A stretch of 64,000 bases of DNA, from the IMG/VR virus record IMGVR_UViG_3300045988_175002, one strand, 5' to 3'. Shown one piece after another: positions 1-64,000 of this stretch (position 1 is the first letter of the stretch; each line of letters opens with the position of its first letter). This DNA comes from a virus. The position numbers and the translations under genes were made by a program. The notes below the pieces were generated by a model. That model was not told where the DNA came from, did not search any database, and saw only the letters and a list, made by a program, of their open reading frames with translations.

Positions 1-350
1 AGCGGCAACAACTCTTCCGGCACTGTCACCAGAGGGAACCGTTCGTCCAGCAATTTCAATGCATATTCGACCAGCGAGGAACCGACCCCTCGATTTCGGA
101 AAGCCTTGAAAACATACAAGGTGCAAATCTTCCGTTCAGACGGATTTCTCTTGAGAACGCAAAACCCCGCCAACTCACCGTTTATGCGGGCTAAAAGAAT
201 CGCACGGCCTTTCCTTAATGAGGGGAGAACCGTGCGGTTGAACCAAATATCGAAGCCGGGATAATACGTTCGGATTGTCCCCGGAATGGGAATAGAAGCC
301 GCAGTGCCAGCGTCCCGAACTACACTAATCCTCAACGAACTCGAACACAT
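1..350 (-). CDS. GNAT-family N-acetyltransferase, 3' part runs off the window (partial)
   Basis: Manual minus-strand translation gives ...AILLARINGELAGFCVLKRNPSERKICTLYVFKAFRNRGVGSSLVEYALKLLDERFP. This matches the GNAT motif A (R-x-x-G-x-G/A) and the preceding beta-strand. The start is an ATG near 348-350 and the ORF is open to position 1. It is absent from the ORF track because it is truncated. Confidence 0.4.
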   Translation of the reverse strand, partial: MCSSSLRISVVRDAGTAASIPIPGTIRTYYPGFDIWFNRTVLPSLRKGRAILLARINGELAGFCVLKRNPSERKICTLYVFKAFRNRGVGSSLVEYALKLLDERFPLVTVPEELLP

Positions 351-570
351 GAAAATCCGTCACACGCTCGACGTTGACATGACTCGTATCATCCGGCCAA
401 ATATATAAGACCGGCATGTAACCGGACAGTTCACGAACTGCGAGATTGCTGAAACCGTCCAAGTAGAGGGTTCCGGCCATGGGTTTGCCGTTCCATTTGA
501 ATATCGCGGACTTGCCTTCGAATTCTTTCCAGTTGATTCCGTCTTGATAGGGAAGTTCTTTTAAGGCCAT
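325..570 (-). CDS. hypothetical protein (81 aa)
   Basis: ORF with an ATG start and an AAGGAAAA Shine-Dalgarno 7 nt upstream. No recognisable motif. Confidence 0.4.
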   Translation of the reverse strand: MALKELPYQDGINWKEFEGKSAIFKWNGKPMAGTLYLDGFSNLAVRELSGYMPVLYIWPDDTSHVNVERVTDFHVFEFVED

Positions 571-650
571 TGGTTTTCCTTTTTTGGTGTGGGCTATCTC
601 ACTCTAACACAACAGGGTAGTGCAAAGAACGAAAAACCACCTTCCCACAC

Positions 651-866
651 TTAGAATTCCGGCTCCTCAACATTCAGCAACACCAGTCTAGGACGGCGGC
701 GAAGAATCCTACAATCCTCGTCCCAAGCATCCAGAATCTCGCAAGCCAACACGGGCGCTTCCGAATCAAGAGTAGGCGTGGTACGCAGAATCGACTGGAT
801 GTTATCCAAGTCTGCGGATGGGAGTTCAGTCGCGTCATTAGCCGCGTCCAACAAGTAATGGGGCAT
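651..866 (-). CDS. hypothetical acidic protein (~71 aa)
   Basis: ORF with an internal ATG (MPHYLL) preceded by a GGAAGGAG Shine-Dalgarno. The upstream alternative start is less likely. Confidence 0.4.
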   Translation of the reverse strand: MPHYLLDAANDATELPSADLDNIQSILRTTPTLDSEAPVLACEILDAWDEDCRILRRRPRLVLLNVEEPEF

Positions 867-932
867 TCGCGCTCCTTCCAAAAATTGAGACGAGAATGCC
901 CGTGGAAGTCGTTTTCCACGGGCATTCTGGTA

Positions 933-1262
933 TCATCTACTGACTTCGTGAAGTTCTAGAACTTCGTTTAGTCCCTCAAGGCAATCGTCCTCAATAGTAG
1001 TGCTACCCCAGACGTTTTCCCACCACTCGTCCAAGAATTGTGGCACGCTCATGTCGAACTTCTTGAGGGTTTCGGCTGTGATGTCAGCATCCGCCAAAGA
1101 CTCCTCGTCCAAATAGGCGATTGTTCTTGGGGCTACCGCATACTTGTCGGGGTTGGTGTCGAGTCGTTTCAGGAAAGCCAATACGGTTTCCTTGTCATGC
1201 TCGTTCAGTTCAGGGTCGTTTTTGGCTGAGGTGGTCAGATACTCATAGTAGTCGCTGTTCAT
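933..1262 (-). CDS. hypothetical acidic protein (109 aa)
   Basis: ATG start with a GGAGAAAAATG ribosome-binding site. A hairpin at 888-921 follows the gene. Confidence 0.5.
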   Translation of the reverse strand: MNSDYYEYLTTSAKNDPELNEHDKETVLAFLKRLDTNPDKYAVAPRTIAYLDEESLADADITAETLKKFDMSVPQFLDEWWENVWGSTTIEDDCLEGLNEVLELHEVSR

Positions 1263-1299
1263 TTTTCTCCTTTTGGTCTAACGTTTTTTGACGTGGGAG

Positions 1300-1464
1300 C
1301 TAGTCATTGCTCCAGTCGGTATTGCGTATGCCGAATTCGTTTCGTTTCGTGGATTGCGGGTTCCAAGCGCTACCGGCGTCCCATCCGTTATGAGTGGAAC
1401 GGTTGTTCTTGTGAGTGTTGTTTTTATTGGGACTGTCGGTTGCTACCCAGTCGTGGTTACTCAT
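1300..1464 (-). CDS. hypothetical small protein (54 aa, N/H-rich)
   Basis: Internal ATG with an AAAGG ribosome-binding site. Co-oriented in the M1 transcription unit. Confidence 0.3.
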   Translation of the reverse strand: MSNHDWVATDSPNKNNTHKNNRSTHNGWDAGSAWNPQSTKRNEFGIRNTDWSND

Positions 1465-1475
1465 TCGTGAACCTT

Positions 1476-1730
1476 TCAGGCGAACACTTTCACGGACTGG
1501 AATTCTTCGCCCATTTCGTTGCCGGATTCGCATTGGTTGACAATAACCCATGGTTTGACGCCGGGGAGGTGGAGGCTATCGATTCTCACGTACATGTCGG
1601 GTTGTGCCGTGCGATATTCCAGTATGCCTTCGATGGTTTCACCGGTTTTGGTGACTGCGATGCACTTGTGGCCTTCCAAGTTTTGGGGGAGAGTGTTGTG
1701 CCAGTTGATTTCTGTGGTGGTGTTGCTCAT
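1476..1730 (-). CDS. hypothetical protein (84 aa)
   Basis: ATG at 1728-1730 with a GGAGAAAAATG ribosome-binding site. Lies 31 nt downstream of promoter-motif copy M1. Confidence 0.5.
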   Translation of the reverse strand: MSNTTTEINWHNTLPQNLEGHKCIAVTKTGETIEGILEYRTAQPDMYVRIDSLHLPGVKPWVIVNQCESGNEMGEEFQSVKVFA

Positions 1731-1760
1731 TTTTCTCCTTAGTAGGATGCAACTTCTTGC

Positions 1761-1781
1761 TGTGTGAACAATTCCAGTATA
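1761..1781 (-). promoter_or_regulatory. conserved promoter/operator-like motif copy M1
   Basis: The plus strand reads tgtgtgaacaattccagtata. The minus strand reads TATACTGGAATTGTTCACACA, with TATACT as a -10-like hexamer. Confidence 0.55.
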
Positions 1782-1851
1782 TATGATATTAGCGCAAAAC
1801 ACAATCCGATAGAACAATAAGGAAGCGTAGAAACGGTAGTCTTCCAATTTC

Positions 1852-2226
1852 TCAATAGCAGTTATCGCACCAGCTGGTATCACCGCAAAGGTTCTCGTTC
1901 TCCTCGCTGAGAAGGCAACCGCAACCGCTGCAATACATGCAGGCTGGATTGTCGGACGAAGTGAAAGAACCTTCCTTGACAATGTTTCCAGCCAAGTCGG
2001 TGATGGTGTAGATTGCCCGAGTGTCGGCTTCCGGTGCGGGATAGCCGGACATGCCTAGAATCCTGTTGTACACGTTCGTCAGTAGAGTGCGAACGTTTCC
2101 CACCTGACGAGTCCCATTCACAATGGGAGCCGTCAAATGGTCGAAGAATTCTACCGTCGTATCCCACGAATGCTGACCTTCGTGGATTTTAATTTCCAGC
2201 TTTTCCTTGCCGTCCGTGAATCGCAT
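1852..2226 (-). CDS. hypothetical Cys-rich protein (124 aa, C-terminal CxxC...CxxC)
   Basis: ATG with an AGGAAAA ribosome-binding site. The C-terminal CMYCSGCGC...CDNCY suggests a metal-binding ribbon. Confidence 0.45.
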   Translation of the reverse strand: MRFTDGKEKLEIKIHEGQHSWDTTVEFFDHLTAPIVNGTRQVGNVRTLLTNVYNRILGMSGYPAPEADTRAIYTITDLAGNIVKEGSFTSSDNPACMYCSGCGCLLSEENENLCGDTSWCDNCY

Positions 2227-2236
2227 TTTCGTTTTC

Positions 2237-2599
2237 CTACAATTCCCTCATGGCCTTGTCTAAATCGGACACAATCGCGTCATACAGTCCGTCAACATCC
2301 AACGATTCCAGCTTATGCGACGGCAAATCCACGGGAGTGCATTCCCCGTCATCGAAAATCCAGTGTGCGGACGGAACCGTGTATACTCCGCCACGCCAAC
2401 GGTAGGAGCGTCTGCCGTCTCGTTGTGAGTCGGCTACCAGATAGTATTCGACCTGCTTGCCCATGTAACGGTGTTGGAATGCGACTTCGATTCCGTCTCC
2501 GAAGATGGCTCGGGTTGCGTGTGCGCCGGTCACGTAGGGGATTCTGACGAGTTTGTCGATGAGTTTCCGATAGGTGTCTTCGCTGATTTTCGAGTACAT
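2237..2599 (-). CDS. hypothetical protein (120 aa)
   Basis: ATG start. Lies in the operon with 2646..2903. Confidence 0.5.
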   Translation of the reverse strand: MYSKISEDTYRKLIDKLVRIPYVTGAHATRAIFGDGIEVAFQHRYMGKQVEYYLVADSQRDGRRSYRWRGGVYTVPSAHWIFDDGECTPVDLPSHKLESLDVDGLYDAIVSDLDKAMREL

Positions 2600-2645
2600 T
2601 CTGATTGTCCTTTTTCGTGTGGTTGGTTTTTGTGGCGATTGTTTT

Positions 2646-2903
2646 TCAGCAACAGTATTCGTTGACTGCGTTGACGAGTTCAGCCATGCTCATGCTGTAT
2701 ACGTCGCTGTGGTGGGCGTAGACGTCTTTTGCGAAGAGTCTGTTTTGCATGATGGTGCGGGCTTCGGCGCTTTGTGCGAGTTTCACACTTTCGGGGAATG
2801 TGCCTGTGGGGTTGTCGTTGATTTGTTTGGCGTATTCGACTGCTTGTTTTTTGGGCATTTTCTTGACGTTGATTGCGCCGCCGATGTAGTGGATTGCGTA
2901 CAT
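2646..2903 (-). CDS. hypothetical protein (85 aa)
   Basis: ATG at 2901-2903. Lies 28 nt downstream of motif copy M2. Confidence 0.5.
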   Translation of the reverse strand: MYAIHYIGGAINVKKMPKKQAVEYAKQINDNPTGTFPESVKLAQSAEARTIMQNRLFAKDVYAHHSDVYSMSMAELVNAVNEYCC

Positions 2904-2930
2904 GTTATGTGCTCCTTTTGCCTATCGCTC

Positions 2931-2953
2931 TTTGTGTGAACAATTCCACTATA
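2931..2953 (-). promoter_or_regulatory. conserved promoter/operator-like motif copy M2
   Basis: The plus strand reads ttgtgtgaacaattccactata. The minus strand has TGCTATAGT, an extended -10-like sequence. Confidence 0.5.
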
Positions 2954-2980
2954 GCACACTTGAGAGAAACCGCAAAACCC

Positions 2981-3020
2981 CAAAAAACAAAAGCGGGACA
3001 CCAAAAACAGCGTCCCGCTT
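2981..3020 (-). terminator. rho-independent terminator (minus-strand)
   Basis: The stem is agcgggac/gtcccgct. On the minus strand it is followed by TTTGTTTTTT. It lies just downstream of the 3036..3269 ORF. Confidence 0.5.
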
Positions 3021-3035
3021 CTCCTCCGTCAAACC

Positions 3036-3269
3036 TCAATCGGACAAACCGGCACGGGCACGCATCTTGCGTTTAATCTCACTACCCTTGGCGAACAGGC
3101 GCTCCATACGAGCCACGGTCTGCAACGCCTTCTTATACTCCTCCAATCGAGAAGAGATTCGCCAATTACGAGGTTCCGCCAATGGTGCCGACAGGACGCG
3201 GATGGTTTCGTCTTCGCTTTTTACCCAATGCTCGAAGCAGAGTCTATCGGCCAGCTTGTTTTCCACCAT
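3036..3269 (-). CDS. hypothetical protein (77 aa)
   Basis: ORF adjacent to the IS605-like end. It has a weak ribosome-binding site and could instead be IS-flanking sequence. Confidence 0.3.
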   Translation of the reverse strand: MVENKLADRLCFEHWVKSEDETIRVLSAPLAEPRNWRISSRLEEYKKALQTVARMERLFAKGSEIKRKMRARAGLSD

Positions 3270-3301
3270 GTAGCGGATAACGTCATGAACTACCGTGAGG
3301 C

Positions 3302-4624
3302 TTAAGCCGTCACGGTTTCCTGTTTCGCTGAACGCATGGAGAACATACGCAGATTGTCCGCGTATGACTCCGATGCGTTCTCCACAGGCTTGTATTCCCC
3401 TTGTTCCGAGGGTATTTTGTCTGAATATTTCGATTGTCCCATCCAGACCATGGTTTGAGCGGCTTTGACGTCTCTTGGGGCTTTATATCCGCAGTAGGCG
3501 CATTTGTATGTGCGCTGTTTGAGTGGGATTTTGGTTTTCTTGCCGCAGGTGGGGCACAGTTGTGTGGTCGGCTCCCATTTGGAAAGCGTCACCACCTGAC
3601 TTGTATGACGTGCGAGCCGGTTCTTAACGCGGCCAAGGACACTGTGTTGGGTTTTGCGTCCATAACGACGTTGCCAAGCCTTAACCTGTTCATCCTGCAT
3701 AAAGACAATCTCATTGCGCAACAATTCGGCTGTTATCTTGTTCGCGGCGTCATTGAGACGATTCTGCTGTCTCATATATGCCAAACGGATTCTCATACGA
3801 TTACGCCGACGGTTGTTCGACCCCTTTTTCTTACGGTTCAGTTTTCGCTGTTCCCGCTTGAGGCGGTCGGTTTCTCCAACCATGACATCGTATTCCGTTC
3901 CGTCAGAACATGTTATGGCGGTTTCCACGCCCATGTCCAGTCCGATGACGGTGTTCTTCACCGGCGCGAGTTTTTTGGCTTCACGCCTTTTGTTGTATTC
4001 CTCCTTATCCATATAGCATGTGACATGCAAGTGCCATCCATCCGCCTCACTGGTGAGAACGGCTTTCGCTTGTTCCCAGCCTTCCAATTGTTTGACGCCA
4101 CGCACACGAACCCAGCCGGGAATATTCTGGATTCTCGCCTTTTGTCCACGTATGCGATAAGTGGTCTCCGGTTGCGGAAGCCCAAGAGACCTGACTTCGT
4201 TGGTGAATCCAACATTGCCGACCTTGCGCCCTTGCTTTTTGAGGGTGGCGAGCGTCTTGATGTTGGAACGGATGGTTTTGACCAAAGACTGCTTCATCTG
4301 CGAGCCAAGCGTCCGGTACTCGCGTTCGTCCATCATGCCGTCCTTGGTTTTCACGAGGACGTTTTTCCTTGGCTTGTAGGAGAGCGGGTCTCCGCTGGCT
4401 ATGCATTCGTTCCACAGCCATTTCGCTTCCAAGAACACGCGGACCAGTGCCTCACGCTGGGTGTGGGATAGTTTGTTGCCCACGATTTTCAAATCGAATG
4501 TGGAGCAGGTCTGCGTTTTCCTTTTGGCTTTGGTCGCCTTGATGGATTCTCTGATTCTGCGGTTCTTGTCCAGCCTTGCCTCTTCGGAGGTTCTGCGCGG
4601 CGAGCCGATGAGACTGACCGTCAT
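3302..4624 (-). CDS. tnpB: IS605 OrfB / TnpB-family RNA-guided endonuclease-like transposase accessory protein
   Basis: 440 aa. C-terminal zinc ribbon CPTCGKK...CAYCGYKAPRDVKAAQ, typical of TnpB/OrfB_Zn_ribbon. RuvC-like D/E residues are present and the overall organisation matches IS605 OrfB. Confidence 0.8.
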   Translation of the reverse strand: MTVSLIGSPRRTSEEARLDKNRRIRESIKATKAKRKTQTCSTFDLKIVGNKLSHTQREALVRVFLEAKWLWNECIASGDPLSYKPRKNVLVKTKDGMMDEREYRTLGSQMKQSLVKTIRSNIKTLATLKKQGRKVGNVGFTNEVRSLGLPQPETTYRIRGQKARIQNIPGWVRVRGVKQLEGWEQAKAVLTSEADGWHLHVTCYMDKEEYNKRREAKKLAPVKNTVIGLDMGVETAITCSDGTEYDVMVGETDRLKREQRKLNRKKKGSNNRRRNRMRIRLAYMRQQNRLNDAANKITAELLRNEIVFMQDEQVKAWQRRYGRKTQHSVLGRVKNRLARHTSQVVTLSKWEPTTQLCPTCGKKTKIPLKQRTYKCAYCGYKAPRDVKAAQTMVWMGQSKYSDKIPSEQGEYKPVENASESYADNLRMFSMRSAKQETVTA

Positions 4625-4676
4625 GCTAACACCTCCGAATCTGCTAGACTGCTGTTAGCATGATTATAGCATAGAG

Positions 4677-5159
4677 GTGCGAGACATGGACTCCAACGAA
4701 TACAAACCCAAAGCGTCAGCGAAGGTACGAACCAGATACCATATCGTGCTGGTCACAAAATACCGCAAGCGTGCCCTTGAGGGGATAGAGGAAGACGCCA
4801 TTGCCAGCATCCGCGAAGCCGAACAGCGCTCACGGTTCACAATCCACCGAATCAACACAGGCGACGGAAACCATGTACACATGCTCGTCAGTGTCCCACC
4901 AGACGAAACCATCAGCGGAACCGTCAGCCGAATCAAACAACTCACCACACATGAACTATGGGGCAAGCACCCCGACCATCTCAGACGCTACTACTGGGGA
5001 AAGCACCATAAGCTATGGTCTGCGGGATACTATTGCGAAACCGTGGGAAGAAACAGCGAGAGCATAATCGAACGCTACATAGACGAACAACAACAGGCAG
5101 GGCGATTCATCCGCGACACTGAAGATGACGCGGCTTTCTCGCCAAAACAAAAAAGGTAA
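4677..5159 (+). CDS. tnpA: IS200-family Y1 (HuH) transposase TnpA
   Basis: 160 aa. HVHMLVSVPP is the HuH motif. Conserved Y, YIxxQ and a ~150-aa size are typical of IS200 TnpA. Confidence 0.85.
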   Translation: MRDMDSNEYKPKASAKVRTRYHIVLVTKYRKRALEGIEEDAIASIREAEQRSRFTIHRINTGDGNHVHMLVSVPPDETISGTVSRIKQLTTHELWGKHPDHLRRYYWGKHHKLWSAGYYCETVGRNSESIIERYIDEQQQAGRFIRDTEDDAAFSPKQKR

Positions 5160-5234
5160 ACGAGGTTGGCAGTCCACTTTTTGGTAAGACTGTTGATTGC
5201 GTCGTTGTCCATGGTTTCTCCTTCTCGGCATATC

Positions 5235-5256
5235 TTGTGTGAACAATTCCAGTATA
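5235..5256 (-). promoter_or_regulatory. conserved promoter/operator-like motif copy M3
   Basis: ttgtgtgaacaattccagtata. The downstream start codon at 5212 opens only a 46-codon ORF that runs into the IS605 end, so the cargo is probably disrupted by the IS. Confidence 0.5.
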
Positions 5257-5371
5257 GCCTAAGTTGAGATAAAACACAACACGCAACCAAGCCAAAACGA
5301 AGACGCAATCCCCGCCCATACGAAAAAAGGAATACGCCCACATGATTTTCCTGCGGGCGTATTCCCATGTT

Positions 5372-5680
5372 TTAGTTCAGAAGTCCGGAGCGATACAGAA
5401 TCCTGCGGATATTGATGCTGTGGACGAAAGCGGTGTCAGGCTGTCCAACGAAGTCGGCAAGCTGCTCGTCGGAGCAAGTCTCGTCAACGGCGGCATCCAA
5501 AACCACCTCGGTCGGAGAGTCGAACATCCTACAGCCGACGCCGTCATGCCCCTCAATGTGCTCGAACAAGGCGAAGTATGTCATGTTCTCGTCTGCAACA
5601 CGCAACATGACATAGGAGGTATTGCCGTTGTGGAAGATGTTGTAGTCTGCTGCGCCGAATCGTGCGAAATACTCGTTCAT
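5372..5680 (-). CDS. hypothetical protein (102 aa)
   Basis: ATG at 5678-5680 with an AGAGAAAGAG ribosome-binding site. Lies 21 nt downstream of motif M4. Confidence 0.5.
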   Translation of the reverse strand: MNEYFARFGAADYNIFHNGNTSYVMLRVADENMTYFALFEHIEGHDGVGCRMFDSPTEVVLDAAVDETCSDEQLADFVGQPDTAFVHSINIRRILYRSGLLN

Positions 5681-5700
5681 TTTGGCTCTTTCTCTCATAT

Positions 5701-5722
5701 TTGTGTGAACAATTCCAGTATA
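5701..5722 (-). promoter_or_regulatory. conserved promoter/operator-like motif copy M4
   Basis: ttgtgtgaacaattccagtata. The minus strand has TGCTATACT (extended -10-like). Confidence 0.55.
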
Positions 5723-5857
5723 GCATATTTGAGAGAAAGAGCAAAAACACAAAACACAAAAAGCCGCGCAAACGCAAAAGCATCCACACGACTCGATATT
5801 TTTTCACCACTATACGGAGGGCGGTGCGGTTCCCTCCGCCGCAGTAGGTGCTACCGA

Positions 5858-6154
5858 TTAGTCGTAGTCCGACGGTTCACCATTGACATAGTTCCAAAAC
5901 TGGTCGAAGGCATATTGCGCGGTATCCTCATACCGGCATGGCTTCGGCTGTGCGTTCTTTTCCTGCTCTTTCTGCTCTATCAACTGGTCTATTTGGCTTT
6001 GCTCATTGCGGTGCTGCCATGAAAGTGGTTCGTTGCCTTGGGCTAGGTTCTCATACACCGTGTATTCGTGCCCGCGATAGCTGTAGACAAGATAGACCAT
6101 ATGTGCGTCGTATCCGTGCCCGTAGTATTTTCTGATAAATGTCGCTTTTCGCAT
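5858..6154 (-). CDS. hypothetical protein (98 aa, Tyr/His-rich)
   Basis: ATG at 6152-6154, immediately after the stop of the upstream gene. Co-transcribed with 6166..7086. Confidence 0.45.
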   Translation of the reverse strand: MRKATFIRKYYGHGYDAHMVYLVYSYRGHEYTVYENLAQGNEPLSWQHRNEQSQIDQLIEQKEQEKNAQPKPCRYEDTAQYAFDQFWNYVNGEPSDYD

Positions 6155-6165
6155 TGCTATCCCTT

Positions 6166-7086
6166 TCAACCAATCTCGCGCTCGGCACGCTCCCAAATCT
6201 TCCGGCGAATCTCACTATCCTTGGAAAACATGGAGCCAAGCTCCAACACTTGACGGACGGCTTCGCGGTATTCCTCCAAACGGTCATGCAAGGCCATATA
6301 CGCGTCGCTTTCGAAAGCCTGATTGATGAACGAGTCCGGCATGTCACGCATGACCTTGACCAGCCTGTAACGTCCCACCTCGTCCGCGTTCTCCCAAGCG
6401 TTCATGACACGCTCACAAGTGGCCCACTGCGGCTTGCAGGCCAGCACATGCGCCACATCCTGCGGGTTAAGACGGGACAACACTTCATCCACCTTGCCGT
6501 CTTCGGTCAGAAGAGCCGCCTGAACGCGAATCTGACTGTTGGGATTGTCCAGCCAATGTTCGACACATTCCTTATCGAAGTTATGGTTATAGATAAGGGT
6601 TTTGACCACACGCTCGTCCGACTCCTCGAAGAAGAGGTGAGGGTCTGCGTTCTTTGCCGCCATGAGTCGAATCTGATAATCCTCGTCGTGGGACAAACCG
6701 TTCGACGTTTCCTTGTCGAGCTTGCTGAACTTGTTGAGCATTGTGGCCGCTTTCTTGCGAATCTCGGCGCTCCTGTCATGTAGGGCAACTTTGGATAGTT
6801 CCTTGACGGGTAGTTTCTTTTCGTCGTATACGCGCCAGTCGAAGTAGTAGTTACGGACTTTCAGGGGTAGTTCGGAGAGTTTGCCGGAGTTGAAATGCTG
6901 TCTGATGTTGGCGAGTTCATCTTCGCCTGTTTGGGTGAGAGTCCAGTCGCCCGTCTCGTTTTCCTGAATGAGTCCGGCTTTGGCGAGTTTGGTGATGTCG
7001 CGGTCGGGGAATACTCGGCGTTCGGGTTCGCGCTCGAATCGCATGAATTCGTAGACTGCGGTTTCGTTCCAGTTGATGTCGCTCAT
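6166..7086 (-). CDS. hypothetical protein with HEAT/PBS-lyase-like repeats (306 aa)
   Basis: ATG at 7084-7086 with a GGAGCAAAAAAATG ribosome-binding site. Repeated DxxxxIRxxAA segments suggest alpha-helical HEAT-like repeats. Confidence 0.5.
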   Translation of the reverse strand: MSDINWNETAVYEFMRFEREPERRVFPDRDITKLAKAGLIQENETGDWTLTQTGEDELANIRQHFNSGKLSELPLKVRNYYFDWRVYDEKKLPVKELSKVALHDRSAEIRKKAATMLNKFSKLDKETSNGLSHDEDYQIRLMAAKNADPHLFFEESDERVVKTLIYNHNFDKECVEHWLDNPNSQIRVQAALLTEDGKVDEVLSRLNPQDVAHVLACKPQWATCERVMNAWENADEVGRYRLVKVMRDMPDSFINQAFESDAYMALHDRLEEYREAVRQVLELGSMFSKDSEIRRKIWERAEREIG

Positions 7087-7112
7087 TTTTTTGCTCCTTG
7101 GCTTCCATATTT

Positions 7113-7134
7113 TTGTGTGAACAATTCCAGTATA
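7113..7134 (-). promoter_or_regulatory. conserved promoter/operator-like motif copy M5
   Basis: ttgtgtgaacaattccagtata; lies 27 nt upstream of the start at 7086. Confidence 0.55.
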
Positions 7135-7199
7135 CAATTTGCTTGGACAAAACACGCTACAAAACAAAAAGCGGGAACTACAGCAACAAGAGTGTGATT

Positions 7200-8690
7200 T
7201 CAGACAGTATTCTGTAGCACTGTCTGAATAATCTTGACCTCCGTCGGAGTCCCCCGCCTATGCGGTTTGTTGCGACATGGAGTAGCCCCACTCGTTTGGG
7301 CGTCGCCCACCAAATGATTGTCATGGTGGACGTATCGGTTCGCATGCTCATTGTTGAGTATGCGAACGATTTCCTGTTTGCGGATGGAACGCCAGCCATT
7401 CTCCCGAGAACGTCTCGAAAGAATATTGCGGCTTGCGTTGATGTCCGCGTGCAGGGTCGTTCCGCAGCATTTGCAACGGAACAAGTTTCTTGTCGGCCTA
7501 TTGTTCCTAGCCGTGTACCCGCAGTGGGAGCATTGTTGGCTGGTGTAGGCGGGATTGATTTCAGTAACGGTGACGCCGTCTAGTTCCTGAATACGTTTCA
7601 GTTTCGCTTCCACTGCGGCTCGACCGGTTCTGGTAAGCAACCGGTTCATCTTATGACTGAGATTCAGGTTACGGAAGTCAAGTTTTTCAACGACGATTTC
7701 CTTGACTTGTTCCTTGCTGAGCTGGTTGAACAGTCGTCCAATCTCATTCCGATAGTAGGCTCGTATGCGCCGTTGTAGATTACGGTATCTTCTAGACTTG
7801 GATGGTTTCACACCATTCTTCTGTAAGGCGCGAGTCAGTTCGATAAGCTCCGTGTCACGCTGTTTCAGCCAGTCGAACATTCGGGTGCCCAACAGTCGGC
7901 CATCGGATAGGGCGAACATGCAATCCATACCCCAGTCCAATCCCAACGTTTCGCCTTGGGTTCGTTTTTCTGCTTTAGGCAAGGTAGTAATCAGCTTTCC
8001 GTTGACACTGCCGTCCAAGTTGAAGCGAATGGTCAGATAGTTCGACAAGGTTTCATTGTTAAGGAAAAGATTCTCGTCCAGTTTACGGTCTGCGAGTATC
8101 GGCACGCGAACCGGCTTGCCGGATTCCAAAGTTGACACGACAGCCCAACGTTCGCACTTGGTGTTCTTCGCGTTCTCTATTCGGGCAATCTTGCCGTCCA
8201 TATCCATGGTTCGGCATTTCGATAAGTCTGGGATTCGGTTTCGACGACGTAGATGTTTCATCAACCAACGAGCCATATAGTGCGTTTTATCATCGGAGTG
8301 CTCATACCATGCGTATCGCAGGTTGATTTCGTACAGGTCACGTTTAAGATTGTCTTCCAAAGTGGAATGGTATACGAGACTACGAAACTCATTCTGACGG
8401 TTCGTCAGCCATGAATCGAAGGTGGCTTTCGCTTGACGGGATACGGAATCCCATTGCCGTTGGGACAAATAGTCAGGAAAGGTTTTAGTGCTCTGCCATG
8501 TGGATAGGCTACCGGTCTCGAACAGTTCACGACACCACTGATTCAGGGAATAGGTTAATCCTTTACGCCATATCGGAAGCAGTCGAAACAGCTTATCCAA
8601 CTTGCCATGATTCATCGGCAATGCCACGCCGTAGGATTTGTGCGCCACACCGGTTTTCATACCACGACGGTATCTACTTGTCGGCATTAT
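7200..8690 (-). CDS. tnpB: TnpB/OrfB-family protein of IS607-type element
   Basis: C-terminal CSHCGYTARNNRPTRNLFRCKCCGTTLHADINASRNI zinc ribbon typical of TnpB. The likely start MPTSRYRR overlaps the tnpA 3' end. The track ORF is extended upstream to 8756. Confidence 0.75.
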   Translation of the reverse strand: MMPTSRYRRGMKTGVAHKSYGVALPMNHGKLDKLFRLLPIWRKGLTYSLNQWCRELFETGSLSTWQSTKTFPDYLSQRQWDSVSRQAKATFDSWLTNRQNEFRSLVYHSTLEDNLKRDLYEINLRYAWYEHSDDKTHYMARWLMKHLRRRNRIPDLSKCRTMDMDGKIARIENAKNTKCERWAVVSTLESGKPVRVPILADRKLDENLFLNNETLSNYLTIRFNLDGSVNGKLITTLPKAEKRTQGETLGLDWGMDCMFALSDGRLLGTRMFDWLKQRDTELIELTRALQKNGVKPSKSRRYRNLQRRIRAYYRNEIGRLFNQLSKEQVKEIVVEKLDFRNLNLSHKMNRLLTRTGRAAVEAKLKRIQELDGVTVTEINPAYTSQQCSHCGYTARNNRPTRNLFRCKCCGTTLHADINASRNILSRRSRENGWRSIRKQEIVRILNNEHANRYVHHDNHLVGDAQTSGATPCRNKPHRRGTPTEVKIIQTVLQNTV

Positions 8691-9252
8691 CATCCTCCAC
8701 CATAGCGGCCATTGCGCGTGCGCGTTGAGACCTGCGTTGCCCGTACAGGCGCGCACTGAACGAGTAGATTATCGACACGAAATCCTGAATCAGGTCGGCA
8801 CGGTCATCGGAGGCTTCGTTCACTACGACTATCTTTCGTCCGTCACGTTCAATGAATAGACGGAACCATTCAAAGCCGAAACGGGTCAGCCTGTCCTTAT
8901 GCTCTACTATCAGGGTGCCCCAATCGTCGCGTTTGAGCAATGAGGTGAGCCGACGTCTCTTGTCGTTTAATCCGGAACCCACTTCAGTAACGGACGCAAC
9001 CACTCGATAACCATTAGCAACAGCCCACTCCTCCATGCGCTTCTGCTGGTCAGGGAGTTGGGTTTTACGTTTCGACGGGTCGGAGACACGGGCATAAATG
9101 GCGGCATCATTGAGTTTGACCGCGCTCTCGTCCGGCACGATGATGGTGCCGGACTCATCCTGCCAAGCGCCGGGTATCTTACCAGCCTTGAACCTGTTCC
9201 ACGCGGCACGGTATTGGATACCGTGCTTGGCCGCGTACTCCGATAACTTCAT
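8674..9252 (-). CDS. tnpA: IS607-family serine recombinase TnpA (MerR-like HTH + resolvase catalytic domain)
   Basis: 192 aa. An N-terminal HTH (KLSEYAAKHGIQYRAAWNRFKAGKIPGA) is followed by AAIYARVSDPSKR, which contains the serine-recombinase catalytic Ser motif. Confidence 0.8.
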   Translation of the reverse strand: MKLSEYAAKHGIQYRAAWNRFKAGKIPGAWQDESGTIIVPDESAVKLNDAAIYARVSDPSKRKTQLPDQQKRMEEWAVANGYRVVASVTEVGSGLNDKRRRLTSLLKRDDWGTLIVEHKDRLTRFGFEWFRLFIERDGRKIVVVNEASDDRADLIQDFVSIIYSFSARLYGQRRSQRARAMAAMVEDDNADK

Positions 9253-9331
9253 ACTTCCATGATACTATAGAATACTAGAAAAAGCCAGTAAATCAGAAAC
9301 TAGTTGCGAGACCATATCCCCGCAAATCCAA

Positions 9332-9745
9332 TCAGCAGACGCTCGCGGAACCATCATCGCAAAGAGAGCATAACAGGCAACCGATGCCGTTAATATCCCT
9401 TGTCAGATGCACACCCTTGGTGGAGCCGCACTCCTCACAACGAATGACACTGTGCTTACGAGCGGTAGTGGAAGTGCGGGAGGGGGCAGACCCACGACGG
9501 TAGGTTTCCTTCCTTGGCGTGCCTATGACGTATTCCACACCGTCCAACACGAACGGCTTGCTGACCTTGACGATGCTCACATGGGACACTTCGCCGTTGG
9601 CTTTGAATACTGGGAACTCGTCGGTTTCACCAGCCTCACTCCAGTTATCCCACCACTCTTTCGGGATTCGGACTTTCCAACCGTCCTTTAGCTTCGTCCA
9701 AGTCGGACGGGGTTCGGTCTTGGCGTCTTCGATAGTGTCACTCAT
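9332..9745 (-). CDS. hypothetical protein with C-terminal Cys4 zinc-ribbon (137 aa)
   Basis: ATG at 9743-9745. The motif is RCEECGS...CLLCSLCDDG. Confidence 0.45.
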   Translation of the reverse strand: MSDTIEDAKTEPRPTWTKLKDGWKVRIPKEWWDNWSEAGETDEFPVFKANGEVSHVSIVKVSKPFVLDGVEYVIGTPRKETYRRGSAPSRTSTTARKHSVIRCEECGSTKGVHLTRDINGIGCLLCSLCDDGSASVC

Positions 9746-9756
9746 TTTTTGTCCTT

Positions 9757-10134
9757 TCAGCGAGTGTATCCGATTTTCCTCAGCACATGGTCTTCGGGGC
9801 TGGAGAGACGCTTGATGACCTCTTCCGGCGTGAGACTGATTTGCTTCGTGTGGAGCAGGGGTTGGAACGAGCAGGTGCGGAGGAACTTCGTGACCACGCC
9901 GTCTCTGCTCATGCGGGAAGGAATCTTCTGGTTTCGATACTGGCGGTAGGTGAAGCGGAGCCAACGAATCGCCTGTTTCGAGTCGATGGTCTTCACATGG
10001 GGATTATCGGCGTAGGCTTTCACCCAGTTATTGCGTTCGGTGACGCTATGGAAAATCTGGATTAGGGGAATGTTGTTGTCAGGGTCGAGCTTCTGGTTGG
10101 GATGGTTGACGATGGCGGCGTAGTAGGTGTTCAT
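9757..10134 (-). CDS. hypothetical protein (125 aa)
   Basis: ATG at 10132-10134. Lies 28 nt downstream of motif M6. Confidence 0.45.
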   Translation of the reverse strand: MNTYYAAIVNHPNQKLDPDNNIPLIQIFHSVTERNNWVKAYADNPHVKTIDSKQAIRWLRFTYRQYRNQKIPSRMSRDGVVTKFLRTCSFQPLLHTKQISLTPEEVIKRLSSPEDHVLRKIGYTR

Positions 10135-10161
10135 GGGTCGCTCCTTTTGTAGACCAAGTTT

Positions 10162-10183
10162 TTGTGTGAACAATCCCAGTATA
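10162..10183 (-). promoter_or_regulatory. conserved promoter/operator-like motif copy M6
   Basis: ttgtgtgaacaatcccagtata (one mismatch). Confidence 0.5.
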
Positions 10184-10226
10184 TATTCAAGAATAGCAAT
10201 CACGCAAGTCGGCACGTCAAAACAAA

Positions 10227-10589
10227 CTACCCAATCACACAAAAAACCAGCAAGCCTATCAATACAATAATCGACAGATAGGCCAGAACCATAAGAGACA
10301 ATCCAACCCGCAGACCCCATCCCCAAGCCGATACGCGAGAATCATTCTCCCTACCGACCTCTTCCATTTTGCGGCTCCAAGCCTGAGCCTTATCAGTCAA
10401 CTCGTTCTGCGTGAGCAAATTGCCGTCACGGTCGAACGGGCTAGGCTGATACGGCAACGGTAGAAGAATCCCCTCCATATCCGATGGTGGCAATACCGGA
10501 TACGGTGGAATATTATGCCGCCAGATTTGCTCGGAACGGCGCAACCCCATACGGAACGCCGGATTACGCACCGTGTCCAATAAACCCAT
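10227..10589 (-). CDS. hypothetical membrane protein (120 aa, C-terminal TM helix)
   Basis: ATG start. The C-terminal LSLMVLAYLSIIVLIGLLVFCVIG is a hydrophobic helix. Confidence 0.4.
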   Translation of the reverse strand: MGLLDTVRNPAFRMGLRRSEQIWRHNIPPYPVLPPSDMEGILLPLPYQPSPFDRDGNLLTQNELTDKAQAWSRKMEEVGRENDSRVSAWGWGLRVGLSLMVLAYLSIIVLIGLLVFCVIG

Positions 10590-10598
10590 TTTCTACTC

Positions 10599-11009
10599 CT
10601 ATCGAAAAGTTAACGGCTCTTCGCCTATCCTCACAAGCAACTCGTTCAGTTCAGGTATGAGAATATCCGTTCCAAGCTCTTCAATATCATGCTTGGTGAG
10701 GTAGAACACTTGCCCGTCCTTGTAATGCAACATGCCGTCAGTGTCGAACGATAGGCTTTCGAACATGGTTTCGACCATATCCCAGAACAGGTTTCCGAAC
10801 TGTTCTTTGGTTCGTTCGTCTTTCAGAACCGTATATACGGCGTGGGAGTATTGTTCGCCACGTTTCAAGTCCTTGTTCAGGCAACGTTCACAACGATGGT
10901 ATCCGTCCAAGTCTTTCACACAGTCGGAACATAACGGTCGGGAGCATTCGGGGCAGAGGATAGTCCACTTGTTTGTTTTGCAGATTGCGCAGATTCCGTT
11001 GTTCAGCAC
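10599..11009 (-). CDS. hypothetical zinc-ribbon protein (136 aa)
   Basis: GTG start with an AAGGAG ribosome-binding site 8 nt upstream. The N-terminus has CAICK...CPECS...CSDC...CERC, suggesting a double zinc ribbon. Confidence 0.45.
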   Translation of the reverse strand: MLNNGICAICKTNKWTILCPECSRPLCSDCVKDLDGYHRCERCLNKDLKRGEQYSHAVYTVLKDERTKEQFGNLFWDMVETMFESLSFDTDGMLHYKDGQVFYLTKHDIEELGTDILIPELNELLVRIGEEPLTFR

Positions 11010-11059
11010 GTCGAATGCTCCTTACCGTAGTAGGTGTGATTGCTTCCAGATTAACTCAA

Positions 11060-11782
11060 TCAGTCCAACGGTTTGCCACGTCCGACAATCTTCTTACCGT
11101 CCGCGTTCCGCAACCATGCCAAGCCGTGACTATAGGAAACAACACCAGCTTTGACGGTCGGATTCTGCTGGAACGTGTAATAAACTTCCACCAGTCCGCC
11201 GCCACCGTTCGCTTGCAGAATACGAATCCTGTAATCCTTTTCCACGGCTTTGATGGCCATATCCCGTTCGAGTTCATCAAACCAACCGTAAAGTGGGAGC
11301 ATGGCGAAAGCGGCTAATACTCCTACGGTGATGAACCGCCAATATGTTTTGGCCTCTACCAGTAGGGCGATTACCGCCACGAGAACGCCGATGATGGCGA
11401 TTCCGGCCACGAGTTGACGCCAATTGCCGTTGCAATCGTATTCGACGGGAGCATAGGGATTGGTGAGGGTCGTCGCGGATTTGACGGGTTTTGACTGTTT
11501 GCGTGGGATGGTCGGCTTGTAGGTCTTCGGTTCTTTCGTGGACACGGTTTCGGTCTTTGCTTTAGGTTCCGTCTTGACTGTAGGGTCGTTCTTCGGTTCG
11601 ATGGGCTTGGGCATGTTCTTCTTTTCAGCTTCCATGGGCGGTGCCGGTGGTTTCAACATTTTCCGTTCCGTCTCTTTGACTACTCTTTGAAGTTCGATGG
11701 TGGTGGACGAGTCGGGTTCGTCCATCGGTTCCTGACCTAACGTCATGAGGTCGTTTTCCAGTGAGATATCCCGCTCTTTCAT
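11060..11782 (-). CDS. hypothetical membrane protein with Pro/Lys-rich N-terminal region (240 aa)
   Basis: ATG start. A PAPPMEAEKKNMPKPIEPK low-complexity stretch is followed by two TM helices (IAIIGVLVAVIALLV and ITVGVLAAFAMLPLYGW). Confidence 0.5.
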   Translation of the reverse strand: MKERDISLENDLMTLGQEPMDEPDSSTTIELQRVVKETERKMLKPPAPPMEAEKKNMPKPIEPKNDPTVKTEPKAKTETVSTKEPKTYKPTIPRKQSKPVKSATTLTNPYAPVEYDCNGNWRQLVAGIAIIGVLVAVIALLVEAKTYWRFITVGVLAAFAMLPLYGWFDELERDMAIKAVEKDYRIRILQANGGGGLVEVYYTFQQNPTVKAGVVSYSHGLAWLRNADGKKIVGRGKPLD

Positions 11783-11814
11783 GCAAGGCTTCCTTTCTTT
11801 TTTGTCGGATATGA

Positions 11815-11852
11815 GAGAGGGGAGAAGCGGTCTGGATGACGCTTCTCCCCGA
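11815..11852. terminator. GC-rich hairpin / probable terminator
   Basis: ggggagaagcg...cgcttctcccc is a perfect 11-bp stem. It lies downstream of the 11868..12176 gene. Confidence 0.4.
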
Positions 11853-11867
11853 GGCTTTTAGCGTGGG

Positions 11868-12176
11868 TCAGAGGATTCGGGTTCCCTTGCGGGTGACGAG
11901 CATGATTCTGTTTTCGTGACGGTTCTCGAAAACGTCCCAATTGCCGCTCAGGACAGCCAAGCACACGTTGCCTTTGATGAGGTTCCAACGTTCGTCGCAG
12001 TTGGATACGACGTGCTTCCAGTTGATTGGATTGGGCTTGTGGTGGGAGGTTTCCACGATGGCTTCGTTCATGGGCCTGTCTGCGTAGGTGTGGTCGTAGG
12101 TGTTGTCGCTTGCGACGATGCTGATGGTGCCGTTGTCGTGGAAGATTGGCTGGTAGTAGGTTTTGGTGTCGTTCAT
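11868..12176 (-). CDS. hypothetical protein (102 aa)
   Basis: ATG at 12174-12176 with a GGAGAACAAATG ribosome-binding site. Lies 29 nt downstream of motif M7. Confidence 0.45.
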   Translation of the reverse strand: MNDTKTYYQPIFHDNGTISIVASDNTYDHTYADRPMNEAIVETSHHKPNPINWKHVVSNCDERWNLIKGNVCLAVLSGNWDVFENRHENRIMLVTRKGTRIL

Positions 12177-12204
12177 TTGTTCTCCTTGGTTGGCTCCGCC
12201 TGTT

Positions 12205-12226
12205 TTATGTGGACATTTCCAGTATA
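12205..12226 (-). promoter_or_regulatory. conserved promoter/operator-like motif copy M7 (degenerate)
   Basis: ttatgtggacatttccagtata. The minus strand has TGCTATACT. Confidence 0.4.
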
Positions 12227-12304
12227 GCACGTTTGGATAAATATACAAAACAAGACACGTCCACACAAAAAGCCCCGCCAAAACGACGGGGCCACAAACC
12301 AAAA

Positions 12305-12505
12305 CTATCGATTCATGCTCAATCGAACCTTGACCGCGACGACCAGCAACGCGACTATGAGGGCGCAGACCGACATGACGCCGAACGTGCGGCCAAACGT
12401 GAACAGCCAAGTGCCGAACGAGTAGATGCCGAACACGACTGCGGTTGCCATCCCACCGAAAGCGATGGTGACAAGCGTCATGAGCAGAACATCCTTGATA
12501 TGCAT
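12305..12505 (-). CDS. hypothetical small membrane protein (66 aa, two TM helices)
   Basis: ATG with a GGAGAAAAAATG ribosome-binding site. The sequence is hydrophobic throughout. Confidence 0.45.
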   Translation of the reverse strand: MHIKDVLLMTLVTIAFGGMATAVVFGIYSFGTWLFTFGRTFGVMSVCALIVALLVVAVKVRLSMNR

Positions 12506-12543
12506 TTTTTCTCCTTTTGGTGATGGGTTTTACAAACCCTTGT

Positions 12544-12565
12544 TTGTGTGAATAATTCCAGTATA
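12544..12565 (-). promoter_or_regulatory. conserved promoter/operator-like motif copy M8
   Basis: ttgtgtgaataattccagtata. Confidence 0.5.
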
Positions 12566-12639
12566 CATCATAGTGGGGCATGACACGCCAAACAAAAAGC
12601 GCCCCACCCACCCAAGGGAGAGGCGCTAAAACCCGACGG

Positions 12640-13017
12640 TCAGAACTCATAATCGCAATCGGAATCGAGATACCATTTGTCCTCGTAACCCCAAAGAACA
12701 CGACGGATGGTCGCAGGGTCGTTCAACTCCACGAACTTGGACGCCAGTTCATCCACCGACATGGCGGAAAAAGCCTTGCCAACGGAAGCATAGAATTCAT
12801 CCCATTCCGCCTGTTCGGCGTCGGGATCGACCAGCTCACGGAACCGTCCGGCAAGCTTCTCGTCCGGTAGGGAGGCTTCCGCAAAATTCGTGTCCTCTAT
12901 GTCCAGCCAAGTGTTGAAACACTTGTCGGCCAACGCTTCAACCGGAATGGTGAGGATGCTGGAATACGTGCCCTTCCAAGCGTTTTTCTTGAAGAAGCTA
13001 ACGTCTCGTGCCTTCAT
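12640..13017 (-). CDS. hypothetical acidic protein (125 aa)
   Basis: Internal ATG at 13015-13017 with an AGGAAG ribosome-binding site. The track ORF begins at an alternative GTG at 13026. Confidence 0.45.
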   Translation of the reverse strand: MKARDVSFFKKNAWKGTYSSILTIPVEALADKCFNTWLDIEDTNFAEASLPDEKLAGRFRELVDPDAEQAEWDEFYASVGKAFSAMSVDELASKFVELNDPATIRRVLWGYEDKWYLDSDCDYEF

Positions 13018-13029
13018 TTTTCTCACTTC

Positions 13030-13524
13030 CTATTCTTCGTCACTGTCCGCCTGACGGAGCGGAACGATACGGTTCCACTGTTCCTCATACTTGTCCTCCA
13101 CATCCTTGGGACCATTGTCCAGCAGTTCGTTCAACGTGGCTCGTCCTACGTCGCTGAGACGGCTGATATTGCGGAGGATGTTCGCCACGTCGTCGGCTTC
13201 GTATAATTTGTTGCGATTGTCCAAAAGTTCCTGATATCGCGAGTCGGAGAGGTTCCAAAGATAGTCTTCCAGCAGTTTCCAGTCCTCCTTTTCGGCAGAG
13301 GGTACTGGAATCGGCTTGGTGAGCCGCCAATCTTCGAGAATGTCCGCCCAAAGGTCGGTCTTGACATTGTATTCGCCAAGGTCTTCCTCGTGGGTGAGTT
13401 TTTCGATTCGCTGTTCTTCGCCATCCTCGTCCAAGTAGTCTATTGTGAGATATTCACTATCCACTGACAGTGTGGAGAGTTCGCGTAGTTTGGTGATTTT
13501 GAGGTTGGTGATTGTGTTAATCAT
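13030..13524 (-). CDS. hypothetical acidic protein (164 aa)
   Basis: ATG at 13522-13524. Lies 30 nt downstream of motif M9. Confidence 0.5.
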   Translation of the reverse strand: MINTITNLKITKLRELSTLSVDSEYLTIDYLDEDGEEQRIEKLTHEEDLGEYNVKTDLWADILEDWRLTKPIPVPSAEKEDWKLLEDYLWNLSDSRYQELLDNRNKLYEADDVANILRNISRLSDVGRATLNELLDNGPKDVEDKYEEQWNRIVPLRQADSDEE

Positions 13525-13553
13525 TTTTGTTCCTCCTTGTTGGAACCTATCTT

Positions 13554-13575
13554 TTGTGTGAACAATCCCAGTATA
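13554..13575 (-). promoter_or_regulatory. conserved promoter/operator-like motif copy M9
   Basis: ttgtgtgaacaatcccagtata. Confidence 0.5.
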
Positions 13576-13637
13576 CCATGTTTGTTAGGAAAAACAAAAA
13601 CAGCCCACCTCCCAAAACAAGGAAGCGGGCTGAAAAG

Positions 13638-13880
13638 TCAGGCATTCAGCAAAGCATGGGACGAAACACCCATCTCAGACAAGCCCAAACCCACATTGTT
13701 CGCGTCACTCACACCACGAACGAACCCAGCCTTGCTACCACGGGCGGTGGCGACGCGAGCTGCTTCCAGTTCGAGATTGTCGAAATAGTCGTTGACACGC
13801 TGGCTCTTGCTGGCCACAAGCTCACGACCGGAGGGAATGTCCAAGCTCTTCTTGCGAAGCTCCTCGAAACGTTCGCTCAA
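13638..13880 (-). CDS. hypothetical protein or gene fragment (80 aa, TTG start)
   Basis: ORF with an alternative TTG start immediately inside the IS605 copy-2 left end. An in-frame TAA lies just upstream. It may be the distal gene of the M10 unit, separated from it by the IS. Confidence 0.3.
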   Translation of the reverse strand: MSERFEELRKKSLDIPSGRELVASKSQRVNDYFDNLELEAARVATARGSKAGFVRGVSDANNVGLGLSEMGVSSHALLNA

Positions 13881-13931
13881 ACGTTCGTTGAACGGATTTT
13901 AGGCCGCATTCCCCTTCCGTAAGGGAGGGGT

Positions 13932-14387
13932 CTAGGCCGTCACCCGTTTGTTTTTTCTTCGGTATTTGCGATTCGGTTTCTGCTGGTCGCGTATGTATTT
14001 CCTTACGATTTCCAGAGGTGCGCCGCCGCAGCTGACCACGCAGTAGCTTGGCGACCAGAAGTGGTCCCCCCATAACGCTTGTCTGACCTCGGGCCAGTCC
14101 TGTTCCCGGACGCGTTTGCTGCCGTTGGTCTTAAGGCTCATCACGAGCGTGCTGAGTTGCGTTTTCGGTGGATAGGCGACGAGCAGGTGGGCGTGGTCAT
14201 TGTCGGTCTCGAACTCCTCCAATTCGCATTCGAAACGTTCGCAGACCTCTCGGAACGTGTCCTCCAAGAGTTTTGTGACCCGTGGGGTCATCACTTTGCG
14301 CCGGTATTTCGTAACGAACACGATATGCGCATGCAATTCGTAGACCACATGTCTGCCGGTACGCCAATCATGAGTGTTTTCAGCCAT
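13932..14387 (-). CDS. tnpA: IS200-family Y1 (HuH) transposase TnpA
   Basis: MAENTHDWRTGRHVVYELHAHIVFVTKYRRK... carries the HuH motif (HAHLLVAYPP). Start is ATG at 14385-14387. The track ORF has a spurious N-terminal extension. Confidence 0.8.
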   Translation of the reverse strand: MAENTHDWRTGRHVVYELHAHIVFVTKYRRKVMTPRVTKLLEDTFREVCERFECELEEFETDNDHAHLLVAYPPKTQLSTLVMSLKTNGSKRVREQDWPEVRQALWGDHFWSPSYCVVSCGGAPLEIVRKYIRDQQKPNRKYRRKNKRVTA

Positions 14388-14423
14388 AACCATAATTATA
14401 GACCATGTGATATAGTGGGGTAT

Positions 14424-15755
14424 ATGAGACGCAGCACCAGAACACAGGACGACGAGACATGGCGGGTCGCCGTCATACCCGTCCGCCTGTCCGGTGCCGA
14501 CCACCGCAGGGCGCATGAGGCGTGCCACAAGGCCGCATTGCTATGGAACTTCCTGTTAACCGAAACCCGCGCATATTGGGACGAACATGGGAGTGACCCA
14601 TCCGACAAGGAACTTCGGCATCGCCTGTACGAGAAACAACCCGACCTGCGCGACGGACTGCACGCGCACACCATTCAAGGCGTGTTGGACGGAATGAACG
14701 ACGCGGTAGCGACTTACAGGGAGAACCGTCGCCAAGGCAATATGGACGCGCACGCCCCGCACAGGGCGAAGAACTATCGTCCATTGGACTTCACCGCAGG
14801 ATACGGATGGCGTCCCGCCAACGATGGCAAACATATCGCACTGAGTTTCGGCAGAAACCATAAGCGAATACTTGTACGCATGCCGAACATCTCCGACCCG
14901 AAAACGAACGCTCCCGTACCGGTCGAACGGTGGGGAGCCATGCGCCTGTGCTGGGACCGCAACAAACGCCAATGGAGCCTTCACGTCAGCGTTCCCACAA
15001 GCCGACCGCCGCAAGGCGACCCGAGCAACGTCGCCGCCATCGACGAGGGCATCATCAATCCGATGGCCGTCGCCGTCGAAACCGACGACGCCTACGAAAT
15101 ACTGGTCATCAACGGACGCCACGCGAGAGCCGTCAAACATTACCGCAACACAAGAATCGCCAGCCTTCAGGAGAAACTGTCCCGCTGCGTCAAAGGGTCG
15201 AAACGGTGGCGCAAACTCGACGCGAAACGCAGGCGAATCGAATCGAAAACCTCCGACGCCCTGCGCAACGCCGACCATCAGACCACCCGCAAGGTCTCCG
15301 ACTTCCTTCAGGAGCACGATGCGGGGCGAATCGTAGCCGGGGATGTTCGCGGCATCGAACAAAACACCCGCAAAAACGAGACCCGCCGCGTCAGGAACCG
15401 GAAGAACCAACGCAGACGCCTGTCGCAATGGTCTCGTGGACGACAGGAGAGTCTGCTTGCCCATAAGACCGGCATGACAATCGAGCATATCGACGAATCT
15501 TGGTCGTCCAAGACCTGCCCCGCGTGCCAAACACGCAACCACCCCAATGGGCGTGGATACCACTGCCGCAACTGCGGTTTCACCTGCAACCGTGACGCGG
15601 TGGGCGCAATCAACATTCTGATTCGCGCGAAAAACGGCTCCTACCAGCCGATGGACACGAACAAAACGGTTCATGTCAAATATCTCCGGGCCACGCCAAT
15701 CTTCCAACCGGAAGAACGACGTGAGCATGGAGTAATCCCCGGAACCGGGGCGTGA
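14424..15755 (+). CDS. tnpB: TnpB/OrfB-family protein
   Basis: Start is ATG at 14424 (MRRSTRTQDDETWRVAVIPV...). C-terminal CPACQTRNHPNGRGYHCRNCGFTCNRDAVGAINI zinc ribbon. The track ORF is fused upstream to 14079. Confidence 0.8.
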   Translation: MRRSTRTQDDETWRVAVIPVRLSGADHRRAHEACHKAALLWNFLLTETRAYWDEHGSDPSDKELRHRLYEKQPDLRDGLHAHTIQGVLDGMNDAVATYRENRRQGNMDAHAPHRAKNYRPLDFTAGYGWRPANDGKHIALSFGRNHKRILVRMPNISDPKTNAPVPVERWGAMRLCWDRNKRQWSLHVSVPTSRPPQGDPSNVAAIDEGIINPMAVAVETDDAYEILVINGRHARAVKHYRNTRIASLQEKLSRCVKGSKRWRKLDAKRRRIESKTSDALRNADHQTTRKVSDFLQEHDAGRIVAGDVRGIEQNTRKNETRRVRNRKNQRRRLSQWSRGRQESLLAHKTGMTIEHIDESWSSKTCPACQTRNHPNGRGYHCRNCGFTCNRDAVGAINILIRAKNGSYQPMDTNKTVHVKYLRATPIFQPEERREHGVIPGTGA

Positions 15756-15767
15756 CCTCGTATGAGG

Positions 15768-16412
15768 TCATGTAGCCGTGCCGGAAGCAATCATCTCTGC
15801 GGAAAGCACGGAAGCCCCGACCGTAAGGTCGGGGAGGTTCACTCCACCGCGATAACCATAGTAGAACTTGGCGCGTGGATAATCACGACGCATGTACTGT
15901 TTGCATTCCGTCAGCGTCGGATAGGATTCATGTCTGTAATGCGTTTCGACGTATTCCTTGTTGTTCTCATAGTACGCTTTGGCGTGCTGGTCAATCATGT
16001 CCGCGTAGCTAGTGCGGGCGTGGACTGAGCAGTATAGGTCGATGCTTTGGAAGAGAAGGACTGCGGCGTTCACATCGTCCTCCTCGCCTACGAACATGAC
16101 GGCACGTTCCTCAATCCTTCCGCCACACCGGCTTTCGTGAATGTAGGCGCGGCATTCGTTAGCTTGGGCGATGATGGTCGCAAGGTAGCCTTGCTGATGG
16201 TAGATGGTGGTTTTGCTTACGTTCACGCCACGTTCGATGATTGGCTTGTTCGTGCGGGTGCGGTCGCGTTTCCAGTCTTCGATACGATATTCGTTAATGA
16301 GTTTCTGTGCCCGCTCGAACGCCATTTGCGCCTCATTGTCGCTGGATGCTTCGTTTTCGGCTATTGCCATGAGGTTGTTGATGCGTTCGATGATGCTGTC
16401 GATGTTGCTCAT
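15768..16412 (-). CDS. hypothetical protein (214 aa)
   Basis: ATG at 16410-16412. Lies 29 nt downstream of motif M10. The 3' end overlaps the IS605 copy-2 hairpin, so the C-terminus may be altered by the insertion. Confidence 0.5.
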   Translation of the reverse strand: MSNIDSIIERINNLMAIAENEASSDNEAQMAFERAQKLINEYRIEDWKRDRTRTNKPIIERGVNVSKTTIYHQQGYLATIIAQANECRAYIHESRCGGRIEERAVMFVGEEDDVNAAVLLFQSIDLYCSVHARTSYADMIDQHAKAYYENNKEYVETHYRHESYPTLTECKQYMRRDYPRAKFYYGYRGGVNLPDLTVGASVLSAEMIASGTAT

Positions 16413-16440
16413 TTTTTGCTCCTTGGTTTTTCGACTTTTC

Positions 16441-16462
16441 CTGTGTGAACAATTCCAGTATA
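16441..16462 (-). promoter_or_regulatory. conserved promoter/operator-like motif copy M10
   Basis: ctgtgtgaacaattccagtata. Confidence 0.55.
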
Positions 16463-16699
16463 CCTCAAGTATGAAAACAACACAAAAAAGAGGAACGGAA
16501 ACCGAAACGGGAACCGTCCCTCAATGCCTTTTAGAAAAGTGACCTTATCTCAAACAAGAATCTATTTTAAACCACTTCCGTTTAGGTCGTCAACCTCTAC
16601 TCTCGACAAAACTCGCCCATTATCGAACTTAACCTCTTGGTACATGCTTTTTTAAAGTATTATACTTATTATAATTATTATAAAATCAAGGAAACAGAC

Positions 16700-17857
16700 A
16701 TGACCAACCCATTCAAACCAACCGCCGGACGTATCCCACCGATACTCGTCGGACGAGAAGAAATCATCGAAGACTTCGACTATGCGCTGAAAGACGGTGT
16801 GGGAAGCCCCGGACGGCTGATGTTCCTCACAGGAGCCAGAGGAGTCGGCAAAACAGTCATGCTGGACACACTGGGAGAGCACGCCCAAAAACAAGGTTGG
16901 CAAATCTACAACGAAAGCGCCGACAAAGGCTTCACCCGAAGACTCGTGGACGCGCTCACCGGCAAGGACACCACCCGCATATCCGCATACGACATGCCCA
17001 AAGTAGGATTGAAAGGGGACGTCGGGAATCTTGAACTGAGCTTAGGGAGAATCGAACTCGAACATAATGAGGAACGTTCCCTGACACTCCGCCAAGCGGT
17101 CGGAAAACGATTGGACAAAATGAACGAGACCAAACAAGGAATCCTCATCACATTGGATGAGGTGCAGTCCGGTTCCATGGACGAAATCAGAGCACTGTCC
17201 ACCGCAGTGCAGCATCTCATCCGGGAAGGACGGAACATCGCGTTCGTTTTCGCCGGACTGCCGTCCGCAGTGAACGACGTGCTGTCCGACAATGCCATCA
17301 CTTTCCTGCAACGGGCGGAACGATACCATTTGGGGTCTGTCCCCACGGAAAAGGTATTGAAGGCGTTCGAGGAATCCTTCAGCGGCGAGAAGAAAGCCGG
17401 AATGGAAACGCTGATACGGTTGACCAACGCCACTCACGGTTATCCGTTCATGATTCAGCTGGTGGGCTATTGGGCTTGGCGGATGTCCGAAACCAACGGT
17501 CATGTGAATCAAGTGACCGAGGAGGACGCGGTCAAGGGTATCGAAAAAGCCCAAGCCAAACTAGGGGATATGGTTCACGCCCCAGCATTGCATGGCTTGC
17601 CATCCCATGCGGTGAACTATCTACTTGCCATGTCGGTGGATGATACGGTGTCGAATACAGGTGAAATCGCCCGTCGGTTGAACCGTTCGCCACAGTTCGC
17701 CAACGTGTATAGAACCAAGCTGATTGAGAACGATTTGATTGAGCCGGTCGGTTACGGTGAAGTCGCTTTCAAAATGCCGTATTTGCGGGATTACTTGCGT
17801 GAGCATGGGGCTTATTTGCAGATGCGGGAGAATATCAGCGAACGCTCGGAGAACTAG
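16700..17857 (+). CDS. AAA+/P-loop ATPase with C-terminal winged-helix-like region (386 aa)
   Basis: Walker A LTGARGVGKTVML and a probable Walker B at ILITLDEV. A C-terminal region resembling an HTH follows (TGEIARRLNRSPQFANVYRTKLIENDLIEP). Preceded by an unusually AT-rich stretch at 16640-16699. The track ORF start at 16637 is less likely than the ATG at 16700. Confidence 0.6.
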   Translation: MTNPFKPTAGRIPPILVGREEIIEDFDYALKDGVGSPGRLMFLTGARGVGKTVMLDTLGEHAQKQGWQIYNESADKGFTRRLVDALTGKDTTRISAYDMPKVGLKGDVGNLELSLGRIELEHNEERSLTLRQAVGKRLDKMNETKQGILITLDEVQSGSMDEIRALSTAVQHLIREGRNIAFVFAGLPSAVNDVLSDNAITFLQRAERYHLGSVPTEKVLKAFEESFSGEKKAGMETLIRLTNATHGYPFMIQLVGYWAWRMSETNGHVNQVTEEDAVKGIEKAQAKLGDMVHAPALHGLPSHAVNYLLAMSVDDTVSNTGEIARRLNRSPQFANVYRTKLIENDLIEPVGYGEVAFKMPYLRDYLREHGAYLQMRENISERSEN

Positions 17858-17929
17858 GTTTTGTTGTTCTGGGCGGTTTAGCATGGACAAGCTGGAAGAA
17901 TTCAATCCCGACACCATGTGACATTTACT

Positions 17930-17964
17930 GAAAAAGCCCCTCAGTCGAGGGGCTTTTCTTTTTG
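17930..17964. terminator. bidirectional rho-independent terminator
   Basis: aaaaagcccctcagtcgaggggcttttctttttg. A GC stem is flanked by an A-run and a T-run. It sits between the convergent genes ending at 17857 and 17965. Confidence 0.65.
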
Positions 17965-18972
17965 CTATCCCTTGTGCGTTTTCTCATACCATTCCACGAA
18001 TCCCAGCATGGCTTGCTGGAATGATGGTTTGAATTCGCCGTTTACGGGAATGTTTCGGTTGAGTGGCGTGGTCTTATAGTTTTCCGGTAAGGGTGTGGCG
18101 CACCATTCGGGTGGTATCCGGTCGGTGAATGGTTCCTCGCAATCGTCGCTGAACATGAGTCCTACCGGCTTGCCGTTGAGGAGGATTGTTGCGTGGGGGC
18201 TGATTTGTCCTTTCGCCAACCGGTATTCTCCTCTTGTCGTGTGTATTGGATAGTGGAAGGTTTCAGGTAGTCCTCCCCGCCGGTATTCGTCGCGTAATAG
18301 TCGAATCGGATTATAGTAGCGTTCCAATGCGGGGTATGCCCATTCGCATCCGCTCCAACAGTCGCGTACCCTGTCCATTCCGTCCCAGTTTTCTTTCGGA
18401 TTGGGTTGGATGCTGAGTTTGCGGTATCGGTCGGTTTGACACCAGCGGGCGGGATTGTTCAGGGCATAGTTCGGCGTGGTTTGTTCGGCTAACCGTATGA
18501 GAGTGCTGAGGGTGCATGAAGCATAATGTTGCTTGTCGTATCGTGCGACAAGCCGATACGGGTCGGCATCATCCTTGTTAAACACAGGCTTCAACACGCG
18601 TAAATGTTCCTCCGTTACGGGAATATCAAGGTCGGCTGGTAAACCCAACACTTCCATCCAACCTCCAAGCCTGTTCGTATCCCACTTGTAATCCTTGCAG
18701 TATTGCGCTTGCAACAGCCAAACCATCCAACGGCGCACATTCCGCATCAGTACGGGATGGGACGCGAATTCGAGAGGACGCCCCAGCATGTCATGATTCA
18801 CATTATCCGGCGTGGTAATACTGGTTCGATTACCGTACTCGTCCACTGCCGTCACGACGATATTGTGTCCGGCGTCCACAGCCTTGAACATGTCGCTGAT
18901 GTTGTCTTCCACGAACGTGGGCGGAATGGGACGCGACTGGACTTGACCATTAATCGGCACGGAGAGCATCAT
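17965..18972 (-). CDS. hypothetical protein (335 aa, Trp/Tyr-rich)
   Basis: ATG start. No motif recognised. Last gene of the minus-strand unit that contains the DGR. Confidence 0.5.
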   Translation of the reverse strand: MMLSVPINGQVQSRPIPPTFVEDNISDMFKAVDAGHNIVVTAVDEYGNRTSITTPDNVNHDMLGRPLEFASHPVLMRNVRRWMVWLLQAQYCKDYKWDTNRLGGWMEVLGLPADLDIPVTEEHLRVLKPVFNKDDADPYRLVARYDKQHYASCTLSTLIRLAEQTTPNYALNNPARWCQTDRYRKLSIQPNPKENWDGMDRVRDCWSGCEWAYPALERYYNPIRLLRDEYRRGGLPETFHYPIHTTRGEYRLAKGQISPHATILLNGKPVGLMFSDDCEEPFTDRIPPEWCATPLPENYKTTPLNRNIPVNGEFKPSFQQAMLGFVEWYEKTHKG

Positions 18973-19580
18973 TCACCATCCTCACTATTAGAGGCGAGTC
19001 GGGTTCGGAGTTCCCTCAACCGGCCTAACCGTTCCTCCACAGCCTGAATACGAACGTCAACCGCAGTCAACGTGTCACCATCCGGCTCAGACAACTCATA
19101 CTTGCCGGACGACAGTCGTTCCAGAAAACTGGTGGGAACATCCCATACCAATAATCGGAGTTTGTCGGGACTGAGATTCAACCCCGTATACAAGCCGGTT
19201 TTAGGCCACATGCCATCCACGAGAGCCACATTCGGCATCATGCGCGGTGGACGGTCGGGCTGATATTTTTCGACTAGGATTCGACCAGCGAACCAGATAA
19301 TGTCGCTATCCTGCTTGGAGTACGCGTACAAGTAGTCGTAGGGGTCGATGGTGACTGTGACACGCTTTTCAGCGTCCACGCCCTTATGCCACCAGAAATA
19401 TTTGTCTAAAGCTTCGAACACCAGCCTTTCCACACGCATATCGAACGTCCAAGTCTTCAACTTGTCATCAAACGTTCCACCCAACGCGCGGGAGCGACGT
19501 GCGAACAACGGATTATACGGAGCCTTAACCTTCAAACGGACATCACTGCGAGTGACCGTAATATCATCAAAACCTGCCAT
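18969..19580 (-). CDS. hypothetical protein (203 aa)
   Basis: ATG start. Overlaps the next gene by 4 nt, suggesting translational coupling. Lies downstream of the DGR reverse transcriptase. Confidence 0.5.
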   Translation of the reverse strand: MAGFDDITVTRSDVRLKVKAPYNPLFARRSRALGGTFDDKLKTWTFDMRVERLVFEALDKYFWWHKGVDAEKRVTVTIDPYDYLYAYSKQDSDIIWFAGRILVEKYQPDRPPRMMPNVALVDGMWPKTGLYTGLNLSPDKLRLLVWDVPTSFLERLSSGKYELSEPDGDTLTAVDVRIQAVEERLGRLRELRTRLASNSEDGE

Positions 19581-19849
19581 GACAGTTTCCTTTCACTCAA
19601 ACGGCATACTCTGACCAATGCGCTGATAACCTCTAAAGCCCCACATGGGCGAAGTCCCGAGGAAGGAAATGCAAGTAAACCCAGTGTAACACCAAGCTGG
19701 GAAGAAAAACTAGCCGACAAGCATGCCGAGTGAAATACGATACAATCCAAGCCTCACGAAATCTCATCCAAACGATTGAGGAAGCGGAAGATTCTGCGCC
19801 ACCGCTTCCAGCAGATTACACCCCTCCACCAATCTGGAAAGTCCGGAAA

Positions 19850-21079
19850 TCACGGGTGAAAAGCCAGCTTCCGCATTTCACAATGCCTCCGATACCACGC
19901 TTTCTCCCGAGCGCACAGTCCACGACGGTGAGTTAGACCCGACAGTGTGCTCTCATGGCTCGTCCAAGAATCCTGAACTGTCCGCAATCCCACATGCACG
20001 CCATCATATGAGCGGATAAAGTTACGCGCATGCCGTCGGCTTGCACGCAACGCCTTATGGTGCATGCGGATAAGAATACTGCCGTCATCCTGTACGCTGT
20101 ATACGCGTTTCAGGAATGTGAGTTGACCGGTGCGACAGTCCACTATGCGGGTCTTGCGCTTGTTCAACCGCAATCCCAATTGATTGACATGCCGCTCGTA
20201 ACCGGCCAGCACACGTTCGGCCTGTTCACGATTCTTGCAGAAACAGTAGGCATCATCCATATACCGTCCGTAGAATCCTTGCGACATGCACCAGTGGTCA
20301 ACCTTGTTCAAATACCAGATAGCCATGGTTTGGCTTGTCTGATTGCCTAAACCCAAGTGAGGTTCGTCCAATACGAAGATTCTCAATACGGTTAGAATCC
20401 GTTCCACATCCTGCTTCTCCCGTCCGGTGCGGGCGATGCTCCGGTACAGGGTGGAAATCATATCGAACGCTCGTTGGGAGCTGATACTTCCGAAATAGTT
20501 GGAACAGTCGAAGATGACAGCATACGGATGCTCCCATTTGCCCAAAGCCCGCTTATAGTGTAGTTCGAACCGTTTTCGGGCGAACGATGTTCCACGTTTC
20601 GGTAGGCTTGCCGCATTATCGTATATCAGTTGGCTTTCCACGATGGGGACGAGACTGTTGTCGCATAAGGCGCGTTGCACCACCCGGTCTCGGAAGGATA
20701 CCGCGCTGATGTGGCGGAGTTTGCCTCGTTCGGAAATGTCGAATCGGATTGGCGCTCTCTTCTTGTATGTGCCGTCCTCTAATTCTTGGGCGAGTTTCCA
20801 ACAGTTGACGGCACGCCTATTGTCGAAGTTCAACACTGTGTTTTTCCATGTGACGCCGCGTTTGCATTTTCTTGCGGCTTGGTAGAGCGCGTCGAATCCG
20901 AATGTTTGTTGGAAGTCGATGTAACGGTGGAGCTTCCTGTACTTATCATCCGAGCGTTGTTGCAGTCTGCGTTGGCGTCTTCTACGTCTTTGACTCGCAT
21001 TCACGATTTTAATGCTTCCTTCACTAGGGAAAGAGAAAAGAATGGTTGAGGGCAGGTCGTCGGCAACAACCCAAGACAT
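19850..21079 (-). CDS. DGR-type reverse transcriptase
   Basis: RT motifs are present. RVVQRAL...IYDNAASLPKRGTS covers motifs 1-2. FDCSNYFGSI is motif A. LGLGNQTSQ is the DGR-specific [I/L]GxxxSQ, in place of the group II QGxxxSP. YGRYMDDAY is YMDD. The protein is ~400 aa. It has a ~45-aa Arg-rich N-terminal extension (ATG at 21079; an alternative GTG lies near 21012). Confidence 0.85.
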   Translation of the reverse strand: MSWVVADDLPSTILFSFPSEGSIKIVNASQRRRRRQRRLQQRSDDKYRKLHRYIDFQQTFGFDALYQAARKCKRGVTWKNTVLNFDNRRAVNCWKLAQELEDGTYKKRAPIRFDISERGKLRHISAVSFRDRVVQRALCDNSLVPIVESQLIYDNAASLPKRGTSFARKRFELHYKRALGKWEHPYAVIFDCSNYFGSISSQRAFDMISTLYRSIARTGREKQDVERILTVLRIFVLDEPHLGLGNQTSQTMAIWYLNKVDHWCMSQGFYGRYMDDAYCFCKNREQAERVLAGYERHVNQLGLRLNKRKTRIVDCRTGQLTFLKRVYSVQDDGSILIRMHHKALRASRRHARNFIRSYDGVHVGLRTVQDSWTSHESTLSGLTHRRGLCAREKAWYRRHCEMRKLAFHP

Positions 21080-21261
21080 GCAATGATGTTGGACGCCCAG
21101 CTTAAGGGGCGAGTATCCGTCGTTTCCGACAGTCTTAATATCTCCCTCAACCTATTTCACACGCAACCCATTTTTCGAGGGGCCGCGCATTCGACCATAT
21201 CCCCTTCCCCTTCGGGAGGCTTTCACCCATTGGGCTACTGGCCTATCTGATGTTAGTTTTT

Positions 21262-21427
21262 GGTAAGAGGAATCGGGGACAACGGAGTAGCGATTGTTGG
21301 CATTGTTGTTGTAGCTGGGGTCGCCGTTCGAGTTCACTTGGAGGAAATTGTTGTTGTTGTTCGGGTTGGGCGAACGCTCCCACCAATTGTTGTTGTTAGC
21401 ACCAAGAGGAGTGGAACCGGAAACGGT
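21262..21427 (-). repeat. DGR template repeat (TR)
   Basis: ~165 bp, 91% identical to the 3' end of the target gene (offset 798 bp). The coding strand encodes ..NSNGDPSYNNNANNRYSVVP.. and is rich in AAC/AAT codons. All 15 mismatches to the VR fall on TR coding-strand A positions. Confidence 0.85.
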
Positions 21428-21469
21428 GTCACCATAGTTTGGATATGGCCGATTTTGTTCAATTATATT

Positions 21470-21985
21470 TTAGGCTTGCGCCCGAGTATCCATTATAGTG
21501 TTCGTTTTCGACTCGGCGTTTTTAGCTTTCTTCAACTGGTCTCGCTCATACTTGACGGCTCCGGTGAACACGCCCATCGCCTTGTAGAGGGTTCCCGCAT
21601 AGTTCACGAATTTCTTCTCCTTGACGACGGGATTGTATCTGGGGTCGCCTTCCGGATATTTCCTGTAGGCTTCCAAGTCTTTTTCCCGTGGAGGAAACTC
21701 CATCCAATCGTCCACAAGACCGGAGAGTGAGTTCAGCATGCCTTGGGCCTTGCACAACAGTTGCAGTTTCATCTCATGCTCTTCTACAGTGCTTGCATAA
21801 ATGATGTCGGCACTGTAGGCGGAGGAGTACATTTCGTAGGCGATATGCATGACATGCACGGTTTCAATGCAGTTACGGCTTTTAGGCCATTTGCGGAACA
21901 GATTTCTGGTAGCCAAGAGCACGATTCTGGCCTGATTCGCATATTCGCTTTTGGCTTTTGTACGTTTGCTTGCGGGAACCGTCAT
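21470..21985 (-). CDS. avd: putative accessory variability determinant (Avd-like small basic helical protein)
   Basis: 171 aa, basic (K/R-rich). ATG with an AAGGAG ribosome-binding site. It lies between the target and the TR, exactly where avd is found in DGRs. The assignment rests on position, size and charge, not on a recognised motif. Confidence 0.45.
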   Translation of the reverse strand: MTVPASKRTKAKSEYANQARIVLLATRNLFRKWPKSRNCIETVHVMHIAYEMYSSAYSADIIYASTVEEHEMKLQLLCKAQGMLNSLSGLVDDWMEFPPREKDLEAYRKYPEGDPRYNPVVKEKKFVNYAGTLYKAMGVFTGAVKYERDQLKKAKNAESKTNTIMDTRAQA

Positions 21986-22017
21986 AGGACTCCTTTTGTG
22001 TGAGATTTGAGTTTGGA

Positions 22018-22045
22018 GGGGTGGTGGGGATGAACCCCACCACCC
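22018..22045. other. perfect GC-rich hairpin immediately 3' of VR (DGR target-recognition hairpin candidate)
   Basis: gggtggtgggg-atgaa-ccccaccaccc is an 11-bp perfect stem with a 5-nt loop. It lies 15 nt past the target stop codon. No U-tract follows on either strand. Confidence 0.6.
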
Positions 22046-22057
22046 AAGGATTGGGGA

Positions 22058-22990
22058 TTAGAAGGAGAAAGCGGGGACAACGGAGTAGCGATAGTTGGCA
22101 CTGTTGTAGTAGCTGGGGTCGCCGTTCGAGTTCACTAGGAGGAAATAGTCGTAGTAGTCCGGGTCGGGCGAACGCTCCCACCAACTGTAGTAGTAAGCAC
22201 CAAGAGGAGTGGAACCGGAAACGGTCTTGTAGATGCCGGAGAGAATGCTATTACCCGACCAGTTATTTGTCACCTTACCGTGGAAATACTCGTATTGGCT
22301 TCCCTCCTGATTCAACGCTTGGAAACCACCAGAGGTCTTCCAACCATCGTATAAGGTTGGTACGAGTTCACGGTAGGAGACGAGCCATACTTTGTCTGCC
22401 GTGGCTGACGCGCTTGAACCGACTGTGCTTCCGTAGGCCATGTTGTTGGTTTGTTTCAGCACGGTTGTGACGTTGTTTTGGAAGTCGGTTGGGAATTGGT
22501 TCCAGATTTCACCATTGTTCATCTGATTGCGAAGAAGACTGTCACGCCAGCCGCCATTATTGGTGTGACTATTGTTCATGGCATACGCTTTCGGTAACGC
22601 GTTCCAAGCCATGAACGTCAATCCTGCTTTTCGTCCACTTCCGTCGGCTTTGTCGTCGTGGAGGATGCCGATGAGTCGGAATGGGAGGTTCGAGCCGTCT
22701 GATAGGGTGAGCGTGCCTTTGACCCCGTCGGTCAGGTTCTTTTCCATTGCGGCATAGTATGTGCTTCCTTTGCCTTTCTCGCTTAAATCGTCGGCAATCT
22801 GTTTCAATCCCGCCGCGTTATAGCCCGCGTAGCAAACCTTGTCCACGCCAGTATTGCATTTGGCTGGTTCGGCGGCTATTGCACTACCGGTGAGGAAGCC
22901 GCCGCAGACCGCGCTCATGATGGCGAGGGTGGCGAGGAGCCGCCGAACCATGTGACGGCTCCCGTGTGATTGTGTGGCGTGTTTGCCCAT
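22058..22990 (-). CDS. DGR variable (target) protein: secreted protein with C-terminal variable CLec-fold-like region
   Basis: ATG at 22988-22990 with a GAAAGGA ribosome-binding site. The signal peptide is MVRRLLATLAIMSAVCGGFLTGSAIA|AEP. The C-terminal ~50 residues (..YYYSWWERSPDPDYYDYFLLVNSNGDPSYYNSANYRYSVVPAFSF) are encoded by the VR. The WLVSYRELVPTL / YSVVP pattern resembles DUF1566/Lcl-type DGR targets; this resemblance is tentative. Confidence 0.75.
   Translation of the reverse strand: MGKHATQSHGSRHMVRRLLATLAIMSAVCGGFLTGSAIAAEPAKCNTGVDKVCYAGYNAAGLKQIADDLSEKGKGSTYYAAMEKNLTDGVKGTLTLSDGSNLPFRLIGILHDDKADGSGRKAGLTFMAWNALPKAYAMNNSHTNNGGWRDSLLRNQMNNGEIWNQFPTDFQNNVTTVLKQTNNMAYGSTVGSSASATADKVWLVSYRELVPTLYDGWKTSGGFQALNQEGSQYEYFHGKVTNNWSGNSILSGIYKTVSGSTPLGAYYYSWWERSPDPDYYDYFLLVNSNGDPSYYNSANYRYSVVPAFSF
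22060..22225 (-). repeat. DGR variable repeat (VR) at 3' end of target gene
   Basis: Aligns to the TR at an offset of 798 bp. The 15 substitutions are A->T (9), A->G (5) and A->C (1) on the coding strand, all at TR adenines. Homology ends a few nt before the stop codon, which marks the IMH-like boundary. Confidence 0.85.
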
Positions 22991-23001
22991 TCTTGTTCCT
23001 T

Positions 23002-26000
23002 TCACTGTTCTTCCTTCTTTCGTAGGAGGATGATTGCCGCGACGAGTCCGCTGATGCTGACGAGCATGAGGAGCGGCAACAGCAATCCCATGCCTGTGTG
23101 CGGCATGGTCGCCAACCATGTTTCAGGCAGGACACCCGCATCCACATGCTCCTTGGTTGGAGCATCTTGGGTGAGGGTGATGGTCAGCTTGTTGTCTTCG
23201 TCCGTGTAAGCGTCCGAATCAGTGGAGCTTCCATCCGTCGCAGGGGTCTTGTCTCCCACATCCGGCGTGGTGAAGTCCCGGTGGTTCACTTTGGTGAATT
23301 GGATACGGTATTTGTTGCCGTTCGCGTCCAGACGTTCGAAAATGTACTTGCCATCCTTGTCGGTCTTGGTGGTTGCCAACTGTTTGCCGTTCTCGTCAGT
23401 CAGAATGACCGTCTGACCGGCGAAATGCGTGTTCTCACCTTCATCTTGGATGCCGTTCTTGTTGGTGTCCTCCCAGTACAGGCCGCTGATGGAACCGAGT
23501 TTCTTCGCGGTGGTGGTTGGTGTGATGATGGTGCCGACTTGGTCGCAGGAGTCCTCGTCGGACGTGCTGAACCAGTGTTGGCGTCCTTCCTCCGTATAGT
23601 CCGTGTCGGTGCGGCATGTCGGATTGCCGGTCACATCATTCGTGTTGGTGTCCAGTTTCGTAGCGTCCGGAGTGTTCGGCGTGGTTTTGCCGATTGCGTG
23701 TGGCGTGCCCGAGTATGGTGTGTGTTCGGAGTCGAACCATGCTTGGTTGAGAATGGTCTTCGTATTCTTCTTAACCCACTCGTCAATGTACGACTGGTCT
23801 TTGCCTGTCATGTCAGCGGTCTCACGGTCAACTGTGCCGGTGAAATGGTAGATGACATAACCGCCCGGCTCAATCGCATACGGCAGATTATACGTGCGAG
23901 TAGTCAACCCATTCTCAGTGGTTTCGCTCGATGGCTCGACCGGTACGGCGGTTGGGTCGGACGATACCGCCATACCTTTCAAACCGGTGGAACGCGCGCC
24001 ACCCGTCTTACCGTCACCATACGGGTCGAAGCCCGCAATCATGACCTGTTTGCCAAGAATGAGCACGTCACGGTCGCCACCCGCCACGTCGGATGCGATG
24101 ATGCCCGTATCGACTGGGCCGATGACGTCCGTGTTGTTACCGGTGGAGCCGTTCGTCCAATACATGCCGTTGCCGGTCTTGCCGTTCGCCAATTGTCCGT
24201 CACCATTCCAGCCTGAGGCCCACAAGTGTTGGTTCTTGTCGATGGCGTACAGGGTATTGTATCCGCCGCTGATTTTCACAATGTCCTTCAAACCGGACAA
24301 GGTAGCACTATAGGTCGAGAACCAGAACACCGTCCCATCGTCTTTTAACGCGTACATTTGACCAAACGCGGCGGCGACTTGCGTGTAACCGCCACTGGAA
24401 AGCTGTCCCAAGGAAACGCCTGTACCGGAGTACAGGTATCCGCCGGACGTGTTCAAGGCGATGAAACCTTCCATGCTCGCACTGAGTTGAGTGAACTTGA
24501 CACCAGAACCGATTTGCGTCCAAGCCGCATAGTTCTGACTGCCTACAGCGTTTCCAACACCCCACAAAGTTCCGTCACTGGCGATGGCGACGGTGAACTG
24601 GTTGCCGCATGCCACGTCCGTGAACGTCTTATCCGAAGCGACTTCCGTCCACTGGTCACGATTATCCGTATCACCCGTACCCAATTGGCTGCTACCATTC
24701 CAACCGGTCGTATACAGGTGGCCGTCCGTGCTGATGGCGGCGGAATGTTTGCCACCGGCGGCGATTTTCAGCCAACTACCGTTGATGATGGTCGGCTTGT
24801 TCACGTTCGTTGGAGTGGCAGAATTCGTCGTGTCAGGCTTGAAACCAAGCTGACCATACTGGTTATTGCCCCACGCATACAACAAGCCCTCGCTCGTCAA
24901 CACGAACTTATGGTCGCCACTCGTCGCGACCTGCTTCGCGCCACCAGATTCGATGGAAACTGTACCGGCGGTAGCGGAAACATCATGCACATCAGCGCTC
25001 ATACGGTCAGAAACGACACTGGACGTGTCAAAACGACTAGTGCCAGAATTCTGTACTTTGACATCCCAGTTGATGACGCATTTCGTATCAGTGCAACTGG
25101 TGCCGGTGACGGTTTTGTCCACGGTGGCTTTCGGGTCTGGTTTCGCGTAACCGTAATCCACGCTGGTCTGGTTGATGCCGATAACCAAGTGGATGTCGTC
25201 GGAAGTGTCTTTCGCATTGGACTTGATTTTGTTCGACCAGCTTCGCGTGTTCACCACGTCTTCAAGCTTGTCGTAGTAGGTTTTGACCTGCGTCTGCACG
25301 CCATCACCCGTACTGGTGCCAGTGTTGCGTTTCACCGAAGTGCGGTAGGTGCCGGAGTGGAGTAGGTCGAACTCGTAATGACCGTCCTTATCGGTCTTCA
25401 CCGTTTTGACGGTCTGCCAGCCGCCGCTTGAATCCTGCTTGCCGAGGGTGACTTCCACCCCTTCGACACGTTCCTCACCGTCTCCGATGAGCGTGTTCTC
25501 ATCCTTATCCCACCAGACGGTGCCGCTGATGCTACCGGCCACTACCTTCGCCACGTCAGGCCACGGCTGGTTGCCCGCCGGTTTGTCGGAAGCGTCGGAA
25601 TAATAGTTGCGACCAAGCCACAGCGTGTACTTGTCGTCTTTCACATTGTCGGATGGGGTGAGTGTGATGGTGCCGTTCACCGCCGAATAGGACAGTTTAT
25701 CGTCAGACGCGACGACAGTGCTGGTCAGTCGGATGGCAGTGATGTTCTTCTTCTCGATGGCGGACAATTCATCCCATGTCTTCCACTCGTAGTCAGCCGG
25801 ATTATCCGACTTCTTTCCGGTGGTGGTTGAATAGTAGACGGTCGTACTGGTCGAATTGTCCATATTGACCGTGACGGGCTGGGTCAGTTCGTAGGAGCCA
25901 TGATAGTTGCTGTATCCACGCTCGTATTCGACCAGCTTGTCCTGCACGTACTTCTCATCACCATTCGCAGGAAGCAGTAGCATGCTATCCATGGTGCCGG

Positions 26001-28377
26001 TGTGACCGCCGCCCTTGCCGTACACGTTGAACTCCCAAGTAAGCGGGTCACTGATTTCAGCCTTCGTGGTCTTCACACGCATGATGCCACTGTTGGTTTC
26101 CGCATTGGAGACAGGGAATGGGACGCTGGGCGTATTGCTTTTGATGGTTTGGGCTTGCAATGCGCCGTTCTCGTCAACGTCCACGCTCATATTCGCACTG
26201 GCGGTCACAGTCCCGGTGGCGAGATTGGATACGATGCCACTGAAATGCAGGTCAGGCAAAGTGGCCGACCCCATACGGTCTACTTCAGGCGTGACTTTGC
26301 CAGAACGTGGCGTGAACACGAGATTATTCCCGTCCACTTTCATCTGCCAGAACGAATCATCACAGGTCGGATTGTACAAGCCTTTCGGTTTCGGCACCGT
26401 GATGGTCGGCGTCATGCTCGTATTGGACAGGAGAATGGTGCGCAACTGTTCCGTGACCGTATAATCCACTCGCATGCCGGGAATCAAATCGACTGCGCTT
26501 CCGGACGGGTGATTGGAACTGTTGTTCGCATACACTTGATTGCCTTCACCATCGTAGGCTTTCAGACTGATGTCGATACTGGTGGTCGGGTCTACCGGCT
26601 TGGCAATCCACACCCAATTGGTGACGCTCGCCTTATCGTCTTCGGTAAGCCATGCGGTCAGCGTATCCAAAGCTTCCACATTGCCTTTGGACACGTCGGC
26701 TATGGCGAGCGTGTTGAACGTGACCTGAACGTTCGGCGCACCCTTTCCTAAAGTCAACGTGTCGGGGTTGAACGTCACCCGAATCTTCTTGACGTTCGGA
26801 GCGTCCGTGTCGGATGGTTCCCCGTCATGCCAATTGTCTTTGCTATCAGCCCATTGAACTTTGTAGTCGGAAACCGGAGCACCGTTCTGGGTGACTTCCA
26901 AGCTTCCATCCCACCGCATGCGCGTATTATCCCACTCATCCTGCATGGTCGGCGTAGTGTTTTTAAGCTTGTCCGCAGTAACGTTCGCCGCATACATTTC
27001 CAAAATGGTTTTGACTTGCGTTCCACGGGACACGGTGTCGCCGGAACCGTCGGAATAGTAATGGTAGATGTCGGCTTTGCCTTCGGCGGCGTCGAACGTC
27101 AGATTCTCCTTGTCGAACATGGTCTTGGACGCAGTGTTAGGACGTTGCAGTCCTTTGCCGAACAGTGGAATCTTGCCAGCTGGAGTCGGCTTGAGCCGTT
27201 GGATGATGGCTCGTGACCAGTCATTGTTCGCGTACGGGTAGCCGACGCGGGCACCCGTATCCTTGTTGTAGGTGCTCTTGTCCCGTCCAATGTTCCAGCC
27301 GGGTTCGCCGCCCTTGCCCATGTTCAACAGTGCGTTGCCGTTATCGTCTTTGACGCTGAACACGGTTTCGTCGGGAACAAGGTGGACATCGTAATATTTG
27401 ACGTCTCCTTCTTTCATGTTTTTGAGCGCGTCGGTTCCGGCGGGAATCCTGTAGCTGATTGTCGCCGCCGTACCGTTTTTGCCACTGGATACGGTCAAAT
27501 ACTGTTCTTTATCACTGTTACGGGTAATCCGCTGACCGCCTACAGTCCACACGGTGCCCTGCGGGAAGTCGGAAATATCCACTTTGGTAGTCCAATCGAT
27601 GCTGGTGGACGCGCCCTTCGTGGACGAATAACCCGGATAGGTCAACGCGTCGGTACGAATAGTGAAATCACCGGTCGCATCGGTGTTCTGACTCCAATAA
27701 GTACGATGCTCATACGAGTATTGGCCTTTCACCGGATTGCCGCCATTGTCAATGACCAAGTCAGCCGCCGGAGCGGATACTACAGTCAGCTCATCCGTAC
27801 GATACGTGGTTGACGTTCCACCTTCGCGGGCGACGACGATTTTCGGAATCTGACCCGGCTTGACCAAGCCTCCCGTGTCTTTTGCTTTCAGATAGAAGGT
27901 TTGGGTCATGGTTTCCACGCCACCGGCTGGAACCGTGTAGGAGCAGGAGCCGTCACTGTTTTTCTTCGCGGTGACGAGTTGTCCCGGCTGGCAGAAGCCA
28001 CCACCGTCAGCAGTCTGCAAATACGGCGCGTCATCCAAGTCGAACTTCACGTTGATGGTACGCTTGCCCGCCGCGTTGAAGTTCAACGTGAGAGAATATT
28101 CGACCGTATCACCGGATGCGACCACGCCATCGGTAGGGGAATCATCGCCCGTGGCGAACCCGTTCTTCGAATTCACGAACGTTTGCGAACTCGTGCCATG
28201 CCCCGTACCGTCGGCTTTCTTAACGATTTTCGCAGTAGCATATGCGGGTTTCAACTCGTCCGCATGCGCTTTCGGAGAGGCTACCGGATTGGTCATGCAT
28301 ATCAGGCCGGATGACAGTGTGGCGATTGCGGCCAATAATGCTACCGGATGTGCCACATGCTTTTTGAGAATACCCAT
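23002..28377 (-). CDS. giant LPXTG-anchored surface adhesin with RCC1 beta-propeller repeats and CnaB/SdrD-B-type domains (~1790 aa)
   Basis: Own start at ATG 28375-28377 with an AAGAAGGAA ribosome-binding site. Signal peptide MGILKKHVAHPVALLAAIATLSSGLICMTNPVASPKAHA. Repeated YxWGxNxxGQLG RCC1 blades. Multiple prealbumin-like B domains of the form GxVWxDxDxNGxxD...DGxYxF. C-terminal LPHTG, followed by a hydrophobic helix and RKKEEQ. In the ORF track it is fused to the sortase ORF. Confidence 0.75.
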   Translation of the reverse strand: MGILKKHVAHPVALLAAIATLSSGLICMTNPVASPKAHADELKPAYATAKIVKKADGTGHGTSSQTFVNSKNGFATGDDSPTDGVVASGDTVEYSLTLNFNAAGKRTINVKFDLDDAPYLQTADGGGFCQPGQLVTAKKNSDGSCSYTVPAGGVETMTQTFYLKAKDTGGLVKPGQIPKIVVAREGGTSTTYRTDELTVVSAPAADLVIDNGGNPVKGQYSYEHRTYWSQNTDATGDFTIRTDALTYPGYSSTKGASTSIDWTTKVDISDFPQGTVWTVGGQRITRNSDKEQYLTVSSGKNGTAATISYRIPAGTDALKNMKEGDVKYYDVHLVPDETVFSVKDDNGNALLNMGKGGEPGWNIGRDKSTYNKDTGARVGYPYANNDWSRAIIQRLKPTPAGKIPLFGKGLQRPNTASKTMFDKENLTFDAAEGKADIYHYYSDGSGDTVSRGTQVKTILEMYAANVTADKLKNTTPTMQDEWDNTRMRWDGSLEVTQNGAPVSDYKVQWADSKDNWHDGEPSDTDAPNVKKIRVTFNPDTLTLGKGAPNVQVTFNTLAIADVSKGNVEALDTLTAWLTEDDKASVTNWVWIAKPVDPTTSIDISLKAYDGEGNQVYANNSSNHPSGSAVDLIPGMRVDYTVTEQLRTILLSNTSMTPTITVPKPKGLYNPTCDDSFWQMKVDGNNLVFTPRSGKVTPEVDRMGSATLPDLHFSGIVSNLATGTVTASANMSVDVDENGALQAQTIKSNTPSVPFPVSNAETNSGIMRVKTTKAEISDPLTWEFNVYGKGGGHTGTMDSMLLLPANGDEKYVQDKLVEYERGYSNYHGSYELTQPVTVNMDNSTSTTVYYSTTTGKKSDNPADYEWKTWDELSAIEKKNITAIRLTSTVVASDDKLSYSAVNGTITLTPSDNVKDDKYTLWLGRNYYSDASDKPAGNQPWPDVAKVVAGSISGTVWWDKDENTLIGDGEERVEGVEVTLGKQDSSGGWQTVKTVKTDKDGHYEFDLLHSGTYRTSVKRNTGTSTGDGVQTQVKTYYDKLEDVVNTRSWSNKIKSNAKDTSDDIHLVIGINQTSVDYGYAKPDPKATVDKTVTGTSCTDTKCVINWDVKVQNSGTSRFDTSSVVSDRMSADVHDVSATAGTVSIESGGAKQVATSGDHKFVLTSEGLLYAWGNNQYGQLGFKPDTTNSATPTNVNKPTIINGSWLKIAAGGKHSAAISTDGHLYTTGWNGSSQLGTGDTDNRDQWTEVASDKTFTDVACGNQFTVAIASDGTLWGVGNAVGSQNYAAWTQIGSGVKFTQLSASMEGFIALNTSGGYLYSGTGVSLGQLSSGGYTQVAAAFGQMYALKDDGTVFWFSTYSATLSGLKDIVKISGGYNTLYAIDKNQHLWASGWNGDGQLANGKTGNGMYWTNGSTGNNTDVIGPVDTGIIASDVAGGDRDVLILGKQVMIAGFDPYGDGKTGGARSTGLKGMAVSSDPTAVPVEPSSETTENGLTTRTYNLPYAIEPGGYVIYHFTGTVDRETADMTGKDQSYIDEWVKKNTKTILNQAWFDSEHTPYSGTPHAIGKTTPNTPDATKLDTNTNDVTGNPTCRTDTDYTEEGRQHWFSTSDEDSCDQVGTIITPTTTAKKLGSISGLYWEDTNKNGIQDEGENTHFAGQTVILTDENGKQLATTKTDKDGKYIFERLDANGNKYRIQFTKVNHRDFTTPDVGDKTPATDGSSTDSDAYTDEDNKLTITLTQDAPTKEHVDAGVLPETWLATMPHTGMGLLLPLLMLVSISGLVAAIILLRKKEEQ

Positions 28378-29283
28378 TAGTGTTCCTTCTTTGCGTGGTT
28401 TTTTTCTACGGATGATGAGAATGGTGATGATGATTACCGCAAGCCAGAAGCCGCCGACGTACAGTATGAGCCATTGGTTCGTGTGGTCTTTCGGCGCGTT
28501 TTCGGGTCTGGGTGCGGGGTGCGGCATGCTGGCGCGCGTGCCGGTCACTAGGAGTCGCTTGTTGTTGATGCCGTATGGCGTGCAGGTTAGGAGTGTGGCG
28601 AGGTCTTTTCCGGCGACGATTTTCAGTTTGGTGAAATCGGATGGGTCTACCACATCAATGCTTGTGACCTTGTAGGCGAGCGTATGTCCGGCGGTTATCA
28701 GATAGAAGACGTCACTTTTTTTGGCTTCACTGCCGAAGCCTCGTAGCTTGTCGAACATGAGCTGGTCTGCCAAACCCGTATGCGCGGATATGACAGTATG
28801 CGTGTTCTTGCCGCCGACGGGGAGACTGGAACCATATAAGTGTCCGGCTCCAGCGGCCAACACGTTTTGCGACGTGCCATGCCGGATGGGCAGGTTGATG
28901 CCCAAGCGTGGATATTTGATGGTAGCCATGACCCCATCCTTGGGGGTGGATAGTTGCTTCCGATACGTGTTGTCCGTTTCGGACTTGTTGACGCCCGTCC
29001 AAGGGTCTTCCGCCTCACCAAGAATGGGCTGACCCTCCTCGTATAGGCGTTGATTGTAGGCTTTCGCGTCCGCATACTCTTGGGCGATTCGTTTCACGTC
29101 AGTGTTTTCCACGGCTTGCGCGTGGGAGTCAGTCAACCGGTTGGATTGGCTGCTATTCGAAATCATGAGGATGAATGGGATGGTTCCGGACAGGGCGGAT
29201 AGGATTAGGCAGAGGAGTCCCGCTATGGCTCGATTTCCCAAGCCTTTCGGTTTCGCCGTATGTTTTCCCAAAACCCCTCCCAT
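28378..29283 (-). CDS. srtC: class C (pilus-associated) sortase; no in-frame stop before the adhesin start
   Basis: Contains VISAHTG (catalytic His), TLLTCTPYG (the TLXTC catalytic Cys) and a downstream Arg (LLVTGTRA). An N-terminal TM is followed by a C-terminal TM, WLILYVGGFWLAVIIITILII, and then RRKKPRKEG. The reading frame continues without a stop into the adhesin. Confidence 0.7.
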
Positions 29284-29400
29284 GCGGTTATAAAGAATCT
29301 AAAAGGTGGCGTGTCGATATTTGGGTTCCCGACACGCCAAGCGGAACATTTCATGCTTTTCCAGCCGTCAAACGGTCAGAAAAGTTTTCTCATACGACTC

Positions 29401-31092
29401 TCACGCCTTGCGACGAAGCAGCAGGGCGGAAGCGCCAGCCAACAGGACGGTCATCACGCCGAAGATGGACAGCCAGACCGCACCGGTCTTCGGCATGTCG
29501 GCAATGTTACGGGCGTTGATGACGGTCACACCCAGATGGTCGGCGTTCTCGGAAGCCAGATTGTTGGCGTCCTTATCGAACTGACTGAGCGTGTAGGAGC
29601 CGTTCGATTGGTTCACCTTGATGGTCAGGGTGAACTGCGGCAGGATGGAGCCATTGAACGGACTCTTTGTCTCCTTGACCGTGTACTTGCCGTCGAGACC
29701 AGTCAGAGTGAGCACGCCATTGCTAGTAGCGACGCTGGTGACGGTGTCGGTGGTGCCGGTGCTCTCGGTCAGGTCGGCCTTACGGTACGTATTGTCGTTC
29801 ACCTTGATGAACTTGACCGGAGTGGCGGTCTGGTTGCCCTCGTACACCTTGAACTCAGCTCCGGCGAGCGGCGCGTTGTTCGTGTCGTGCTTGGTGAGGG
29901 TGAACTTGCCGACGTACACCTTGTCGGTCTGACCCGGAGTGGTCTTATGGTCGGTGACAGTGTTCGGGTTGTGGGAGTATTCGACGTTGTTGGTGTTGGT
30001 GTCGGCGGTGCCGGAGACGGCGTTCTTGTTCACATACATGTCGTAAGTGACTTTGACGGCGGCATCGACCGGGAACTTGGCTTTCATCGCCACGATGTCG
30101 GATGCGGTGGTGGAGTCACCGGTGGTCGGAGCGAAGATGATGTGGAACTTGCCATCCTCAGTAGTGACCTTGTAATCGGTGTCGCGGATGAGGGTCTTAC
30201 CGTCCACGGTCACGACCATGTTGTCCTTGGCCGCGTCATAGGTCAGGCCCTTGGAATACGTATCGTTGATGGCGTAATAGTACTTGTCGTAGCCAGTCCA
30301 GTTCGGCACTTTGCTGGTCATTTCGAAGCTGACCTTCTTGCCGATAGCGGTTTCGGCGGTCGCGCCACTGTTTTCGACGGTGCCGTTTTCGGCGGCGGTA
30401 ATCTTCTTCGTGACGGTGGTGCTGTGTACCTTATAGTTCACGGTGCCCAGTGTGTAGGTCTTGGCGCCGTTCTTCAACATAGTCTTGCCGTCGATGCCAG
30501 TGCCGTTGAACATGACGATGGATGCCTCGCCCTTGACGGTGGTGTCCACTACCGCATATACGCCCGGACGGACGGATGCGGTCATGTGCTGGGCGTCGGC
30601 GCCCTTGGCGAACGCGGTGCCCTTGTCGCCGGTGACGGCGGTCTCGTTCTTCAACTGGTCGAGGAAGTCACGAAGCTTGCCAGCCCACGGACTGTTCTCG
30701 GAATCAAGCAAGTTCTGTACGACCCACACCATCGGATTGGACGCATTATAGTCGTATCCGGCAGTCTGGTCTTTCTTGGACTTGGTGTCGATATTGGCTT
30801 TAGTCAATGCGTCAGCGATAGCAGAAGCCTTGCCCGCGTCAATCAAGTCAAAGCCAGTAATATTAGTACCATCAGTCTGCGCATACGAATAGTAGGCGAG
30901 CGGCACAGCCTTCAACGTGCGATTGCTAATATCACCATTAGCAGTGACGGTCAACGTCTGACGAGCAGCCGCACCAAGCTTGGATGCGTCAACACGAGCA
31001 TCAGCCGCCATGGCGGAGCCGACTCCAGCCAAACCCATGGCACCGGCCACAAGCGTGGCGACCGTTGCCTTCAACAGGTTTTTGGTTTTCAC
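29401..31092 (-). CDS. sortase-dependent pilin-like surface protein (563 aa) with CnaB-type domains
   Basis: GTG start with an AAGGAAAGGAAA ribosome-binding site. Signal peptide MKTKNLLKATVATLVAGAMGLAGVGSAMA. The YVGKFTLTKHDTNNAPLAGAEFKVY stretch is CnaB/isopeptide-domain-like. The C-terminal sorting signal is DMPKTG, followed by a hydrophobic helix and RRKA; the MPKTG is non-canonical. Confidence 0.65.
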   Translation of the reverse strand: MKTKNLLKATVATLVAGAMGLAGVGSAMAADARVDASKLGAAARQTLTVTANGDISNRTLKAVPLAYYSYAQTDGTNITGFDLIDAGKASAIADALTKANIDTKSKKDQTAGYDYNASNPMVWVVQNLLDSENSPWAGKLRDFLDQLKNETAVTGDKGTAFAKGADAQHMTASVRPGVYAVVDTTVKGEASIVMFNGTGIDGKTMLKNGAKTYTLGTVNYKVHSTTVTKKITAAENGTVENSGATAETAIGKKVSFEMTSKVPNWTGYDKYYYAINDTYSKGLTYDAAKDNMVVTVDGKTLIRDTDYKVTTEDGKFHIIFAPTTGDSTTASDIVAMKAKFPVDAAVKVTYDMYVNKNAVSGTADTNTNNVEYSHNPNTVTDHKTTPGQTDKVYVGKFTLTKHDTNNAPLAGAEFKVYEGNQTATPVKFIKVNDNTYRKADLTESTGTTDTVTSVATSNGVLTLTGLDGKYTVKETKSPFNGSILPQFTLTIKVNQSNGSYTLSQFDKDANNLASENADHLGVTVINARNIADMPKTGAVWLSIFGVMTVLLAGASALLLRRKA

Positions 31093-31274
31093 CTTTGTTT
31101 TCCTTTCCTTACTAGACCCGGCGCGCGTTCATTCATCGAACGGGGTCAATATCGGATTACATTCCTAATATACCGCACGCACCCCATTAAGAACCTTCGA
31201 AAAGGACTCTTTCAGCCTTTGAAAAATAAAGGAGGGCATGGCTTCCCATACCCTCCAACATGCCCCTGAGCAGG

Positions 31275-32672
31275 TTAGTTTCCGGACTGTTCGGAACCTT
31301 TCCCACCTAGTGCGGAACCGGCGGCATGACCGGCCACCATACTGTTCAGTATGGCTTTCAAATCGATGCCCAAGGATTGAGACAATCCCTCACTCAACTG
31401 GCTCACACTGTTCACCGTGTCGCCCACGAGCTTCGTGCTGTTTCCGTCGCCATACATGGTGATGTGGTCTACCTTGGTGAGCGGTTCGGCGGCGGCTCGA
31501 ACCATGTCGGGGAGAATCTGAATGTACTGTTGGGCGAGGATGTACGTGTTGTTCATCGAGTTGTACGCCTCGCCCTGAGCGCGGATTGCCTCCGCCTCGC
31601 CCACGCCCTTGGCCTGTGCGGCGGAGCCTTCAGCCTTGCCTTTGACCTCGGTCGCGTGCGCGTCCGCGTCGGCGGTGGATTGGGTGGCCTGAGCCTCCTG
31701 CTGGCGTAGATACAGTTCCGCATCCGCATGCTTGCGGGTCGTGTACACTTGCGCGTCGGCCTGCTGTTCGGCGGCGTATCTGTCGGCGTCGGCCTTCTTG
31801 CGGATGGTCGCGTTCAGTTTTTGCTCTTCGATTTCGGCGTTCTTCTGTTCGAGGACTGCCTTCTTTTCGGCGGCGGCGATTTCCGCCTCCTGCTCCTTGA
31901 CCTTGAGGGTCTTGGACTGTTCGGCGGCGGTGATGCCCTTCACCGCGTCAGCCTCGGCCTGCGCCTTGTCGGAGATGGATTGGAGTTCGGCTCGTTTCAG
32001 GTCGAGCTGGTTCTGACGGACGGCCACATCCTGTTCCGCGTTGATGGACGCGAGCTTCGCATTCCGGCTGATTTCGGCGGCCATTTCAGCGCCCATGTTG
32101 GCGATGACGTTCTGACGGTCGGTGAAGTCTTGAATGTTGAACGTGGTCAATTGAAGGCCAAGCCGTTCCATGTCCACGCGGGCGGATTCGGCCACGGTCG
32201 CAGCGAACGTGTCCCTGTTCTCCATGAGCTCCTTCAACTCGGTCTTGCCGATGACCTCGCGCAGCTTGCCCAAAAGCACCTGCGTCACGTCCTTCTCCAT
32301 GCGCTCCTTGGACTGGTTCAGATAGTTCTTGGCGGCGTTCTCCAACGCCTTCACCTGTTTACCGTTCTCGTCCACGGTCATGGTCTCGGATGCTATCTGG
32401 AAGTTCGCGACGGCGTTCACGTCGATGAGGATTGCGTCCTTCGTCGGAATCGGCGTGTCGGTTCTCAGGAGCGACTGCACCGCTCCGAGGGAGAGCCAGT
32501 CCACGCGCATGATGAACGGTATGATGAACGCGCTTCCGCCGGAGACGAAGCGTCGTCCGCCCGGCCCGGTGATGACCATGACTCGGTCGGCGGGGCAGAC
32601 CTTGTAGCTTGCGGTTGCGAGCAGGATGATGAGTATCGCCACTGCCGCGACGATTATCAATGTTGTTGGCAT
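31275..32672 (-). CDS. SPFH/band-7 flotillin-family membrane protein
   Basis: An N-terminal TM is followed by an SPFH domain, then a long Ala/Glu/Gln-rich coiled coil (AEIAAAEKKAVLEQKNAEIEEQK...) and a C-terminal region typical of flotillin-like FloA/YqiK proteins. Confidence 0.75.
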   Translation of the reverse strand: MPTTLIIVAAVAILIILLATASYKVCPADRVMVITGPGGRRFVSGGSAFIIPFIMRVDWLSLGAVQSLLRTDTPIPTKDAILIDVNAVANFQIASETMTVDENGKQVKALENAAKNYLNQSKERMEKDVTQVLLGKLREVIGKTELKELMENRDTFAATVAESARVDMERLGLQLTTFNIQDFTDRQNVIANMGAEMAAEISRNAKLASINAEQDVAVRQNQLDLKRAELQSISDKAQAEADAVKGITAAEQSKTLKVKEQEAEIAAAEKKAVLEQKNAEIEEQKLNATIRKKADADRYAAEQQADAQVYTTRKHADAELYLRQQEAQATQSTADADAHATEVKGKAEGSAAQAKGVGEAEAIRAQGEAYNSMNNTYILAQQYIQILPDMVRAAAEPLTKVDHITMYGDGNSTKLVGDTVNSVSQLSEGLSQSLGIDLKAILNSMVAGHAAGSALGGKGSEQSGN

Positions 32673-32723
32673 TGACTTTTTCCTTTCTTTTTTGTGGGAG
32701 TGCCCACTATGATAGAACTTGTT

Positions 32724-34064
32724 TCAGAACTCGTTTTCGAAGTCTGCGGCCATGTCCGCGAATTTGGAGCATTCGCCCATGAACGCGAGATTGAACGTTT
32801 CGGTAGGCCCGTTGCGATGTTTGGCGAGAATCACGTCGGCTTCGCCCGGACGTTCCTCACGGTCGTAGTATTCGGGACGATGCACGAGAAACACCATGTC
32901 GGCGTCCTGTTCGATGGAACCTGATTCACGTAGGTCGGACAGTTCCGGCTTCTTGTCGGCACGCTGTTCCGCATTACGGTTCAACTGGGACAGCACGACC
33001 ACTGGGCATTGCAGTTCCTTGGCGAGCATTTTGCATTGGCGGGAGAAGTTCGACACTTCCTGCTGACGGTTCTCGACGGTTTTACCGGAGGACATGAGTT
33101 GCAGGTAGTCGATGACGATAAGCTTCAACCCGTTGACCTTGCGGCTGAGCGCGCGGCATTTCGCACGGATGGTGCTCATGTTGATGATGGCGGAATCGTC
33201 AACCCACAAGGGTGCCTTCTCGACCTGATGGCAGAGCGCGTTAAGCTTGTTCCAATCATTCGAGTTCAGATTCTCGGGATGTTGGAATGATGCGAGACGG
33301 ATGCCCGTTTCGGCGGCGAACATGCGTTGCATGAGTTCGTGACCGCCCATTTCCAGACTGAAAATCACAGTCGGCAGACCCTTGTGTAGTGCGGCGTTGC
33401 GTGCGAAGTCCATACCCAACGTGCTCTTGCCCATGCCCGGACGACCGGCCACGATGACCATTTGTCCGGCTTGCAGTCCGTGCGTCAACGCGTCGATGTC
33501 GCGGAAGCCGGTGGGTGTTCCGAACTCGGTTGGGTTCTGTGACATTTCATCCAACTGTTGGAGCATTTCGTCGGACAGGCGGTATGCGGTCTTCAACTCG
33601 TCGTCTTCGGAACGGCTTGAATCCTCCAACGAGAACGCGGCCTCCAACGACTTGCGGAGCACGTCTTCGGCGGAAGCGTCGGACACGTTGCTCATCTGTT
33701 GCAACTGTTGTCCGACCACGTTGATGTGGCGGAGGATTGCCGCGTCACGAATCTGCTTGATGAAATAGTCACTGTTGTTCGACGTGGGCGCGGAGCCGAC
33801 AAGCTGGGCGATGTAGTCGATGCCGCCGACCTGTTCCAGCTGTCCGTTGTCCATCATGTGTGAGGACAGCATTTGCGCGTCCACACGGTTATTGTCTGCG
33901 GCCAGTTCCTTTATATTGTGGAAGATGGTCTGGTTGGTCGGCTGGTAGAAGTCCTCTTCGGAAAGCTGGCTGATGACCTTGTCCAACGTTTCCGAGTCTT
34001 GAAGCATGGCCCCCAACAATACTTGCTCGGCCATGTCCTTGTGGATTGGTGTGGGGACGCTCAC
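32724..34064 (-). CDS. dnaB: replicative DNA helicase DnaB family
   Basis: N-terminal PIHKDMAEQVLLGAML matches the DnaB N-domain. Walker A GRPGMGKST. Further DnaB motifs are LSQLNRNAEQRADKKP and SDLRESGSIEQDADMV (RecA-fold H4). GTG start overlaps the upstream stop (GTGA). Confidence 0.85.
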   Translation of the reverse strand: MSVPTPIHKDMAEQVLLGAMLQDSETLDKVISQLSEEDFYQPTNQTIFHNIKELAADNNRVDAQMLSSHMMDNGQLEQVGGIDYIAQLVGSAPTSNNSDYFIKQIRDAAILRHINVVGQQLQQMSNVSDASAEDVLRKSLEAAFSLEDSSRSEDDELKTAYRLSDEMLQQLDEMSQNPTEFGTPTGFRDIDALTHGLQAGQMVIVAGRPGMGKSTLGMDFARNAALHKGLPTVIFSLEMGGHELMQRMFAAETGIRLASFQHPENLNSNDWNKLNALCHQVEKAPLWVDDSAIINMSTIRAKCRALSRKVNGLKLIVIDYLQLMSSGKTVENRQQEVSNFSRQCKMLAKELQCPVVVLSQLNRNAEQRADKKPELSDLRESGSIEQDADMVFLVHRPEYYDREERPGEADVILAKHRNGPTETFNLAFMGECSKFADMAADFENEF

Positions 34065-34429
34065 TTGTCGTTGTTCTCCTTCTTGCCGGTGTTGGTCTGA
34101 TTCTTGTTCAACGTCTCATACAGGCGGTGTTCCGTTTGCCAACGTTTGACACGGGATTTGCTGGGATGGTTGACCCACCGGTATACGCAACGTTCTATGC
34201 GCTTGTATCCGAGGACTTCCGGCCCGAGATTGTGACTGCGGAATATCTCCGAGGGACGTTCCCCTTGCAGATATCGGAGGGTCACTTCGTCTTGGAATTG
34301 GGTGGTGAAGATTACCCACCATCCGTGCTTGTTTTTCAAGACGTTGATGACTTCCGGCTTTTTCGTCAATGCCATCGCCTCTTCTGTGGTCAGAAGTTTC
34401 GACGGGGAGTGGCTTTCTGTTTTAGCCAT
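34061..34429 (-). CDS. hypothetical protein (122 aa)
   Basis: ATG start. Translationally coupled to dnaB. Confidence 0.45.
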   Translation of the reverse strand: MAKTESHSPSKLLTTEEAMALTKKPEVINVLKNKHGWWVIFTTQFQDEVTLRYLQGERPSEIFRSHNLGPEVLGYKRIERCVYRWVNHPSKSRVKRWQTEHRLYETLNKNQTNTGKKENNDK

Positions 34430-34451
34430 GTTTGGCTTGTTCCTTTCTGGT

Positions 34452-36215
34452 TCAGATTGCGTCCGGGAACTGTTCGTTCGGAGAGAATTTGAGGAGTTTC
34501 ACGGTCGCTCCCTCACGCCATTTGTTCCACGCTTTGATGGTGATTCCGACGATGCGTCGGCGGGTTGGACGGTCGCTGTGCGCTCCACGCTTGTTGATGT
34601 CGAACAGTGTGTTGCGGAGTACGAGAATGGGGCTTCCCTCATTGAGGTTAGCGCCGGAGGCGAGCATGTCGAAGAACCGTTCGCACGCCTCACCGTCGAT
34701 TTCGTTGAACGTCCAGTAGAGGAGCGCGGCCATGCTGGTGGACATGAGATGGTTGCTTTTCGTGTAGAACGTGCTGGCCTGTCGTAGCGTATCCTCCAAT
34801 TGCGGAGTGCTTTCGATGAACGTCAGCAGTTCATTTCGGGTCGGTGACATGTTGTTGACGCATGCGGCTTCCACACCCAACTGTTCGCTCAGATAGATGG
34901 AACGGGCCACGGTGGAAAGCTGTTTGGCGTTGTTACGGCCTTTCAGTTCGAGCACGTTAGCCATGGTGCGGCCCTTGCCCGCATCCATGGTCTCCTGCGT
35001 GTCTTCGGGCAGTCCGCGAATGACCAGAGTGCGGAACGGAACACCGGATTCGACGCATGCGAGGAGCCTGTGCTGTCCGTCCAACAAGCGTCCCGTGTTG
35101 CTGAATTTGATGGCTTCGCCGTTCATTTTCCAAGCCTTCTGCGCCATGGTTCGGGCGAACAGTTCGACCTGTGTGCGGCTCACGTTGCGGTTGTTGGTGT
35201 TCACGCCGAGCATTTCCTTGGCAACGTCCGGTGTGATGGTTTCGACCCGTCCGGTGATGCTGTCCCAATCGTATTCGTCGGTTTCACTGGCGTAGGCTGG
35301 CGTGGCCTTGGGTGCTGGCTCTTCCGGTTTCAAATGGATAAGCAACGTGGTCTTCGGAGCGCCGGAATGACGTCTGATTTCGGTTTTCGGTGGTTTCACT
35401 TCGACCGTCTCGTACTGTTCGGATTCCTCGACCTGATTCATGGCGAACGCGAACGCTGTCATGGTGAAAGCGAGCATGAACCTGTCCACGCTACGTTTCG
35501 GAGGGAACTGTTTCATTCCGTCGATGATGCGGGTGGCGTCCGAATGGGTGATGTATGGGCAGTGGTTCACAACCGTGTCCAGTCCGCCCTCGTATTCCTT
35601 ATGGGTGAGGAAGACGAATGGTGCGAGGGGAGTACGCGCCTGTGCCATTCCCTTGAAGCATTGGCCGACCTCATTGTAGATTTCACCAACCTGACGGTAA
35701 CGTGAAACAGTGTCGATGCCGTACTCGTCCACGGGATTCGTGTACTCGTATTCGTTGCTTTTGAAGATGCGTTCGTTGTATCGGCTGGCCTCACGCATTC
35801 CGGGGCAACGTCCGAAACCGAGCGTGGTTCCGCTGCTTTTCGTACCGTCAGTCCGTTTCAGATTGTCCTTGCTCAGCCAGTAGGCTTCCATGTCCGCGAT
35901 GAATGTTTTCGCCGCGACTTTCTTGGTGAGGTTCCGTCCGGTCATACGTGCGAAGTATTCGCCTTCGACGCCGGTGAGTACCGGCAGTCCGGTTCCGACG
36001 AACAGATTATCAGGCAGGAGGCCGTACCATTCGGGGTTGATTTCATGGTCGCTCATGTAGGAGAGAATCCGTCCCACGCTGTCACGGTCGATAAACACTG
36101 TCCGCGCGTTGGCGAATGAGTCAACGTCGAGATTCAACGCCTTGCATGTCGGGAGGAGGTCTTTCTGAATCATGGTCATGAACCGTGGTTCGGTTTTGAT
36201 GTCTTTGTTAGGCAT
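34452..36215 (-). CDS. ParB/Srx-fold nuclease-domain protein with large N-terminal domain of unknown function (587 aa)
   Basis: The C-terminal half contains GQHRLLACVESGVPFRTLVIRGL, the ParB-like N-domain GxxR motif, plus the downstream helical region. The N-terminal ~330 aa are unassigned. Confidence 0.55.
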   Translation of the reverse strand: MPNKDIKTEPRFMTMIQKDLLPTCKALNLDVDSFANARTVFIDRDSVGRILSYMSDHEINPEWYGLLPDNLFVGTGLPVLTGVEGEYFARMTGRNLTKKVAAKTFIADMEAYWLSKDNLKRTDGTKSSGTTLGFGRCPGMREASRYNERIFKSNEYEYTNPVDEYGIDTVSRYRQVGEIYNEVGQCFKGMAQARTPLAPFVFLTHKEYEGGLDTVVNHCPYITHSDATRIIDGMKQFPPKRSVDRFMLAFTMTAFAFAMNQVEESEQYETVEVKPPKTEIRRHSGAPKTTLLIHLKPEEPAPKATPAYASETDEYDWDSITGRVETITPDVAKEMLGVNTNNRNVSRTQVELFARTMAQKAWKMNGEAIKFSNTGRLLDGQHRLLACVESGVPFRTLVIRGLPEDTQETMDAGKGRTMANVLELKGRNNAKQLSTVARSIYLSEQLGVEAACVNNMSPTRNELLTFIESTPQLEDTLRQASTFYTKSNHLMSTSMAALLYWTFNEIDGEACERFFDMLASGANLNEGSPILVLRNTLFDINKRGAHSDRPTRRRIVGITIKAWNKWREGATVKLLKFSPNEQFPDAI

Positions 36216-36759
36216 GATTTCCTTCCTTCAATCGTTTCAGCATCCGGTAGGTTTTGGGGGCGCAACCGGATGGATTGTGTTCCTCTTTCCGATACTGTTT
36301 TTCGAGTTCGTCCCAATGGTCGATGATGGTTTTCCAATCGTCCGACACGTCGCGCATGAGACTCAGATAGGCACGTGCGACTGGCACCATGTCGAACATT
36401 CCGAGTATCCGACGTAGGTCTCCGGGGTCTTTCGGAGTGTCCTCGCAACCATGTTTGCGCGTGCCGTTCACGGTCATTGTGATTCCGGTGAGCCGTTGGA
36501 CGATGGCGAGCGAGCTGAGGCCCACGTCACCGTTGGCGAGCCATGCGGCGAACAGTTCCAACGGAAGTCTGGGACTGTCCGTCATGCCGTCGGAGGCTGG
36601 GTTGAGGTTGGCAACGAGCCTGTCTTTCGGAACGTCCGCGATGATGTCCGGCTGGGTTTCGGAGTCGGGCATCCGACCGTAGACGAGATGGTTGTTGACG
36701 AGTATGGACGGTTGTCGGCCACCATATACGCCGATGGTGCAGACGGTGTCTTCGACCAT
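36208..36759 (-). CDS. hypothetical protein (183 aa)
   Basis: ATG start. Overlaps the downstream gene by 8 nt. Confidence 0.45.
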   Translation of the reverse strand: MVEDTVCTIGVYGGRQPSILVNNHLVYGRMPDSETQPDIIADVPKDRLVANLNPASDGMTDSPRLPLELFAAWLANGDVGLSSLAIVQRLTGITMTVNGTRKHGCEDTPKDPGDLRRILGMFDMVPVARAYLSLMRDVSDDWKTIIDHWDELEKQYRKEEHNPSGCAPKTYRMLKRLKEGNHA

Positions 36760-36762
36760 GGT

Positions 36763-36987
36763 TCACGCTTCCATCCAGCGGATGCTTTCGTTGAGGAAGT
36801 CTCTGATTTTGCGGAGGGTTTCTATATCGTTGACGACGACGCTGGTCGCGGTGTCGCTGTCGGTGATGGTGAACATGAGTTCCTTGCCGAAGCTGGGGGA
36901 TTGGAGGATTGTGAGTTTGTTGGTTCCCTCGTTGCCGACGATTTGAAGTGCGGATGTGTTGCCGTTGTCGTATTTGGTTGCGCTCAT
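36763..36987 (-). CDS. hypothetical small protein (74 aa)
   Basis: ATG start. First gene of the minus-strand unit 36987->31275. Confidence 0.35.
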   Translation of the reverse strand: MSATKYDNGNTSALQIVGNEGTNKLTILQSPSFGKELMFTITDSDTATSVVVNDIETLRKIRDFLNESIRWMEA

Positions 36988-37186
36988 TGTTTCTGTGGTC
37001 TTTCCCGTTCCTGTGGAATGTTTTGTGTGGGCGAGGTCAGCTTAACACACTAGGTGGGGGTATGCAACCGTTCGGGGATTCGCGGTCGGATGATTTGCGT
37101 TCGACCACACCCTTTGTTATACTGGAAACGTCCACAAAAAAGGGAGTCACACACTCCCCAACACGCCAGAACAAAAAGAAGAAACC

Positions 37187-37363
37187 ATGAGCAAACAGAC
37201 GGAAAACAACATCAACCTGACACTGACACTCATCACAATCGTCAGCGCACTCCTCATGTGGAGACAGGATTACGGACACGTGGTAATGGCAATCACCAGC
37301 ATCACATTCCTACTCAGCTCCACCGCACTGTTCGCTCACTTCATCAAGAAACTCGACGCCTAA
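37187..37363 (+). CDS. hypothetical small membrane protein (58 aa)
   Basis: Not in the ORF track because it is under 60 aa. ATG with an AAAGAAGAAACC ribosome-binding site. Two hydrophobic helices (LTLTLITIVSALLMW and VVMAITSITFLLSSTALFAHFI). Confidence 0.35.
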   Translation: MSKQTENNINLTLTLITIVSALLMWRQDYGHVVMAITSITFLLSSTALFAHFIKKLDA

Positions 37364-37432
37364 AAACAAAAAGGAATGCCCCAGCCCGAACGGACTGGGG
37401 CATAGGCATGTTCGCAAGAACGAAGGAAACCA

Positions 37433-37813
37433 ATGGACGATAAAAACAACACCGAACGAGAGCCGAGAACCGAAGTGGAACGACTCCTGTTCAAAAACGA
37501 ACGCATGCAGGACGCGCTGCTCAGCCTCAAGGACACCATGAGCAGAATGATTGGCGAAGGCCGACTGCCAAACGACGACGAGGTACACCAATGGTTTGAG
37601 GGAATCGACCGCAAACTCGAACACGAGGCCGCTGACCGTGAGGTGTTGCTGTTCAACCATGGGGCCATGACCACAGTGCTCCCGAAGGCCACTGAACGAT
37701 ACCAACCCGACCTTCAAGTCCGATATCAGGAAATTCTCACCACATGCAACAAAGCGTATGCGGACGCCGACTACAAATATTGGATTGGCCGTTTCCAACA
37801 GGCCGGACTCTGA
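37433..37813 (+). CDS. hypothetical protein (126 aa)
   Basis: ATG start. Helical, with no motif. Confidence 0.45.
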   Translation: MDDKNNTEREPRTEVERLLFKNERMQDALLSLKDTMSRMIGEGRLPNDDEVHQWFEGIDRKLEHEAADREVLLFNHGAMTTVLPKATERYQPDLQVRYQEILTTCNKAYADADYKYWIGRFQQAGL

Positions 37814-37873
37814 CCTGAAAAAACGCAATCCGAGCACAGTGGACAACACTGAAAGGAGTATTCGGACAGGACA

Positions 37874-38215
37874 ATGCCGGAAACCATACAGACATACCAT
37901 CCAACGTTCGAGAAGGCCAAGAAGCTCTTCAACCTGCGTAAAAGATTGTGGGAGATAGCCGACGGTAAAAGCGACGGAACAATCTCCTATGAGGAGGCGA
38001 ACCATCTCGCCGTGGACGCGGTGGCGACCGCCAACGGAGGAATGCCACGAGCCACGAGCGGCCCCATGGTAAGACTCTGCAAGCTTTGCACCAACGGTTG
38101 GATTCGTGAAGCGGCAAACGAGATGGGCTTGGTTTACCCGGACTTGGACTGCCCGGAACGGTGGGGCAAACATCGAGACCATAGCCGTAAAAAGGAAAGG
38201 AAGGCAACGGTTTGA
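37874..38215 (+). CDS. hypothetical protein, paralogue A (113 aa)
   Basis: Shares the C-terminal motif C-x-NGWIREA-x8-YP-x-L-x-P-x-W with the next gene. Confidence 0.5.
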   Translation: MPETIQTYHPTFEKAKKLFNLRKRLWEIADGKSDGTISYEEANHLAVDAVATANGGMPRATSGPMVRLCKLCTNGWIREAANEMGLVYPDLDCPERWGKHRDHSRKKERKATV

Positions 38216-38553
38216 GCGGCAACGGATTTGGCAAGGAAGACATAAGCAGAACAGCCATTCCGGCACGCCCATACGCCAAGGATATGGCTACCATCAACCG
38301 TCTGATAGCAAGGTTGCAAACCATTTCGGACGATAAGGCCAAAGGGAAAATCACATTCCAACAGGCGAACAAGAAGGCTGTGGAAGCAATCCACAAGGCA
38401 CGGAACACCAAGTCGAAGTCCCTGCAACGCAAGCCATTAGATTATTTAGAACGTATCTGCGAGAACGGTTGGATTCGGGAAGCTGTGCGAAAGATTCCCG
38501 AACTGTACCCGTATCTCGGCCATCCAGATTTGTGGCTTCGTAAAGGCGCCTGA
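38212..38553 (+). CDS. hypothetical protein, paralogue B (113 aa)
   Basis: TTG start overlapping the upstream stop. Paralogous to 37874..38215 (FQQANKKAVEAIHKA and ICENGWIREAVRKIPELYPYLGHPDLW). Confidence 0.45.
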   Translation: MSGNGFGKEDISRTAIPARPYAKDMATINRLIARLQTISDDKAKGKITFQQANKKAVEAIHKARNTKSKSLQRKPLDYLERICENGWIREAVRKIPELYPYLGHPDLWLRKGA

Positions 38554-38783
38554 TGTATTCCAAAGAGCAGATATGTTGCATGGTTTCTCTCATAATATTG
38601 TCGGCGTTGAGCTTGGCCGCGCTGGTGCATTACGCTCGACTGTCGATAGGAAGAATGAGTCGGATGCCTGACGAGAAATCCCGTTCAGACCTGTTCAACT
38701 ATCGGCTGATGACCGTCGTGTCACTGCTGGTGTTGTCGGTTTCGGTGGGTTCCATCATCGTCTACGGTTCCTCTCTCAAATAG
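38553..38783 (+). CDS. hypothetical membrane protein (76 aa, two TM helices)
   Basis: ATG overlapping the upstream stop (ATGA... TGATG). Hydrophobic helices. Confidence 0.4.
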   Translation: MYSKEQICCMVSLIILSALSLAALVHYARLSIGRMSRMPDEKSRSDLFNYRLMTVVSLLVLSVSVGSIIVYGSSLK

Positions 38784-38787
38784 ATTG

Positions 38788-38824
38788 GATTGGAAGACTG
38801 CCGTATTTATACTTCCTTCTACTT
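38788..38824. repeat. 37-bp direct repeat, copy 1 (second copy at 62546..62582)
   Basis: gattggaagactgccgtatttatacttccttCtactt is identical to copy 2 over 36 of 37 bp. It contains the inverted repeat GGAAG...CTTCC. Confidence 0.6.
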
Positions 38825-38880
38825 CTCAAACATTGACCATAACGTTACAAAAATCATTTTCAGAAAGCAGGAAGGTCAGT

Positions 38881-39837
38881 ATGTTAAACAGCACGGAAAT
38901 GCTTCGACTGGTCAGAGCCGCATGCAACGGAGACCATTTGAAACTGGCCCAGCAAATCGACTTGCTGGCCGACTCGGTGGAGAAAGCCAAGCCGACCGCC
39001 TACACCACGAATCTGCGTCGGCTGGCAGAGTCGGAACGCGAGAAAGGTCTGGCTGTCAACACGAATCTGGCACCGGTTGACGGGTTGACCGAACCGTTGC
39101 TCCCACCGGACGGGACTCATAAGCCCGTATGGGATAAGACAGTGCGGGGATTGTTGGATGGGCTGGTTGCCGAATATGGGAAACTGGATGTCCTGACCGC
39201 GCATAATCTCGCTCCCCGTAATCGAATCATGCTCACTGGAGCGCCCGGCACGGGTAAGACCACCTTTGCTTCCATCCTGTCGGAGAGGCTTGGGCTGGAT
39301 GGGGTCATCCTTCGTGCAGACCGTGTTATCAGCAGTCAGCTCGGTAAGACGTTAACCAATATCGCCTTGGTGTTCGACCGGCTCCACATGGAACGAAAGC
39401 TCCTGTTCATAGACGAATGCGACATGCTTCTGGCACGGCGCGACAACTCCCATGACGTTGCTGAAATGCGTCGGGCAACCAATCTCATGTTACAGAAAAT
39501 AGACCTGCTTCCGGAGGATTGCATTCTCATCTGCGCGACCAACATGGACGGTCTCATCGACCGTGCCGCATGGCGTCGGTTCGACGTTCGAGTTCGCATG
39601 ACACTGCCCGACAAGACTACGACAAGGCTTATTATCATGCACCGGCTTAAGGAGTTGAATATCCAAGCCGACGTTCGACCATGCGACATCAATGTGGAGA
39701 ACATAAGTCCAGCCCTTATCGTCCAAACCGTGGACAATCTGGCCCGCAAGACTTTGATTTCCGGTTCGGAAACCATTCCGACCGACCTGTTCGTCAATGC
39801 TTTCAACTCTCTGAAGATGGAGGTTTCCAACCAGTGA
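38881..39837 (+). CDS. AAA-family ATPase (classical AAA+ module)
   Basis: Walker A LTGAPGTGKTT. Walker B LLFIDECDML. Sensor-1 ILICATN. Arginine-finger region AAWRRFD. ATG at 38881 with a GGAAGG ribosome-binding site. Confidence 0.65.
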   Translation: MLNSTEMLRLVRAACNGDHLKLAQQIDLLADSVEKAKPTAYTTNLRRLAESEREKGLAVNTNLAPVDGLTEPLLPPDGTHKPVWDKTVRGLLDGLVAEYGKLDVLTAHNLAPRNRIMLTGAPGTGKTTFASILSERLGLDGVILRADRVISSQLGKTLTNIALVFDRLHMERKLLFIDECDMLLARRDNSHDVAEMRRATNLMLQKIDLLPEDCILICATNMDGLIDRAAWRRFDVRVRMTLPDKTTTRLIIMHRLKELNIQADVRPCDINVENISPALIVQTVDNLARKTLISGSETIPTDLFVNAFNSLKMEVSNQ

Positions 39838-40100
39838 ACCGTGACGGATACAAGTTCGATATCAATGTCCGCAGAAACGGTTTCATGTCATATCTGTGGA
39901 GCGCCGAAGTGGAAGATGAAGGATTCTTCACTCCCATTGCGAACGGTACTGCCCACACTCTCAACGGCGGCAAGAAAGCCGCTATGAAACAAGCGAGAAA
40001 GTGGGCGCAACACCAGCTCGCCCACCCCAGTGAAAAGGAAAGGTGGGCGGAATGTGCGACGATGAGCAACACCAAAACCAGACACCGGCGAAGTCACTGA
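39834..40100 (+). CDS. hypothetical small basic protein (88 aa)
   Basis: GTG start overlapping the AAA gene stop (GTGA). Confidence 0.3.
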   Translation: MNRDGYKFDINVRRNGFMSYLWSAEVEDEGFFTPIANGTAHTLNGGKKAAMKQARKWAQHQLAHPSEKERWAECATMSNTKTRHRRSH

Positions 40101-40358
40101 AACGTTCCGGAAGGCAACCGAAACTATCCGACGTCGTCATGCTCGACCGGGGTTGTCAACTGTGGATTCGTGAAGCCCGTAAAGGGAACATCACTGACAC
40201 GTCGAAGACCTTGGAGAAGATTCGGTACCAGCTTCGATTGGAACGTCGTGTGTCCGGACAATCCGGTTCTGGACTTCGTAGACCTGTGGGTAGGGATAAA
40301 AAACCCGATACGGATGGGAACGGTTCAAAGCCGGATAGGAAAGACTTATAACCTATAA

Positions 40359-40396
40359 GGGTGCCGGTGGACGGTGCTGTCAACCGGCACCTTTTG
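40359..40396 (+). terminator. rho-independent terminator
   Basis: The stem is gggtgccggt/accggcacc, followed by TTTT. Confidence 0.55.
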
Positions 40397-40475
40397 GTAT
40401 CCGACCTCACAATACTGGGGGTATCATTGTGTTATCGACGGAACCACACGCCCGTCATTTTTATAAGGAGACACA

Positions 40476-41240
40476 ATGAACGAAGGAACCTATGGGCTGG
40501 AGACCCTGAAAGCCGACTATCATACGATACTCGGCTACGATATCGGCTATCTCACCGCGGAATCCTATCCGCTGTTCGCACCCTATCGTGCGAAAACCAA
40601 GAACAGTTTCTCCGGTAGAGTACCGAGACTGTTAAGCATAATCATCACCACTCTCATCAACACGCCAAGCCGCGAATGGGATGCGGAAACCCGCACGCTC
40701 ACCATCGGCGACGACTTCTTCTTCCTCGCCAACAAATGCGGTTTGAACAGTGGAGGAGACGGACGCACTACCGTCCGGAACCAGCTTCTCATGCTCTCGT
40801 CAATCCAGTTCACCGGAGCGGACGGAGTCAAAGTCACGCCGGTCGAACAAACCGAAATCACCTCCGACAGTCTCACTATCGAGCATCGGAAAATCACGTT
40901 CACGGAACCGTTCGTAAAAATGATGACAAGGAACGTCCGGCAGATGCCGTTGAAGTGTCTGTACCCCAACGCGGGTAGCGCTATAGCGATAGACCTGCTC
41001 GCATTGGCGGCATTGTATTGTCCGAACGACCATAGGCTCATCATCGAACGGGCAGACCTTCCATCACTGCTTCCAGCAAGCAGGCAAAGCCTCTCCAAGC
41101 AGAATCTTCTAAATAGATTCAAGGAGTTGAACGACAGTCAGAACGAGTGGACGTATCGTATAACGAAATACAGTGTGACCATCAGCCCGTTCGGAGTGTA
41201 CTCGTCCGAAGACGCTTTGAGATTACGTCGCAGACAATAG
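40476..41240 (+). CDS. hypothetical protein (254 aa), possible DNA-binding/replication-associated protein
   Basis: ATG with an AAGGAG ribosome-binding site. No motif could be assigned with confidence. Confidence 0.45.
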   Translation: MNEGTYGLETLKADYHTILGYDIGYLTAESYPLFAPYRAKTKNSFSGRVPRLLSIIITTLINTPSREWDAETRTLTIGDDFFFLANKCGLNSGGDGRTTVRNQLLMLSSIQFTGADGVKVTPVEQTEITSDSLTIEHRKITFTEPFVKMMTRNVRQMPLKCLYPNAGSAIAIDLLALAALYCPNDHRLIIERADLPSLLPASRQSLSKQNLLNRFKELNDSQNEWTYRITKYSVTISPFGVYSSEDALRLRRRQ

Positions 41241-41306
41241 TTCGAGTATGAACAGAGGGGAGCCGACCGTAAGGACGGCTCCCCTCAATGATGTCGGAAT
41301 GGGAAC

Positions 41307-42029
41307 TCAGATTTTCAGCTCATCGATAACGGAAAGGTCAACACCGTCACCCCAATTATCGACAATCTTGCTCAGGTTCTTACGCATTCCGGCAGGAGAC
41401 TGGTCGTCAACCGGACGGCCGAAATTCTTCTCCGGCGCGACCGCGTTCAGCACGGAGAACAGCAGGTTGGTCATATCCTTGCCCTGCGCGAACACCAACG
41501 TCACCTCTGCGGCAATCATGCCCGGCTCGGCTGTAGCCAACCCTTCCAACGCGGACGCGAACTCGGAGATTCGACGTTGGTTCTTCGGTTCGGTCAATGC
41601 GTCCAGCACTGCTTCCGGAGTGCTCTTCTTCGTATCGGTCAACGCCTTGGCAAGAGAAACCACACGCTCGTCATCCAACGATTTGACAAGAGGAATCAGC
41701 TTCTTGCCGAACTGTTCCTCGATGTGCGGCATGGTCTTCTCACGCGGTTTGCGATTGGAACGGCCCTTACCTTTCCCCTTCGGCTTGTCTTCGGTTTCAG
41801 TGGACTCAGCGGCCACGTTCACATCCTCACCATCAGCCGGTGCGGACACGTCAGAGACAGGCTCCGAACTCTCCTGATTAAGAGAATCGGATTCCGTCTG
41901 CGACTCCTCGACAGAAGACTGCTCCGGTTCAGCATAATTGTCGGAACCGTAACCATTGTCCTGCTCCGACTGCTGGTTGTTGTTGAATCCCCAATTGGTG
42001 AAGTCTGGCATCATACCTTCTTTCGTCAT
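41307..42029 (-). CDS. hypothetical highly acidic protein (240 aa)
   Basis: ATG start. The N-terminal third is a low-complexity Glu/Asp/Ser-rich region and the C-terminal half is ordered. Confidence 0.45.
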   Translation of the reverse strand: MTKEGMMPDFTNWGFNNNQQSEQDNGYGSDNYAEPEQSSVEESQTESDSLNQESSEPVSDVSAPADGEDVNVAAESTETEDKPKGKGKGRSNRKPREKTMPHIEEQFGKKLIPLVKSLDDERVVSLAKALTDTKKSTPEAVLDALTEPKNQRRISEFASALEGLATAEPGMIAAEVTLVFAQGKDMTNLLFSVLNAVAPEKNFGRPVDDQSPAGMRKNLSKIVDNWGDGVDLSVIDELKI

Positions 42030-42089
42030 ATCCAGCGAACACTCCGGTCGTACAGGCTGTTAACAGTCGGAACGAGGTGTTCTGTATTT

Positions 42090-42960
42090 TCAATTCACGA
42101 GTGTAACGCCCGACAGCATCACCAAACGAGGAAAACGGAAAAAAACAATTCCCCGCGCCGCCCGCGCCGGTAGTTCCAACAGAAAAGCGGAACCAAAAAG
42201 AGTCCCCAACAAAATATGAAAAAAGGAACAGCACCCGACCATTATCAGAAAAACCATGAAAACCATCCAGTCCACGCCGGTAGGTCAACATGAATAGCAG
42301 ACTCAAAAAAAAGAGAAAAACCAAAAATCAAAAAGACTAAAAGAAAGGAAGTGAATATTTGCAGCTTTCAAGGCCACTGATTATTCCCTTTCAAGGAAGC
42401 GCTACCCACCAAAAATCAGAAAAAGAAACCAAACACCATCACATCAAAAAAAGAAGAACCAAGAAAATCAGAAAGAAAAGAAAAACCAAAAGGAAGAAAA
42501 GGAGAATATAAGAGCAGCAATCTTAATCAAATAGAAGCAACAGAAGAACAGGACAATAGAAGAAGAAACGCCTACCCCTAAATCGGGAATACAACGTATG
42601 AAAACAACAGAGGCAACGTAACCATCCACCAAAAGAACAGCACATCAACCCATATGACATACAGAACAGAAGAACGACATCACCAAACCCCCCAAGAAAC
42701 AAGAAAAGCAACAAGCCACACCATCACAAGACAACAAACCGAACATCAGTATCAACACGACGGCACACAACAACCACAGCACAAAACGACAACAGCGAAA
42801 AGGTCAATAGTCTCACTAACAAGGTCAACGACAATCAAAACAAGGTAACATCAATACAGGAACAGCCAATGCAATGAAAAAAAGCAACAGCAGAACCAAC
42901 AAAAAACTAAATATCAAAAAACTATAAATGCCAGAACTCGGACAAAACCGTAAACGTTCC
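42090..42960 (+). other. ~870-bp thymine-depleted (A/C/G-only) low-complexity tract, probably non-coding
   Basis: The plus strand is almost devoid of T over ~870 nt. It is A/C-rich, with recurring aaaaaccaaaa, agaaag and GGA-containing words. Only short low-complexity ORFs are present. It lies immediately upstream of the ParA-like/translocase cluster. Confidence 0.6.
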
Positions 42961-42977
42961 GATGAAAACAACGGAAC

Positions 42978-44192
42978 ATGACCCATCAGGAGGCGGTCTT
43001 ATTGGAAAAACGAACGATTTCCCTGATAATCGGCTCCGGAGGGCTTCTCACAACCATCAAAAAGGCCCTTACGAGAGCCGGAAACATGCGTTGGCAGGTG
43101 CCCGCCGCAGACAATATTCAAGCACAGGCCGACTATCTGATAAGACATCCGGTGCCCTCCGGGTTCAAAGGAATCATCTTCACCGACAGGGCTGGAAACT
43201 GGCTTCCGATAGCCAACGCCGGATACATGGTCTACTGGTGCAACACCGGTCAGATACCGGTCGGAGCCATGGGCATGAGCGAACAGATGTTACGCATGAG
43301 CGTGGCTGATTTCGCACGGACTTATTGGGGAATCCAGCTTGCGGACAAGCGTCTCGTAGTCGATATCCTCCAAAACAAAGTGAAGGAGACTGCGGTTCTC
43401 CTACCCATCACATCCAACACCGGAGGAGTGGGGAAGACCACGTCCAGCCGACAGTTGGCAGACCGTGCGTCGCAAGCCGGATTACGAGTTCTGCTCATCG
43501 ACGGGAACATCAGACAGTCCAGCCAACGTAGTTTTTTCGACCCGAGACAGGACAAGCCATTGCATACGATAGCCGACTGGCGACCGGGCATGCAGGTGCA
43601 GGTCGGAGCCAATCGAGGACGTGACCTTGGGGTTCCATACGACATCTGTTTCGCACCTCCAGCCGGTATCGGAGTGGACTGGCAGATATACCGTCAGTAC
43701 ATCCAAGCGGCACGCCGACTGTGGGATTTCGTCGTGCTTGACCTTGACCGAATCAGCGCGGACGATTTGGATGATAGGGAGAATATCGCCAACGGTTTAC
43801 TGCTTCCATACATTCAATCGGGAGACCCTTGTCTGGTTATCGTCAAGGCTGGAAGGCAGACGCAGATAGACGCGTTGAATCTGCTGACGGCCTTGGCTGA
43901 GCATCATCTTCCGAAGGAACTCATCGGAATCAAGGACACCGTTCCGGTCGGACTGCAAGGTTACAGACGACTCGACTATACGAGATACGGAACGTTTCTC
44001 GGAACCGAATATCAGACGGTCGAGGCAAGCAACCATATCGCCAACGGTGATGTCAGATGGGATGACCCCGGTCTTGCTTTTGCTAGGGAGAACATTCTTA
44101 ACTGGGCTTTGCCCGACCGTGGTTTCAATCCGGAAAGATTCAATCCGAACGTTAAGAACAGTGAAGGAAAGAAAGGTCGTGGGCGTAAGTGA
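42978..44192 (+). CDS. ParA/MinD-superfamily P-loop ATPase with N-terminal extension (404 aa)
   Basis: Deviant Walker A SNTGGVGKTT at residue ~147. Walker B-like VVLDLD. The N-terminal ~130 aa are an additional domain. Confidence 0.55.
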   Translation: MTHQEAVLLEKRTISLIIGSGGLLTTIKKALTRAGNMRWQVPAADNIQAQADYLIRHPVPSGFKGIIFTDRAGNWLPIANAGYMVYWCNTGQIPVGAMGMSEQMLRMSVADFARTYWGIQLADKRLVVDILQNKVKETAVLLPITSNTGGVGKTTSSRQLADRASQAGLRVLLIDGNIRQSSQRSFFDPRQDKPLHTIADWRPGMQVQVGANRGRDLGVPYDICFAPPAGIGVDWQIYRQYIQAARRLWDFVVLDLDRISADDLDDRENIANGLLLPYIQSGDPCLVIVKAGRQTQIDALNLLTALAEHHLPKELIGIKDTVPVGLQGYRRLDYTRYGTFLGTEYQTVEASNHIANGDVRWDDPGLAFARENILNWALPDRGFNPERFNPNVKNSEGKKGRGRK

Positions 44193-45385
44193 CATTCGAT
44201 GACCGTTTTCTTTTCGACCCGAACGACGAGAATCTTTGGAAGACCGGAAGCATTGCCGACTGGTATAAAGGCAACGACATGTTCGAGATGGAGCATCCCG
44301 GATTGTTCGCGCAGACCCACCCGTGGTTCGTTGCGAACAAACTGTTCGCGGAGACAATGGTGAAAGCGAACAACGAACTCGTTTCGAGTATCCTCGGAGC
44401 ATTGTTCACTTGGAAGACATGCACGGTTGACCAACTGCGTGCGGGACTTTCCATCAAAGGCGCTCCCGCTTTCGAGCGTGACGAACCGAACCTGTATGGT
44501 GCGATGAACCGTTTGGGAATCATCAACGTCGGTTTCAGTCAGGCGGAACGATTGTACGGTCAGACCGTGAATCATGTTTGGCTTTCACCGTCAAACAGTC
44601 CACGTCTTATCAACCGTGCGATGAAATTGTACGGGATGGAAAAGTGGATGCGTGAGACGATGGCGGTTTCCTATTACGCGGGGAATCGTTTCCATGTTCG
44701 GCATAACACTTATGCGGCGCACGCGGGATTGATGTTGGCACGCGATTCACGTGTGAAATTTTCATCCGGTGATGGTTGGGGGAAATTCCGTAGCGTTGAC
44801 CCACAGGCTGTTGCCGAATCGAAAGTCGGCAAGGCTTGCGCTACCGATGTGGTGACGTTGTGCCGGAACAATGTGTTGGCGGGTATCGAAATCCAAACGT
44901 CGAACAGCGAATTGGATAAGAAGATGCAGAACTGGGCGAAGATGCTCGCCTACTCTCCGATGAAACGTCGCGGACTCATCTGCGTATGGTTGCAGATACC
45001 GAAGGCGAACGAAGGTTACGAATCGTTCAATGCGGTGATACAACGCACGCAAGGCATGACGGAAATGGTCGTGGGCAATCCGACCGTGTCGCAACGAATG
45101 GGAGTCGCGGTTTGGGATGAATGGTTCGAGCATGGAATTCCAACCGACAGGTTCGGTGAATATACGGACATGAGTGGAACACGGCGCAACATTTTCTCCG
45201 ACGAGTGGGTGCAATACACTCCGCAGGTTCGTGACGTTCGCAAAGTCAGCGAATGGGGTTGGGACGTGACGCGGGACATCATCAAAAAGGATTGGGGTTG
45301 GGACGTTTCCGGTTGGACGATGCCGGAAGCGTACCGTGGCGGTTTCTACGGTTTCATTGGAAAGGATTGCGATGGTCTCCACTGA
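44189..45385 (+). CDS. hypothetical protein (398 aa), possibly replication-relaxation-family-like
   Basis: GTG start overlapping the upstream stop. No decisive motif. Its placement between the ParA-like ATPase and the DNA translocase in a transfer module is the only functional hint. Confidence 0.3.
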   Translation: MTFDDRFLFDPNDENLWKTGSIADWYKGNDMFEMEHPGLFAQTHPWFVANKLFAETMVKANNELVSSILGALFTWKTCTVDQLRAGLSIKGAPAFERDEPNLYGAMNRLGIINVGFSQAERLYGQTVNHVWLSPSNSPRLINRAMKLYGMEKWMRETMAVSYYAGNRFHVRHNTYAAHAGLMLARDSRVKFSSGDGWGKFRSVDPQAVAESKVGKACATDVVTLCRNNVLAGIEIQTSNSELDKKMQNWAKMLAYSPMKRRGLICVWLQIPKANEGYESFNAVIQRTQGMTEMVVGNPTVSQRMGVAVWDEWFEHGIPTDRFGEYTDMSGTRRNIFSDEWVQYTPQVRDVRKVSEWGWDVTRDIIKKDWGWDVSGWTMPEAYRGGFYGFIGKDCDGLH

Positions 45386-45812
45386 GGAATCATTCCAACA
45401 GACACAGGACGCGTTGGATGTAGCAAGATTGGAACGTGCGCGGGCTTTGCAACAGGTTCAGACATTATGTGAGACGGGACGTAGACATTTGGTCATTCCG
45501 TTTCTGATGGCGAACATGCAACGTGTTCCCGCATTACGGAAGATACGACTCTGGCAGTTGGATTCGATAATGTTCAACACTTCCCGGCGGATTGCGAACA
45601 AAACAATCCGCGTCATGCGTGAAACCATCAACGATGATTCGAGTGTGAACGATGGTTACGTGACTTTGGGTTGGGCGTTGGAGTCGAAGGAGAAAACCGT
45701 CCGGATGACGACGTGGCTTCTCCAATTGTCGTTACGTGAGAGGCTTTCCACTTTCCAAAAGCCGGAAGGCTTCCCATATGCGTCGTTATATCAGCAAAGC
45801 ACAGACGACTAA
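45372..45812 (+). CDS. hypothetical protein (146 aa)
   Basis: ATG at 45372. The track ORF starts at 45336, overlapping the upstream gene. Confidence 0.4.
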   Translation: MVSTEESFQQTQDALDVARLERARALQQVQTLCETGRRHLVIPFLMANMQRVPALRKIRLWQLDSIMFNTSRRIANKTIRVMRETINDDSSVNDGYVTLGWALESKEKTVRMTTWLLQLSLRERLSTFQKPEGFPYASLYQQSTDD

Positions 45813-45829
45813 CAGAAAGAAGGTAGCGC

Positions 45830-48490
45830 ATGAGCGGCCAGAACTGGTATCAGATAACCAGAACATTGCAACAGCTTGACGCGGACGAGCAACGTTCGAA
45901 AGTGGAGAGCATTCCCGCCGAACTGGACGGATGCACACTGCTCCTCATCAAGAAGGGCGAGGAGCCGGTCAAGGAATACATTTACGGCGACGGCGAGGGA
46001 ATCATCAACGCCGGACAGTTGGCTGGATTCGACGCGAAATTGGTCGAAGACGACGACGGGCCGGTGTTGCCGGACGGTGTGAACAGTGCGGCACATCCTC
46101 TCATCCCGTTCCGTGCCCGGTTGAACTCGAAAAGCAACATGGAGAAAATGCGGACGAACTATTCCGGTGTTCGTACAAGCATCGAGAAGGTCATGCCGCC
46201 GGACAGTTACGTGAGCGTCACGCTTCGCAATCAGGGATACTTCGAGCAGATTCGTATTCGTAATTGGATTAGCGACGAATACAATGCGGTCGAGGATTCA
46301 AGCGAACTTGCTTCGACCAACACGATGTGCGCCCGTGTGAGTTTCGGTTGCCGTCAGGCTTCGCGTAACCGACAGCTTGCGCAGAAGATTGGTCAAATCA
46401 TCTGCCCGCTCATATCCAACATGTCCAGTCATGCGAGCCATCCGAAATTCGGTTTGCTGTTCGTCAGCATGCTGTTGGAAGTGTTGTCCGTGATTTGGAG
46501 TGTGTGCGGTCTTGCAAGAGGATACGTGATGGATGGGGTTTTCCCATTGTTCCATTCCGCTTGGGGTTTCGGAATCGCGCTTCCGTTGCTTGCTGTGACG
46601 TTGGTCGTGTTCCTGTTCCTCATGCTGTTGTCGTGCATTCCGTTCGTTTACATTCCGCGACCTCAGATTGCCGGTGGAGCGGTGGCGCTCATGCTTTACC
46701 TGCTGTTGGGGTTGCTTCCGCTTCCGACATTCATTCCGATTCTTTTCGTTCCGCTTCTTGTCTTCGCGTTCATTCGTTGGAAGAATTGGACGTTGTGGGA
46801 TGATATTTTCCAAACGCCACGCAGATATTATGCGATTGCGAACGACCGTGGCGCGAACGATTCCGATAATCAGACCCGTCTTGGCGTGCGAACTCATAAG
46901 GAGCGCGTGTCGGCTTATGGTGCGCAACGTACCACGTTGATTCTTTCCCCGATTATCGTAAGTTCCGTGTTCACTCCGGTCACTCAGGGAGTGGCGATGA
47001 AACAGGAGTTGCATCCGGTTCCGGAAGTATTGTCGCATGATGGCATCTTCCTTGGGAAGGATGATACGGGACGTAACTGTTATCTTGACCCGTCGCAACT
47101 GTTCGGCGGTATCGCCATCAACGGCGAGGCCGGTTCCGGTAAGACCGTGCTTACCCATGGCATCAGCCAGTGGGCCATCAGCGCACGCGAGACCACCAGT
47201 CCGAAAATCTGGGGACGCGACTCCCGTATCATCCATTTTTGGATGAAGGATGATACGGGAGTGAACGTGTTGGAACGTTATCGCAAACGTCACGGTTTCA
47301 CCAGTCCGCAACGCGTCGTCTATTTGGCCGACCCGAACAGCGTATGTTTGGACATGCTCGGCATGAAGGACGGGAATAATGCGATGGAGACTGCGGCGAG
47401 CGTGGCGAAGACCATGCGTTACTCGTTCGATGACGGTGATATTCTGAACGACTCGCAGAACATCATCACCCAAGCGTTGACCATCGGCGTGGCGGTTGAC
47501 CGTTACGTACAGGAGGAACGTAAGCATAATCCCGAATCCGCGAACAAGGATTGGGAAAGCGAGATTGTGAAACGTTGCCATCAGCTCGAACAATCGTATC
47601 CGGGTGCGGAACAGTTGCGAATGCAGCTAAGTCCAATCGGATGGGCCGTCGTCGCATTATGCGGTTCCGACGGTCAGGCCGGTTCCGCGAAAGCGTTGGG
47701 TCATGTGTGCCGCGCGTTGAGCATGGAGTTGAAGAGTGGCTACATGTTCGAGGAGATGACGTATGCCGCCCGTGCCGCCGAACAATTGTATGGCCGTCCG
47801 GACGCGGCTGGTCATACGGTTCGTTCCGACCGTGACATTCTCGCCAAGACGAACGCCTCGTTGAACAAGGTGAACCAGTTCCTTCCCATCGAACACATGT
47901 TCACGGCACGTCGTGGCAAGGTGACTTGGACGAACATTCTCGACCATGCTGGCGATTATCACATTGTGCTCGCACCTCATAATGGTTATTCGTTGCCGGA
48001 ACGTATGGATAAGATTCTCGGCGGCTGGCTCATGTACCGTTTCTGGAATACGGTGTTCGCGCATTGCAAGGATTGGGACAAGGCTGGCAAGTGGACGATG
48101 CTCGTGTGTGACGAGTTGAGCTTGTTGGCTAACGGCAATGACGGTATCATGCCCGCGTTGCGTGAGCAGGGTCGTTCGTTCGGTCTTCTTCTCGTGTTCG
48201 CCACCCAGTATCCGACCCAGTTGTCCGACGCGATGTTGGATTCGTTCATCGGCTATTCGACGTTCATCACATACAATACGACGATTCCGCGTATCGCCGA
48301 TATGACGGCGAAGCGTCTGACGAACAATGACGGGGAGGATGGTTGGCGTTCAGGTGCGGTCATGAATCTTCCACGTTATGCGGCGGCTGTTCGCACTCGA
48401 ACCCAAGAACAGTTGCAGCCGACATTCCTTGTCCATGTGAACGATTTCGATAACGGTTATCGCAATGGTAACATGGACGATGATGACTAG
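45830..48490 (+). CDS. FtsK/TraB/VirD4-superfamily conjugative DNA translocase (coupling-protein-like), 886 aa
   Basis: Three or four TM helices at residues ~200-330. Walker A GIAINGEAGSGKTV. Walker B MLVCDELSLLA. A ~190-aa soluble domain lies N-terminal to the TM region. Confidence 0.6.
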   Translation: MSGQNWYQITRTLQQLDADEQRSKVESIPAELDGCTLLLIKKGEEPVKEYIYGDGEGIINAGQLAGFDAKLVEDDDGPVLPDGVNSAAHPLIPFRARLNSKSNMEKMRTNYSGVRTSIEKVMPPDSYVSVTLRNQGYFEQIRIRNWISDEYNAVEDSSELASTNTMCARVSFGCRQASRNRQLAQKIGQIICPLISNMSSHASHPKFGLLFVSMLLEVLSVIWSVCGLARGYVMDGVFPLFHSAWGFGIALPLLAVTLVVFLFLMLLSCIPFVYIPRPQIAGGAVALMLYLLLGLLPLPTFIPILFVPLLVFAFIRWKNWTLWDDIFQTPRRYYAIANDRGANDSDNQTRLGVRTHKERVSAYGAQRTTLILSPIIVSSVFTPVTQGVAMKQELHPVPEVLSHDGIFLGKDDTGRNCYLDPSQLFGGIAINGEAGSGKTVLTHGISQWAISARETTSPKIWGRDSRIIHFWMKDDTGVNVLERYRKRHGFTSPQRVVYLADPNSVCLDMLGMKDGNNAMETAASVAKTMRYSFDDGDILNDSQNIITQALTIGVAVDRYVQEERKHNPESANKDWESEIVKRCHQLEQSYPGAEQLRMQLSPIGWAVVALCGSDGQAGSAKALGHVCRALSMELKSGYMFEEMTYAARAAEQLYGRPDAAGHTVRSDRDILAKTNASLNKVNQFLPIEHMFTARRGKVTWTNILDHAGDYHIVLAPHNGYSLPERMDKILGGWLMYRFWNTVFAHCKDWDKAGKWTMLVCDELSLLANGNDGIMPALREQGRSFGLLLVFATQYPTQLSDAMLDSFIGYSTFITYNTTIPRIADMTAKRLTNNDGEDGWRSGAVMNLPRYAAAVRTRTQEQLQPTFLVHVNDFDNGYRNGNMDDDD

Positions 48491-48517
48491 CTTTTAGCGT
48501 TCATCATATTGCTTTTC

Positions 48518-48558
48518 AAAATCCGTTCGGAACTTTCAACTTCCGGACGGATTTTTTA
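48518..48558 (+). terminator. rho-independent terminator
   Basis: The stem is aaatccgttcgga/tccggacggattt (one mismatch), followed by TTTTTT. Confidence 0.55.
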
Positions 48559-48656
48559 TACCTAAAAACCTCGCTACGACTGGAAACAACCGCGTAGGTT
48601 GATAGGATGAAAAATGCAGGAGAGTTCCGTTTGGAAAACGAAAGGGAACTCAAAAA

Positions 48657-49001
48657 ATGGGTGGAACCATTACCTTGGCTGGAAGCAGCCTTGAGAGCAC
48701 CTATCATAAGATGTTCGACACCATTTTGAGCAGTAGCGCGGGAACCGTGTTGACCAACATCGGTCTTGCCGCAGCAGTGCTTCTCGCACTCGGCCTTATC
48801 GTCGGTGGCATTTGCAAGGCATTGGGACGCCAAAACAAGCTCGTGCAGATGTTCTGCCCGAACATCGGACGTATTCTCGTCGTCCTCGCAGTCGGATTCA
48901 TTCTCGCTGGCCCGACCTTCACCATTCCGGCAATTCTTAAGTTGATTGACTGGTTCGTTGACGCGGTTGGCGGCAGTGGAAAGACCTATCTGGGAATCTG
49001 A
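48657..49001 (+). CDS. small membrane protein, VirB2/TrbC pilin-like (114 aa)
   Basis: An N-terminal leader-like segment is followed by two hydrophobic helices (IGLAAAVLLALGLIVGGI and ILVVLAVGFILAGPTF). Lies downstream of the translocase. Confidence 0.4.
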   Translation: MGGTITLAGSSLESTYHKMFDTILSSSAGTVLTNIGLAAAVLLALGLIVGGICKALGRQNKLVQMFCPNIGRILVVLAVGFILAGPTFTIPAILKLIDWFVDAVGGSGKTYLGI

Positions 49002-49106
49002 CATCCGCAGAAGGAAAACCGGAGTGGATATGCGAAGAGGACCTTTCCGGTTCTGTTCCCACTCCGGTTTTCTTTTAAGAACCTTACGTACGAAAAGAGT
49101 TGAATC

Positions 49107-49529
49107 ATGAGCGATGAGGAAGACGAAGGATACAAAGGCCCCTTGCATCCGAGGTTGACGATGGACGACATCACGGAAGTGTCCGGCCCGGAGGAAATCG
49201 AACGGAAGAACACGTTCCAGATAACCAAGAACACTGAAGCCCGTTCCAAAACCGTGTTCTCCGTTATCGTCGGCGCATTGGCGGGCTTGGCTCTTTGCCT
49301 CATATTCGCCCCGTTGCTCGGATACATGTTCAGCTCGTTCTTCGTACTGTTGGGCGGAATACTGGCTCCGTTCTTCGCAGTCGGCACCATTAGAGACCGC
49401 ACCCAACAGACACGGTGGAAGAGAACCTTGCAGGATATGAAGAGCCGCAAGATTGAAGGGCAGGTCTTCTACCCGAATTCCACTCAGCCGGAAAACATTA
49501 TCGACCTTCAAGAAATGGAAATCCGTTGA
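49107..49529 (+). CDS. hypothetical membrane protein (140 aa, two TM helices), VirB3-like position
   Basis: Helices VFSVIVGALAGLALCLIFAPLLGYMF and FFVLLGGILAPFFAVG. Confidence 0.4.
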   Translation: MSDEEDEGYKGPLHPRLTMDDITEVSGPEEIERKNTFQITKNTEARSKTVFSVIVGALAGLALCLIFAPLLGYMFSSFFVLLGGILAPFFAVGTIRDRTQQTRWKRTLQDMKSRKIEGQVFYPNSTQPENIIDLQEMEIR

Positions 49530-52500
49530 ATACAAAATATCGAGACCCAGTGAAACGGGCGGGTAGAAGGAACCTGCTCGTCATTCTGATGTTGTGCGTG
49601 GTCATGACATTGTTCGTCTTGCCGTCCAGCGTGTTCGCCGCACAGGTCAACGATTCGACCACGACGATAACATGCGCCAACGGCGGGACTGACAGTGCTA
49701 CATCAGACATCTCTAGTTGTCTTCCTTCCGGACGTTGGGGAAACTACGTTGGGGAAATCACTTCGCGTACGGAACCGTACAGTGGCAGCGATGTCGCCGG
49801 TTGGTTCTCGAACGTCAAGCAGACCATCAGCTCGCAGACCCATATCGTCCTTCCCAACATTCTGATGCAGTTGACTCAGGTCTGCTGGTCTTCCGCATTG
49901 TCCATCAGCCAGTTCGCCGCTTCGTTCGAACCGATGAAACAGGCTGGTGCGAACATCGACTCCGCAGTGTCCACCATGGTGACGAGTCTGATGGACGGCG
50001 GTATCCCCGCCACCATCGCAGTGCTCGGCATCGTGGCTTGGGTTGGCGCGGCTGGATTCCAAATCGGTACCGTCAAAGAGGCGAGCAAACGAATCGTCAT
50101 CATGGTTCTCTGCTTCGCTTCAATCACGATGCTTGGAGCTGGAGCGGCCAAAACCGGAAAGAACGCCACAGAACCGGCGACCGGAAGCCCATGGTGGGTC
50201 GTGCAGACAATCAACAACACCATCAACAAGCTTTCGGTCAACCTCGACCTTGACGGCATGGCAGACAGTGATAAAAACATGATGTCCTACCATCATGCGG
50301 CGAACGGTGCGAAAACCAATTGTCAGGATTACCTGTACTTCATGCATCAGGCGTATGACGAACAGGCGAAGTCCAACGGCAATCAGGATACAAGCAACAT
50401 CACCAAGGCCATCAACCGTATTTGGGAGGAGACCTCCCTTCGCTCGTTCGTGACCATGCAGTACGGAAACCCGCAGACCACCGGAACATCCTCGTTCCGT
50501 ATCGCGGAAAACGCCCGGCAAGGTTACTGCCACGTGTTGGAGATGAAAGCCAACACGAACACGACCATCCAGAAGGATTTGACCAACAAGGCCATGGCGT
50601 TGCACATCAGCGACCAGCGAGCCAAATGGTTGTTCTCCGTGGACGGTTGGGTAGACCCGCGTAATCCTTACTTCACCGACAAACCGTTGGAAAGGGAGAA
50701 CGCGACATATCTCAGCCGTGCGGGCGTGTTCTGGGAAACCTGTGGCACGAAACGCAATCAGGAAATCTACGCGCGAGCCGGATGGGCGACACTCATCAAC
50801 AACCTCGGTGACACAGGAACCAAGAACATCAAGAACGGCAGTACGAAAGTACGTGTCAAGATTGACGACTTGGACAATGTGAAACCGACCAACGGTGGCA
50901 AGGGCGTGATGGACGCGAAACAGAACGGCAGTGAAGACGAAACCATCCAACAGACCACTTCGGTCTGCCAGACGATTCTCAAACAGGGTTCCGTAATCTT
51001 CTCCCGTTCCACCGATATCAACAAGGAGGATGACGGAACATATAAAGACCAGCAGAACGACACCAACTGGGGCGACTCCGCTACGGTCGGATGGCGTTTC
51101 GACGTGCCGAACGTTTCCGGGACTTGGAGTGAGGCGAATCTTCGTGACGCTCAGGATGATTCCACTGTCACGGGCGGTGCGAAGAAAACCATCGACTACA
51201 TGTATGGCAACAACAACGTCGATACGTTGGGTGCTTGCGGAACACTTATCGGAGGCATCGTCAATCTCGTGGTCTGGGGATTGTTGAGCCTTGTTCTAAT
51301 ACTGACGAAGCTCATGCTGATAATGATGGCGTTGTTCCTCGTGGTCACGTTCCTTGTCCAAGCGTTCCCGATTGGCGAGAAGCCGAAGAACGCGTTGAAG
51401 AACTGGGCGACGTACACCTGCCAGTTGAGTATGGTAGGAGCGTTGTACGGTGCGCTCGGTACTCTCGCAACATTCATTTGTGGCCTGACGTTGAAGTTCA
51501 CCTCTGCCAGCAGTGGTTCGTTCACCTACCAGTTGATTGCGGGATTGAGTCCGGTGTTGGCTATCGCCGCAATCGGCATGTTCTGTTCGAAAGTGTTGAA
51601 GTGGGGTAATCCGTTCAGCATCAACGCTCTCATGGGAATGGCGGGTGGAACCGCAATGGCTTCCGGTCTTCGCAAGGGAATGCACATGATTGGACAGCAC
51701 CGTATGATTCGCGCCATGCGTGGCGGATTCCGTCGTGGCGGCAATGGTGTCGGACGTTTGTCCACGAACGGTACCGGCGCTGGCATGGCCCATAACGGAG
51801 CACGTCAAAGCGAGACCGTCCTAAGCAAGATGAGCCGCGCGCAACAGGAAGCGTTGTCCAACGGCGACAGGAACCTGCTGAACCGTAGTCAGAGCGAACT
51901 CGAAGCGATTCAATCCCATGGACGCAAGAGCAGGACGTGGGCAAGAATGGACGCCAATACGGTGAGGGGAAGTCTCGCCGGTACACGACTCCACATGGAA
52001 AAGTCCCACGACAAGTTCCGGCAACGGTTGAACACCGCCGCCTCCAAGTTCAAGGGAGCGGACAACACTGAAGCGTTCGCGCATCGTATCGCACAACGGC
52101 ATCCGGGCATGTCTCTCGACAAGGTCCAGCGTAGGGCGGAGATGATGAATCATCTGAACAATGACGGACGCAAACTTCAAAGTGCGGCAAGAGTCGCCGG
52201 AGCCGGAGCCGCAATGGCCGGTGCCGGTCTCGCTTTCGCCGCACGAGCCGCGAAGAGCGCACCGTTGCGTAACGTCGTAGCACGTGGCGCGAAGGTCGCC
52301 GCGAAAGCCGCTGTCACCGGAGCTTTGTTCTCCAATCCGATTACCGCACCGTTGGGATTGATTGCCGCTGGAAAGCTGGCCGCCGACCGTAACCTGCATC
52401 ATGGTATAGCGGTGGGTGCGGGAGCCGCGATGGATAAAATCCGCGACATCAAGAACGCCGCTCCCGGCAGTATGAGAGAACGCGCCCAGTGGCGTCGCAA

Positions 52501-53530
52501 CGTGTTGGACATGGCTAATGGTGACGCTCCGTTGTCGTCTCCGTTCTCCGGCGCCGGTGACGGTGGTTCCGACAATGGTGACAGTCCTATGCCTTCTCCG
52601 TCGGCTCCGAATCCGGATGTCCCAACCCAAACCGGTGGTGCCGGTGGCGCGTCGCCGATTCCGACTGACGGTCAGACGGAACCGATTCCGGTGGACACTC
52701 CAACTGAATCGGTTCCAGCCGACGCTCAAGGACAGGCTCCGGTGTTGACCGAACAGTCCGCGTTCAATCAGGTTCGTGAGGGAATGATGGCCGACTTCGT
52801 GGATAACCAGCACATGTCCCGAGAGAATGCGGAACAGGCTTTCCAAGAAGCCGTGGCCTCCGGCGAGGTCGATAATTCCGTCCAAGCGTATATGAGCCAG
52901 AACAATCAATCTCCTAATGAGAATGCGACAGCTCAACCCGAAACGAACGCCAACCAGCCGGTGTACAACACTGAGACAGGTGAGATTGTTGGTGAGACCC
53001 TACCCTCCGGAACGATGGACGCCGCCGTGTCCTCCGCCTCCACTTGGCAGAAGGCAACCGACAATGCGACTCCGATGCCTGAATCGGTGAACAATTCACT
53101 GCAACAGGCGTACATGCGCGAGAATCCGGTGCAACAGTCTCCGGAGGAGCATTTGCGGATGGCTCAGGAGGAATGGACTGCGACGACCGGACTGCCGGGG
53201 TCTACGATGCCGTCGGGTGCCGAACGGGCTATGAACCCGAATGGAATTCAGCCGAGTAGAAAATTCACGGTGGATTCCGGGCAGACGCAACAGCAGGGTT
53301 CGGTACAGGCGCAAGCTCCGCGACAGCAGTCTCAACCGCAGCCACAAGCTCAGGTAAGACAACAGCCGTCGGTTCGAATGCAACCGCCAACCACACCGTC
53401 ACCGACCGTCAAACAGCCAGTGGACGCCAACCCGTCAAACCTGACAGGTTTCCCCTCCGTAGGCAATCTTCGTATGAAGAAACCGCCGACCGGAGGACAG
53501 CCGACACCCAAACCGCCGTTCATGAAGTGA
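49526..53530 (+). CDS. large polytopic membrane protein (1334 aa), VirB6/TrbL-like core with Gln/Pro-rich C-terminal tail
   Basis: TTG start overlapping the upstream stop. An N-terminal signal/TM is followed by a large extracytoplasmic domain. A cluster of at least 5 TM helices spans residues ~560-690. An Ala/Gly-rich segment follows, then a C-terminal low-complexity P/Q/T-rich ~350 aa. Confidence 0.55.
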   Translation: MNTKYRDPVKRAGRRNLLVILMLCVVMTLFVLPSSVFAAQVNDSTTTITCANGGTDSATSDISSCLPSGRWGNYVGEITSRTEPYSGSDVAGWFSNVKQTISSQTHIVLPNILMQLTQVCWSSALSISQFAASFEPMKQAGANIDSAVSTMVTSLMDGGIPATIAVLGIVAWVGAAGFQIGTVKEASKRIVIMVLCFASITMLGAGAAKTGKNATEPATGSPWWVVQTINNTINKLSVNLDLDGMADSDKNMMSYHHAANGAKTNCQDYLYFMHQAYDEQAKSNGNQDTSNITKAINRIWEETSLRSFVTMQYGNPQTTGTSSFRIAENARQGYCHVLEMKANTNTTIQKDLTNKAMALHISDQRAKWLFSVDGWVDPRNPYFTDKPLERENATYLSRAGVFWETCGTKRNQEIYARAGWATLINNLGDTGTKNIKNGSTKVRVKIDDLDNVKPTNGGKGVMDAKQNGSEDETIQQTTSVCQTILKQGSVIFSRSTDINKEDDGTYKDQQNDTNWGDSATVGWRFDVPNVSGTWSEANLRDAQDDSTVTGGAKKTIDYMYGNNNVDTLGACGTLIGGIVNLVVWGLLSLVLILTKLMLIMMALFLVVTFLVQAFPIGEKPKNALKNWATYTCQLSMVGALYGALGTLATFICGLTLKFTSASSGSFTYQLIAGLSPVLAIAAIGMFCSKVLKWGNPFSINALMGMAGGTAMASGLRKGMHMIGQHRMIRAMRGGFRRGGNGVGRLSTNGTGAGMAHNGARQSETVLSKMSRAQQEALSNGDRNLLNRSQSELEAIQSHGRKSRTWARMDANTVRGSLAGTRLHMEKSHDKFRQRLNTAASKFKGADNTEAFAHRIAQRHPGMSLDKVQRRAEMMNHLNNDGRKLQSAARVAGAGAAMAGAGLAFAARAAKSAPLRNVVARGAKVAAKAAVTGALFSNPITAPLGLIAAGKLAADRNLHHGIAVGAGAAMDKIRDIKNAAPGSMRERAQWRRNVLDMANGDAPLSSPFSGAGDGGSDNGDSPMPSPSAPNPDVPTQTGGAGGASPIPTDGQTEPIPVDTPTESVPADAQGQAPVLTEQSAFNQVREGMMADFVDNQHMSRENAEQAFQEAVASGEVDNSVQAYMSQNNQSPNENATAQPETNANQPVYNTETGEIVGETLPSGTMDAAVSSASTWQKATDNATPMPESVNNSLQQAYMRENPVQQSPEEHLRMAQEEWTATTGLPGSTMPSGAERAMNPNGIQPSRKFTVDSGQTQQQGSVQAQAPRQQSQPQPQAQVRQQPSVRMQPPTTPSPTVKQPVDANPSNLTGFPSVGNLRMKKPPTGGQPTPKPPFMK

Positions 53531-53545
53531 CGTCGGTTTGACCAT

Positions 53546-53598
53546 CCGGCGTCGAATGTTTTAATCATCTTCCACAGCATTCGACGCCGGTTTCCCTT
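53546..53598 (+). terminator. rho-independent terminator
   Basis: ccggcgtcgaatg...cattcgacgccgg is a 13-bp stem, followed by TTTCCCTTTCG. Confidence 0.5.
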
Positions 53599-53633
53599 TC
53601 GAAAAACCTTCCAACGTCAAGGAGATTAGAAAA

Positions 53634-53987
53634 ATGGAAGAAGTAGGAAACCAAGCCGCTGACACTGCGGGACGAACGTTGGGTGACGTGCTCACTGTGT
53701 TCTTCTCTTGGGTGTTCACGCCGACTGGCGCAATCCTCACTTTGTTGATGATTATTATTTGCGCCGGTAGTGTCGTGTTCGCCATCTTGCAGAAAAGCAC
53801 CCGCGCGTTGATGACCGCGTTGACCATCTGCGCGTTCCTGTTGTTCGTGTGGATTATCACCGGTGTCTTGGAGGTCATGGGTTTGCCCGTGCGTGAATGG
53901 ATGAAGGATATCGCGGCCCAGATGCCTGATATCGGTTCACTGTTCATGGAGTTCCTTCGCAAACTGGTGTTCACTGCTACCGAGTAA
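53634..53987 (+). CDS. hypothetical membrane protein (117 aa, three TM helices)
   Basis: ATG with an AGGAG ribosome-binding site. Hydrophobic helices. Confidence 0.45.
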   Translation: MEEVGNQAADTAGRTLGDVLTVFFSWVFTPTGAILTLLMIIICAGSVVFAILQKSTRALMTALTICAFLLFVWIITGVLEVMGLPVREWMKDIAAQMPDIGSLFMEFLRKLVFTATE

Positions 53988-53994
53988 AAACGAA

Positions 53995-54040
53995 AGAAAG
54001 CCGTATCCGTTTCATCGCGGACGCGGCTTTCTGTTTTTCT
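53995..54040 (+). terminator. rho-independent terminator
   Basis: agaaagccg...cggctttct, followed by GTTTTTCTG. Confidence 0.45.
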
Positions 54041-54206
54041 GTTCCGCCTGTAAACCTGTACGCCGTTCCATTGTTTTACTGGAATGTTTCTCCGAACGGT
54101 TTTCCAGTTCGGCGTGCCGACTTTTCGCCGTTGTTATCATCGAAACAAAAAACATACCCCCACCATGATTCCGTCCACACCGGAAGCAGAAAAAGGAAAC
54201 CAGAAC

Positions 54207-54869
54207 ATGAGAGTCAAAAACCATACGGTCATCATCACCGTCGCAATCATCAAAGGCGGTTCAGGAAAAACAACCACATCAATGGCATTGGCCGAACTAT
54301 TGCACAAACGCGGGGAACAAGTCACAGTCTTGGACTCCGACAACACGGGCGGCGCGACCATGTGGGAAATGTACGTCGAACAGGAAAACCGCAGACGCAG
54401 ACAGGACAATCCGGACGCGAAACCATACACGCTCGGCTTCCCCGTCGTGCAAACCAACGAAGCCGTATTGAACAATCCGGAACTCATCCGCGAAAAATAT
54501 TCAGGCTGGGTCATCATCGACACCCCACCGTCCGACGCCGGAGTGGTGCAGGCGGCGATAAACGCGGGCGACGTGGTGATAATCCCATGCCAGCCATCCG
54601 TATCCGATTTGACCCACGCGGGACGCACATACGCGGCGGCACGCAACGGCATCGTCCTGTTGACACGCGTGAAGCCGAGAACGAAACTCGCCCGGAACAG
54701 CATCAGCGAACTGGATGAGGAAGGCATCGCACGGTTCGAAACCGTCATCACGGAACGTGAAGCCGTCAAGAACATGTACGGCACAACCGAAATCGACAAC
54801 AAGGAATATTCCAGCGTCGTGCAGGAACTCATCGACTATCTGTCTGAAATCAATCTGGTGGAAGAATAA
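54207..54869 (+). CDS. parA: ParA-family partition ATPase
   Basis: The N-terminal deviant Walker A IKGGSGKTT lies right after the ATG at 54207. ILDSDNTGGAT and VIIDTPPS are typical of ParA/Soj. Confidence 0.8.
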   Translation: MRVKNHTVIITVAIIKGGSGKTTTSMALAELLHKRGEQVTVLDSDNTGGATMWEMYVEQENRRRRQDNPDAKPYTLGFPVVQTNEAVLNNPELIREKYSGWVIIDTPPSDAGVVQAAINAGDVVIIPCQPSVSDLTHAGRTYAAARNGIVLLTRVKPRTKLARNSISELDEEGIARFETVITEREAVKNMYGTTEIDNKEYSSVVQELIDYLSEINLVEE

Positions 54870-54899
54870 AAACAGGAGCAGGGGAGTAAGTAGGCAATC

Positions 54900-55355
54900 A
54901 TGGTCAAGAACATCAAACGCAACGCTTTCGCAACCGGAATGCAGGACAAGCGTGACATGCGCCCATTGGAATCACCGGAAAACATTAGCGAACCGAACAC
55001 GGAGCAGGAACCGACACAGGCCGTTCCTGAAACGCGGGAACCGTCAGACCAGTCAGTCCAAACGTCCGCCGACATGCATGCCCAAACGCTCACGGAGGAA
55101 GAAGCCGACCGTCGGGCACGGCTCATCACCGACATAACCCGTCCTGAAACACCGGCACCATCCGAAACGCATCAGCCGCCGAAAGAGAAAAGAATCGGCA
55201 GCAACGTCACCGTCGAGAACTGGCGGGCATGGAAATTGAAAAGCATCGAATACGGGACGAAGCAGGCTGTATTGTTGAATGCCGCGATGGATTACTGTTT
55301 CCAGCAGGGGCACTTCGACCAGACGCTCATCGACAAGTATGAGCAGAAGGAATAG
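54900..55355 (+). CDS. putative partition centromere-binding partner protein (ParB/ParG-like, 151 aa)
   Basis: Immediately downstream of parA. A Glu/Pro-rich linker is followed by a C-terminal alpha-helical DNA-binding-like segment (GSNVTVENWRAWKLKSIEYGTKQAVLLNAAMDY). The assignment is by position. Confidence 0.4.
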   Translation: MVKNIKRNAFATGMQDKRDMRPLESPENISEPNTEQEPTQAVPETREPSDQSVQTSADMHAQTLTEEEADRRARLITDITRPETPAPSETHQPPKEKRIGSNVTVENWRAWKLKSIEYGTKQAVLLNAAMDYCFQQGHFDQTLIDKYEQKE

Positions 55356-55463
55356 GTTCCGGTATACTAATATTCGGATGAACAAAAAGACTTCATCGAA
55401 GTCTTCCAGATGGGGCGACACTCACAACAGAGCGGACGCCCCATTGGTTTCTCTAAAACACAG

Positions 55464-56333
55464 TCAGGATACGAACGGGTTCATCGGCTCTTCATCGTCT
55501 GCCACGCCCGCGTCCGTGTCGGCATCATCGTTGGCCGACTGGATGGAAGGGAGACTGGGACGGACTATGACACCGGTTTCCGTGATTTCGGCTTTCAATT
55601 CCGGCCATGCGAGCTGAATCTTCTCCAACGCTCTCTTGAACTTGCGTCTGAATTCACGCATCGGATACCCGTCATACTTGAACTGCATCAACAGGGCTTC
55701 CCATGTCACGCGCGTCTCATGGCGCATGGCATGGGCACGGAACGCGAGCCACTGGTATACGTCCAACGCGAGGGCATCGTTGCGAAGCTGGCGAACGATG
55801 GATGGGTTGAGAGGAACGCAGTTCTCGGTCAGCAGTGCCCACATCTCGGGGGAGAACTTTATGTAAGACTTCTTTGCCCCATCATCGTCGTAGTTGAGTG
55901 ACACTATGTTGGCAACGAAGAAAGAGTGGGCTGTGAATCCGCCAGTGGACCAGTTTTCAAGGACGATGGAGGTTGTTGCTAGATTCCTGACCATGTTCAT
56001 CACCGTCTCCTTGCTGGACCCTGAATAGTGGATTCCAGTGCTCTTGCAGAATGAACGATAGGTGTCGTCCAAGTAGACGGTATGATTCTCTGCGTCCACG
56101 CAGTCGCTACTGTTCTTGATGAGAGAACGGATGTGGATGAGGAACATTCTGGGGGCTGCTCCGTATGCCCATTCTCCGGTGGAGGCCGAGACTGTGATTG
56201 ACGTGTTTCCGTTAATTTTTCTCATGGACTGAGATTCCGGTTTCGACTGCGGCAGGAAACTCAGCTTCGACATAACCGACGGCGTGTAGTTGTATGTATT
56301 CGACTTGTAGAGGTCTTTGCTATGCTTGGTCAT
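55464..56333 (-). CDS. plasmid replication initiator-like protein (RepA-like, 289 aa)
   Basis: ATG at 56331-56333. A C-terminal winged-helix-like region (YQWLAFRAHAMRHETRVTWEALLMQFKYDGYPMREFRRKFKRALEKI) is followed by an acidic tail. It is flanked upstream by iterons and palindromes and lies next to parAB. Confidence 0.45.
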   Translation of the reverse strand: MTKHSKDLYKSNTYNYTPSVMSKLSFLPQSKPESQSMRKINGNTSITVSASTGEWAYGAAPRMFLIHIRSLIKNSSDCVDAENHTVYLDDTYRSFCKSTGIHYSGSSKETVMNMVRNLATTSIVLENWSTGGFTAHSFFVANIVSLNYDDDGAKKSYIKFSPEMWALLTENCVPLNPSIVRQLRNDALALDVYQWLAFRAHAMRHETRVTWEALLMQFKYDGYPMREFRRKFKRALEKIQLAWPELKAEITETGVIVRPSLPSIQSANDDADTDAGVADDEEPMNPFVS

Positions 56334-56574
56334 GTGACCACGACTCCTTCAGTGTTAGGTGGTTGCCATTCCCCGGCTGGTTCCAACAGTGCGGGGATTT
56401 TCTTTTCTCAGAACAGTATACGTCACTACCCACCCCTTATAGATTCTTTTCTACCTTCCGTCTTTTTGTAGCTCCGAACTGCTTGCGAAAAAGGTCGAAC
56501 TGGGCATGAGGAAGTGCCACGGAGTGTGAGAAAGCGGAACCAAAAGTTGGAACTTCTGACACACATAGACAAAA

Positions 56575-56626
56575 AGTGGGCACTTTCGACACGGAAAGTG
56601 GGCACTTTCGACACGCTTTCGACCCG
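56575..56626. repeat. 19-bp direct repeats (iteron-like) x2 plus a partial third
   Basis: agtgggcactttcgacacg occurs at 56575-56593 and 56597-56615. A partial third copy, ctttcgac, follows. Confidence 0.6.
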
Positions 56627-56660
56627 AAACGCCTACTCCTGTAAGGGATTCCGGCACCTG

Positions 56661-56690
56661 CAAAAGATATACAAAAGATTACAAAAGATA
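56661..56690. repeat. AT-rich 10-bp tandem repeats (acaaaagat x3)
   Basis: caaaagatat / acaaaagatt / acaaaagata sit within a locally AT-rich region (56640-56820). Confidence 0.5.
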
Positions 56691-56791
56691 TTAATATCCC
56701 TTGTATTCCCTTCTTTTTCAAAAAACAAGTTTTTTCAAAAAGAAGCAAAAAATCAAAAAATTAGAATAAAACCATTTTTTTTGATTCTACG

Positions 56792-56945
56792 TTCAGACAG
56801 GTCTGAACCTGCTTAAGAGTATCCTCAAAGCTTTTAAGAAAAAAGTCATGTCAATATGACCGTTCAGACAGGGTGAACCCTGAGCGACGATTATCCTCAA
56901 TGCTGTTTTTCGTTTCAACAACTTTGGCGTTTAGACAGGTCTGAA
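56792..56945. promoter_or_regulatory. three copies of a 16-bp palindrome TTCAGACAGGTCTGAA (one degenerate): candidate centromere or operator
   Basis: 56792-56807 ttcagacaggtctgaa is perfect. 56863-56877 ttcagacagggtgaa is degenerate. 56930-56945 tttagacaggtctgaa has one mismatch. The copies are spaced ~70 bp apart. Confidence 0.55.
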
Positions 56946-57115
56946 TGTTTTCGAGGGAAGAGAGAAAAAGAAAAGTTCCGGAAAAAGAAAAACAGAGAAG
57001 CTGACACCGCCAGTGAATGCATGTAGAAAACCCCGAAGCCGATATAGGAAACCTCGGACGGAAGGTAGACTTGAAGACAGTGCATGACAAGCGGAAATGA
57101 ATTCGGAGCGGAACT

Positions 57116-58396
57116 GTGTTCGGAATCAAGAAAGACAAGAACGGCAAACAGCCGATGGGCCAGCAGAAGGCGAAGCAGAACCCGAACAATGAGACCGACC
57201 TGTTCGCTGACGAGAAGGAACGCAAGGACGAGATAGAACTCACCGCGTGGAAGAAGGCGTTGAAGAACACCCAGAAGTGGAAGGTTCTCATCATCCTGTT
57301 CATCTGCACCGGTCTCATCGCACCGATGATTTCCGTCCGCGCAATCAACACGTTGAACGAAATGGGTTCCTACCTGACGGAAAAGTACAAGGAAATCAGC
57401 GGCGACAAGCCCGGCAAGCAGGTCGCGTTGCAAGCCGTGTACAGTTGGCTGGATGATGACAAGGGCGCTTTCCAATATGGGTATGCGAATTTGTGGTGGA
57501 ATGGTGCCACTGAAGTCAGCACTTCCACGTCGGATGATTCCGATGGTGCCACGACTCAGTATTGGAGCCATCAGATGTCCCTCACCGACAAGTCGGATGG
57601 AAGCACGAGGGATATCACCCAGCTTGTCGCCGTCACCGATGGTGTGGCTACTGCGGTGGGAACGCCGACCGTGCTTCCAAAGACCGTCACTTCGAACAGC
57701 AATACGGACACGTACCGTCCCGACGGTTACATTCAGCTTGACCAGAACACAAGCCTGACGAACGTGGTCAGCGCTTGGTCTAAAGCGTACATCGGCAAAG
57801 ACGCCAACGCTTTGACGGTACTTGTCGGAGACCCGAACAGCGACCACATGTACCAGCCAGCAAGCTTGGGTTCGTATCTGAACTCGTCCCTCGACTGGCT
57901 TGTGCAATGCACCAAGGACGGCAAGACCGTTGACAAGCAGAACAAGTCCGACAATCCCGAATGGGCGGCGGCGAGCGTCAGCATCTCGTTCAAACCCTAC
58001 GAGAAGAAGGTTGACGCAAGCGCCGCCAACGACCCGAACGCGGACACTGGTTCAACGAGCAACGTGGAGACGAGCGTCACCGTCCTCATCCACAATCCGA
58101 CCCGTGGTAGCGTGAAAATCGTTGACTGGGGTGCCGAAGGCAGTCTGACCACGTTGAAGGCGTTCAGCAATGCCATCGACCGTTCTCTGATTGGCTCCTC
58201 CAGCAGTGATGACGATGATGATTCTTCCGATTCCAGTTCATCGGATTCCGATAGCGGTTCCGGTGATGACGGTTCCGACAATGACGATTCCGACTCCTCC
58301 GATTCGGATTCGTCCGACAACAACGGCAGTAATTCATCCCAGAATTCCGACGACGGTTCCGTAACCGGCGACCCCAATGAGGGGCCGAACGACTAA
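57116..58396 (+). CDS. hypothetical single-pass membrane/secreted protein with C-terminal Ser/Asp-rich low-complexity tail (426 aa)
   Basis: GTG start. TM helice WKVLIILFICTGLIAPMISV. The C-terminus reads SSSDDDDDSSDSSSSDSDSGSGDDGSDNDDSDSSDSDSSDNNGSNSS. Confidence 0.5.
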   Translation: MFGIKKDKNGKQPMGQQKAKQNPNNETDLFADEKERKDEIELTAWKKALKNTQKWKVLIILFICTGLIAPMISVRAINTLNEMGSYLTEKYKEISGDKPGKQVALQAVYSWLDDDKGAFQYGYANLWWNGATEVSTSTSDDSDGATTQYWSHQMSLTDKSDGSTRDITQLVAVTDGVATAVGTPTVLPKTVTSNSNTDTYRPDGYIQLDQNTSLTNVVSAWSKAYIGKDANALTVLVGDPNSDHMYQPASLGSYLNSSLDWLVQCTKDGKTVDKQNKSDNPEWAAASVSISFKPYEKKVDASAANDPNADTGSTSNVETSVTVLIHNPTRGSVKIVDWGAEGSLTTLKAFSNAIDRSLIGSSSSDDDDDSSDSSSSDSDSGSGDDGSDNDDSDSSDSDSSDNNGSNSSQNSDDGSVTGDPNEGPND

Positions 58397-58415
58397 TCCG
58401 AAAGGAAAACTAAAA

Positions 58416-58550
58416 TGACAGGACACAACAAGCCCAGTGAGGGCGACAAGTTCGCTGAGTTCATCAACAGCAACGGCCCGTTGACCGGTGCGATTATCGC
58501 CATCGCGTTCATCGTGTGCCTCGTCATCAGCATCATCTTGAACCTGTGAT
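58416..58550 (+). CDS. hypothetical small membrane peptide (44 aa)
   Basis: ATG with a GGAAAACTAAAATG ribosome-binding site. One TM helix (AIIAIAFIVCLVISIILNL). Not in the ORF track (under 60 aa). Confidence 0.25.
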
Positions 58551-58571
58551 GAGAATTTTTGGAGGTTTCCT

Positions 58572-59597
58572 ATGGCTAAGAAGAAAGGCGGAATGTCCGC
58601 CGGTTCCCTGATTGGCGGCATTCTGGTCGTGTTGACGGCCATGGTGCTCATCGTGAATCTTGGATTGTGGACTCCCATGTCGAAGATTTTCGGATTGCCG
58701 GAAATCAACAGTCTGTCCCAGTTGATGCCGGGTGAGGATTCCAAGGTGAAGCCGGATGTGAAATTGGGGTTGAAGGAGCCTTCCTTGAAGTCGTCCGGCT
58801 CTAATTCGCAAACCAATACTCCAGAAGCCACAGAAACGCCCTCAGAAACGACGCAGACGCAAAACGGGGACAATTCCTCAAGTCAGACACAAAAGACCGC
58901 TACAGGCGTCCCTGAAGGCGCTTTAAGCCCCATTACCACGAAACAGGCGCTCGACAAACTCGCTGACATCGAAACCGCCACCCCACACACCAAAGGCTAC
59001 AACCGTAAAACCGACTTCGGCACATGGCAGAACAGCAACCAGCTGTGCAGATACGGCACGACCCGCGACTACATCCTCAAACGCGACATGACCGACGTGA
59101 CCATGGACAAGAACTGCAAGGTGCTCACCGGAACCCTCCAAGACCCATACACAGGCAAGACCATCAAATTCCAACGCGACACCTACGAGACCATCAACGG
59201 CAAACAGAAGAAAACAGGCGGAGACAGCATGGCCGTCCAAATCGACCATGTGGTGGCGGTCAACGACGCTTGGGCCAGTGGACTGTGGAAGGACTCGCGT
59301 AAGGGCGACCGCATCACCTACGCGAACGACCCGGAAGTGCTTGTCGCGTCCGAAGGTGAGGCAAACAACATCAAACAGCAGGGCGTGAACCTCGTGAAGG
59401 ATGATGCCTTGAACGGTTCCTCGACCAAGTGGAAGGACGCAACGCCCAGCATTTGGCTCCCGTCCAACAAGACGTACCAATGCTCGTATATGGCTAAACG
59501 CGTGTACATCAAAGACAAGTACAAGCTGTCCATGAGCAGTTGGGAGAAGGCCGAAACGAAAACGTTCCTCACGCAATGCGTTGCAGATGAGAACTGA
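58572..59597 (+). CDS. membrane-anchored extracellular HNH-type nuclease (DUF1524/GmrSD-C-like His-Me finger)
   Basis: An N-terminal TM (LIGGILVVLTAMVLIVNL) is followed by a Ser/Thr/Gln-rich linker. The C-terminal domain carries GYNRKTDFGTWQ...CRYGTTRDYILKRD...QIDHVVAVNDAWASG, with a His-Me finger DH...N pattern. Confidence 0.55.
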   Translation: MAKKKGGMSAGSLIGGILVVLTAMVLIVNLGLWTPMSKIFGLPEINSLSQLMPGEDSKVKPDVKLGLKEPSLKSSGSNSQTNTPEATETPSETTQTQNGDNSSSQTQKTATGVPEGALSPITTKQALDKLADIETATPHTKGYNRKTDFGTWQNSNQLCRYGTTRDYILKRDMTDVTMDKNCKVLTGTLQDPYTGKTIKFQRDTYETINGKQKKTGGDSMAVQIDHVVAVNDAWASGLWKDSRKGDRITYANDPEVLVASEGEANNIKQQGVNLVKDDALNGSSTKWKDATPSIWLPSNKTYQCSYMAKRVYIKDKYKLSMSSWEKAETKTFLTQCVADEN

Positions 59598-60172
59598 TAG
59601 CCTGTTTCTCCATGCGACCCGTCGCCCGTAAAGTATGGTTATAGATTCCATATGAGGGCGGCGGGTTGTCTTTTTGTATGAGAGATAAGGGTTTGCAATG
59701 TCCGATGTCAAAAAAAATTCAGAGTACGAAATTGAAAACTATGACGAACATGTAAACGCGGTAGGAGATAGCTCTGCACCTGTTTCTCTCCTCTTGGGAA
59801 TAGGTGTCGGTGGTTTTGACGAAAAAGATTACAGAGATTATCTGGAAGAGAAAAACACGCGTTGAACCCCTTGTCAGAAAAATTTTTCCTGTTTTTCCGG
59901 TTTCTCGCTCGATGAATGTTCGAGGTCGTTTACTGTGACAGTTGAGACCGGGTTTTCGTGGTATATCTTCCACCATCTGGTTTCTTCCCCGGTCTCTGTG
60001 GAAAGCTCCTCTCGGGGAGTGTGTTTCGGGTTCCGCCACCCGTGTGTGGATTCTTTTTTGGGTGGCGGAACCATTTTCTTTCCTAATTGGCATTGTGGCG
60101 ATTCGAGAAGAGAATGATGTTATACTAGAAGCGTTCACACAATAACAGAAAAAGCCAGCCAAGGAGAAAAAC

Positions 60173-60544
60173 ATGAGCAACTACTTCAACAGCATCGAAC
60201 ATCAAATCAACCTCATGCTCGACAGGGAACAAGACCTCCAAGACGAACAGGAACAGCGTCTACGGGACATTCACGACGGCATTGGGGACTACGTGCTGTT
60301 GCCCGAAGGCGACCCGTGGAACATCGATGACTACGAGCAAGACCCACGGCCCACCAACGTCAACAACACTTGCAGTCACGGACTCTATGTTGACGAAGGT
60401 GTGAGATCTGGAACCATGTATCATCTCAACCCCGACCTTGGACTGTGGGCGGCTTGTGACGACTACGAGGACATAGAAAAAATGGTCAGGGAAGGCAAGA
60501 CGCTCACCCAGCCCATTGACGATTACGATTCGAAGCTCGCCTGA
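60173..60544 (+). CDS. hypothetical acidic protein (123 aa)
   Basis: ATG with an AAGGAGAAAAACATG ribosome-binding site. Confidence 0.45.
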   Translation: MSNYFNSIEHQINLMLDREQDLQDEQEQRLRDIHDGIGDYVLLPEGDPWNIDDYEQDPRPTNVNNTCSHGLYVDEGVRSGTMYHLNPDLGLWAACDDYEDIEKMVREGKTLTQPIDDYDSKLA

Positions 60545-60627
60545 GAAAGAATTTTTCCTACAACCTTCCTTGTTTGCGAAAAACTACGTTATAGTGGAAC
60601 CAGTCACAAACAAGGAAGGTTTCTTTT

Positions 60628-60960
60628 TTGAACACCGAAACGGACATCACGGACAGTCAAAACCAACAACGTTCCCGTCCGCGCAAAGACCTTGACACCG
60701 TAGGCGGATTCCTTGACTCCTGCAAGGACGAGACGCCAATCCTGCTTTACTTCAACACAAACGACGGAATACAAAGAATCCCCCACATCCTAGGAGACCC
60801 GCCTACCGTCGGACAACTCCGACTCAACAAATATCTGCGGCCACTGAAAATCCAACGAAGAGTCCGCTACCAGATTGCCGGAACCAGCGACACCGGCTGG
60901 GTCATCCGGGTCGATGAACGATTCAAGAAAAAGAAATACGTCAAAGCGTCGAAAGCCTGA
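60628..60960 (+). CDS. hypothetical basic protein (110 aa)
   Basis: TTG start with an AAGGAAGG ribosome-binding site 8 nt upstream. Confidence 0.4.
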   Translation: MNTETDITDSQNQQRSRPRKDLDTVGGFLDSCKDETPILLYFNTNDGIQRIPHILGDPPTVGQLRLNKYLRPLKIQRRVRYQIAGTSDTGWVIRVDERFKKKKYVKASKA

Positions 60961-61714
60961 ATCCTTGGAATATCAGAACAACACCGTGAACAAAAACTGC
61001 CTATACTCCAACGGAGACCGGGAAGCGGTCTTGCAGACCATCTTCCGTAGGGGAGTCCTCCCACAGGTCGTGGTGTACGCGCTCGGACTACTGGTGGCGG
61101 TATGGCTCCTCGCATATTCGAACTCCCTGACGGGAGGATGGAAAATCATCTTCCTGTTCCTGTCCATCCTGAACTTCGTGTCCGGAATCCGTGGACTCGT
61201 CAAGGTCGGCGTCAACTGGACGACGCTCCGTGACTGCGCGTATCCGAACATCGACGCGAACGCGGCTGAAACATGGGATTTGGCGGTATGGCTCGCCAAC
61301 AGTCCGCAATTCGGAGGAACCCCAATCCGGGATATGCGACAGCAGGAACTACGTGAGGCATTGGATGAGTACGGGACACTGTTCCAAGCGAACAATCCCG
61401 AAGACGTGACCGTCCAACTGAACCGGTTGGAACGGCTCATGCACGAAGTGGATTGGACGGGCCAATACGTTCATGCGCTCCTTCTATTCCGACAGTTGAA
61501 AGACTCGCATCTCAAATATTGGAGCCAACTGGACGAAGCCTACCGTCAAACGTTAATAAAACTGACGTCAGGCATGCGTTTGGAAAACCTAAGCGAAGAC
61601 GTGCAACTCTCCCCACACCGCATGGTCATCTTGGACGGATTGCAGATTAACTGCGGACTGCATGGTACCGCAGGAAAATACACCGTCGGCTACGAGGACG
61701 GCGGAGTCCTGTGA
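60914..61714 (+). CDS. hypothetical membrane protein (266 aa; two TM helices near N-terminus)
   Basis: Start uncertain (ATG at 60875 or 60914); both overlap the previous ORF. TM helices VVVYALGLLVAVWLLAY and IIFLFLSILNFVSGI. Confidence 0.4.
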   Translation: MNDSRKRNTSKRRKPESLEYQNNTVNKNCLYSNGDREAVLQTIFRRGVLPQVVVYALGLLVAVWLLAYSNSLTGGWKIIFLFLSILNFVSGIRGLVKVGVNWTTLRDCAYPNIDANAAETWDLAVWLANSPQFGGTPIRDMRQQELREALDEYGTLFQANNPEDVTVQLNRLERLMHEVDWTGQYVHALLLFRQLKDSHLKYWSQLDEAYRQTLIKLTSGMRLENLSEDVQLSPHRMVILDGLQINCGLHGTAGKYTVGYEDGGVL

Positions 61715-62028
61715 ACTATCAGATGCTACGGGACGCTCGCACCGGACGAATCCACCTGTTCTCCAACAATTGTTGGATGCTTAGGGATTGGGTGGCGAAA
61801 AACATCGGATTGGACGAGAACGGCGTAGCTCTCATACGCAGACTCGACCTGTTGGAAATGGAAAAATACTCCACCAAAATGATGGACAATCCCGAATCGT
61901 CCAGTGAGGAATACTGGCAAGCCAAAACCATGCATGACGGCATCGTCAAAACGTTCGAGGAACTATCACCTGTCGCACGAATCGAATACTGGGACTGTTT
62001 TAACGACACTCCCGTCAACATCCTCTGA
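61711..62028 (+). CDS. hypothetical protein (105 aa)
   Basis: GTG start overlapping the upstream stop. Confidence 0.4.
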   Translation: MNYQMLRDARTGRIHLFSNNCWMLRDWVAKNIGLDENGVALIRRLDLLEMEKYSTKMMDNPESSSEEYWQAKTMHDGIVKTFEELSPVARIEYWDCFNDTPVNIL

Positions 62029-62066
62029 TTTTAGAAAAAAACACAAAACCTCTGAAAGGAGCAGCA

Positions 62067-62510
62067 TTGGACGAACAATCCTCCACCCAACGTTTCCGTG
62101 TTCTCATGGCCGGTATCAGCGAAGGTGAGACCAGAATCCTCTACAACATCGAAAAAGGAAGGTTGACCGCCGACATTCTCAAAAGCAACATCGGCAGACG
62201 ACTGCTGGATGCCGGACTCATCCGACGTAACGGACAATCAGCCCCATCCCTCACCAAGGATGGCATGCGCCTCGTATCCACGCTCGCCCAAGGCGAGGCA
62301 GACCGTCCAATCCGACTATACGAGCGCAACAGCGAAACACTGCTCCGCCAAGCCGGACAGGGAACGGCCAACGCATACAAGGCCGGTTTCGAAAACGCCG
62401 CCGTCGAACTGCTGAACGACAAGCTGGTTCACCTCGACATCGCAACAGGCGCTCTGACGCCGCTCCCTGCGGGACGGGAACTATTGGAACGACTGGAGCA
62501 GACGGCTTGA
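62067..62510 (+). CDS. hypothetical protein (147 aa)
   Basis: TTG start with a GAAAGGAG ribosome-binding site. Confidence 0.45.
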   Translation: MDEQSSTQRFRVLMAGISEGETRILYNIEKGRLTADILKSNIGRRLLDAGLIRRNGQSAPSLTKDGMRLVSTLAQGEADRPIRLYERNSETLLRQAGQGTANAYKAGFENAAVELLNDKLVHLDIATGALTPLPAGRELLERLEQTA

Positions 62511-62545
62511 AGCCTTGGTTCCAAGACGACACGCTGACGCTCTAT

Positions 62546-62582
62546 GATTGGAAGACTGCCGTATTTATACTTCCTTTTACTT
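62546..62582. repeat. 37-bp direct repeat, copy 2 (first copy at 38788..38824)
   Basis: gattggaagactgccgtatttatacttccttTtactt. Confidence 0.6.
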
Positions 62583-62696
62583 TGAGCAGGAAGCCCCGCC
62601 TCTACAGGCGGGGGAGAATGTCACACGAACAATATTTGGAATTGAGTCTGCGAGACCGTCTGAATCAGCCTGCGTTCTTATAGGAGATTGGGAAAA

Positions 62697-62900
62697 ATGC
62701 TGTCGTTATTATCGCAACAGAATGTGCTTATCGCATTGGCTGTGGGAGCTATCATATTGGCGCTCATGTTCCTCATCCCCGCCGTCGAGGAACTGGTCGG
62801 CATGTATACTCCGTTGGGAGAATTCTGCGAACGACCGAACATGAGATGGGCTGTGGTCATCCTGACCGTCGTGGCGGTTCTCACGGTAGTGGTCATCTGA
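62697..62900 (+). CDS. hypothetical small membrane protein (67 aa, two TM helices)
   Basis: ATG at 62697 with an AGGAG ribosome-binding site 9 nt upstream. The track ORF starts at an alternative TTG at 62688. Confidence 0.4.
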   Translation: MLSLLSQQNVLIALAVGAIILALMFLIPAVEELVGMYTPLGEFCERPNMRWAVVILTVVAVLTVVVI

Positions 62901-63071
62901 CTTTTCCTTGACGGGGACGGCTTGATAAAACTGGTACCCTCGCTACTCGCATTCAGACATGAACGACAATATTCGCCTCCGCTTGAACAAGGCGATTGAA
63001 ACCACCGATTCTGAGGAATTCGTGGACATTGCCTACAAGCTGGGACTGTTCCTTACGGAAGGGGAAGACGA

Positions 63072-63698
63072 TTGAGCGTCGAAGAAACAGGAGTTTGGAC
63101 GGAAACTTATCCAAAAGAACCTTGCCCATTCTGCGGAAAAACGGTTGCTATTCGAATCAGCGAGATTCTTATTGTGGACAAAAAATACTGGAAAGTCCGT
63201 ATTTTCGACGATAGTGGTTGCCCGTTGTCCGCAATGTTCGAGCGGGGCTTGCGAATGGGGTCAGCGGGGGAAGTGTGTGCCGTTCTTAAAAAGGATTGGC
63301 ATGAGATTGTGGAAACCGTTTCCACTATGCCGGTTTGTCCCGAATGTGGACGCTCCCCGGTTTGTCGTTATTCCACGAACCTCGACCGTTGGATTATCCT
63401 TTGCGAAAAAGGACATTTGAGAACGGATGAGGCTTTCGTTCTCTCTGCCATGAGGAATTGGAACAAGAAAGTCGGTCAATATGTTTGCGACAATCAGAAC
63501 CAACGACTCGGTCAATGTCTGACGGAGTTTTGGTATCAAGGGGATACGTCGGACGAGAATCTTCCGGAATTCATGAGGCAAAGCTGGCGTGAACGAAAAC
63601 GTGAATTACCATCCGCTCCGCCGTTGCGTCATCTGCAACGAATCAGTGGAGGCCGACGACCCGACATGCGCGGTCTGCGGCCAACCGGCTTGCAGTAA
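63072..63698 (+). CDS. hypothetical Cys-rich zinc-ribbon protein (208 aa)
   Basis: TTG start. Two CxxC pairs (CPFCGKT...CPLSA and CPECGRSPVC). Confidence 0.35.
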   Translation: MSVEETGVWTETYPKEPCPFCGKTVAIRISEILIVDKKYWKVRIFDDSGCPLSAMFERGLRMGSAGEVCAVLKKDWHEIVETVSTMPVCPECGRSPVCRYSTNLDRWIILCEKGHLRTDEAFVLSAMRNWNKKVGQYVCDNQNQRLGQCLTEFWYQGDTSDENLPEFMRQSWRERKRELPSAPPLRHLQRISGGRRPDMRGLRPTGLQ

Positions 63699-63948
63699 CC
63701 ACGCTTACGACGTGGGTGGCGGCGAATGGTATTGCGCCGACTGCCACCACGGAAAAACTCACCCGTGCGCGGACTGTGGTGCGCCATCCCATTGGCGGTG
63801 CAAGGATTGCGGCAAATGGGTTTGCAAAAACCATTCGACATTCGTCGCGGTTCAAGGTGAGGAATTCTATACTCTTTTCGGCTACTACTGCGATAATGAT
63901 TTACGTTGGGAACTAGCGGAAGAACAAGCTAAGGAGGTGACGTTGTGA
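63589..63948 (+). CDS. hypothetical Cys-rich zinc-finger protein (119 aa)
   Basis: GTG start. Contains CVICN...CAVCGQPAC...CADCHHG...CADCGAPSHWRCKDCGKWVC, a run of CxxC pairs. Overlaps the previous ORF by 110 nt in another frame, so one of the two may be mis-called. Confidence 0.35.
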   Translation: MNENVNYHPLRRCVICNESVEADDPTCAVCGQPACSNHAYDVGGGEWYCADCHHGKTHPCADCGAPSHWRCKDCGKWVCKNHSTFVAVQGEEFYTLFGYYCDNDLRWELAEEQAKEVTL

Positions 63949-64000
63949 GCGAGAAAACCAGACGGGATAAGACGTTGAAGCTTATCGAGGACGGCGATGA
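63945..64000 (+). CDS. hypothetical protein, 5' fragment (continues beyond window)
   Basis: Strong AAGGAGG ribosome-binding site at 63931-63937, then GTG at 63945 overlapping the upstream TGA. Open to the end of the window. Confidence 0.3.
   Translation, partial: MSEKTRRDKTLKLIEDGD

Follow-up and report, generated by a model that had tools for sequence, protein, structure and literature searches.

A sortase-pilus operon with a downstream DGR on a predicted Bifidobacterium megaplasmid

The type V pilus tip adhesins BfrT, BthT and BunT of Bacteroides are diversified by DGRs (bioRxiv 10.1101/2024.11.15.621889). They are the closest precedent for the locus described here, which lies in a 64-kb stretch of DNA analysed at its full length (the window). 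In both systems a pilus operon ends with the variable gene, after which come an Avd-like gene, a TR and an RT; a C-terminal domain with a C-type-lectin-like fold, predicted in our case, carries the diversified residues; and the locus lies on a horizontally mobile element of a human-gut commensal and is active in gut populations. The pilus of the present locus is Gram-positive and sortase-assembled, whereas that of Bacteroides is a type V pilus built from lipoproteins by strand exchange. The carrier is a megaplasmid rather than an ICE, the host is Bifidobacterium (Actinomycetota), and there is no MutS-like accessory gene. Furthermore, the target is not itself a pilin, as it lacks an N-terminal pilin domain, a lipobox and a sorting signal, and the known route into the fibre is therefore closed to it.

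The cellular DGR targets studied to date are lipoproteins or type V pilins of Gram-negative bacteria, and the present locus thus offers a new context for such targets. TvpA of Treponema denticola and LdtA of Legionella pneumophila are lipoproteins anchored in the Gram-negative outer membrane. The target described here differs from both in having no lipobox and in being encoded within a pilus operon. The DUF6273 targets of phages (tentaclins and Mtd-like proteins; PMC10743442, 10.1101/2024.10.15.618418) share with it the Pfam domain, the C-type-lectin-like fold and a VR at the C-terminal end of the domain, and there, as here, some relatives keep the target without the DGR. However, the phage proteins are virion receptor-binding proteins, whereas the present target carries a Sec signal and is the product of the last gene of a pilus operon.

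The predicted pilus genes themselves resemble the SpaA-type clusters of Bifidobacterium and other Gram-positive bacteria, which have the same kind of major pilin (CnaB and isopeptide domains, E-box), a class C sortase with a DPW lid and a TLxTC motif, and a large ancillary adhesin that bears a sorting signal. Three features set the present locus apart from these clusters: a conserved fourth gene, whose secreted DUF6273 product is not a pilin, the MPxTG form of the sorting motifs and the attached DGR. We found no paper that links a DGR to a sortase pilus or to an LPXTG protein, in keeping with the view taken in a previous sequence-only reading of this DNA that the arrangement is unusual, and no earlier description, for this pilus type, of an operon whose distal gene is diversified by a DGR.

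For the plasmid, the nearest described relatives are the pMP7017-family megaplasmids of B. breve and B. longum (PMC10832533, PMC8313286), which have the same host genus, a size of ~170-230 kb and a RepA_C-type protein. They differ in that the PLSDB plasmids of that family gave no tblastn match to either the pilin or the target. The pMP7017 transcriptome paper (pMP7017 family: PMC10832533, PMC8313286) mentions no plasmid sortase, pilus or RT, and our literature search found no description of a megaplasmid family carrying a pilus-DGR locus.

Organization of the pilus operon

Judged from its sequence, the window derives from a Bifidobacterium megaplasmid, with related contigs of ~200-230 kb. Its plasmid genes encode a RepA_C replication protein, which is 36-38% identical to RepA of the pMP7017 family, and two ParA-like partition proteins. 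Table 1 lists the features of the locus. The gene order and coordinates were re-derived and agreed with the sequence-only reading, running on the minus strand from pilin through sortase, adhesin and target to avd-TR-RT. Since a strong terminator ends the upstream flotillin gene, the pilus unit begins at the pilin.

Table 1. Positions of the features of the pilus-DGR locus in the window
Feature	Positions	Strand	Evidence or description
Intrinsic terminator of flotillin-like gene	31231-31256	-	11-bp stem, 7 GC pairs, then TTTATTTTTC
Major pilin	29401-31092	-	Pfam, NCBIfam
Pilin-sortase intergenic hairpins	29290-29384	-	29384-29356; 29338-29308 then tail ACCUUUUAGAUUCUUUAU
Class C sortase	28378-29283	-	NF033745, Pfam Sortase
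A7 homopolymer tract near sortase 3' end	28397-28407	-	Locus comparison
RCC1/CnaB adhesin, 1,791 aa	23002-28377	-	Pfam
Adhesin-target junction	22988-23001	-	11-nt spacer with RBS AAGGAA ahead of target ATG
DGR target, 310 aa, DUF6273	22058-22990	-	E = 1.3e-15
VR	22071-22225	-	Codons ~256-307 of 310 of target
Hairpin 3' of VR and stop codon	22019-22045	-	11-bp GC-rich, GGGUGGUGGGG-UUCAU-CCCCACCACCC, no U tail
Avd-like ORF, 171 aa	21470-21985	-	Four-helix bundle, divergent
TR	21273-21427	-	155-nt core paired with VR
DGR RT, 409 aa	19850-21079	-	RVT_1

A signal peptide, CnaB-type and isopeptide domains and an E-box-like sequence, YTVKETKSP (aa 470), are present in the 563-aa pilin, whose gene starts with GTG. 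Its sorting signal, MPKTG, is located at aa 533 and precedes a TM segment and the residues RRKA. The pilin scored above cutoff with GramPos_pilinBB (1.1e-19) and SpaA (1.9e-9) in Pfam and with the isopeptide domain TIGR04226 in NCBIfam (54.8 bits; cutoff, 30). The full-length SpaH/EbpB family model scored 80 bits, under its cutoff of 95, and no canonical YPKN pilin motif was identified in the protein.

The claim that the gaps are tiny and free of terminators stood for the adhesin-target junction but not for the gap between pilin and sortase, which is 117 nt long and contains two conserved hairpins, one with a U-rich tail. The fold of this gap had an energy of -41.1 kcal/mol (z = -2.07). Both hairpins are kept in all megaplasmid loci, while the chromosomal Bifidobacterium-type loci L003, L020, L021 and L022 have other but strong hairpins at the same site, and the 47-nt gap of the Senegalimassilia locus (L005) has a weak hairpin only. 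We consider the hairpins a candidate partial terminator or RNA-stabilising element; a terminator-like hairpin at this place may uncouple the pilin from the downstream genes.

The sortase scored 222 bits with the class_C_sortase model NF033745 (cutoff, 160) and 4.8e-20 with Pfam Sortase, and it has a DPW lid at aa 93, the catalytic motif TLLTC at aa 230 and a C-terminal TM anchor. In the window, the sortase has no stop codon and, because of the A7 tract, forms a single in-frame ORF with the adhesin (23002-29283; 2,093 aa). The A7 tract and the in-frame fusion are found in the window and in L010, and L006 has A5. In most relatives the tract is A6, so that the sortase ends after 301 aa at a TAA overlapping the adhesin ATG (TAATG); L001 has separate gene calls of 301 aa and 1,796 aa. 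This fusion and the hairpins 3' of the pilin gene had both been overlooked before.

The adhesin has its own RBS (GAAGGAA), ATG and signal peptide. A large N-terminal region without a family match is followed by CnaB/SdrD_B and prealbumin-like domains, an RCC1 beta-propeller, a second SdrD_B domain and a C-terminus made up of MPHTG, a TM segment and RKKEEQ. The sorting motifs of the pilin and the adhesin are thus MPxTG, and not the LPXTG previously given for the adhesin. Pfam matches were WD40_RLD (5e-47) and SdrD_B (5.3e-25), together with RCC1_2, RCC1 and SpaA, and the protein is likely a tip or ancillary pilin. Among the adhesin homologues listed (relatives with 94-98% identity), most are stand-alone proteins of ~1,790-1,800 aa.

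Between the adhesin stop (23002) and the target ATG (22990) the spacer measures 11 nt, instead of the 12 bp given earlier. The junction folds at -4.9 kcal/mol (z = +0.34), which indicates no meaningful structure. A terminator-like match at 23108-23088 was rejected because of its poor U tail and its location within the adhesin coding sequence, in the MPHTG region.

The target has a signal peptide with an AIA/AEP cleavage site and a conserved N-terminus, EPxxC..D.VCYAG. The presence of a signal peptide and the lack of a sorting motif, both proposed before, were seen again. A lipoprotein anchor was also considered and rejected, since Cys29 is not conserved and no lipobox is left. When the mature protein was modelled, it formed a single DUF6273-type domain without a pilin domain. 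The C-type-lectin-like fold anticipated by the sequence-only reading was recovered in this model and resembles that of the phage DUF6273 receptor-binding proteins. The model matched phage tail-fibre and DUF6273 proteins at 12-22% identity, and the target profile had no match among PDB sequences.

DGR components and diversification of the target

DGR-type RTs are defined by an RVT_1 domain with the motif [I/L]GxxxSQ and by YxDD. The RT of the window matched Pfam RVT_1 (3.2e-13) and the reverse transcriptase family phrog_1423 (2.9e-57), and it contains GNQTSQ at aa 245 (LGNQTSQ) and YMDD at aa 273. The 155-nt cores of TR and VR differ by 15 mismatches, all 15 of which (15/15) fall at TR adenines. 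The TR has 44 adenines and, read in register with the VR, 17 AAY codons. A second VR was sought across the 64-kb window, and none was found. The Avd-like protein had no match in Pfam, NCBIfam or PDB sequence searches, including those with a profile built from remote homologues; its identity comes from fold comparison only, as a divergent four-helix bundle beside the TR and RT.

The hairpin 3' of the VR folds at -29.6 kcal/mol (z = -3.13), and none of the shuffled sequences (0/200) folded as well. Hairpin/cruciform elements are known from the BPP-1 DGR to aid homing, and the hairpin found here resembles such an element by analogy. Transcription may also stop at this hairpin before avd, and the DGR genes may then have a promoter of their own.

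Variation among natural sequences followed the TR closely. Across the 15 members of one 90% cluster, target residues 14-254 were invariant, 25 of the 27 variable positions corresponded to TR codons whose first or second base is A, and among the 26 TR codons of this kind 25 varied. A second allele lineage showed five to seven residues per position (5-7), confined to aa 278-312. The target clusters comprised 753, 1,229 and 274 distinct sequences, and adenine-biased TR/VR mismatches were present in all RT-positive related loci with comparable VR and TR (11/11). These patterns show that the DGR is active in human-gut populations, copying TR to VR through an RNA intermediate with errors at adenines. 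About 25 codons of the predicted C-type-lectin-like binding surface are shown by the same comparison to be rewritten, the VR being the last 155 nt of the DUF6273 gene.

Operon conservation and DGR loss in related loci

The four-gene operon was found in every related locus with enough upstream sequence, with proteins 45-100% identical. The synteny and the place of the target, tightly coupled at the distal end of a sortase-pilus operon as the sequence-only reading had it, are thus conserved among relatives. The adhesin lies directly 5' of the target in each locus with upstream sequence, and none has the target alone. Pilin and sortase were found whenever the contig was long enough, including the B. 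moukalabense chromosome and Senegalimassilia. Carriers were Bifidobacterium megaplasmid contigs of ~200-230 kb as well as chromosomes. The adhesin-target junction takes three forms. On megaplasmids the two genes are separated by an 11-nt spacer that includes an RBS; in the chromosomal loci of Bifidobacterium they overlap by 14 nt, and in Senegalimassilia by the 4 nt ATGA.

The adhesin is less clear in two loci. The gene caller splits it in L004, where it places a 404-aa ORF of the opposite strand within the adhesin region; tblastn nonetheless aligns adhesin residues 1-1121 across the split stretch. The best adhesin match of L017 covers residues 1-1064 only. If these cases are real, the target and the DGR may persist without an intact adhesin.

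An intact DGR was present on megaplasmid-type loci only. L001, L002 and L011 have a truncated avd and no RT, while chromosomal-type loci retain avd or RT fragments and a TR remnant with 72% identity. From this distribution, the DGR is evidently an accessory to the operon that has been deleted or has decayed in chromosomal and some plasmid copies.

The scan of genome contigs gave one locus only, that of Senegalimassilia, and megablast of the locus against PLSDB plasmids and INPHARED phages gave no match. The single tblastn match of the target among plasmids was an unrelated Collinsella DUF6273 protein at 27% identity, with no pilus context.

Display and possible function of the variable protein

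We favor the interpretation, at a probability of roughly 0.7, that the locus is a sortase-pilus operon with a downstream DGR on a Bifidobacterium megaplasmid, and that the diversified DUF6273 protein is held at the cell surface by the adhesin or the pilus. The conserved spacing and synteny suggest that sortase, adhesin and target would be co-transcribed and that the target would be translationally coupled to the adhesin, with the major pilin probably in excess owing to a partial terminator 3' of its gene. The DUF6273 protein would be exported by Sec and its signal peptide cleaved, leaving no sorting motif or lipobox. It could then be kept at the surface, most likely by non-covalent binding to the co-translated adhesin or the pilus, although this step has less support than the others. 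The cell would thereby gain a variable head that binds ligands and mediates adhesion to glycans or proteins of host, dietary or microbial origin. A more specific and more tentative proposal, to which we give somewhat better than one chance in three, is that the protein is the separately secreted, non-covalently docked head of the pilus tip adhesin, perhaps seated on the RCC1 propeller.

On the other hand, the DUF6273 protein may be a free secreted or cell-wall-associated variable lectin that is co-regulated with the pilus and acts independently of pilus and adhesin. The target has no LPXTG-like motif, pilin domain or lipobox, a single DUF6273-type domain makes up the entire model of the mature protein, and L004, which may keep the target and DGR beside a disrupted adhesin, and L017, with its partial adhesin match, point the same way. 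However, the coupling of adhesin and target is conserved over 45-100% identity and three junction types, translational coupling is typical of partners made at a fixed ratio, and the target never occurs without the adhesin in loci with upstream sequence. A soluble lectin that diffuses away would also bring no obvious gain to the Gram-positive cell that diversifies it. We regard a free lectin as unlikely, at about one chance in four.

It was proposed that the locus belongs to a conjugative element. If so, the pilus and the diversified protein could serve the megaplasmid itself by making donor-recipient contact, with the DGR widening the range of recipients. Gram-positive conjugative plasmids often encode surface adhesins. 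The conjugative pMP7017 has a RepA distantly related to that of the window, and the confinement of intact DGRs to megaplasmid-type loci, with their loss from chromosomal copies, would fit such a role. Nevertheless, the label of a conjugative element was not borne out by the domain search: no relaxase, coupling-protein or T4SS domain was found with Pfam among the 64-kb window's ORFs of at least 200 aa, many of which match no family. Pilin and target are both missing from the pMP7017-family plasmids in PLSDB, and the diversified pilus tip of Bacteroides is dispensable for ICE transfer (10.1101/2024.11.15.621889). Given that chromosomes, too, carry the operon outside any plasmid context, recipient binding is a speculative role, which we consider improbable.

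It is very improbable that the DGR and its target are a phage-derived receptor-binding cassette lying by chance beside the pilus operon without a functional link. In favor of this reading, DGRs of gut phages commonly have DUF6273 proteins as targets (PMC10743442, 10.1101/2024.10.15.618418), and phage sequences are matched both by the target model (tail-fibre/DUF6273 proteins) and by the RT (a phage RT family). Against it, loci without phage genes and without a DGR retain the target at the same place and still coupled to the adhesin. The target also has a Sec signal peptide that virion proteins do not need and is only 12-22% identical to the phage proteins.

A target that lacks every known anchoring signal raises the concrete question of how it is displayed. 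If the docked-head proposal is true, the locus would encode a two-piece adhesin, made of a constant sortase-anchored stalk and a DGR-rewritten module produced 1:1 through translational coupling, and would represent a new way of displaying a hypervariable protein on cells without an outer membrane. The relatives with intact, deleted and decayed DGRs are natural controls for the part that hypervariation plays in colonisation and adhesion. The Bifidobacterium host is of probiotic interest, the pilus-DGR megaplasmid type is common in the human gut, and public human-gut assemblies hold thousands of distinct VR variants. Should the docked head be real, it would be a mobile, plasmid-borne tool by which bifidobacteria retune their adhesion in the gut.

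Gene order and junctions of the pilus operon

ORF listing and domain scans bore out the minus-strand order of pilin, sortase, adhesin, target and avd-TR-RT that the sequence-only reading had proposed. Both sortase substrates carry MPxTG rather than LPXTG, and this motif may mark substrates for the operon's own class C sortase. The pilus operon is immediately preceded by the flotillin/SPFH and helicase genes, as it is on all megaplasmid loci (Bifidobacterium contigs of about 200-230 kb).

Features of the pilus operon, the DGR and other genes in the window
Feature	Coordinates	Strand	Matches and motifs
Flotillin/SPFH gene and DnaB-type helicase	31275-34064	-	
Strong intrinsic terminator	31256-31231	-	Ends the upstream flotillin-like gene
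Major pilin	29401-31092	-	GramPos_pilinBB and SpaA; TIGR04226 isopeptide domain above cutoff; E-box-like YTVKETKSP; sorting signal MPKTG
Two pilin-sortase hairpins	29290-29384	-	
Class C sortase	28378-29283	-	NF033745 (222 bits, cutoff 160); DPW lid; TLLTC; C-terminal TM segment
A7 run	28397-28407	-	
Adhesin, 1,791 aa	23002-28377	-	RCC1 propeller; SdrD_B/CnaB domains; MPHTG
DUF6273 target, 310 aa	22058-22990	-	
VR copy of repeat	22058-22225		
Hairpin past VR	22045-22019	-	11-bp GC stem, no U tail; z = -3.1
Accessory gene (Avd-like), 171 aa	21470-21985	-	
TR copy of repeat	21260-21427		
Reverse transcriptase	19850-21079	-	LGNQTSQ; YMDD
Two ORFs, 203 and 335 aa	17965-19580	-	No Pfam family match
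TnpB / IS605-OrfB-like gene	3302-4624	-	OrfB_IS605; Cas12f1-like_TNB
TnpB / IS605-OrfB-like gene	7200-8756	-	OrfB_IS605; Cas12f1-like_TNB
GmrSD_C protein	58572-59597	+	Restriction-endonuclease domain

It was also proposed that no terminator intervenes in the operon. Because attenuator-like hairpins follow the pilin gene, this statement is limited to the stretch from the sortase onward. The pilin-sortase gap of 117 nt contains two hairpins; in one of them, a 10-bp GC stem leads into ACCUUUUAG. All megaplasmid loci share both hairpins, and the chromosomal Bifidobacterium-type relatives have an unrelated but strong hairpin at the same position. These hairpins 3' of the major pilin gene suggest an attenuator that would favour the shaft pilin, or an mRNA-stabilising element.

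The adhesin-target gap proved to be tight, but it is an 11-nt unstructured spacer containing AAGGAA and not the proposed 12 bp. The 11-nt spacer is the megaplasmid form of the junction, chromosomal Bifidobacterium loci have a 14-nt overlap (ATGACAAGGCATGA), and Senegalimassilia has an ATGA overlap. Since these three junction solutions provide equally tight coupling, they argue for co-translation of adhesin and target.

The A7 run leaves sortase and adhesin in the window without an intervening stop codon, thus producing a single 2,093-aa ORF. Near the 3' end of the sortase gene, the A tract was A6 or A5 in 10 related loci (A5 in locus L006) and A7 in one (L010). While A7 results in the in-frame fusion in the window and L010, the A6 found in most loci results in separate genes, with a 301-aa sortase whose TAA overlaps the adhesin ATG (TAATG). 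Among the matches listed from a large protein collection, most adhesin homologues are stand-alone proteins, about 1,790-1,800 aa long. Despite the fusion, the adhesin still has an RBS, ATG and signal peptide of its own, so the fusion may be of no consequence. The differences in A-tract length between assemblies could be slipped-strand phase variation or homopolymer assembly error.

Adenine-directed rewriting of the target gene

The window contains a 168-nt direct repeat, and all 15 differences in its 155-nt core are at adenines of the copy at 21260-21427. This copy, which has 17 AAY codons, was therefore assigned as the TR, and the copy at the 3' end of the target gene as the VR; no VR beyond this one was found in the window. 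DGR homing sites have a hairpin element after the VR, and the hairpin just past the VR in the window resembles it.

The 90 % cluster containing the window's target has 753 distinct sequences, and its sister clusters have 1,229 and 274. When 15 members of the first cluster were compared, residues 14-254 were invariant and 27 positions varied, 25 of them at TR codons whose first or second base is A. Of the 26 such codons in the TR, 25 vary, and a single position shows as many as 9 residues. In a second target lineage, the body has two-state differences only, and positions 278-312 have 5-7 residues each. All 11 megaplasmid-type loci with comparable VR and TR showed adenine-biased mismatches (15-26 of 16-28). 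The DGR is active, and its VR is rewritten in an adenine-directed manner.

One database "variant", P0121, carries TR-encoded sequence (NNNN... then PDSSYQKLTSDR). This VR/TR chimera is most likely an assembly artefact and calls for caution when variants are counted. The 203- and 335-aa ORFs lie 3' of the RT in every DGR-positive locus, and a deletion in locus L011 extends from avd into the 335-aa ORF.

The target protein and its carrier

As had been claimed, the target has its own signal peptide (Sec-type, with an AIA/AEP cleavage site) and no sorting motif. Its N-terminus is invariant (EPxxC..D.VCYAG), and no conserved lipobox cysteine was found in the target. In gut phages, DUF6273 has already been treated as a DGR target of C-type-lectin-like type (PMC10743442, 10.1101/2024.10.15.618418). 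The conserved coupling suggests that sortase, adhesin and target would be produced together. More tentatively, the secreted lectin-like target might be held on the cell through binding the adhesin or the pilus, where it could provide a variable head for binding. The chief rival to such cell-bound display is that the target acts on its own as a lectin. In a comparison with viral models, the target matched phage proteins of the DUF6273, tail-fibre and receptor-binding kinds, sharing 12-22 % identity with them. Chance phage insertion is a less likely origin of the target and the DGR.

The named organisms with target homologues are all Bifidobacterium (B. pseudocatenulatum and B. moukalabense), and many contigs bearing these homologues are about 190-232 kb. 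Plasmid genes in the window are RepA_C and two that are ParA-like. Between its RepA and that of the pMP7017-family megaplasmids, identity is 36-38 %; neither the window's pilin nor its target was found on those megaplasmids, and PLSDB and INPHARED contain no near match to the locus. Scans of the window detected neither a relaxase nor a T4SS domain, and a role of the target in conjugation is also less likely. A TnpB / IS605-OrfB-like gene, of which the window has two, is also found near the operon in L001 (a B. pseudocatenulatum locus). The GmrSD_C protein is a possible plasmid defence gene.

The nearest precedent is in Bacteroides, where DGRs diversify type V pilins of the pilus tip, encoded at the ends of pilus operons on ICEs (bioRxiv 10.1101/2024.11.15.621889). 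The two systems are alike in layout and logic but differ in pilus type, phylum, carrier and kind of target, since the window's target is no pilin and has no anchor. A literature search of incomplete coverage returned no paper combining DGRs with LPXTG, and a prior description elsewhere is possible. No paper among the matches listed for DGR with sortase or pilus had DGR and sortase together, and the matches found for DGR with Bifidobacterium were on prophages or were surveys.

Conservation of the operon and loss of the DGR

Related loci were surveyed by tblastn (29 loci, 45-100 % identity). In agreement with the proposed place of the target as the distal gene of a sortase-pilus operon, every surveyed locus for which upstream sequence is available has the adhesin gene directly upstream of the target. 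Wherever the contig extends that far, pilin and sortase are found too, as on the B. moukalabense chromosome (L003) and in a Senegalimassilia genome (L005). Two pilin alleles occur in loci L001-L017, one with about 74 % and the other with 94-100 % identity to the pilin of the window. The pilin alleles assort independently of the adhesin/target alleles, thus implying recombination within the operon.

In locus L004 (3839-9989), the gene caller splits the adhesin and places a 404-aa opposite-strand ORF inside it, and the target and the DGR are intact. Adhesin residues 1-1121 still align across the split stretch (tblastn); a frameshift, a stop or an assembly error would explain the split as readily as an insertion. 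The adhesin's best match in locus L017 spans residues 1-1064 only.

Intact Avd-like and RT genes are present in megaplasmid-type loci. In L001/L002 (B. pseudocatenulatum isolate contig, GCA_020526265.1) and L011, the Avd-like gene is cut down to its first 29-52 codons, and several chromosomal-type loci retain pieces of avd or RT, or a TR remnant with 72 % identity. Because the DGR is intact on megaplasmid-type loci and leaves remnants in others, it is taken as a long-standing companion of the operon that was repeatedly lost. The DGR is deleted or decayed beside an otherwise intact operon in L001/L002, L011 and L021-L025, and such loci serve as natural controls on how much hypervariation is worth.

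Follow-up and report, generated by a model that had tools for sequence, protein, structure and literature searches.

Among the closest described counterparts of the locus considered here is cATTpLS20, the 456-nt regulatory leader with which the conjugation operon of pLS20 (>32 kb) starts and which gates expression of that operon as a zipper-type attenuator (PMC13401043). The likeness lies in non-coding DNA of several hundred nucleotides standing directly before the first genes of a Gram-positive conjugation operon. The pLS20 leader, however, uses a long stem-loop, an antiterminator and an intrinsic terminator, whereas the A-rich, T-poor tract described below has essentially no folding potential, no conserved sequence and a variable length, and keeps only a 6-bp hairpin at its 3' end. 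Rho-dependent leader attenuators and their rut regions offer a second comparison, as the tract, if transcribed, would share with them an untranslated and unstructured RNA with more C than G upstream of a gene. A rut site needs ~80 nt and depletion of U is not one of its defining features, whereas the tract measures 300-870 nt, lacks G depletion in four of 11 lineages, and has U depletion as its universal property. A third comparison is with TraX of pAD1, a MOBC relaxase composed of a winged helix and a PD-(D/E)XK domain, whose binding sites are five direct repeats located 70-120 bp from the nick site (PMC12857230). The second gene of the present locus has the same architecture, and three direct repeats are separated from a hairpin by ~110 bp, which is similar to the repeat-to-nick distance in pAD1. 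In contrast to TraX, the gene 2 product has no similarity to MOBC models, no nick site was identified, and the repeats number three instead of five. Furthermore, we know of no T-poor tract in the pAD1 oriT.

The tract resides on a distant relative of the pMP7017 megaplasmids of gut Bifidobacterium, of which a stretch of 64 kb (hereafter the window) was analysed. A first-pass annotation had delimited it correctly to positions 42090-42960 (871 nt, plus strand) and had placed it, also correctly, between a divergent acidic-protein gene on its left (41307-42029, minus strand) and a ParA-like gene on the plus strand, the gap of ~950 bp being filled by the tract. Its composition is 48.6% A, 24.8% C, 15.7% G and 10.9% T, compared with 23.2% A and 23.9% T in the whole window (z = +17.7 for A and -9.0 for T). 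The description as almost devoid of T was an exaggeration, as the tract holds 95 T and its longest T-free run is 51 nt. Depletion of T alone is not unique to it either, since 871-nt coding stretches elsewhere in the window come near, with the depleted base down to 11.6-12.7%. What sets the tract apart is its A content together with low T: no other part of the window exceeds 35% A, and an AT skew of 0.6-0.8 in non-coding DNA is found here only. The strand asymmetry itself is confirmed. Of the A-rich words reported as recurring, AAAAACCAAAA occurs twice and AGAAAGAAAAG only once. Taken together, the earlier observation was overstated and is partly confirmed: the tract is a real and apparently undescribed feature of a control region. 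The text of the dedicated pMP7017 papers (PMC10832533, PMC8313286) does not mention it, nor does the supplement of the transcriptome study among them (PMC10832533).

Most of the tract is a fast-evolving, non-coding core (42105-42795, plus strand), recognised by its composition, its divergence and the absence of a conserved reading frame. The core is not homogeneous, as its second quarter leans towards A+G while the distal half is rich in A+C, with C/G values up to 3.6. It holds a direct repeat with a spacing of 110 nt (42162-42199 and 42272-42309) and a T-containing insertion of 48 nt (42345-42392, plus strand), which includes an internal repeat (CTTTCAAGG, two copies), carries ~20 of the T residues of the tract, and is private to this variant, being missing in all near-identical loci. 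Near-identical relatives contain 8-9% T.

Relatives of the locus were recovered through an alignment of ParA-like proteins, a family of 47 protein clusters; a genome scan with the single protein matched nothing. The tract was kept in 11 of 11 lineages examined, at the same place upstream of the ParA-like gene and on the same strand. These lineages span 43-100% identity of the ParA-like protein and include Bifidobacterium breve, B. longum, B. callitrichidarum and Pseudoscardovia suis. Across them the tract contains 4-13% T and 33-52% A, and its length varies three-fold, from ~290 to ~870 nt. Composition is kept even where the tracts no longer align, sequence is not. Divergence between close relatives amounts to 5-7% within the tract and 1-2% in its flanks, a turnover about five-fold that of the flanks, and between lineages whose ParA gene DNA is 89% identical the tract is only ~70% identical, with ~300 gap columns. 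Indels of 1, 2, 4, 5, 22, 30, 45, 48 and 110 nt were found, some of which break the frame, and the length changes through duplication and deletion between short repeats. An assembly artefact is ruled out, as more than 20 independent metagenome assemblies and finished plasmids carry the tract.

A neutral origin, either as functionless slippage DNA or through deamination of a strand that is often single-stranded, would account for the fast evolution and the many indels, for the A<->G changes that form the bulk of the substitution spectrum, and for a minus strand of 73% G+T, the direction expected from deamination of C and A on that strand. Vertebrate mitochondrial DNA shows the same amino/keto axis, with one strand rich in A+C and the other, the heavy strand, rich in G+T owing to deamination of single-stranded DNA. 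A purely mutational origin, however, misfits the few C>T changes and the A+G-rich sub-tracts of two lineages (L059 and L079; plus strand 52-55% A, 29-32% G and 1-2% T), which leave the minus strand C-rich, a state that deamination cannot produce. Among 65 polarised substitutions in the tract, A>T occurred once and A>C nine times, and C>T four times as against six C>A, compared with seven and two in the flanks; changes that create T are thus under-represented in the tract relative to its flanks. Furthermore, the composition persists in lineages no longer alignable, and no other intergenic region in the 190 kb of pMP7017 is alike. The tract is by far the largest of its kind both there and in the window, and since upstream regions of these plasmids generally lack an A skew (mean AT skew ~0.01-0.09), it is specific to this locus. 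A mere by-product of mutation therefore seems quite improbable.

More conventional identities fared still worse. The tract does not encode a protein conserved among homologues: across six frames and 11 lineages, 2-13 stops occur in every frame of every lineage and no frame is common to the lineages, the period-3 signal is absent (z = -0.8 to 0.4), and indels of 1, 2, 4, 5 and 22 nt between relatives with 98-99% identical flanks exclude a coding function. Stop-free frames of up to 207 codons do occur in some lineages; T-poor DNA has few stop codons. In pMP7017, an ORF of 91 aa is annotated on the strand opposite the tract. As RNA, the sense strand is predicted to fold with -0.06 kcal/mol/nt, compared with -0.16 for the antisense strand and -0.31 for the downstream coding RNA, and the minimum free energy of the whole 871 nt (-92 kcal/mol, z = +1.05) indicates no excess of structure. 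No Rfam match was obtained at E values up to 1 and no stable long stem-loop is present, which excludes a known structured RNA family as well as a zipper attenuator of the pLS20 type. A sponge RNA of the CsrA/RsmA type is rejected likewise, as the GGA triplets, previously described as many, number 12 where composition predicts 10.4 +/- 2.9. In the B. longum clade, the tract contains none or one of the Shine-Dalgarno-like G-rich 4-mers (GGAG, GAGG, AGGA or AAGG).

A role in DNA replication or in translocation by a TraB-type pump, both proposed initially, also finds little to build on. Within the tract there are neither iterons nor tandem repeats, only low-complexity matches in two copies, and no k-mer is consistently enriched across lineages. 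The replication origin of pMP7017 was mapped experimentally to repB at ~120 kb (PMC8313286), whereas the homologous tract lies at 52.7-53.3 kb, which excludes an iteron-type origin and makes a vegetative origin unlikely. The locus does coincide with a switch in cumulative skew, which follows the change in gene orientation. The ATPase encoded at 45830-48490 proved to be TrwB-like instead of FtsK/TraB-like, and no array of 8-bp recognition repeats exists, so that a clt locus drops out. Intrinsically curved DNA is likewise excluded, as no lineage shows an A-tract period above the shuffle threshold (z at 10.5 bp = -0.8 for the tract in the window). The long open frames, the ORF annotated in pMP7017 and the position at an orientation switch could be cited for one or another of these identities, yet stops and frame-breaking indels between 99% identical relatives, the lack of periodicity, of an Rfam match, of excess structure, of GGA enrichment and of iterons, an origin located elsewhere, a TrwB-like ATPase and the many independent assemblies speak against them. 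That the tract is a low-complexity protein gene, a structured or sponge RNA, a vegetative origin, a clt site or an artefact is, taken jointly, extremely improbable.

Conserved sequence is found at both ends of the tract. On the left, a region adjoining the start of the acidic-protein gene (42030-42104) keeps 92-100% identity even in lineages whose flanking genes have dropped to 81-89%. It contains CTGTTAACAG, a perfect palindrome (42057-42066), as well as a small terminator-like hairpin that runs into a stretch of T (42068-42094). A GC box, CCCCGCGCCGCCCGCGCCGG (42151-42170, plus strand; core CCGCCCGCGCC at 42158-42168), marks the 5' edge of the tract itself and occurs once in the window. The exact core is present in 28 of 91 loci, always on the plus strand and at a single site in each locus, which in two loci is a tandem pair, and the box is situated at the 5' boundary of the tract in the lineages inspected, which cover 47-100% ParA identity; the B. 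longum clade has a variant form, and Pseudoscardovia no clear box. Just 3' of it lies an inverted repeat, GTTCC-N11-GGAAC (42173-42193, plus strand), for which support is weaker: B. callitrichidarum (L003) has it as well as the window, but in two further lineages (L029 and L035) it is degenerate.

On the right, a block at 42796-42955 (plus strand) is nearly invariant in the lineages with 89% identity, in which the tract has diverged to ~70%. It includes three direct repeats 21 bp apart on the plus strand (GGTCAAT, 42802-42808; GGTCAAC, 42823-42829; GGTAACA, 42844-42850), the last of which overlaps a -10-like TAACAT (42846-42851, plus strand). The layout is equal in pMP7017, with GTTAATT, GTTAATA and GTAATAT at spacings of 21 and 20 bp. 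The block is followed by a hairpin, GTTCCG-N10-CGGAAC (42956-42977, plus strand), located 25-45 nt upstream of the start codon and present in nine of 11 representative lineages, with no clear equivalent in L003 and L004. Compensatory double changes have taken place in two independent lineages (TATTGG/CCAATA in L059 and GTTTTC/GAAAAC in L077), and G.U wobbles in L029 and L069 are possible on the plus strand only; the covarying hairpin fits the plus strand better. No conserved sequence follows it. Next come a Shine-Dalgarno sequence AGGAGG (42988-42993) and a TTG (43002-43004), both read from the plus strand. This TTG is probably the true start of the ParA-like gene, because alignments with homologues begin only at residue 9-14 of the ORF that starts with ATG at 42978.

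The genes to the right look like a DNA-processing (Dtr) module, in line with the initial suggestion that the tract directly precedes DNA-transfer genes. The first of the transfer block encodes a ParA/MinD-like P-loop ATPase (42978-44192, plus strand), whose matches to Pfam (CbiA/AAA_31) and NCBIfam (ParA/MinD-type) cover the P-loop only and leave an N-terminal extension of ~130 aa. Gene 2 (44189-45385, plus strand) encodes a protein with a winged helix and a PD-(D/E)XK nuclease fold, a candidate MOBC-like relaxase, and further downstream follows a membrane-anchored type IV coupling protein of the TrwB/VirD4 type (45830-48490, plus strand). Neither gene 2 nor the coupling protein had a sequence match in Pfam, NCBIfam, PHROGs or the PDB, and only fold comparison was informative for the two. 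In pMP7017, the transfer block, comprising DNA processing and type IV secretion, is co-directional over ~45 kb.

Such a gene set raises the possibility that the intergenic region is the oriT of the family, in which the tract, acting as single-stranded DNA, would form an easily melted and palindrome-free zone of unwinding or entry. With the ParA-like ATPase as helper, the gene 2 nuclease would attach to the direct repeats, introduce a nick close to the conserved hairpin and pass the strand on to the coupling protein of the TrwB type. This idea gained plausibility when gene 2 showed the architecture of a MOBC relaxase, as in TraX. It also profits from the position of the tract directly upstream of the Dtr-like set, from the distance between the repeats and the covarying hairpin, in which G.T wobbles would be tolerated in DNA too, and from a GC content that falls to 33-45% at the tract in a replicon of 53-57%. 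In addition, an oriT is wanted: no relaxase or oriT has been recognised in this megaplasmid family and MOB-suite types six of six PLSDB relatives as 'non-mobilizable', yet pMP7017 is conjugative (PMC10832533). On the other hand, the tract has no conserved sequence and a three-fold range of lengths, the candidate signals being the flanking elements, and although the entire plasmid is transferred as single-stranded DNA, it shows no such constraint, which makes a special role of these 300-870 nt an assumption. After the hairpin, no consensus of a nick site is recognisable, and the gene 2 nuclease matches none of the relaxase sequence models searched, its Foldseek matches not being significant.

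A further parallel is overdrive, a defined enhancer of ~24 bp that adjoins the Agrobacterium T-DNA border and is bound by the ParA-like VirC1. There, too, a ParA-like ATPase of a DNA-processing module acts near a nick site on a strand-biased element (T/G-rich, with an A/C-rich complement), but the tract contains the overdrive core (AACAAACA on the complementary strand) no more often than composition predicts. On balance, an oriT with the tract as its unwinding zone appears unlikely, yet is the main rival of the reading given below. Slightly less likely, in our estimation, is the more specific notion of a cis element defined by composition, a 'T-less strand', within an oriT of a new type, whose relaxase would be divergent, MOBC-like and of the restriction-endonuclease fold, and would act together with the ParA-like ATPase. 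Such an element could, for instance, be a polar, hairpin-free zone of unwinding or loading, or an expendable leading end where the relaxase does not remain covalently bound.

The reading we prefer, tentatively and in the awareness that it may well be wrong, is that the tract is a signal-free and structure-free untranslated leader or spacer of the transfer operon. It would be a composition-constrained spacer within the control region of ~950 bp that heads the transfer gene block, transcribed with that block in the plus sense as a long 5' leader. The 'design' of such a leader would be purely negative, in that T, and hence U in the RNA, is avoided on the sense strand of a sequence rich in A. Without U, the A residues would find no pairing partners and the RNA would remain single-stranded, intrinsic terminators with their U-runs could not form, and NUG starts and U-containing stops would be rare. 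On the DNA level, -10 elements of the TANNNT type would be avoided in either orientation. The only signals left would be those of the flanks, namely the palindrome and the GC box upstream and the direct repeats, the hairpin and the Shine-Dalgarno sequence downstream, while the length of the tract could drift freely by slippage and duplication, provided that no T-rich signals arise. A long, naked and untranslated RNA with more C than G would be a natural substrate for Rho, and the leader would in this way keep the costly transfer operon off unless transcription is protected or re-initiated.

Several results point in this direction, among them the composition shared by all lineages, the rarity of T-creating changes, the unstructured sense RNA, the covariation of the hairpin with wobbles confined to the plus strand, and the restriction of the feature to this locus. 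Simple consensus scans revealed no sigma-70-like promoter on either strand of the tract and no intrinsic terminator on its plus strand. Furthermore, the tract is skewed (A>T and C>G) in the same direction as the sense strand of the plus-strand genes to the right, though far more strongly. The C/G ratio in 78-nt windows has a median of 1.55 and a maximum of 3.6, and the tract forms the longest plus-strand run of such windows with C/G > 1.5 in the 64 kb. The part concerning Rho is weakened, however, because a tract-wide C/G of at least 1.4 is reached in only seven of 11 lineages (the window and six others), C being about equal to G or lower in L059, L069, L079 and L003. Against the leader as a whole stands that no promoter was recognised upstream of the tract, by consensus scan or by eye, and that the conserved -10-like TAAYAT and the repeats spaced by 21 bp lie downstream of most of it; if TAAYAT were the promoter of the operon, the tract would be outside the main transcript. 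The promoter motif of the pMP7017 'regulon' is not present at the locus, its single copy in the window being located at 12203-12226. In addition, start and stop trinucleotides are no rarer in the tract than its composition predicts. The orientation of the tract is inherited by descent, so that the 11 lineages do not amount to 11 independent tests of strand specificity. While pLS20 provides a precedent for a long leader, we found no documented precedent for one specified by composition alone, as known regulatory leaders act via defined structures.

The placement of the -10-like element and of the direct repeats downstream, together with the conserved, palindrome-bearing region upstream, suits yet another explanation, in which the tract is not transcribed and serves as a 'promoter-proof' spacer or insulator between two divergent and tightly regulated promoter regions. 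A-rich DNA of low complexity would expand by slippage, and selection would purge variants that create promoters or other signals, the depletion of T on one strand being sufficient to abolish TANNNT elements in both directions. The lack of promoter-like sites on either strand, the three-fold variation in length by duplication and deletion between short repeats, and the absence of any positive sequence signal are all as expected of such a spacer. However, AT-richness would not be needed, given that GC-rich DNA avoids promoters as well, and elsewhere in these plasmids divergent intergenic regions have no comparable feature. Moreover, an insulator should be indifferent to which strand bears the A residues, yet inverted, T-rich segments are found in none of the 11 lineages despite the rapid turnover. 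We consider a spacer or insulator of this kind rather improbable; in the preferred reading, that of an untranslated leader, selection against unwanted signals is the presumed constraint.

To our knowledge, no conjugative plasmids other than the pMP7017-type megaplasmids are known from Bifidobacterium. These megaplasmids are reported from ~10% of human gut microbiome samples, mainly those of mothers and infants (PMC10832533). The likely answers to three questions, namely how expression of their transfer genes is turned on, at which site transfer begins and which protein makes the nick, come together in one stretch of 3.5 kb, which comprises a control region with its boxes, repeats and hairpin, a spacer held by composition, a ParA-like ATPase, a nuclease of relaxase-like architecture and a TrwB-like coupling protein. 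It is rare for 300-870 bp of bacterial non-coding DNA to keep the composition of one strand through turnover of the sequence, and if it is functional, the tract would exemplify selection on what a sequence must not contain. Should the 'T-less strand' turn out to be part of an oriT, it would also reveal where the bifidobacterial megaplasmids have the oriT and the relaxase that are so far missing. A functional tract may also aid the design of mobilisable vectors for bifidobacteria, a group in which genetic manipulation is difficult.

The A-rich, T-poor tract at 42090-42960 fills, as the first-pass annotation had placed it, the space that separates the ParA-like gene from the divergent gene for an acidic protein (41307-42029, minus strand). 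Its 871 nt comprise 48.6 % A, 24.8 % C, 15.7 % G and 10.9 % T, against window averages of 23.2 % A and 23.9 % T (z = +17.7 and -9.0, respectively), with an AT skew of up to 0.6-0.8 and a GC content down to 33-45 %. To call this DNA almost devoid of thymine was an overstatement, as 95 T were counted, although the depletion itself is real. T-free runs extend to 51 nt at most, a length equalled elsewhere in the window, and in two coding stretches of the window the depleted base is also as low as 11.6-12.7 %; unique to the tract is the combination of 49 % A (elsewhere in the window at most 35 %) with low T in non-coding DNA. The supposed wealth of GGA triplets was no enrichment (12 observed versus 10.4 expected), and a GGA sponge was rejected. 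About one fifth of the T in the window's variant is contributed by a private 48-nt insertion (42345-42392), which carries the internal repeat CTTTCAAGG twice and GGAAG at its flanks, and is missing from all near-identical metagenome copies.

PLSDB contains just six similar records, all of them Bifidobacterium megaplasmids from the pMP7017 family, which match the window at ~65 % DNA identity in the ParA-like gene only (57 % for the protein). They share with the window the order acidic protein (minus strand), gap, ParA-like gene, 398-aa gene, small gene and ~880-aa ATPase, and in pMP7017 and a B. longum plasmid a syntenic tract indeed occupies the same site on the same strand. A protein search with the ParA-like protein returned 47 clusters, and an alignment-based scan yielded 77 metagenome loci in addition to B. 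callitrichidarum and Pseudoscardovia suis; recurrence of the tract in the metagenome loci rules out an assembly artefact. Each of the 11 lineages examined, which span 43-100 % protein identity, has a T-poor, A-rich tract of ~290-870 nt upstream of the gene, with 4 % T in Pseudoscardovia (378 nt; 51 % A, 32 % C, 13 % G) and in locus L059 (346 nt). T depletion and A excess are common to all 11, whereas G is depleted in only some of them (C/G is 1.4 or more in seven and ~1 or below in the other four), and in many lineages the second quarter leans to A+G and the distal half is rich in A+C. On the 190-kb pMP7017 the homologous stretch measures 575 bp and is by far the largest, the few others spanning ~200-260 bp. 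Upstream regions generally lack A skew, which makes it specific to this locus. The family relationship is confirmed by one copy, with two mismatches, of the 34-bp promoter-overlapping pMP7017-specific regulon motif at 12203-12226 (minus strand); the tract locus carries no copy.

Several identities were rejected, and taken together they retain hardly any probability. Stops occur in every frame of every lineage, indels break frame and 3-nt periodicity is absent, so the tract encodes no conserved low-complexity protein. Because of this frame-breaking variation, the 91-aa hypothetical protein called by RefSeq on the T-rich strand of the pMP7017 counterpart (53034-53309; 7198-7473, minus strand, in locus L001) is probably spurious. 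Neither an Rfam match nor unusual folding (MFE -92 kcal/mol over 871 nt, z = +1.05) indicates a known or structured RNA; furthermore, the tract is neither an iteron array nor a tandem repeat, and curved DNA was excluded. A vegetative replication origin, as initially proposed, is very unlikely, since that of pMP7017 was mapped elsewhere, to repB at ~120 kb (PMC8313286).

Relatives that are 1-2 % apart in the flanking genes are 5-7 % apart in the tract, which also carries indels of 1, 2, 4, 5, 22, 30, 45, 48 and 110 nt. At 89 % DNA identity of the ParA gene, identity in the tract drops to ~70 %, with ~300 gap columns, and between more distant lineages its interior does not align at all, T nevertheless staying at 4-13 %. 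A 38-nt direct repeat (CCGCGCCGGTAG...) lies at 42162-42199 and 42272-42309, 110 nt apart; in three related loci (L021, L028 and L033) precisely one 110-nt unit is missing, as if the two copies had recombined. Only 6 of 65 polarised substitutions in the tract create T; A>T occurred once versus nine A>C, and C>T versus C>A numbered 4 to 6 in the tract and 7 to 2 in the flanks. Small as these numbers are, the spectrum points to a composition held against mutation. It thus speaks against a neutral origin through slippage or deamination, as do the deep conservation of composition and the A+G-rich sub-tracts, and we give this explanation little credence.

The surroundings of the tract are conserved. 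A 75-nt region adjoining the acidic-protein gene (42030-42104) exceeds the genes in conservation and includes a perfect palindrome, CTGTTAACAG (42057-42066), probably an operator for divergent promoters. The 5' edge is marked by a GC box (plus strand), single in the window, whose exact core CCGCCCGCGCC (42158-42168) recurs in 28 of 91 loci from lineages at 47-100 % ParA identity, always on the plus strand and once per locus, save for a tandem pair in two of the 28. The final ~180 nt before the ParA-like gene are also conserved. Here the direct repeats GGTCAAT (42802), GGTCAAC (42823) and GGTAACA (42844) lie exactly 21 bp apart, the third overlapping a -10-like TAACAT, and pMP7017 has GTTAATT, GTTAATA and GTAATAT in the same layout. 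They are followed by a hairpin, GTTCCG-N10-CGGAAC (42956-42977), found in 9 of 11 representative lineages. Because two independent lineages carry compensatory double changes and two further ones G.U wobbles that pair on the plus strand only, the hairpin is, judged by covariation, a real single-strand structure favouring that strand. Inverted repeats of the form GTTCC-N9-15-GGAAC number six in the window versus 0.96 expected (0 of 100 shuffles reached six); two flank the tract, and the others (7459-7482, 19118-19139, 29325-29347 and 55023-55041) lie mostly inside ORFs. The ParA-like gene itself probably starts at TTG 43002 rather than ATG 42978, since TTG 43002 sits 8 nt past an AGGAGG and alignments with homologues begin no earlier than residue 9-14 of the longer ORF.

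Judged by these comparisons, the evidence shows a non-coding spacer, constrained in one-strand composition and free in sequence and length, flanked on both sides by conserved cis elements and leading into the transfer genes. Tentatively, we prefer to read it as a signal-free untranslated leader of the transfer operon, its T depletion in A-rich DNA being a form of negative design. The sense RNA (or single-stranded DNA) would be left without pairing partners, and the RNA indeed folds at -0.06 kcal/mol/nt versus -0.31 for coding RNA. U-run terminators, TANNNT promoter elements in both orientations and A/T-containing palindromes would be gone, start and stop triplets would be rare, and such a naked leader, mostly with C exceeding G, would be accessible to Rho. 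Among Gram-positive conjugation operons, long regulatory leaders have precedent, for instance in pLS20 (456 nt; PMC13401043), where the leader acts through structure; our literature search for comparable leaders returned structured examples only. Against the leader count the non-universal G depletion and a plausible promoter-operator block downstream of the tract, and it is weakened by our finding no promoter upstream. We consider it rather unlikely that the tract is a promoter-proof spacer that separates divergent regulated promoters and is itself not transcribed.

The tract could instead be part of the family's oriT, which seems somewhat unlikely: in its favour are the neighbouring genes together with the repeats and hairpin beside the tract, but on its own it does not account for a constraint that acts on these 300-870 nt and spares the remainder of the transferred strand. 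The first transfer gene codes for an N-terminally extended ATPase of the ParA/MinD type, and in pMP7017 heads a ~45-kb co-directional block that includes type IV secretion-like genes, pilins, a sortase and a PrgA-like protein. The second (44189-45385, plus strand) matched no sequence family searched; its structure model combines a winged helix with a PD-(D/E)XK nuclease, as is typical of MOBC relaxases. MOB-suite types the plasmid family as non-mobilizable, and this product is a candidate for the missing relaxase. Elsewhere on the minus strand, the window encodes a 408-aa ORF with a reverse-transcriptase domain (19850-21079; RVT_1, E 3e-13) and a giant 2092-aa protein (23002-29283) in which a sortase domain is joined by RCC1 repeats and surface domains of the SdrD/SpaA type.

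Searched in full text, the two papers devoted to pMP7017 mention neither the tract nor an oriT or intergenic elements at this locus, in line with the initial claim that no such element had been described. The tract is real, conserved and unusual; we take it to be a control region or leader of a conjugation operon, possibly overlapping oriT, and there is a minority chance that it represents a new kind of DNA-transfer element encoded by composition. Of the side results, the candidate MOBC-like nuclease is among the most informative, along with the conserved elements around the tract (boxes, repeats and hairpin); together they offer concrete targets in the search for the relaxase, oriT and transfer-gene switch of megaplasmids widespread in the gut.
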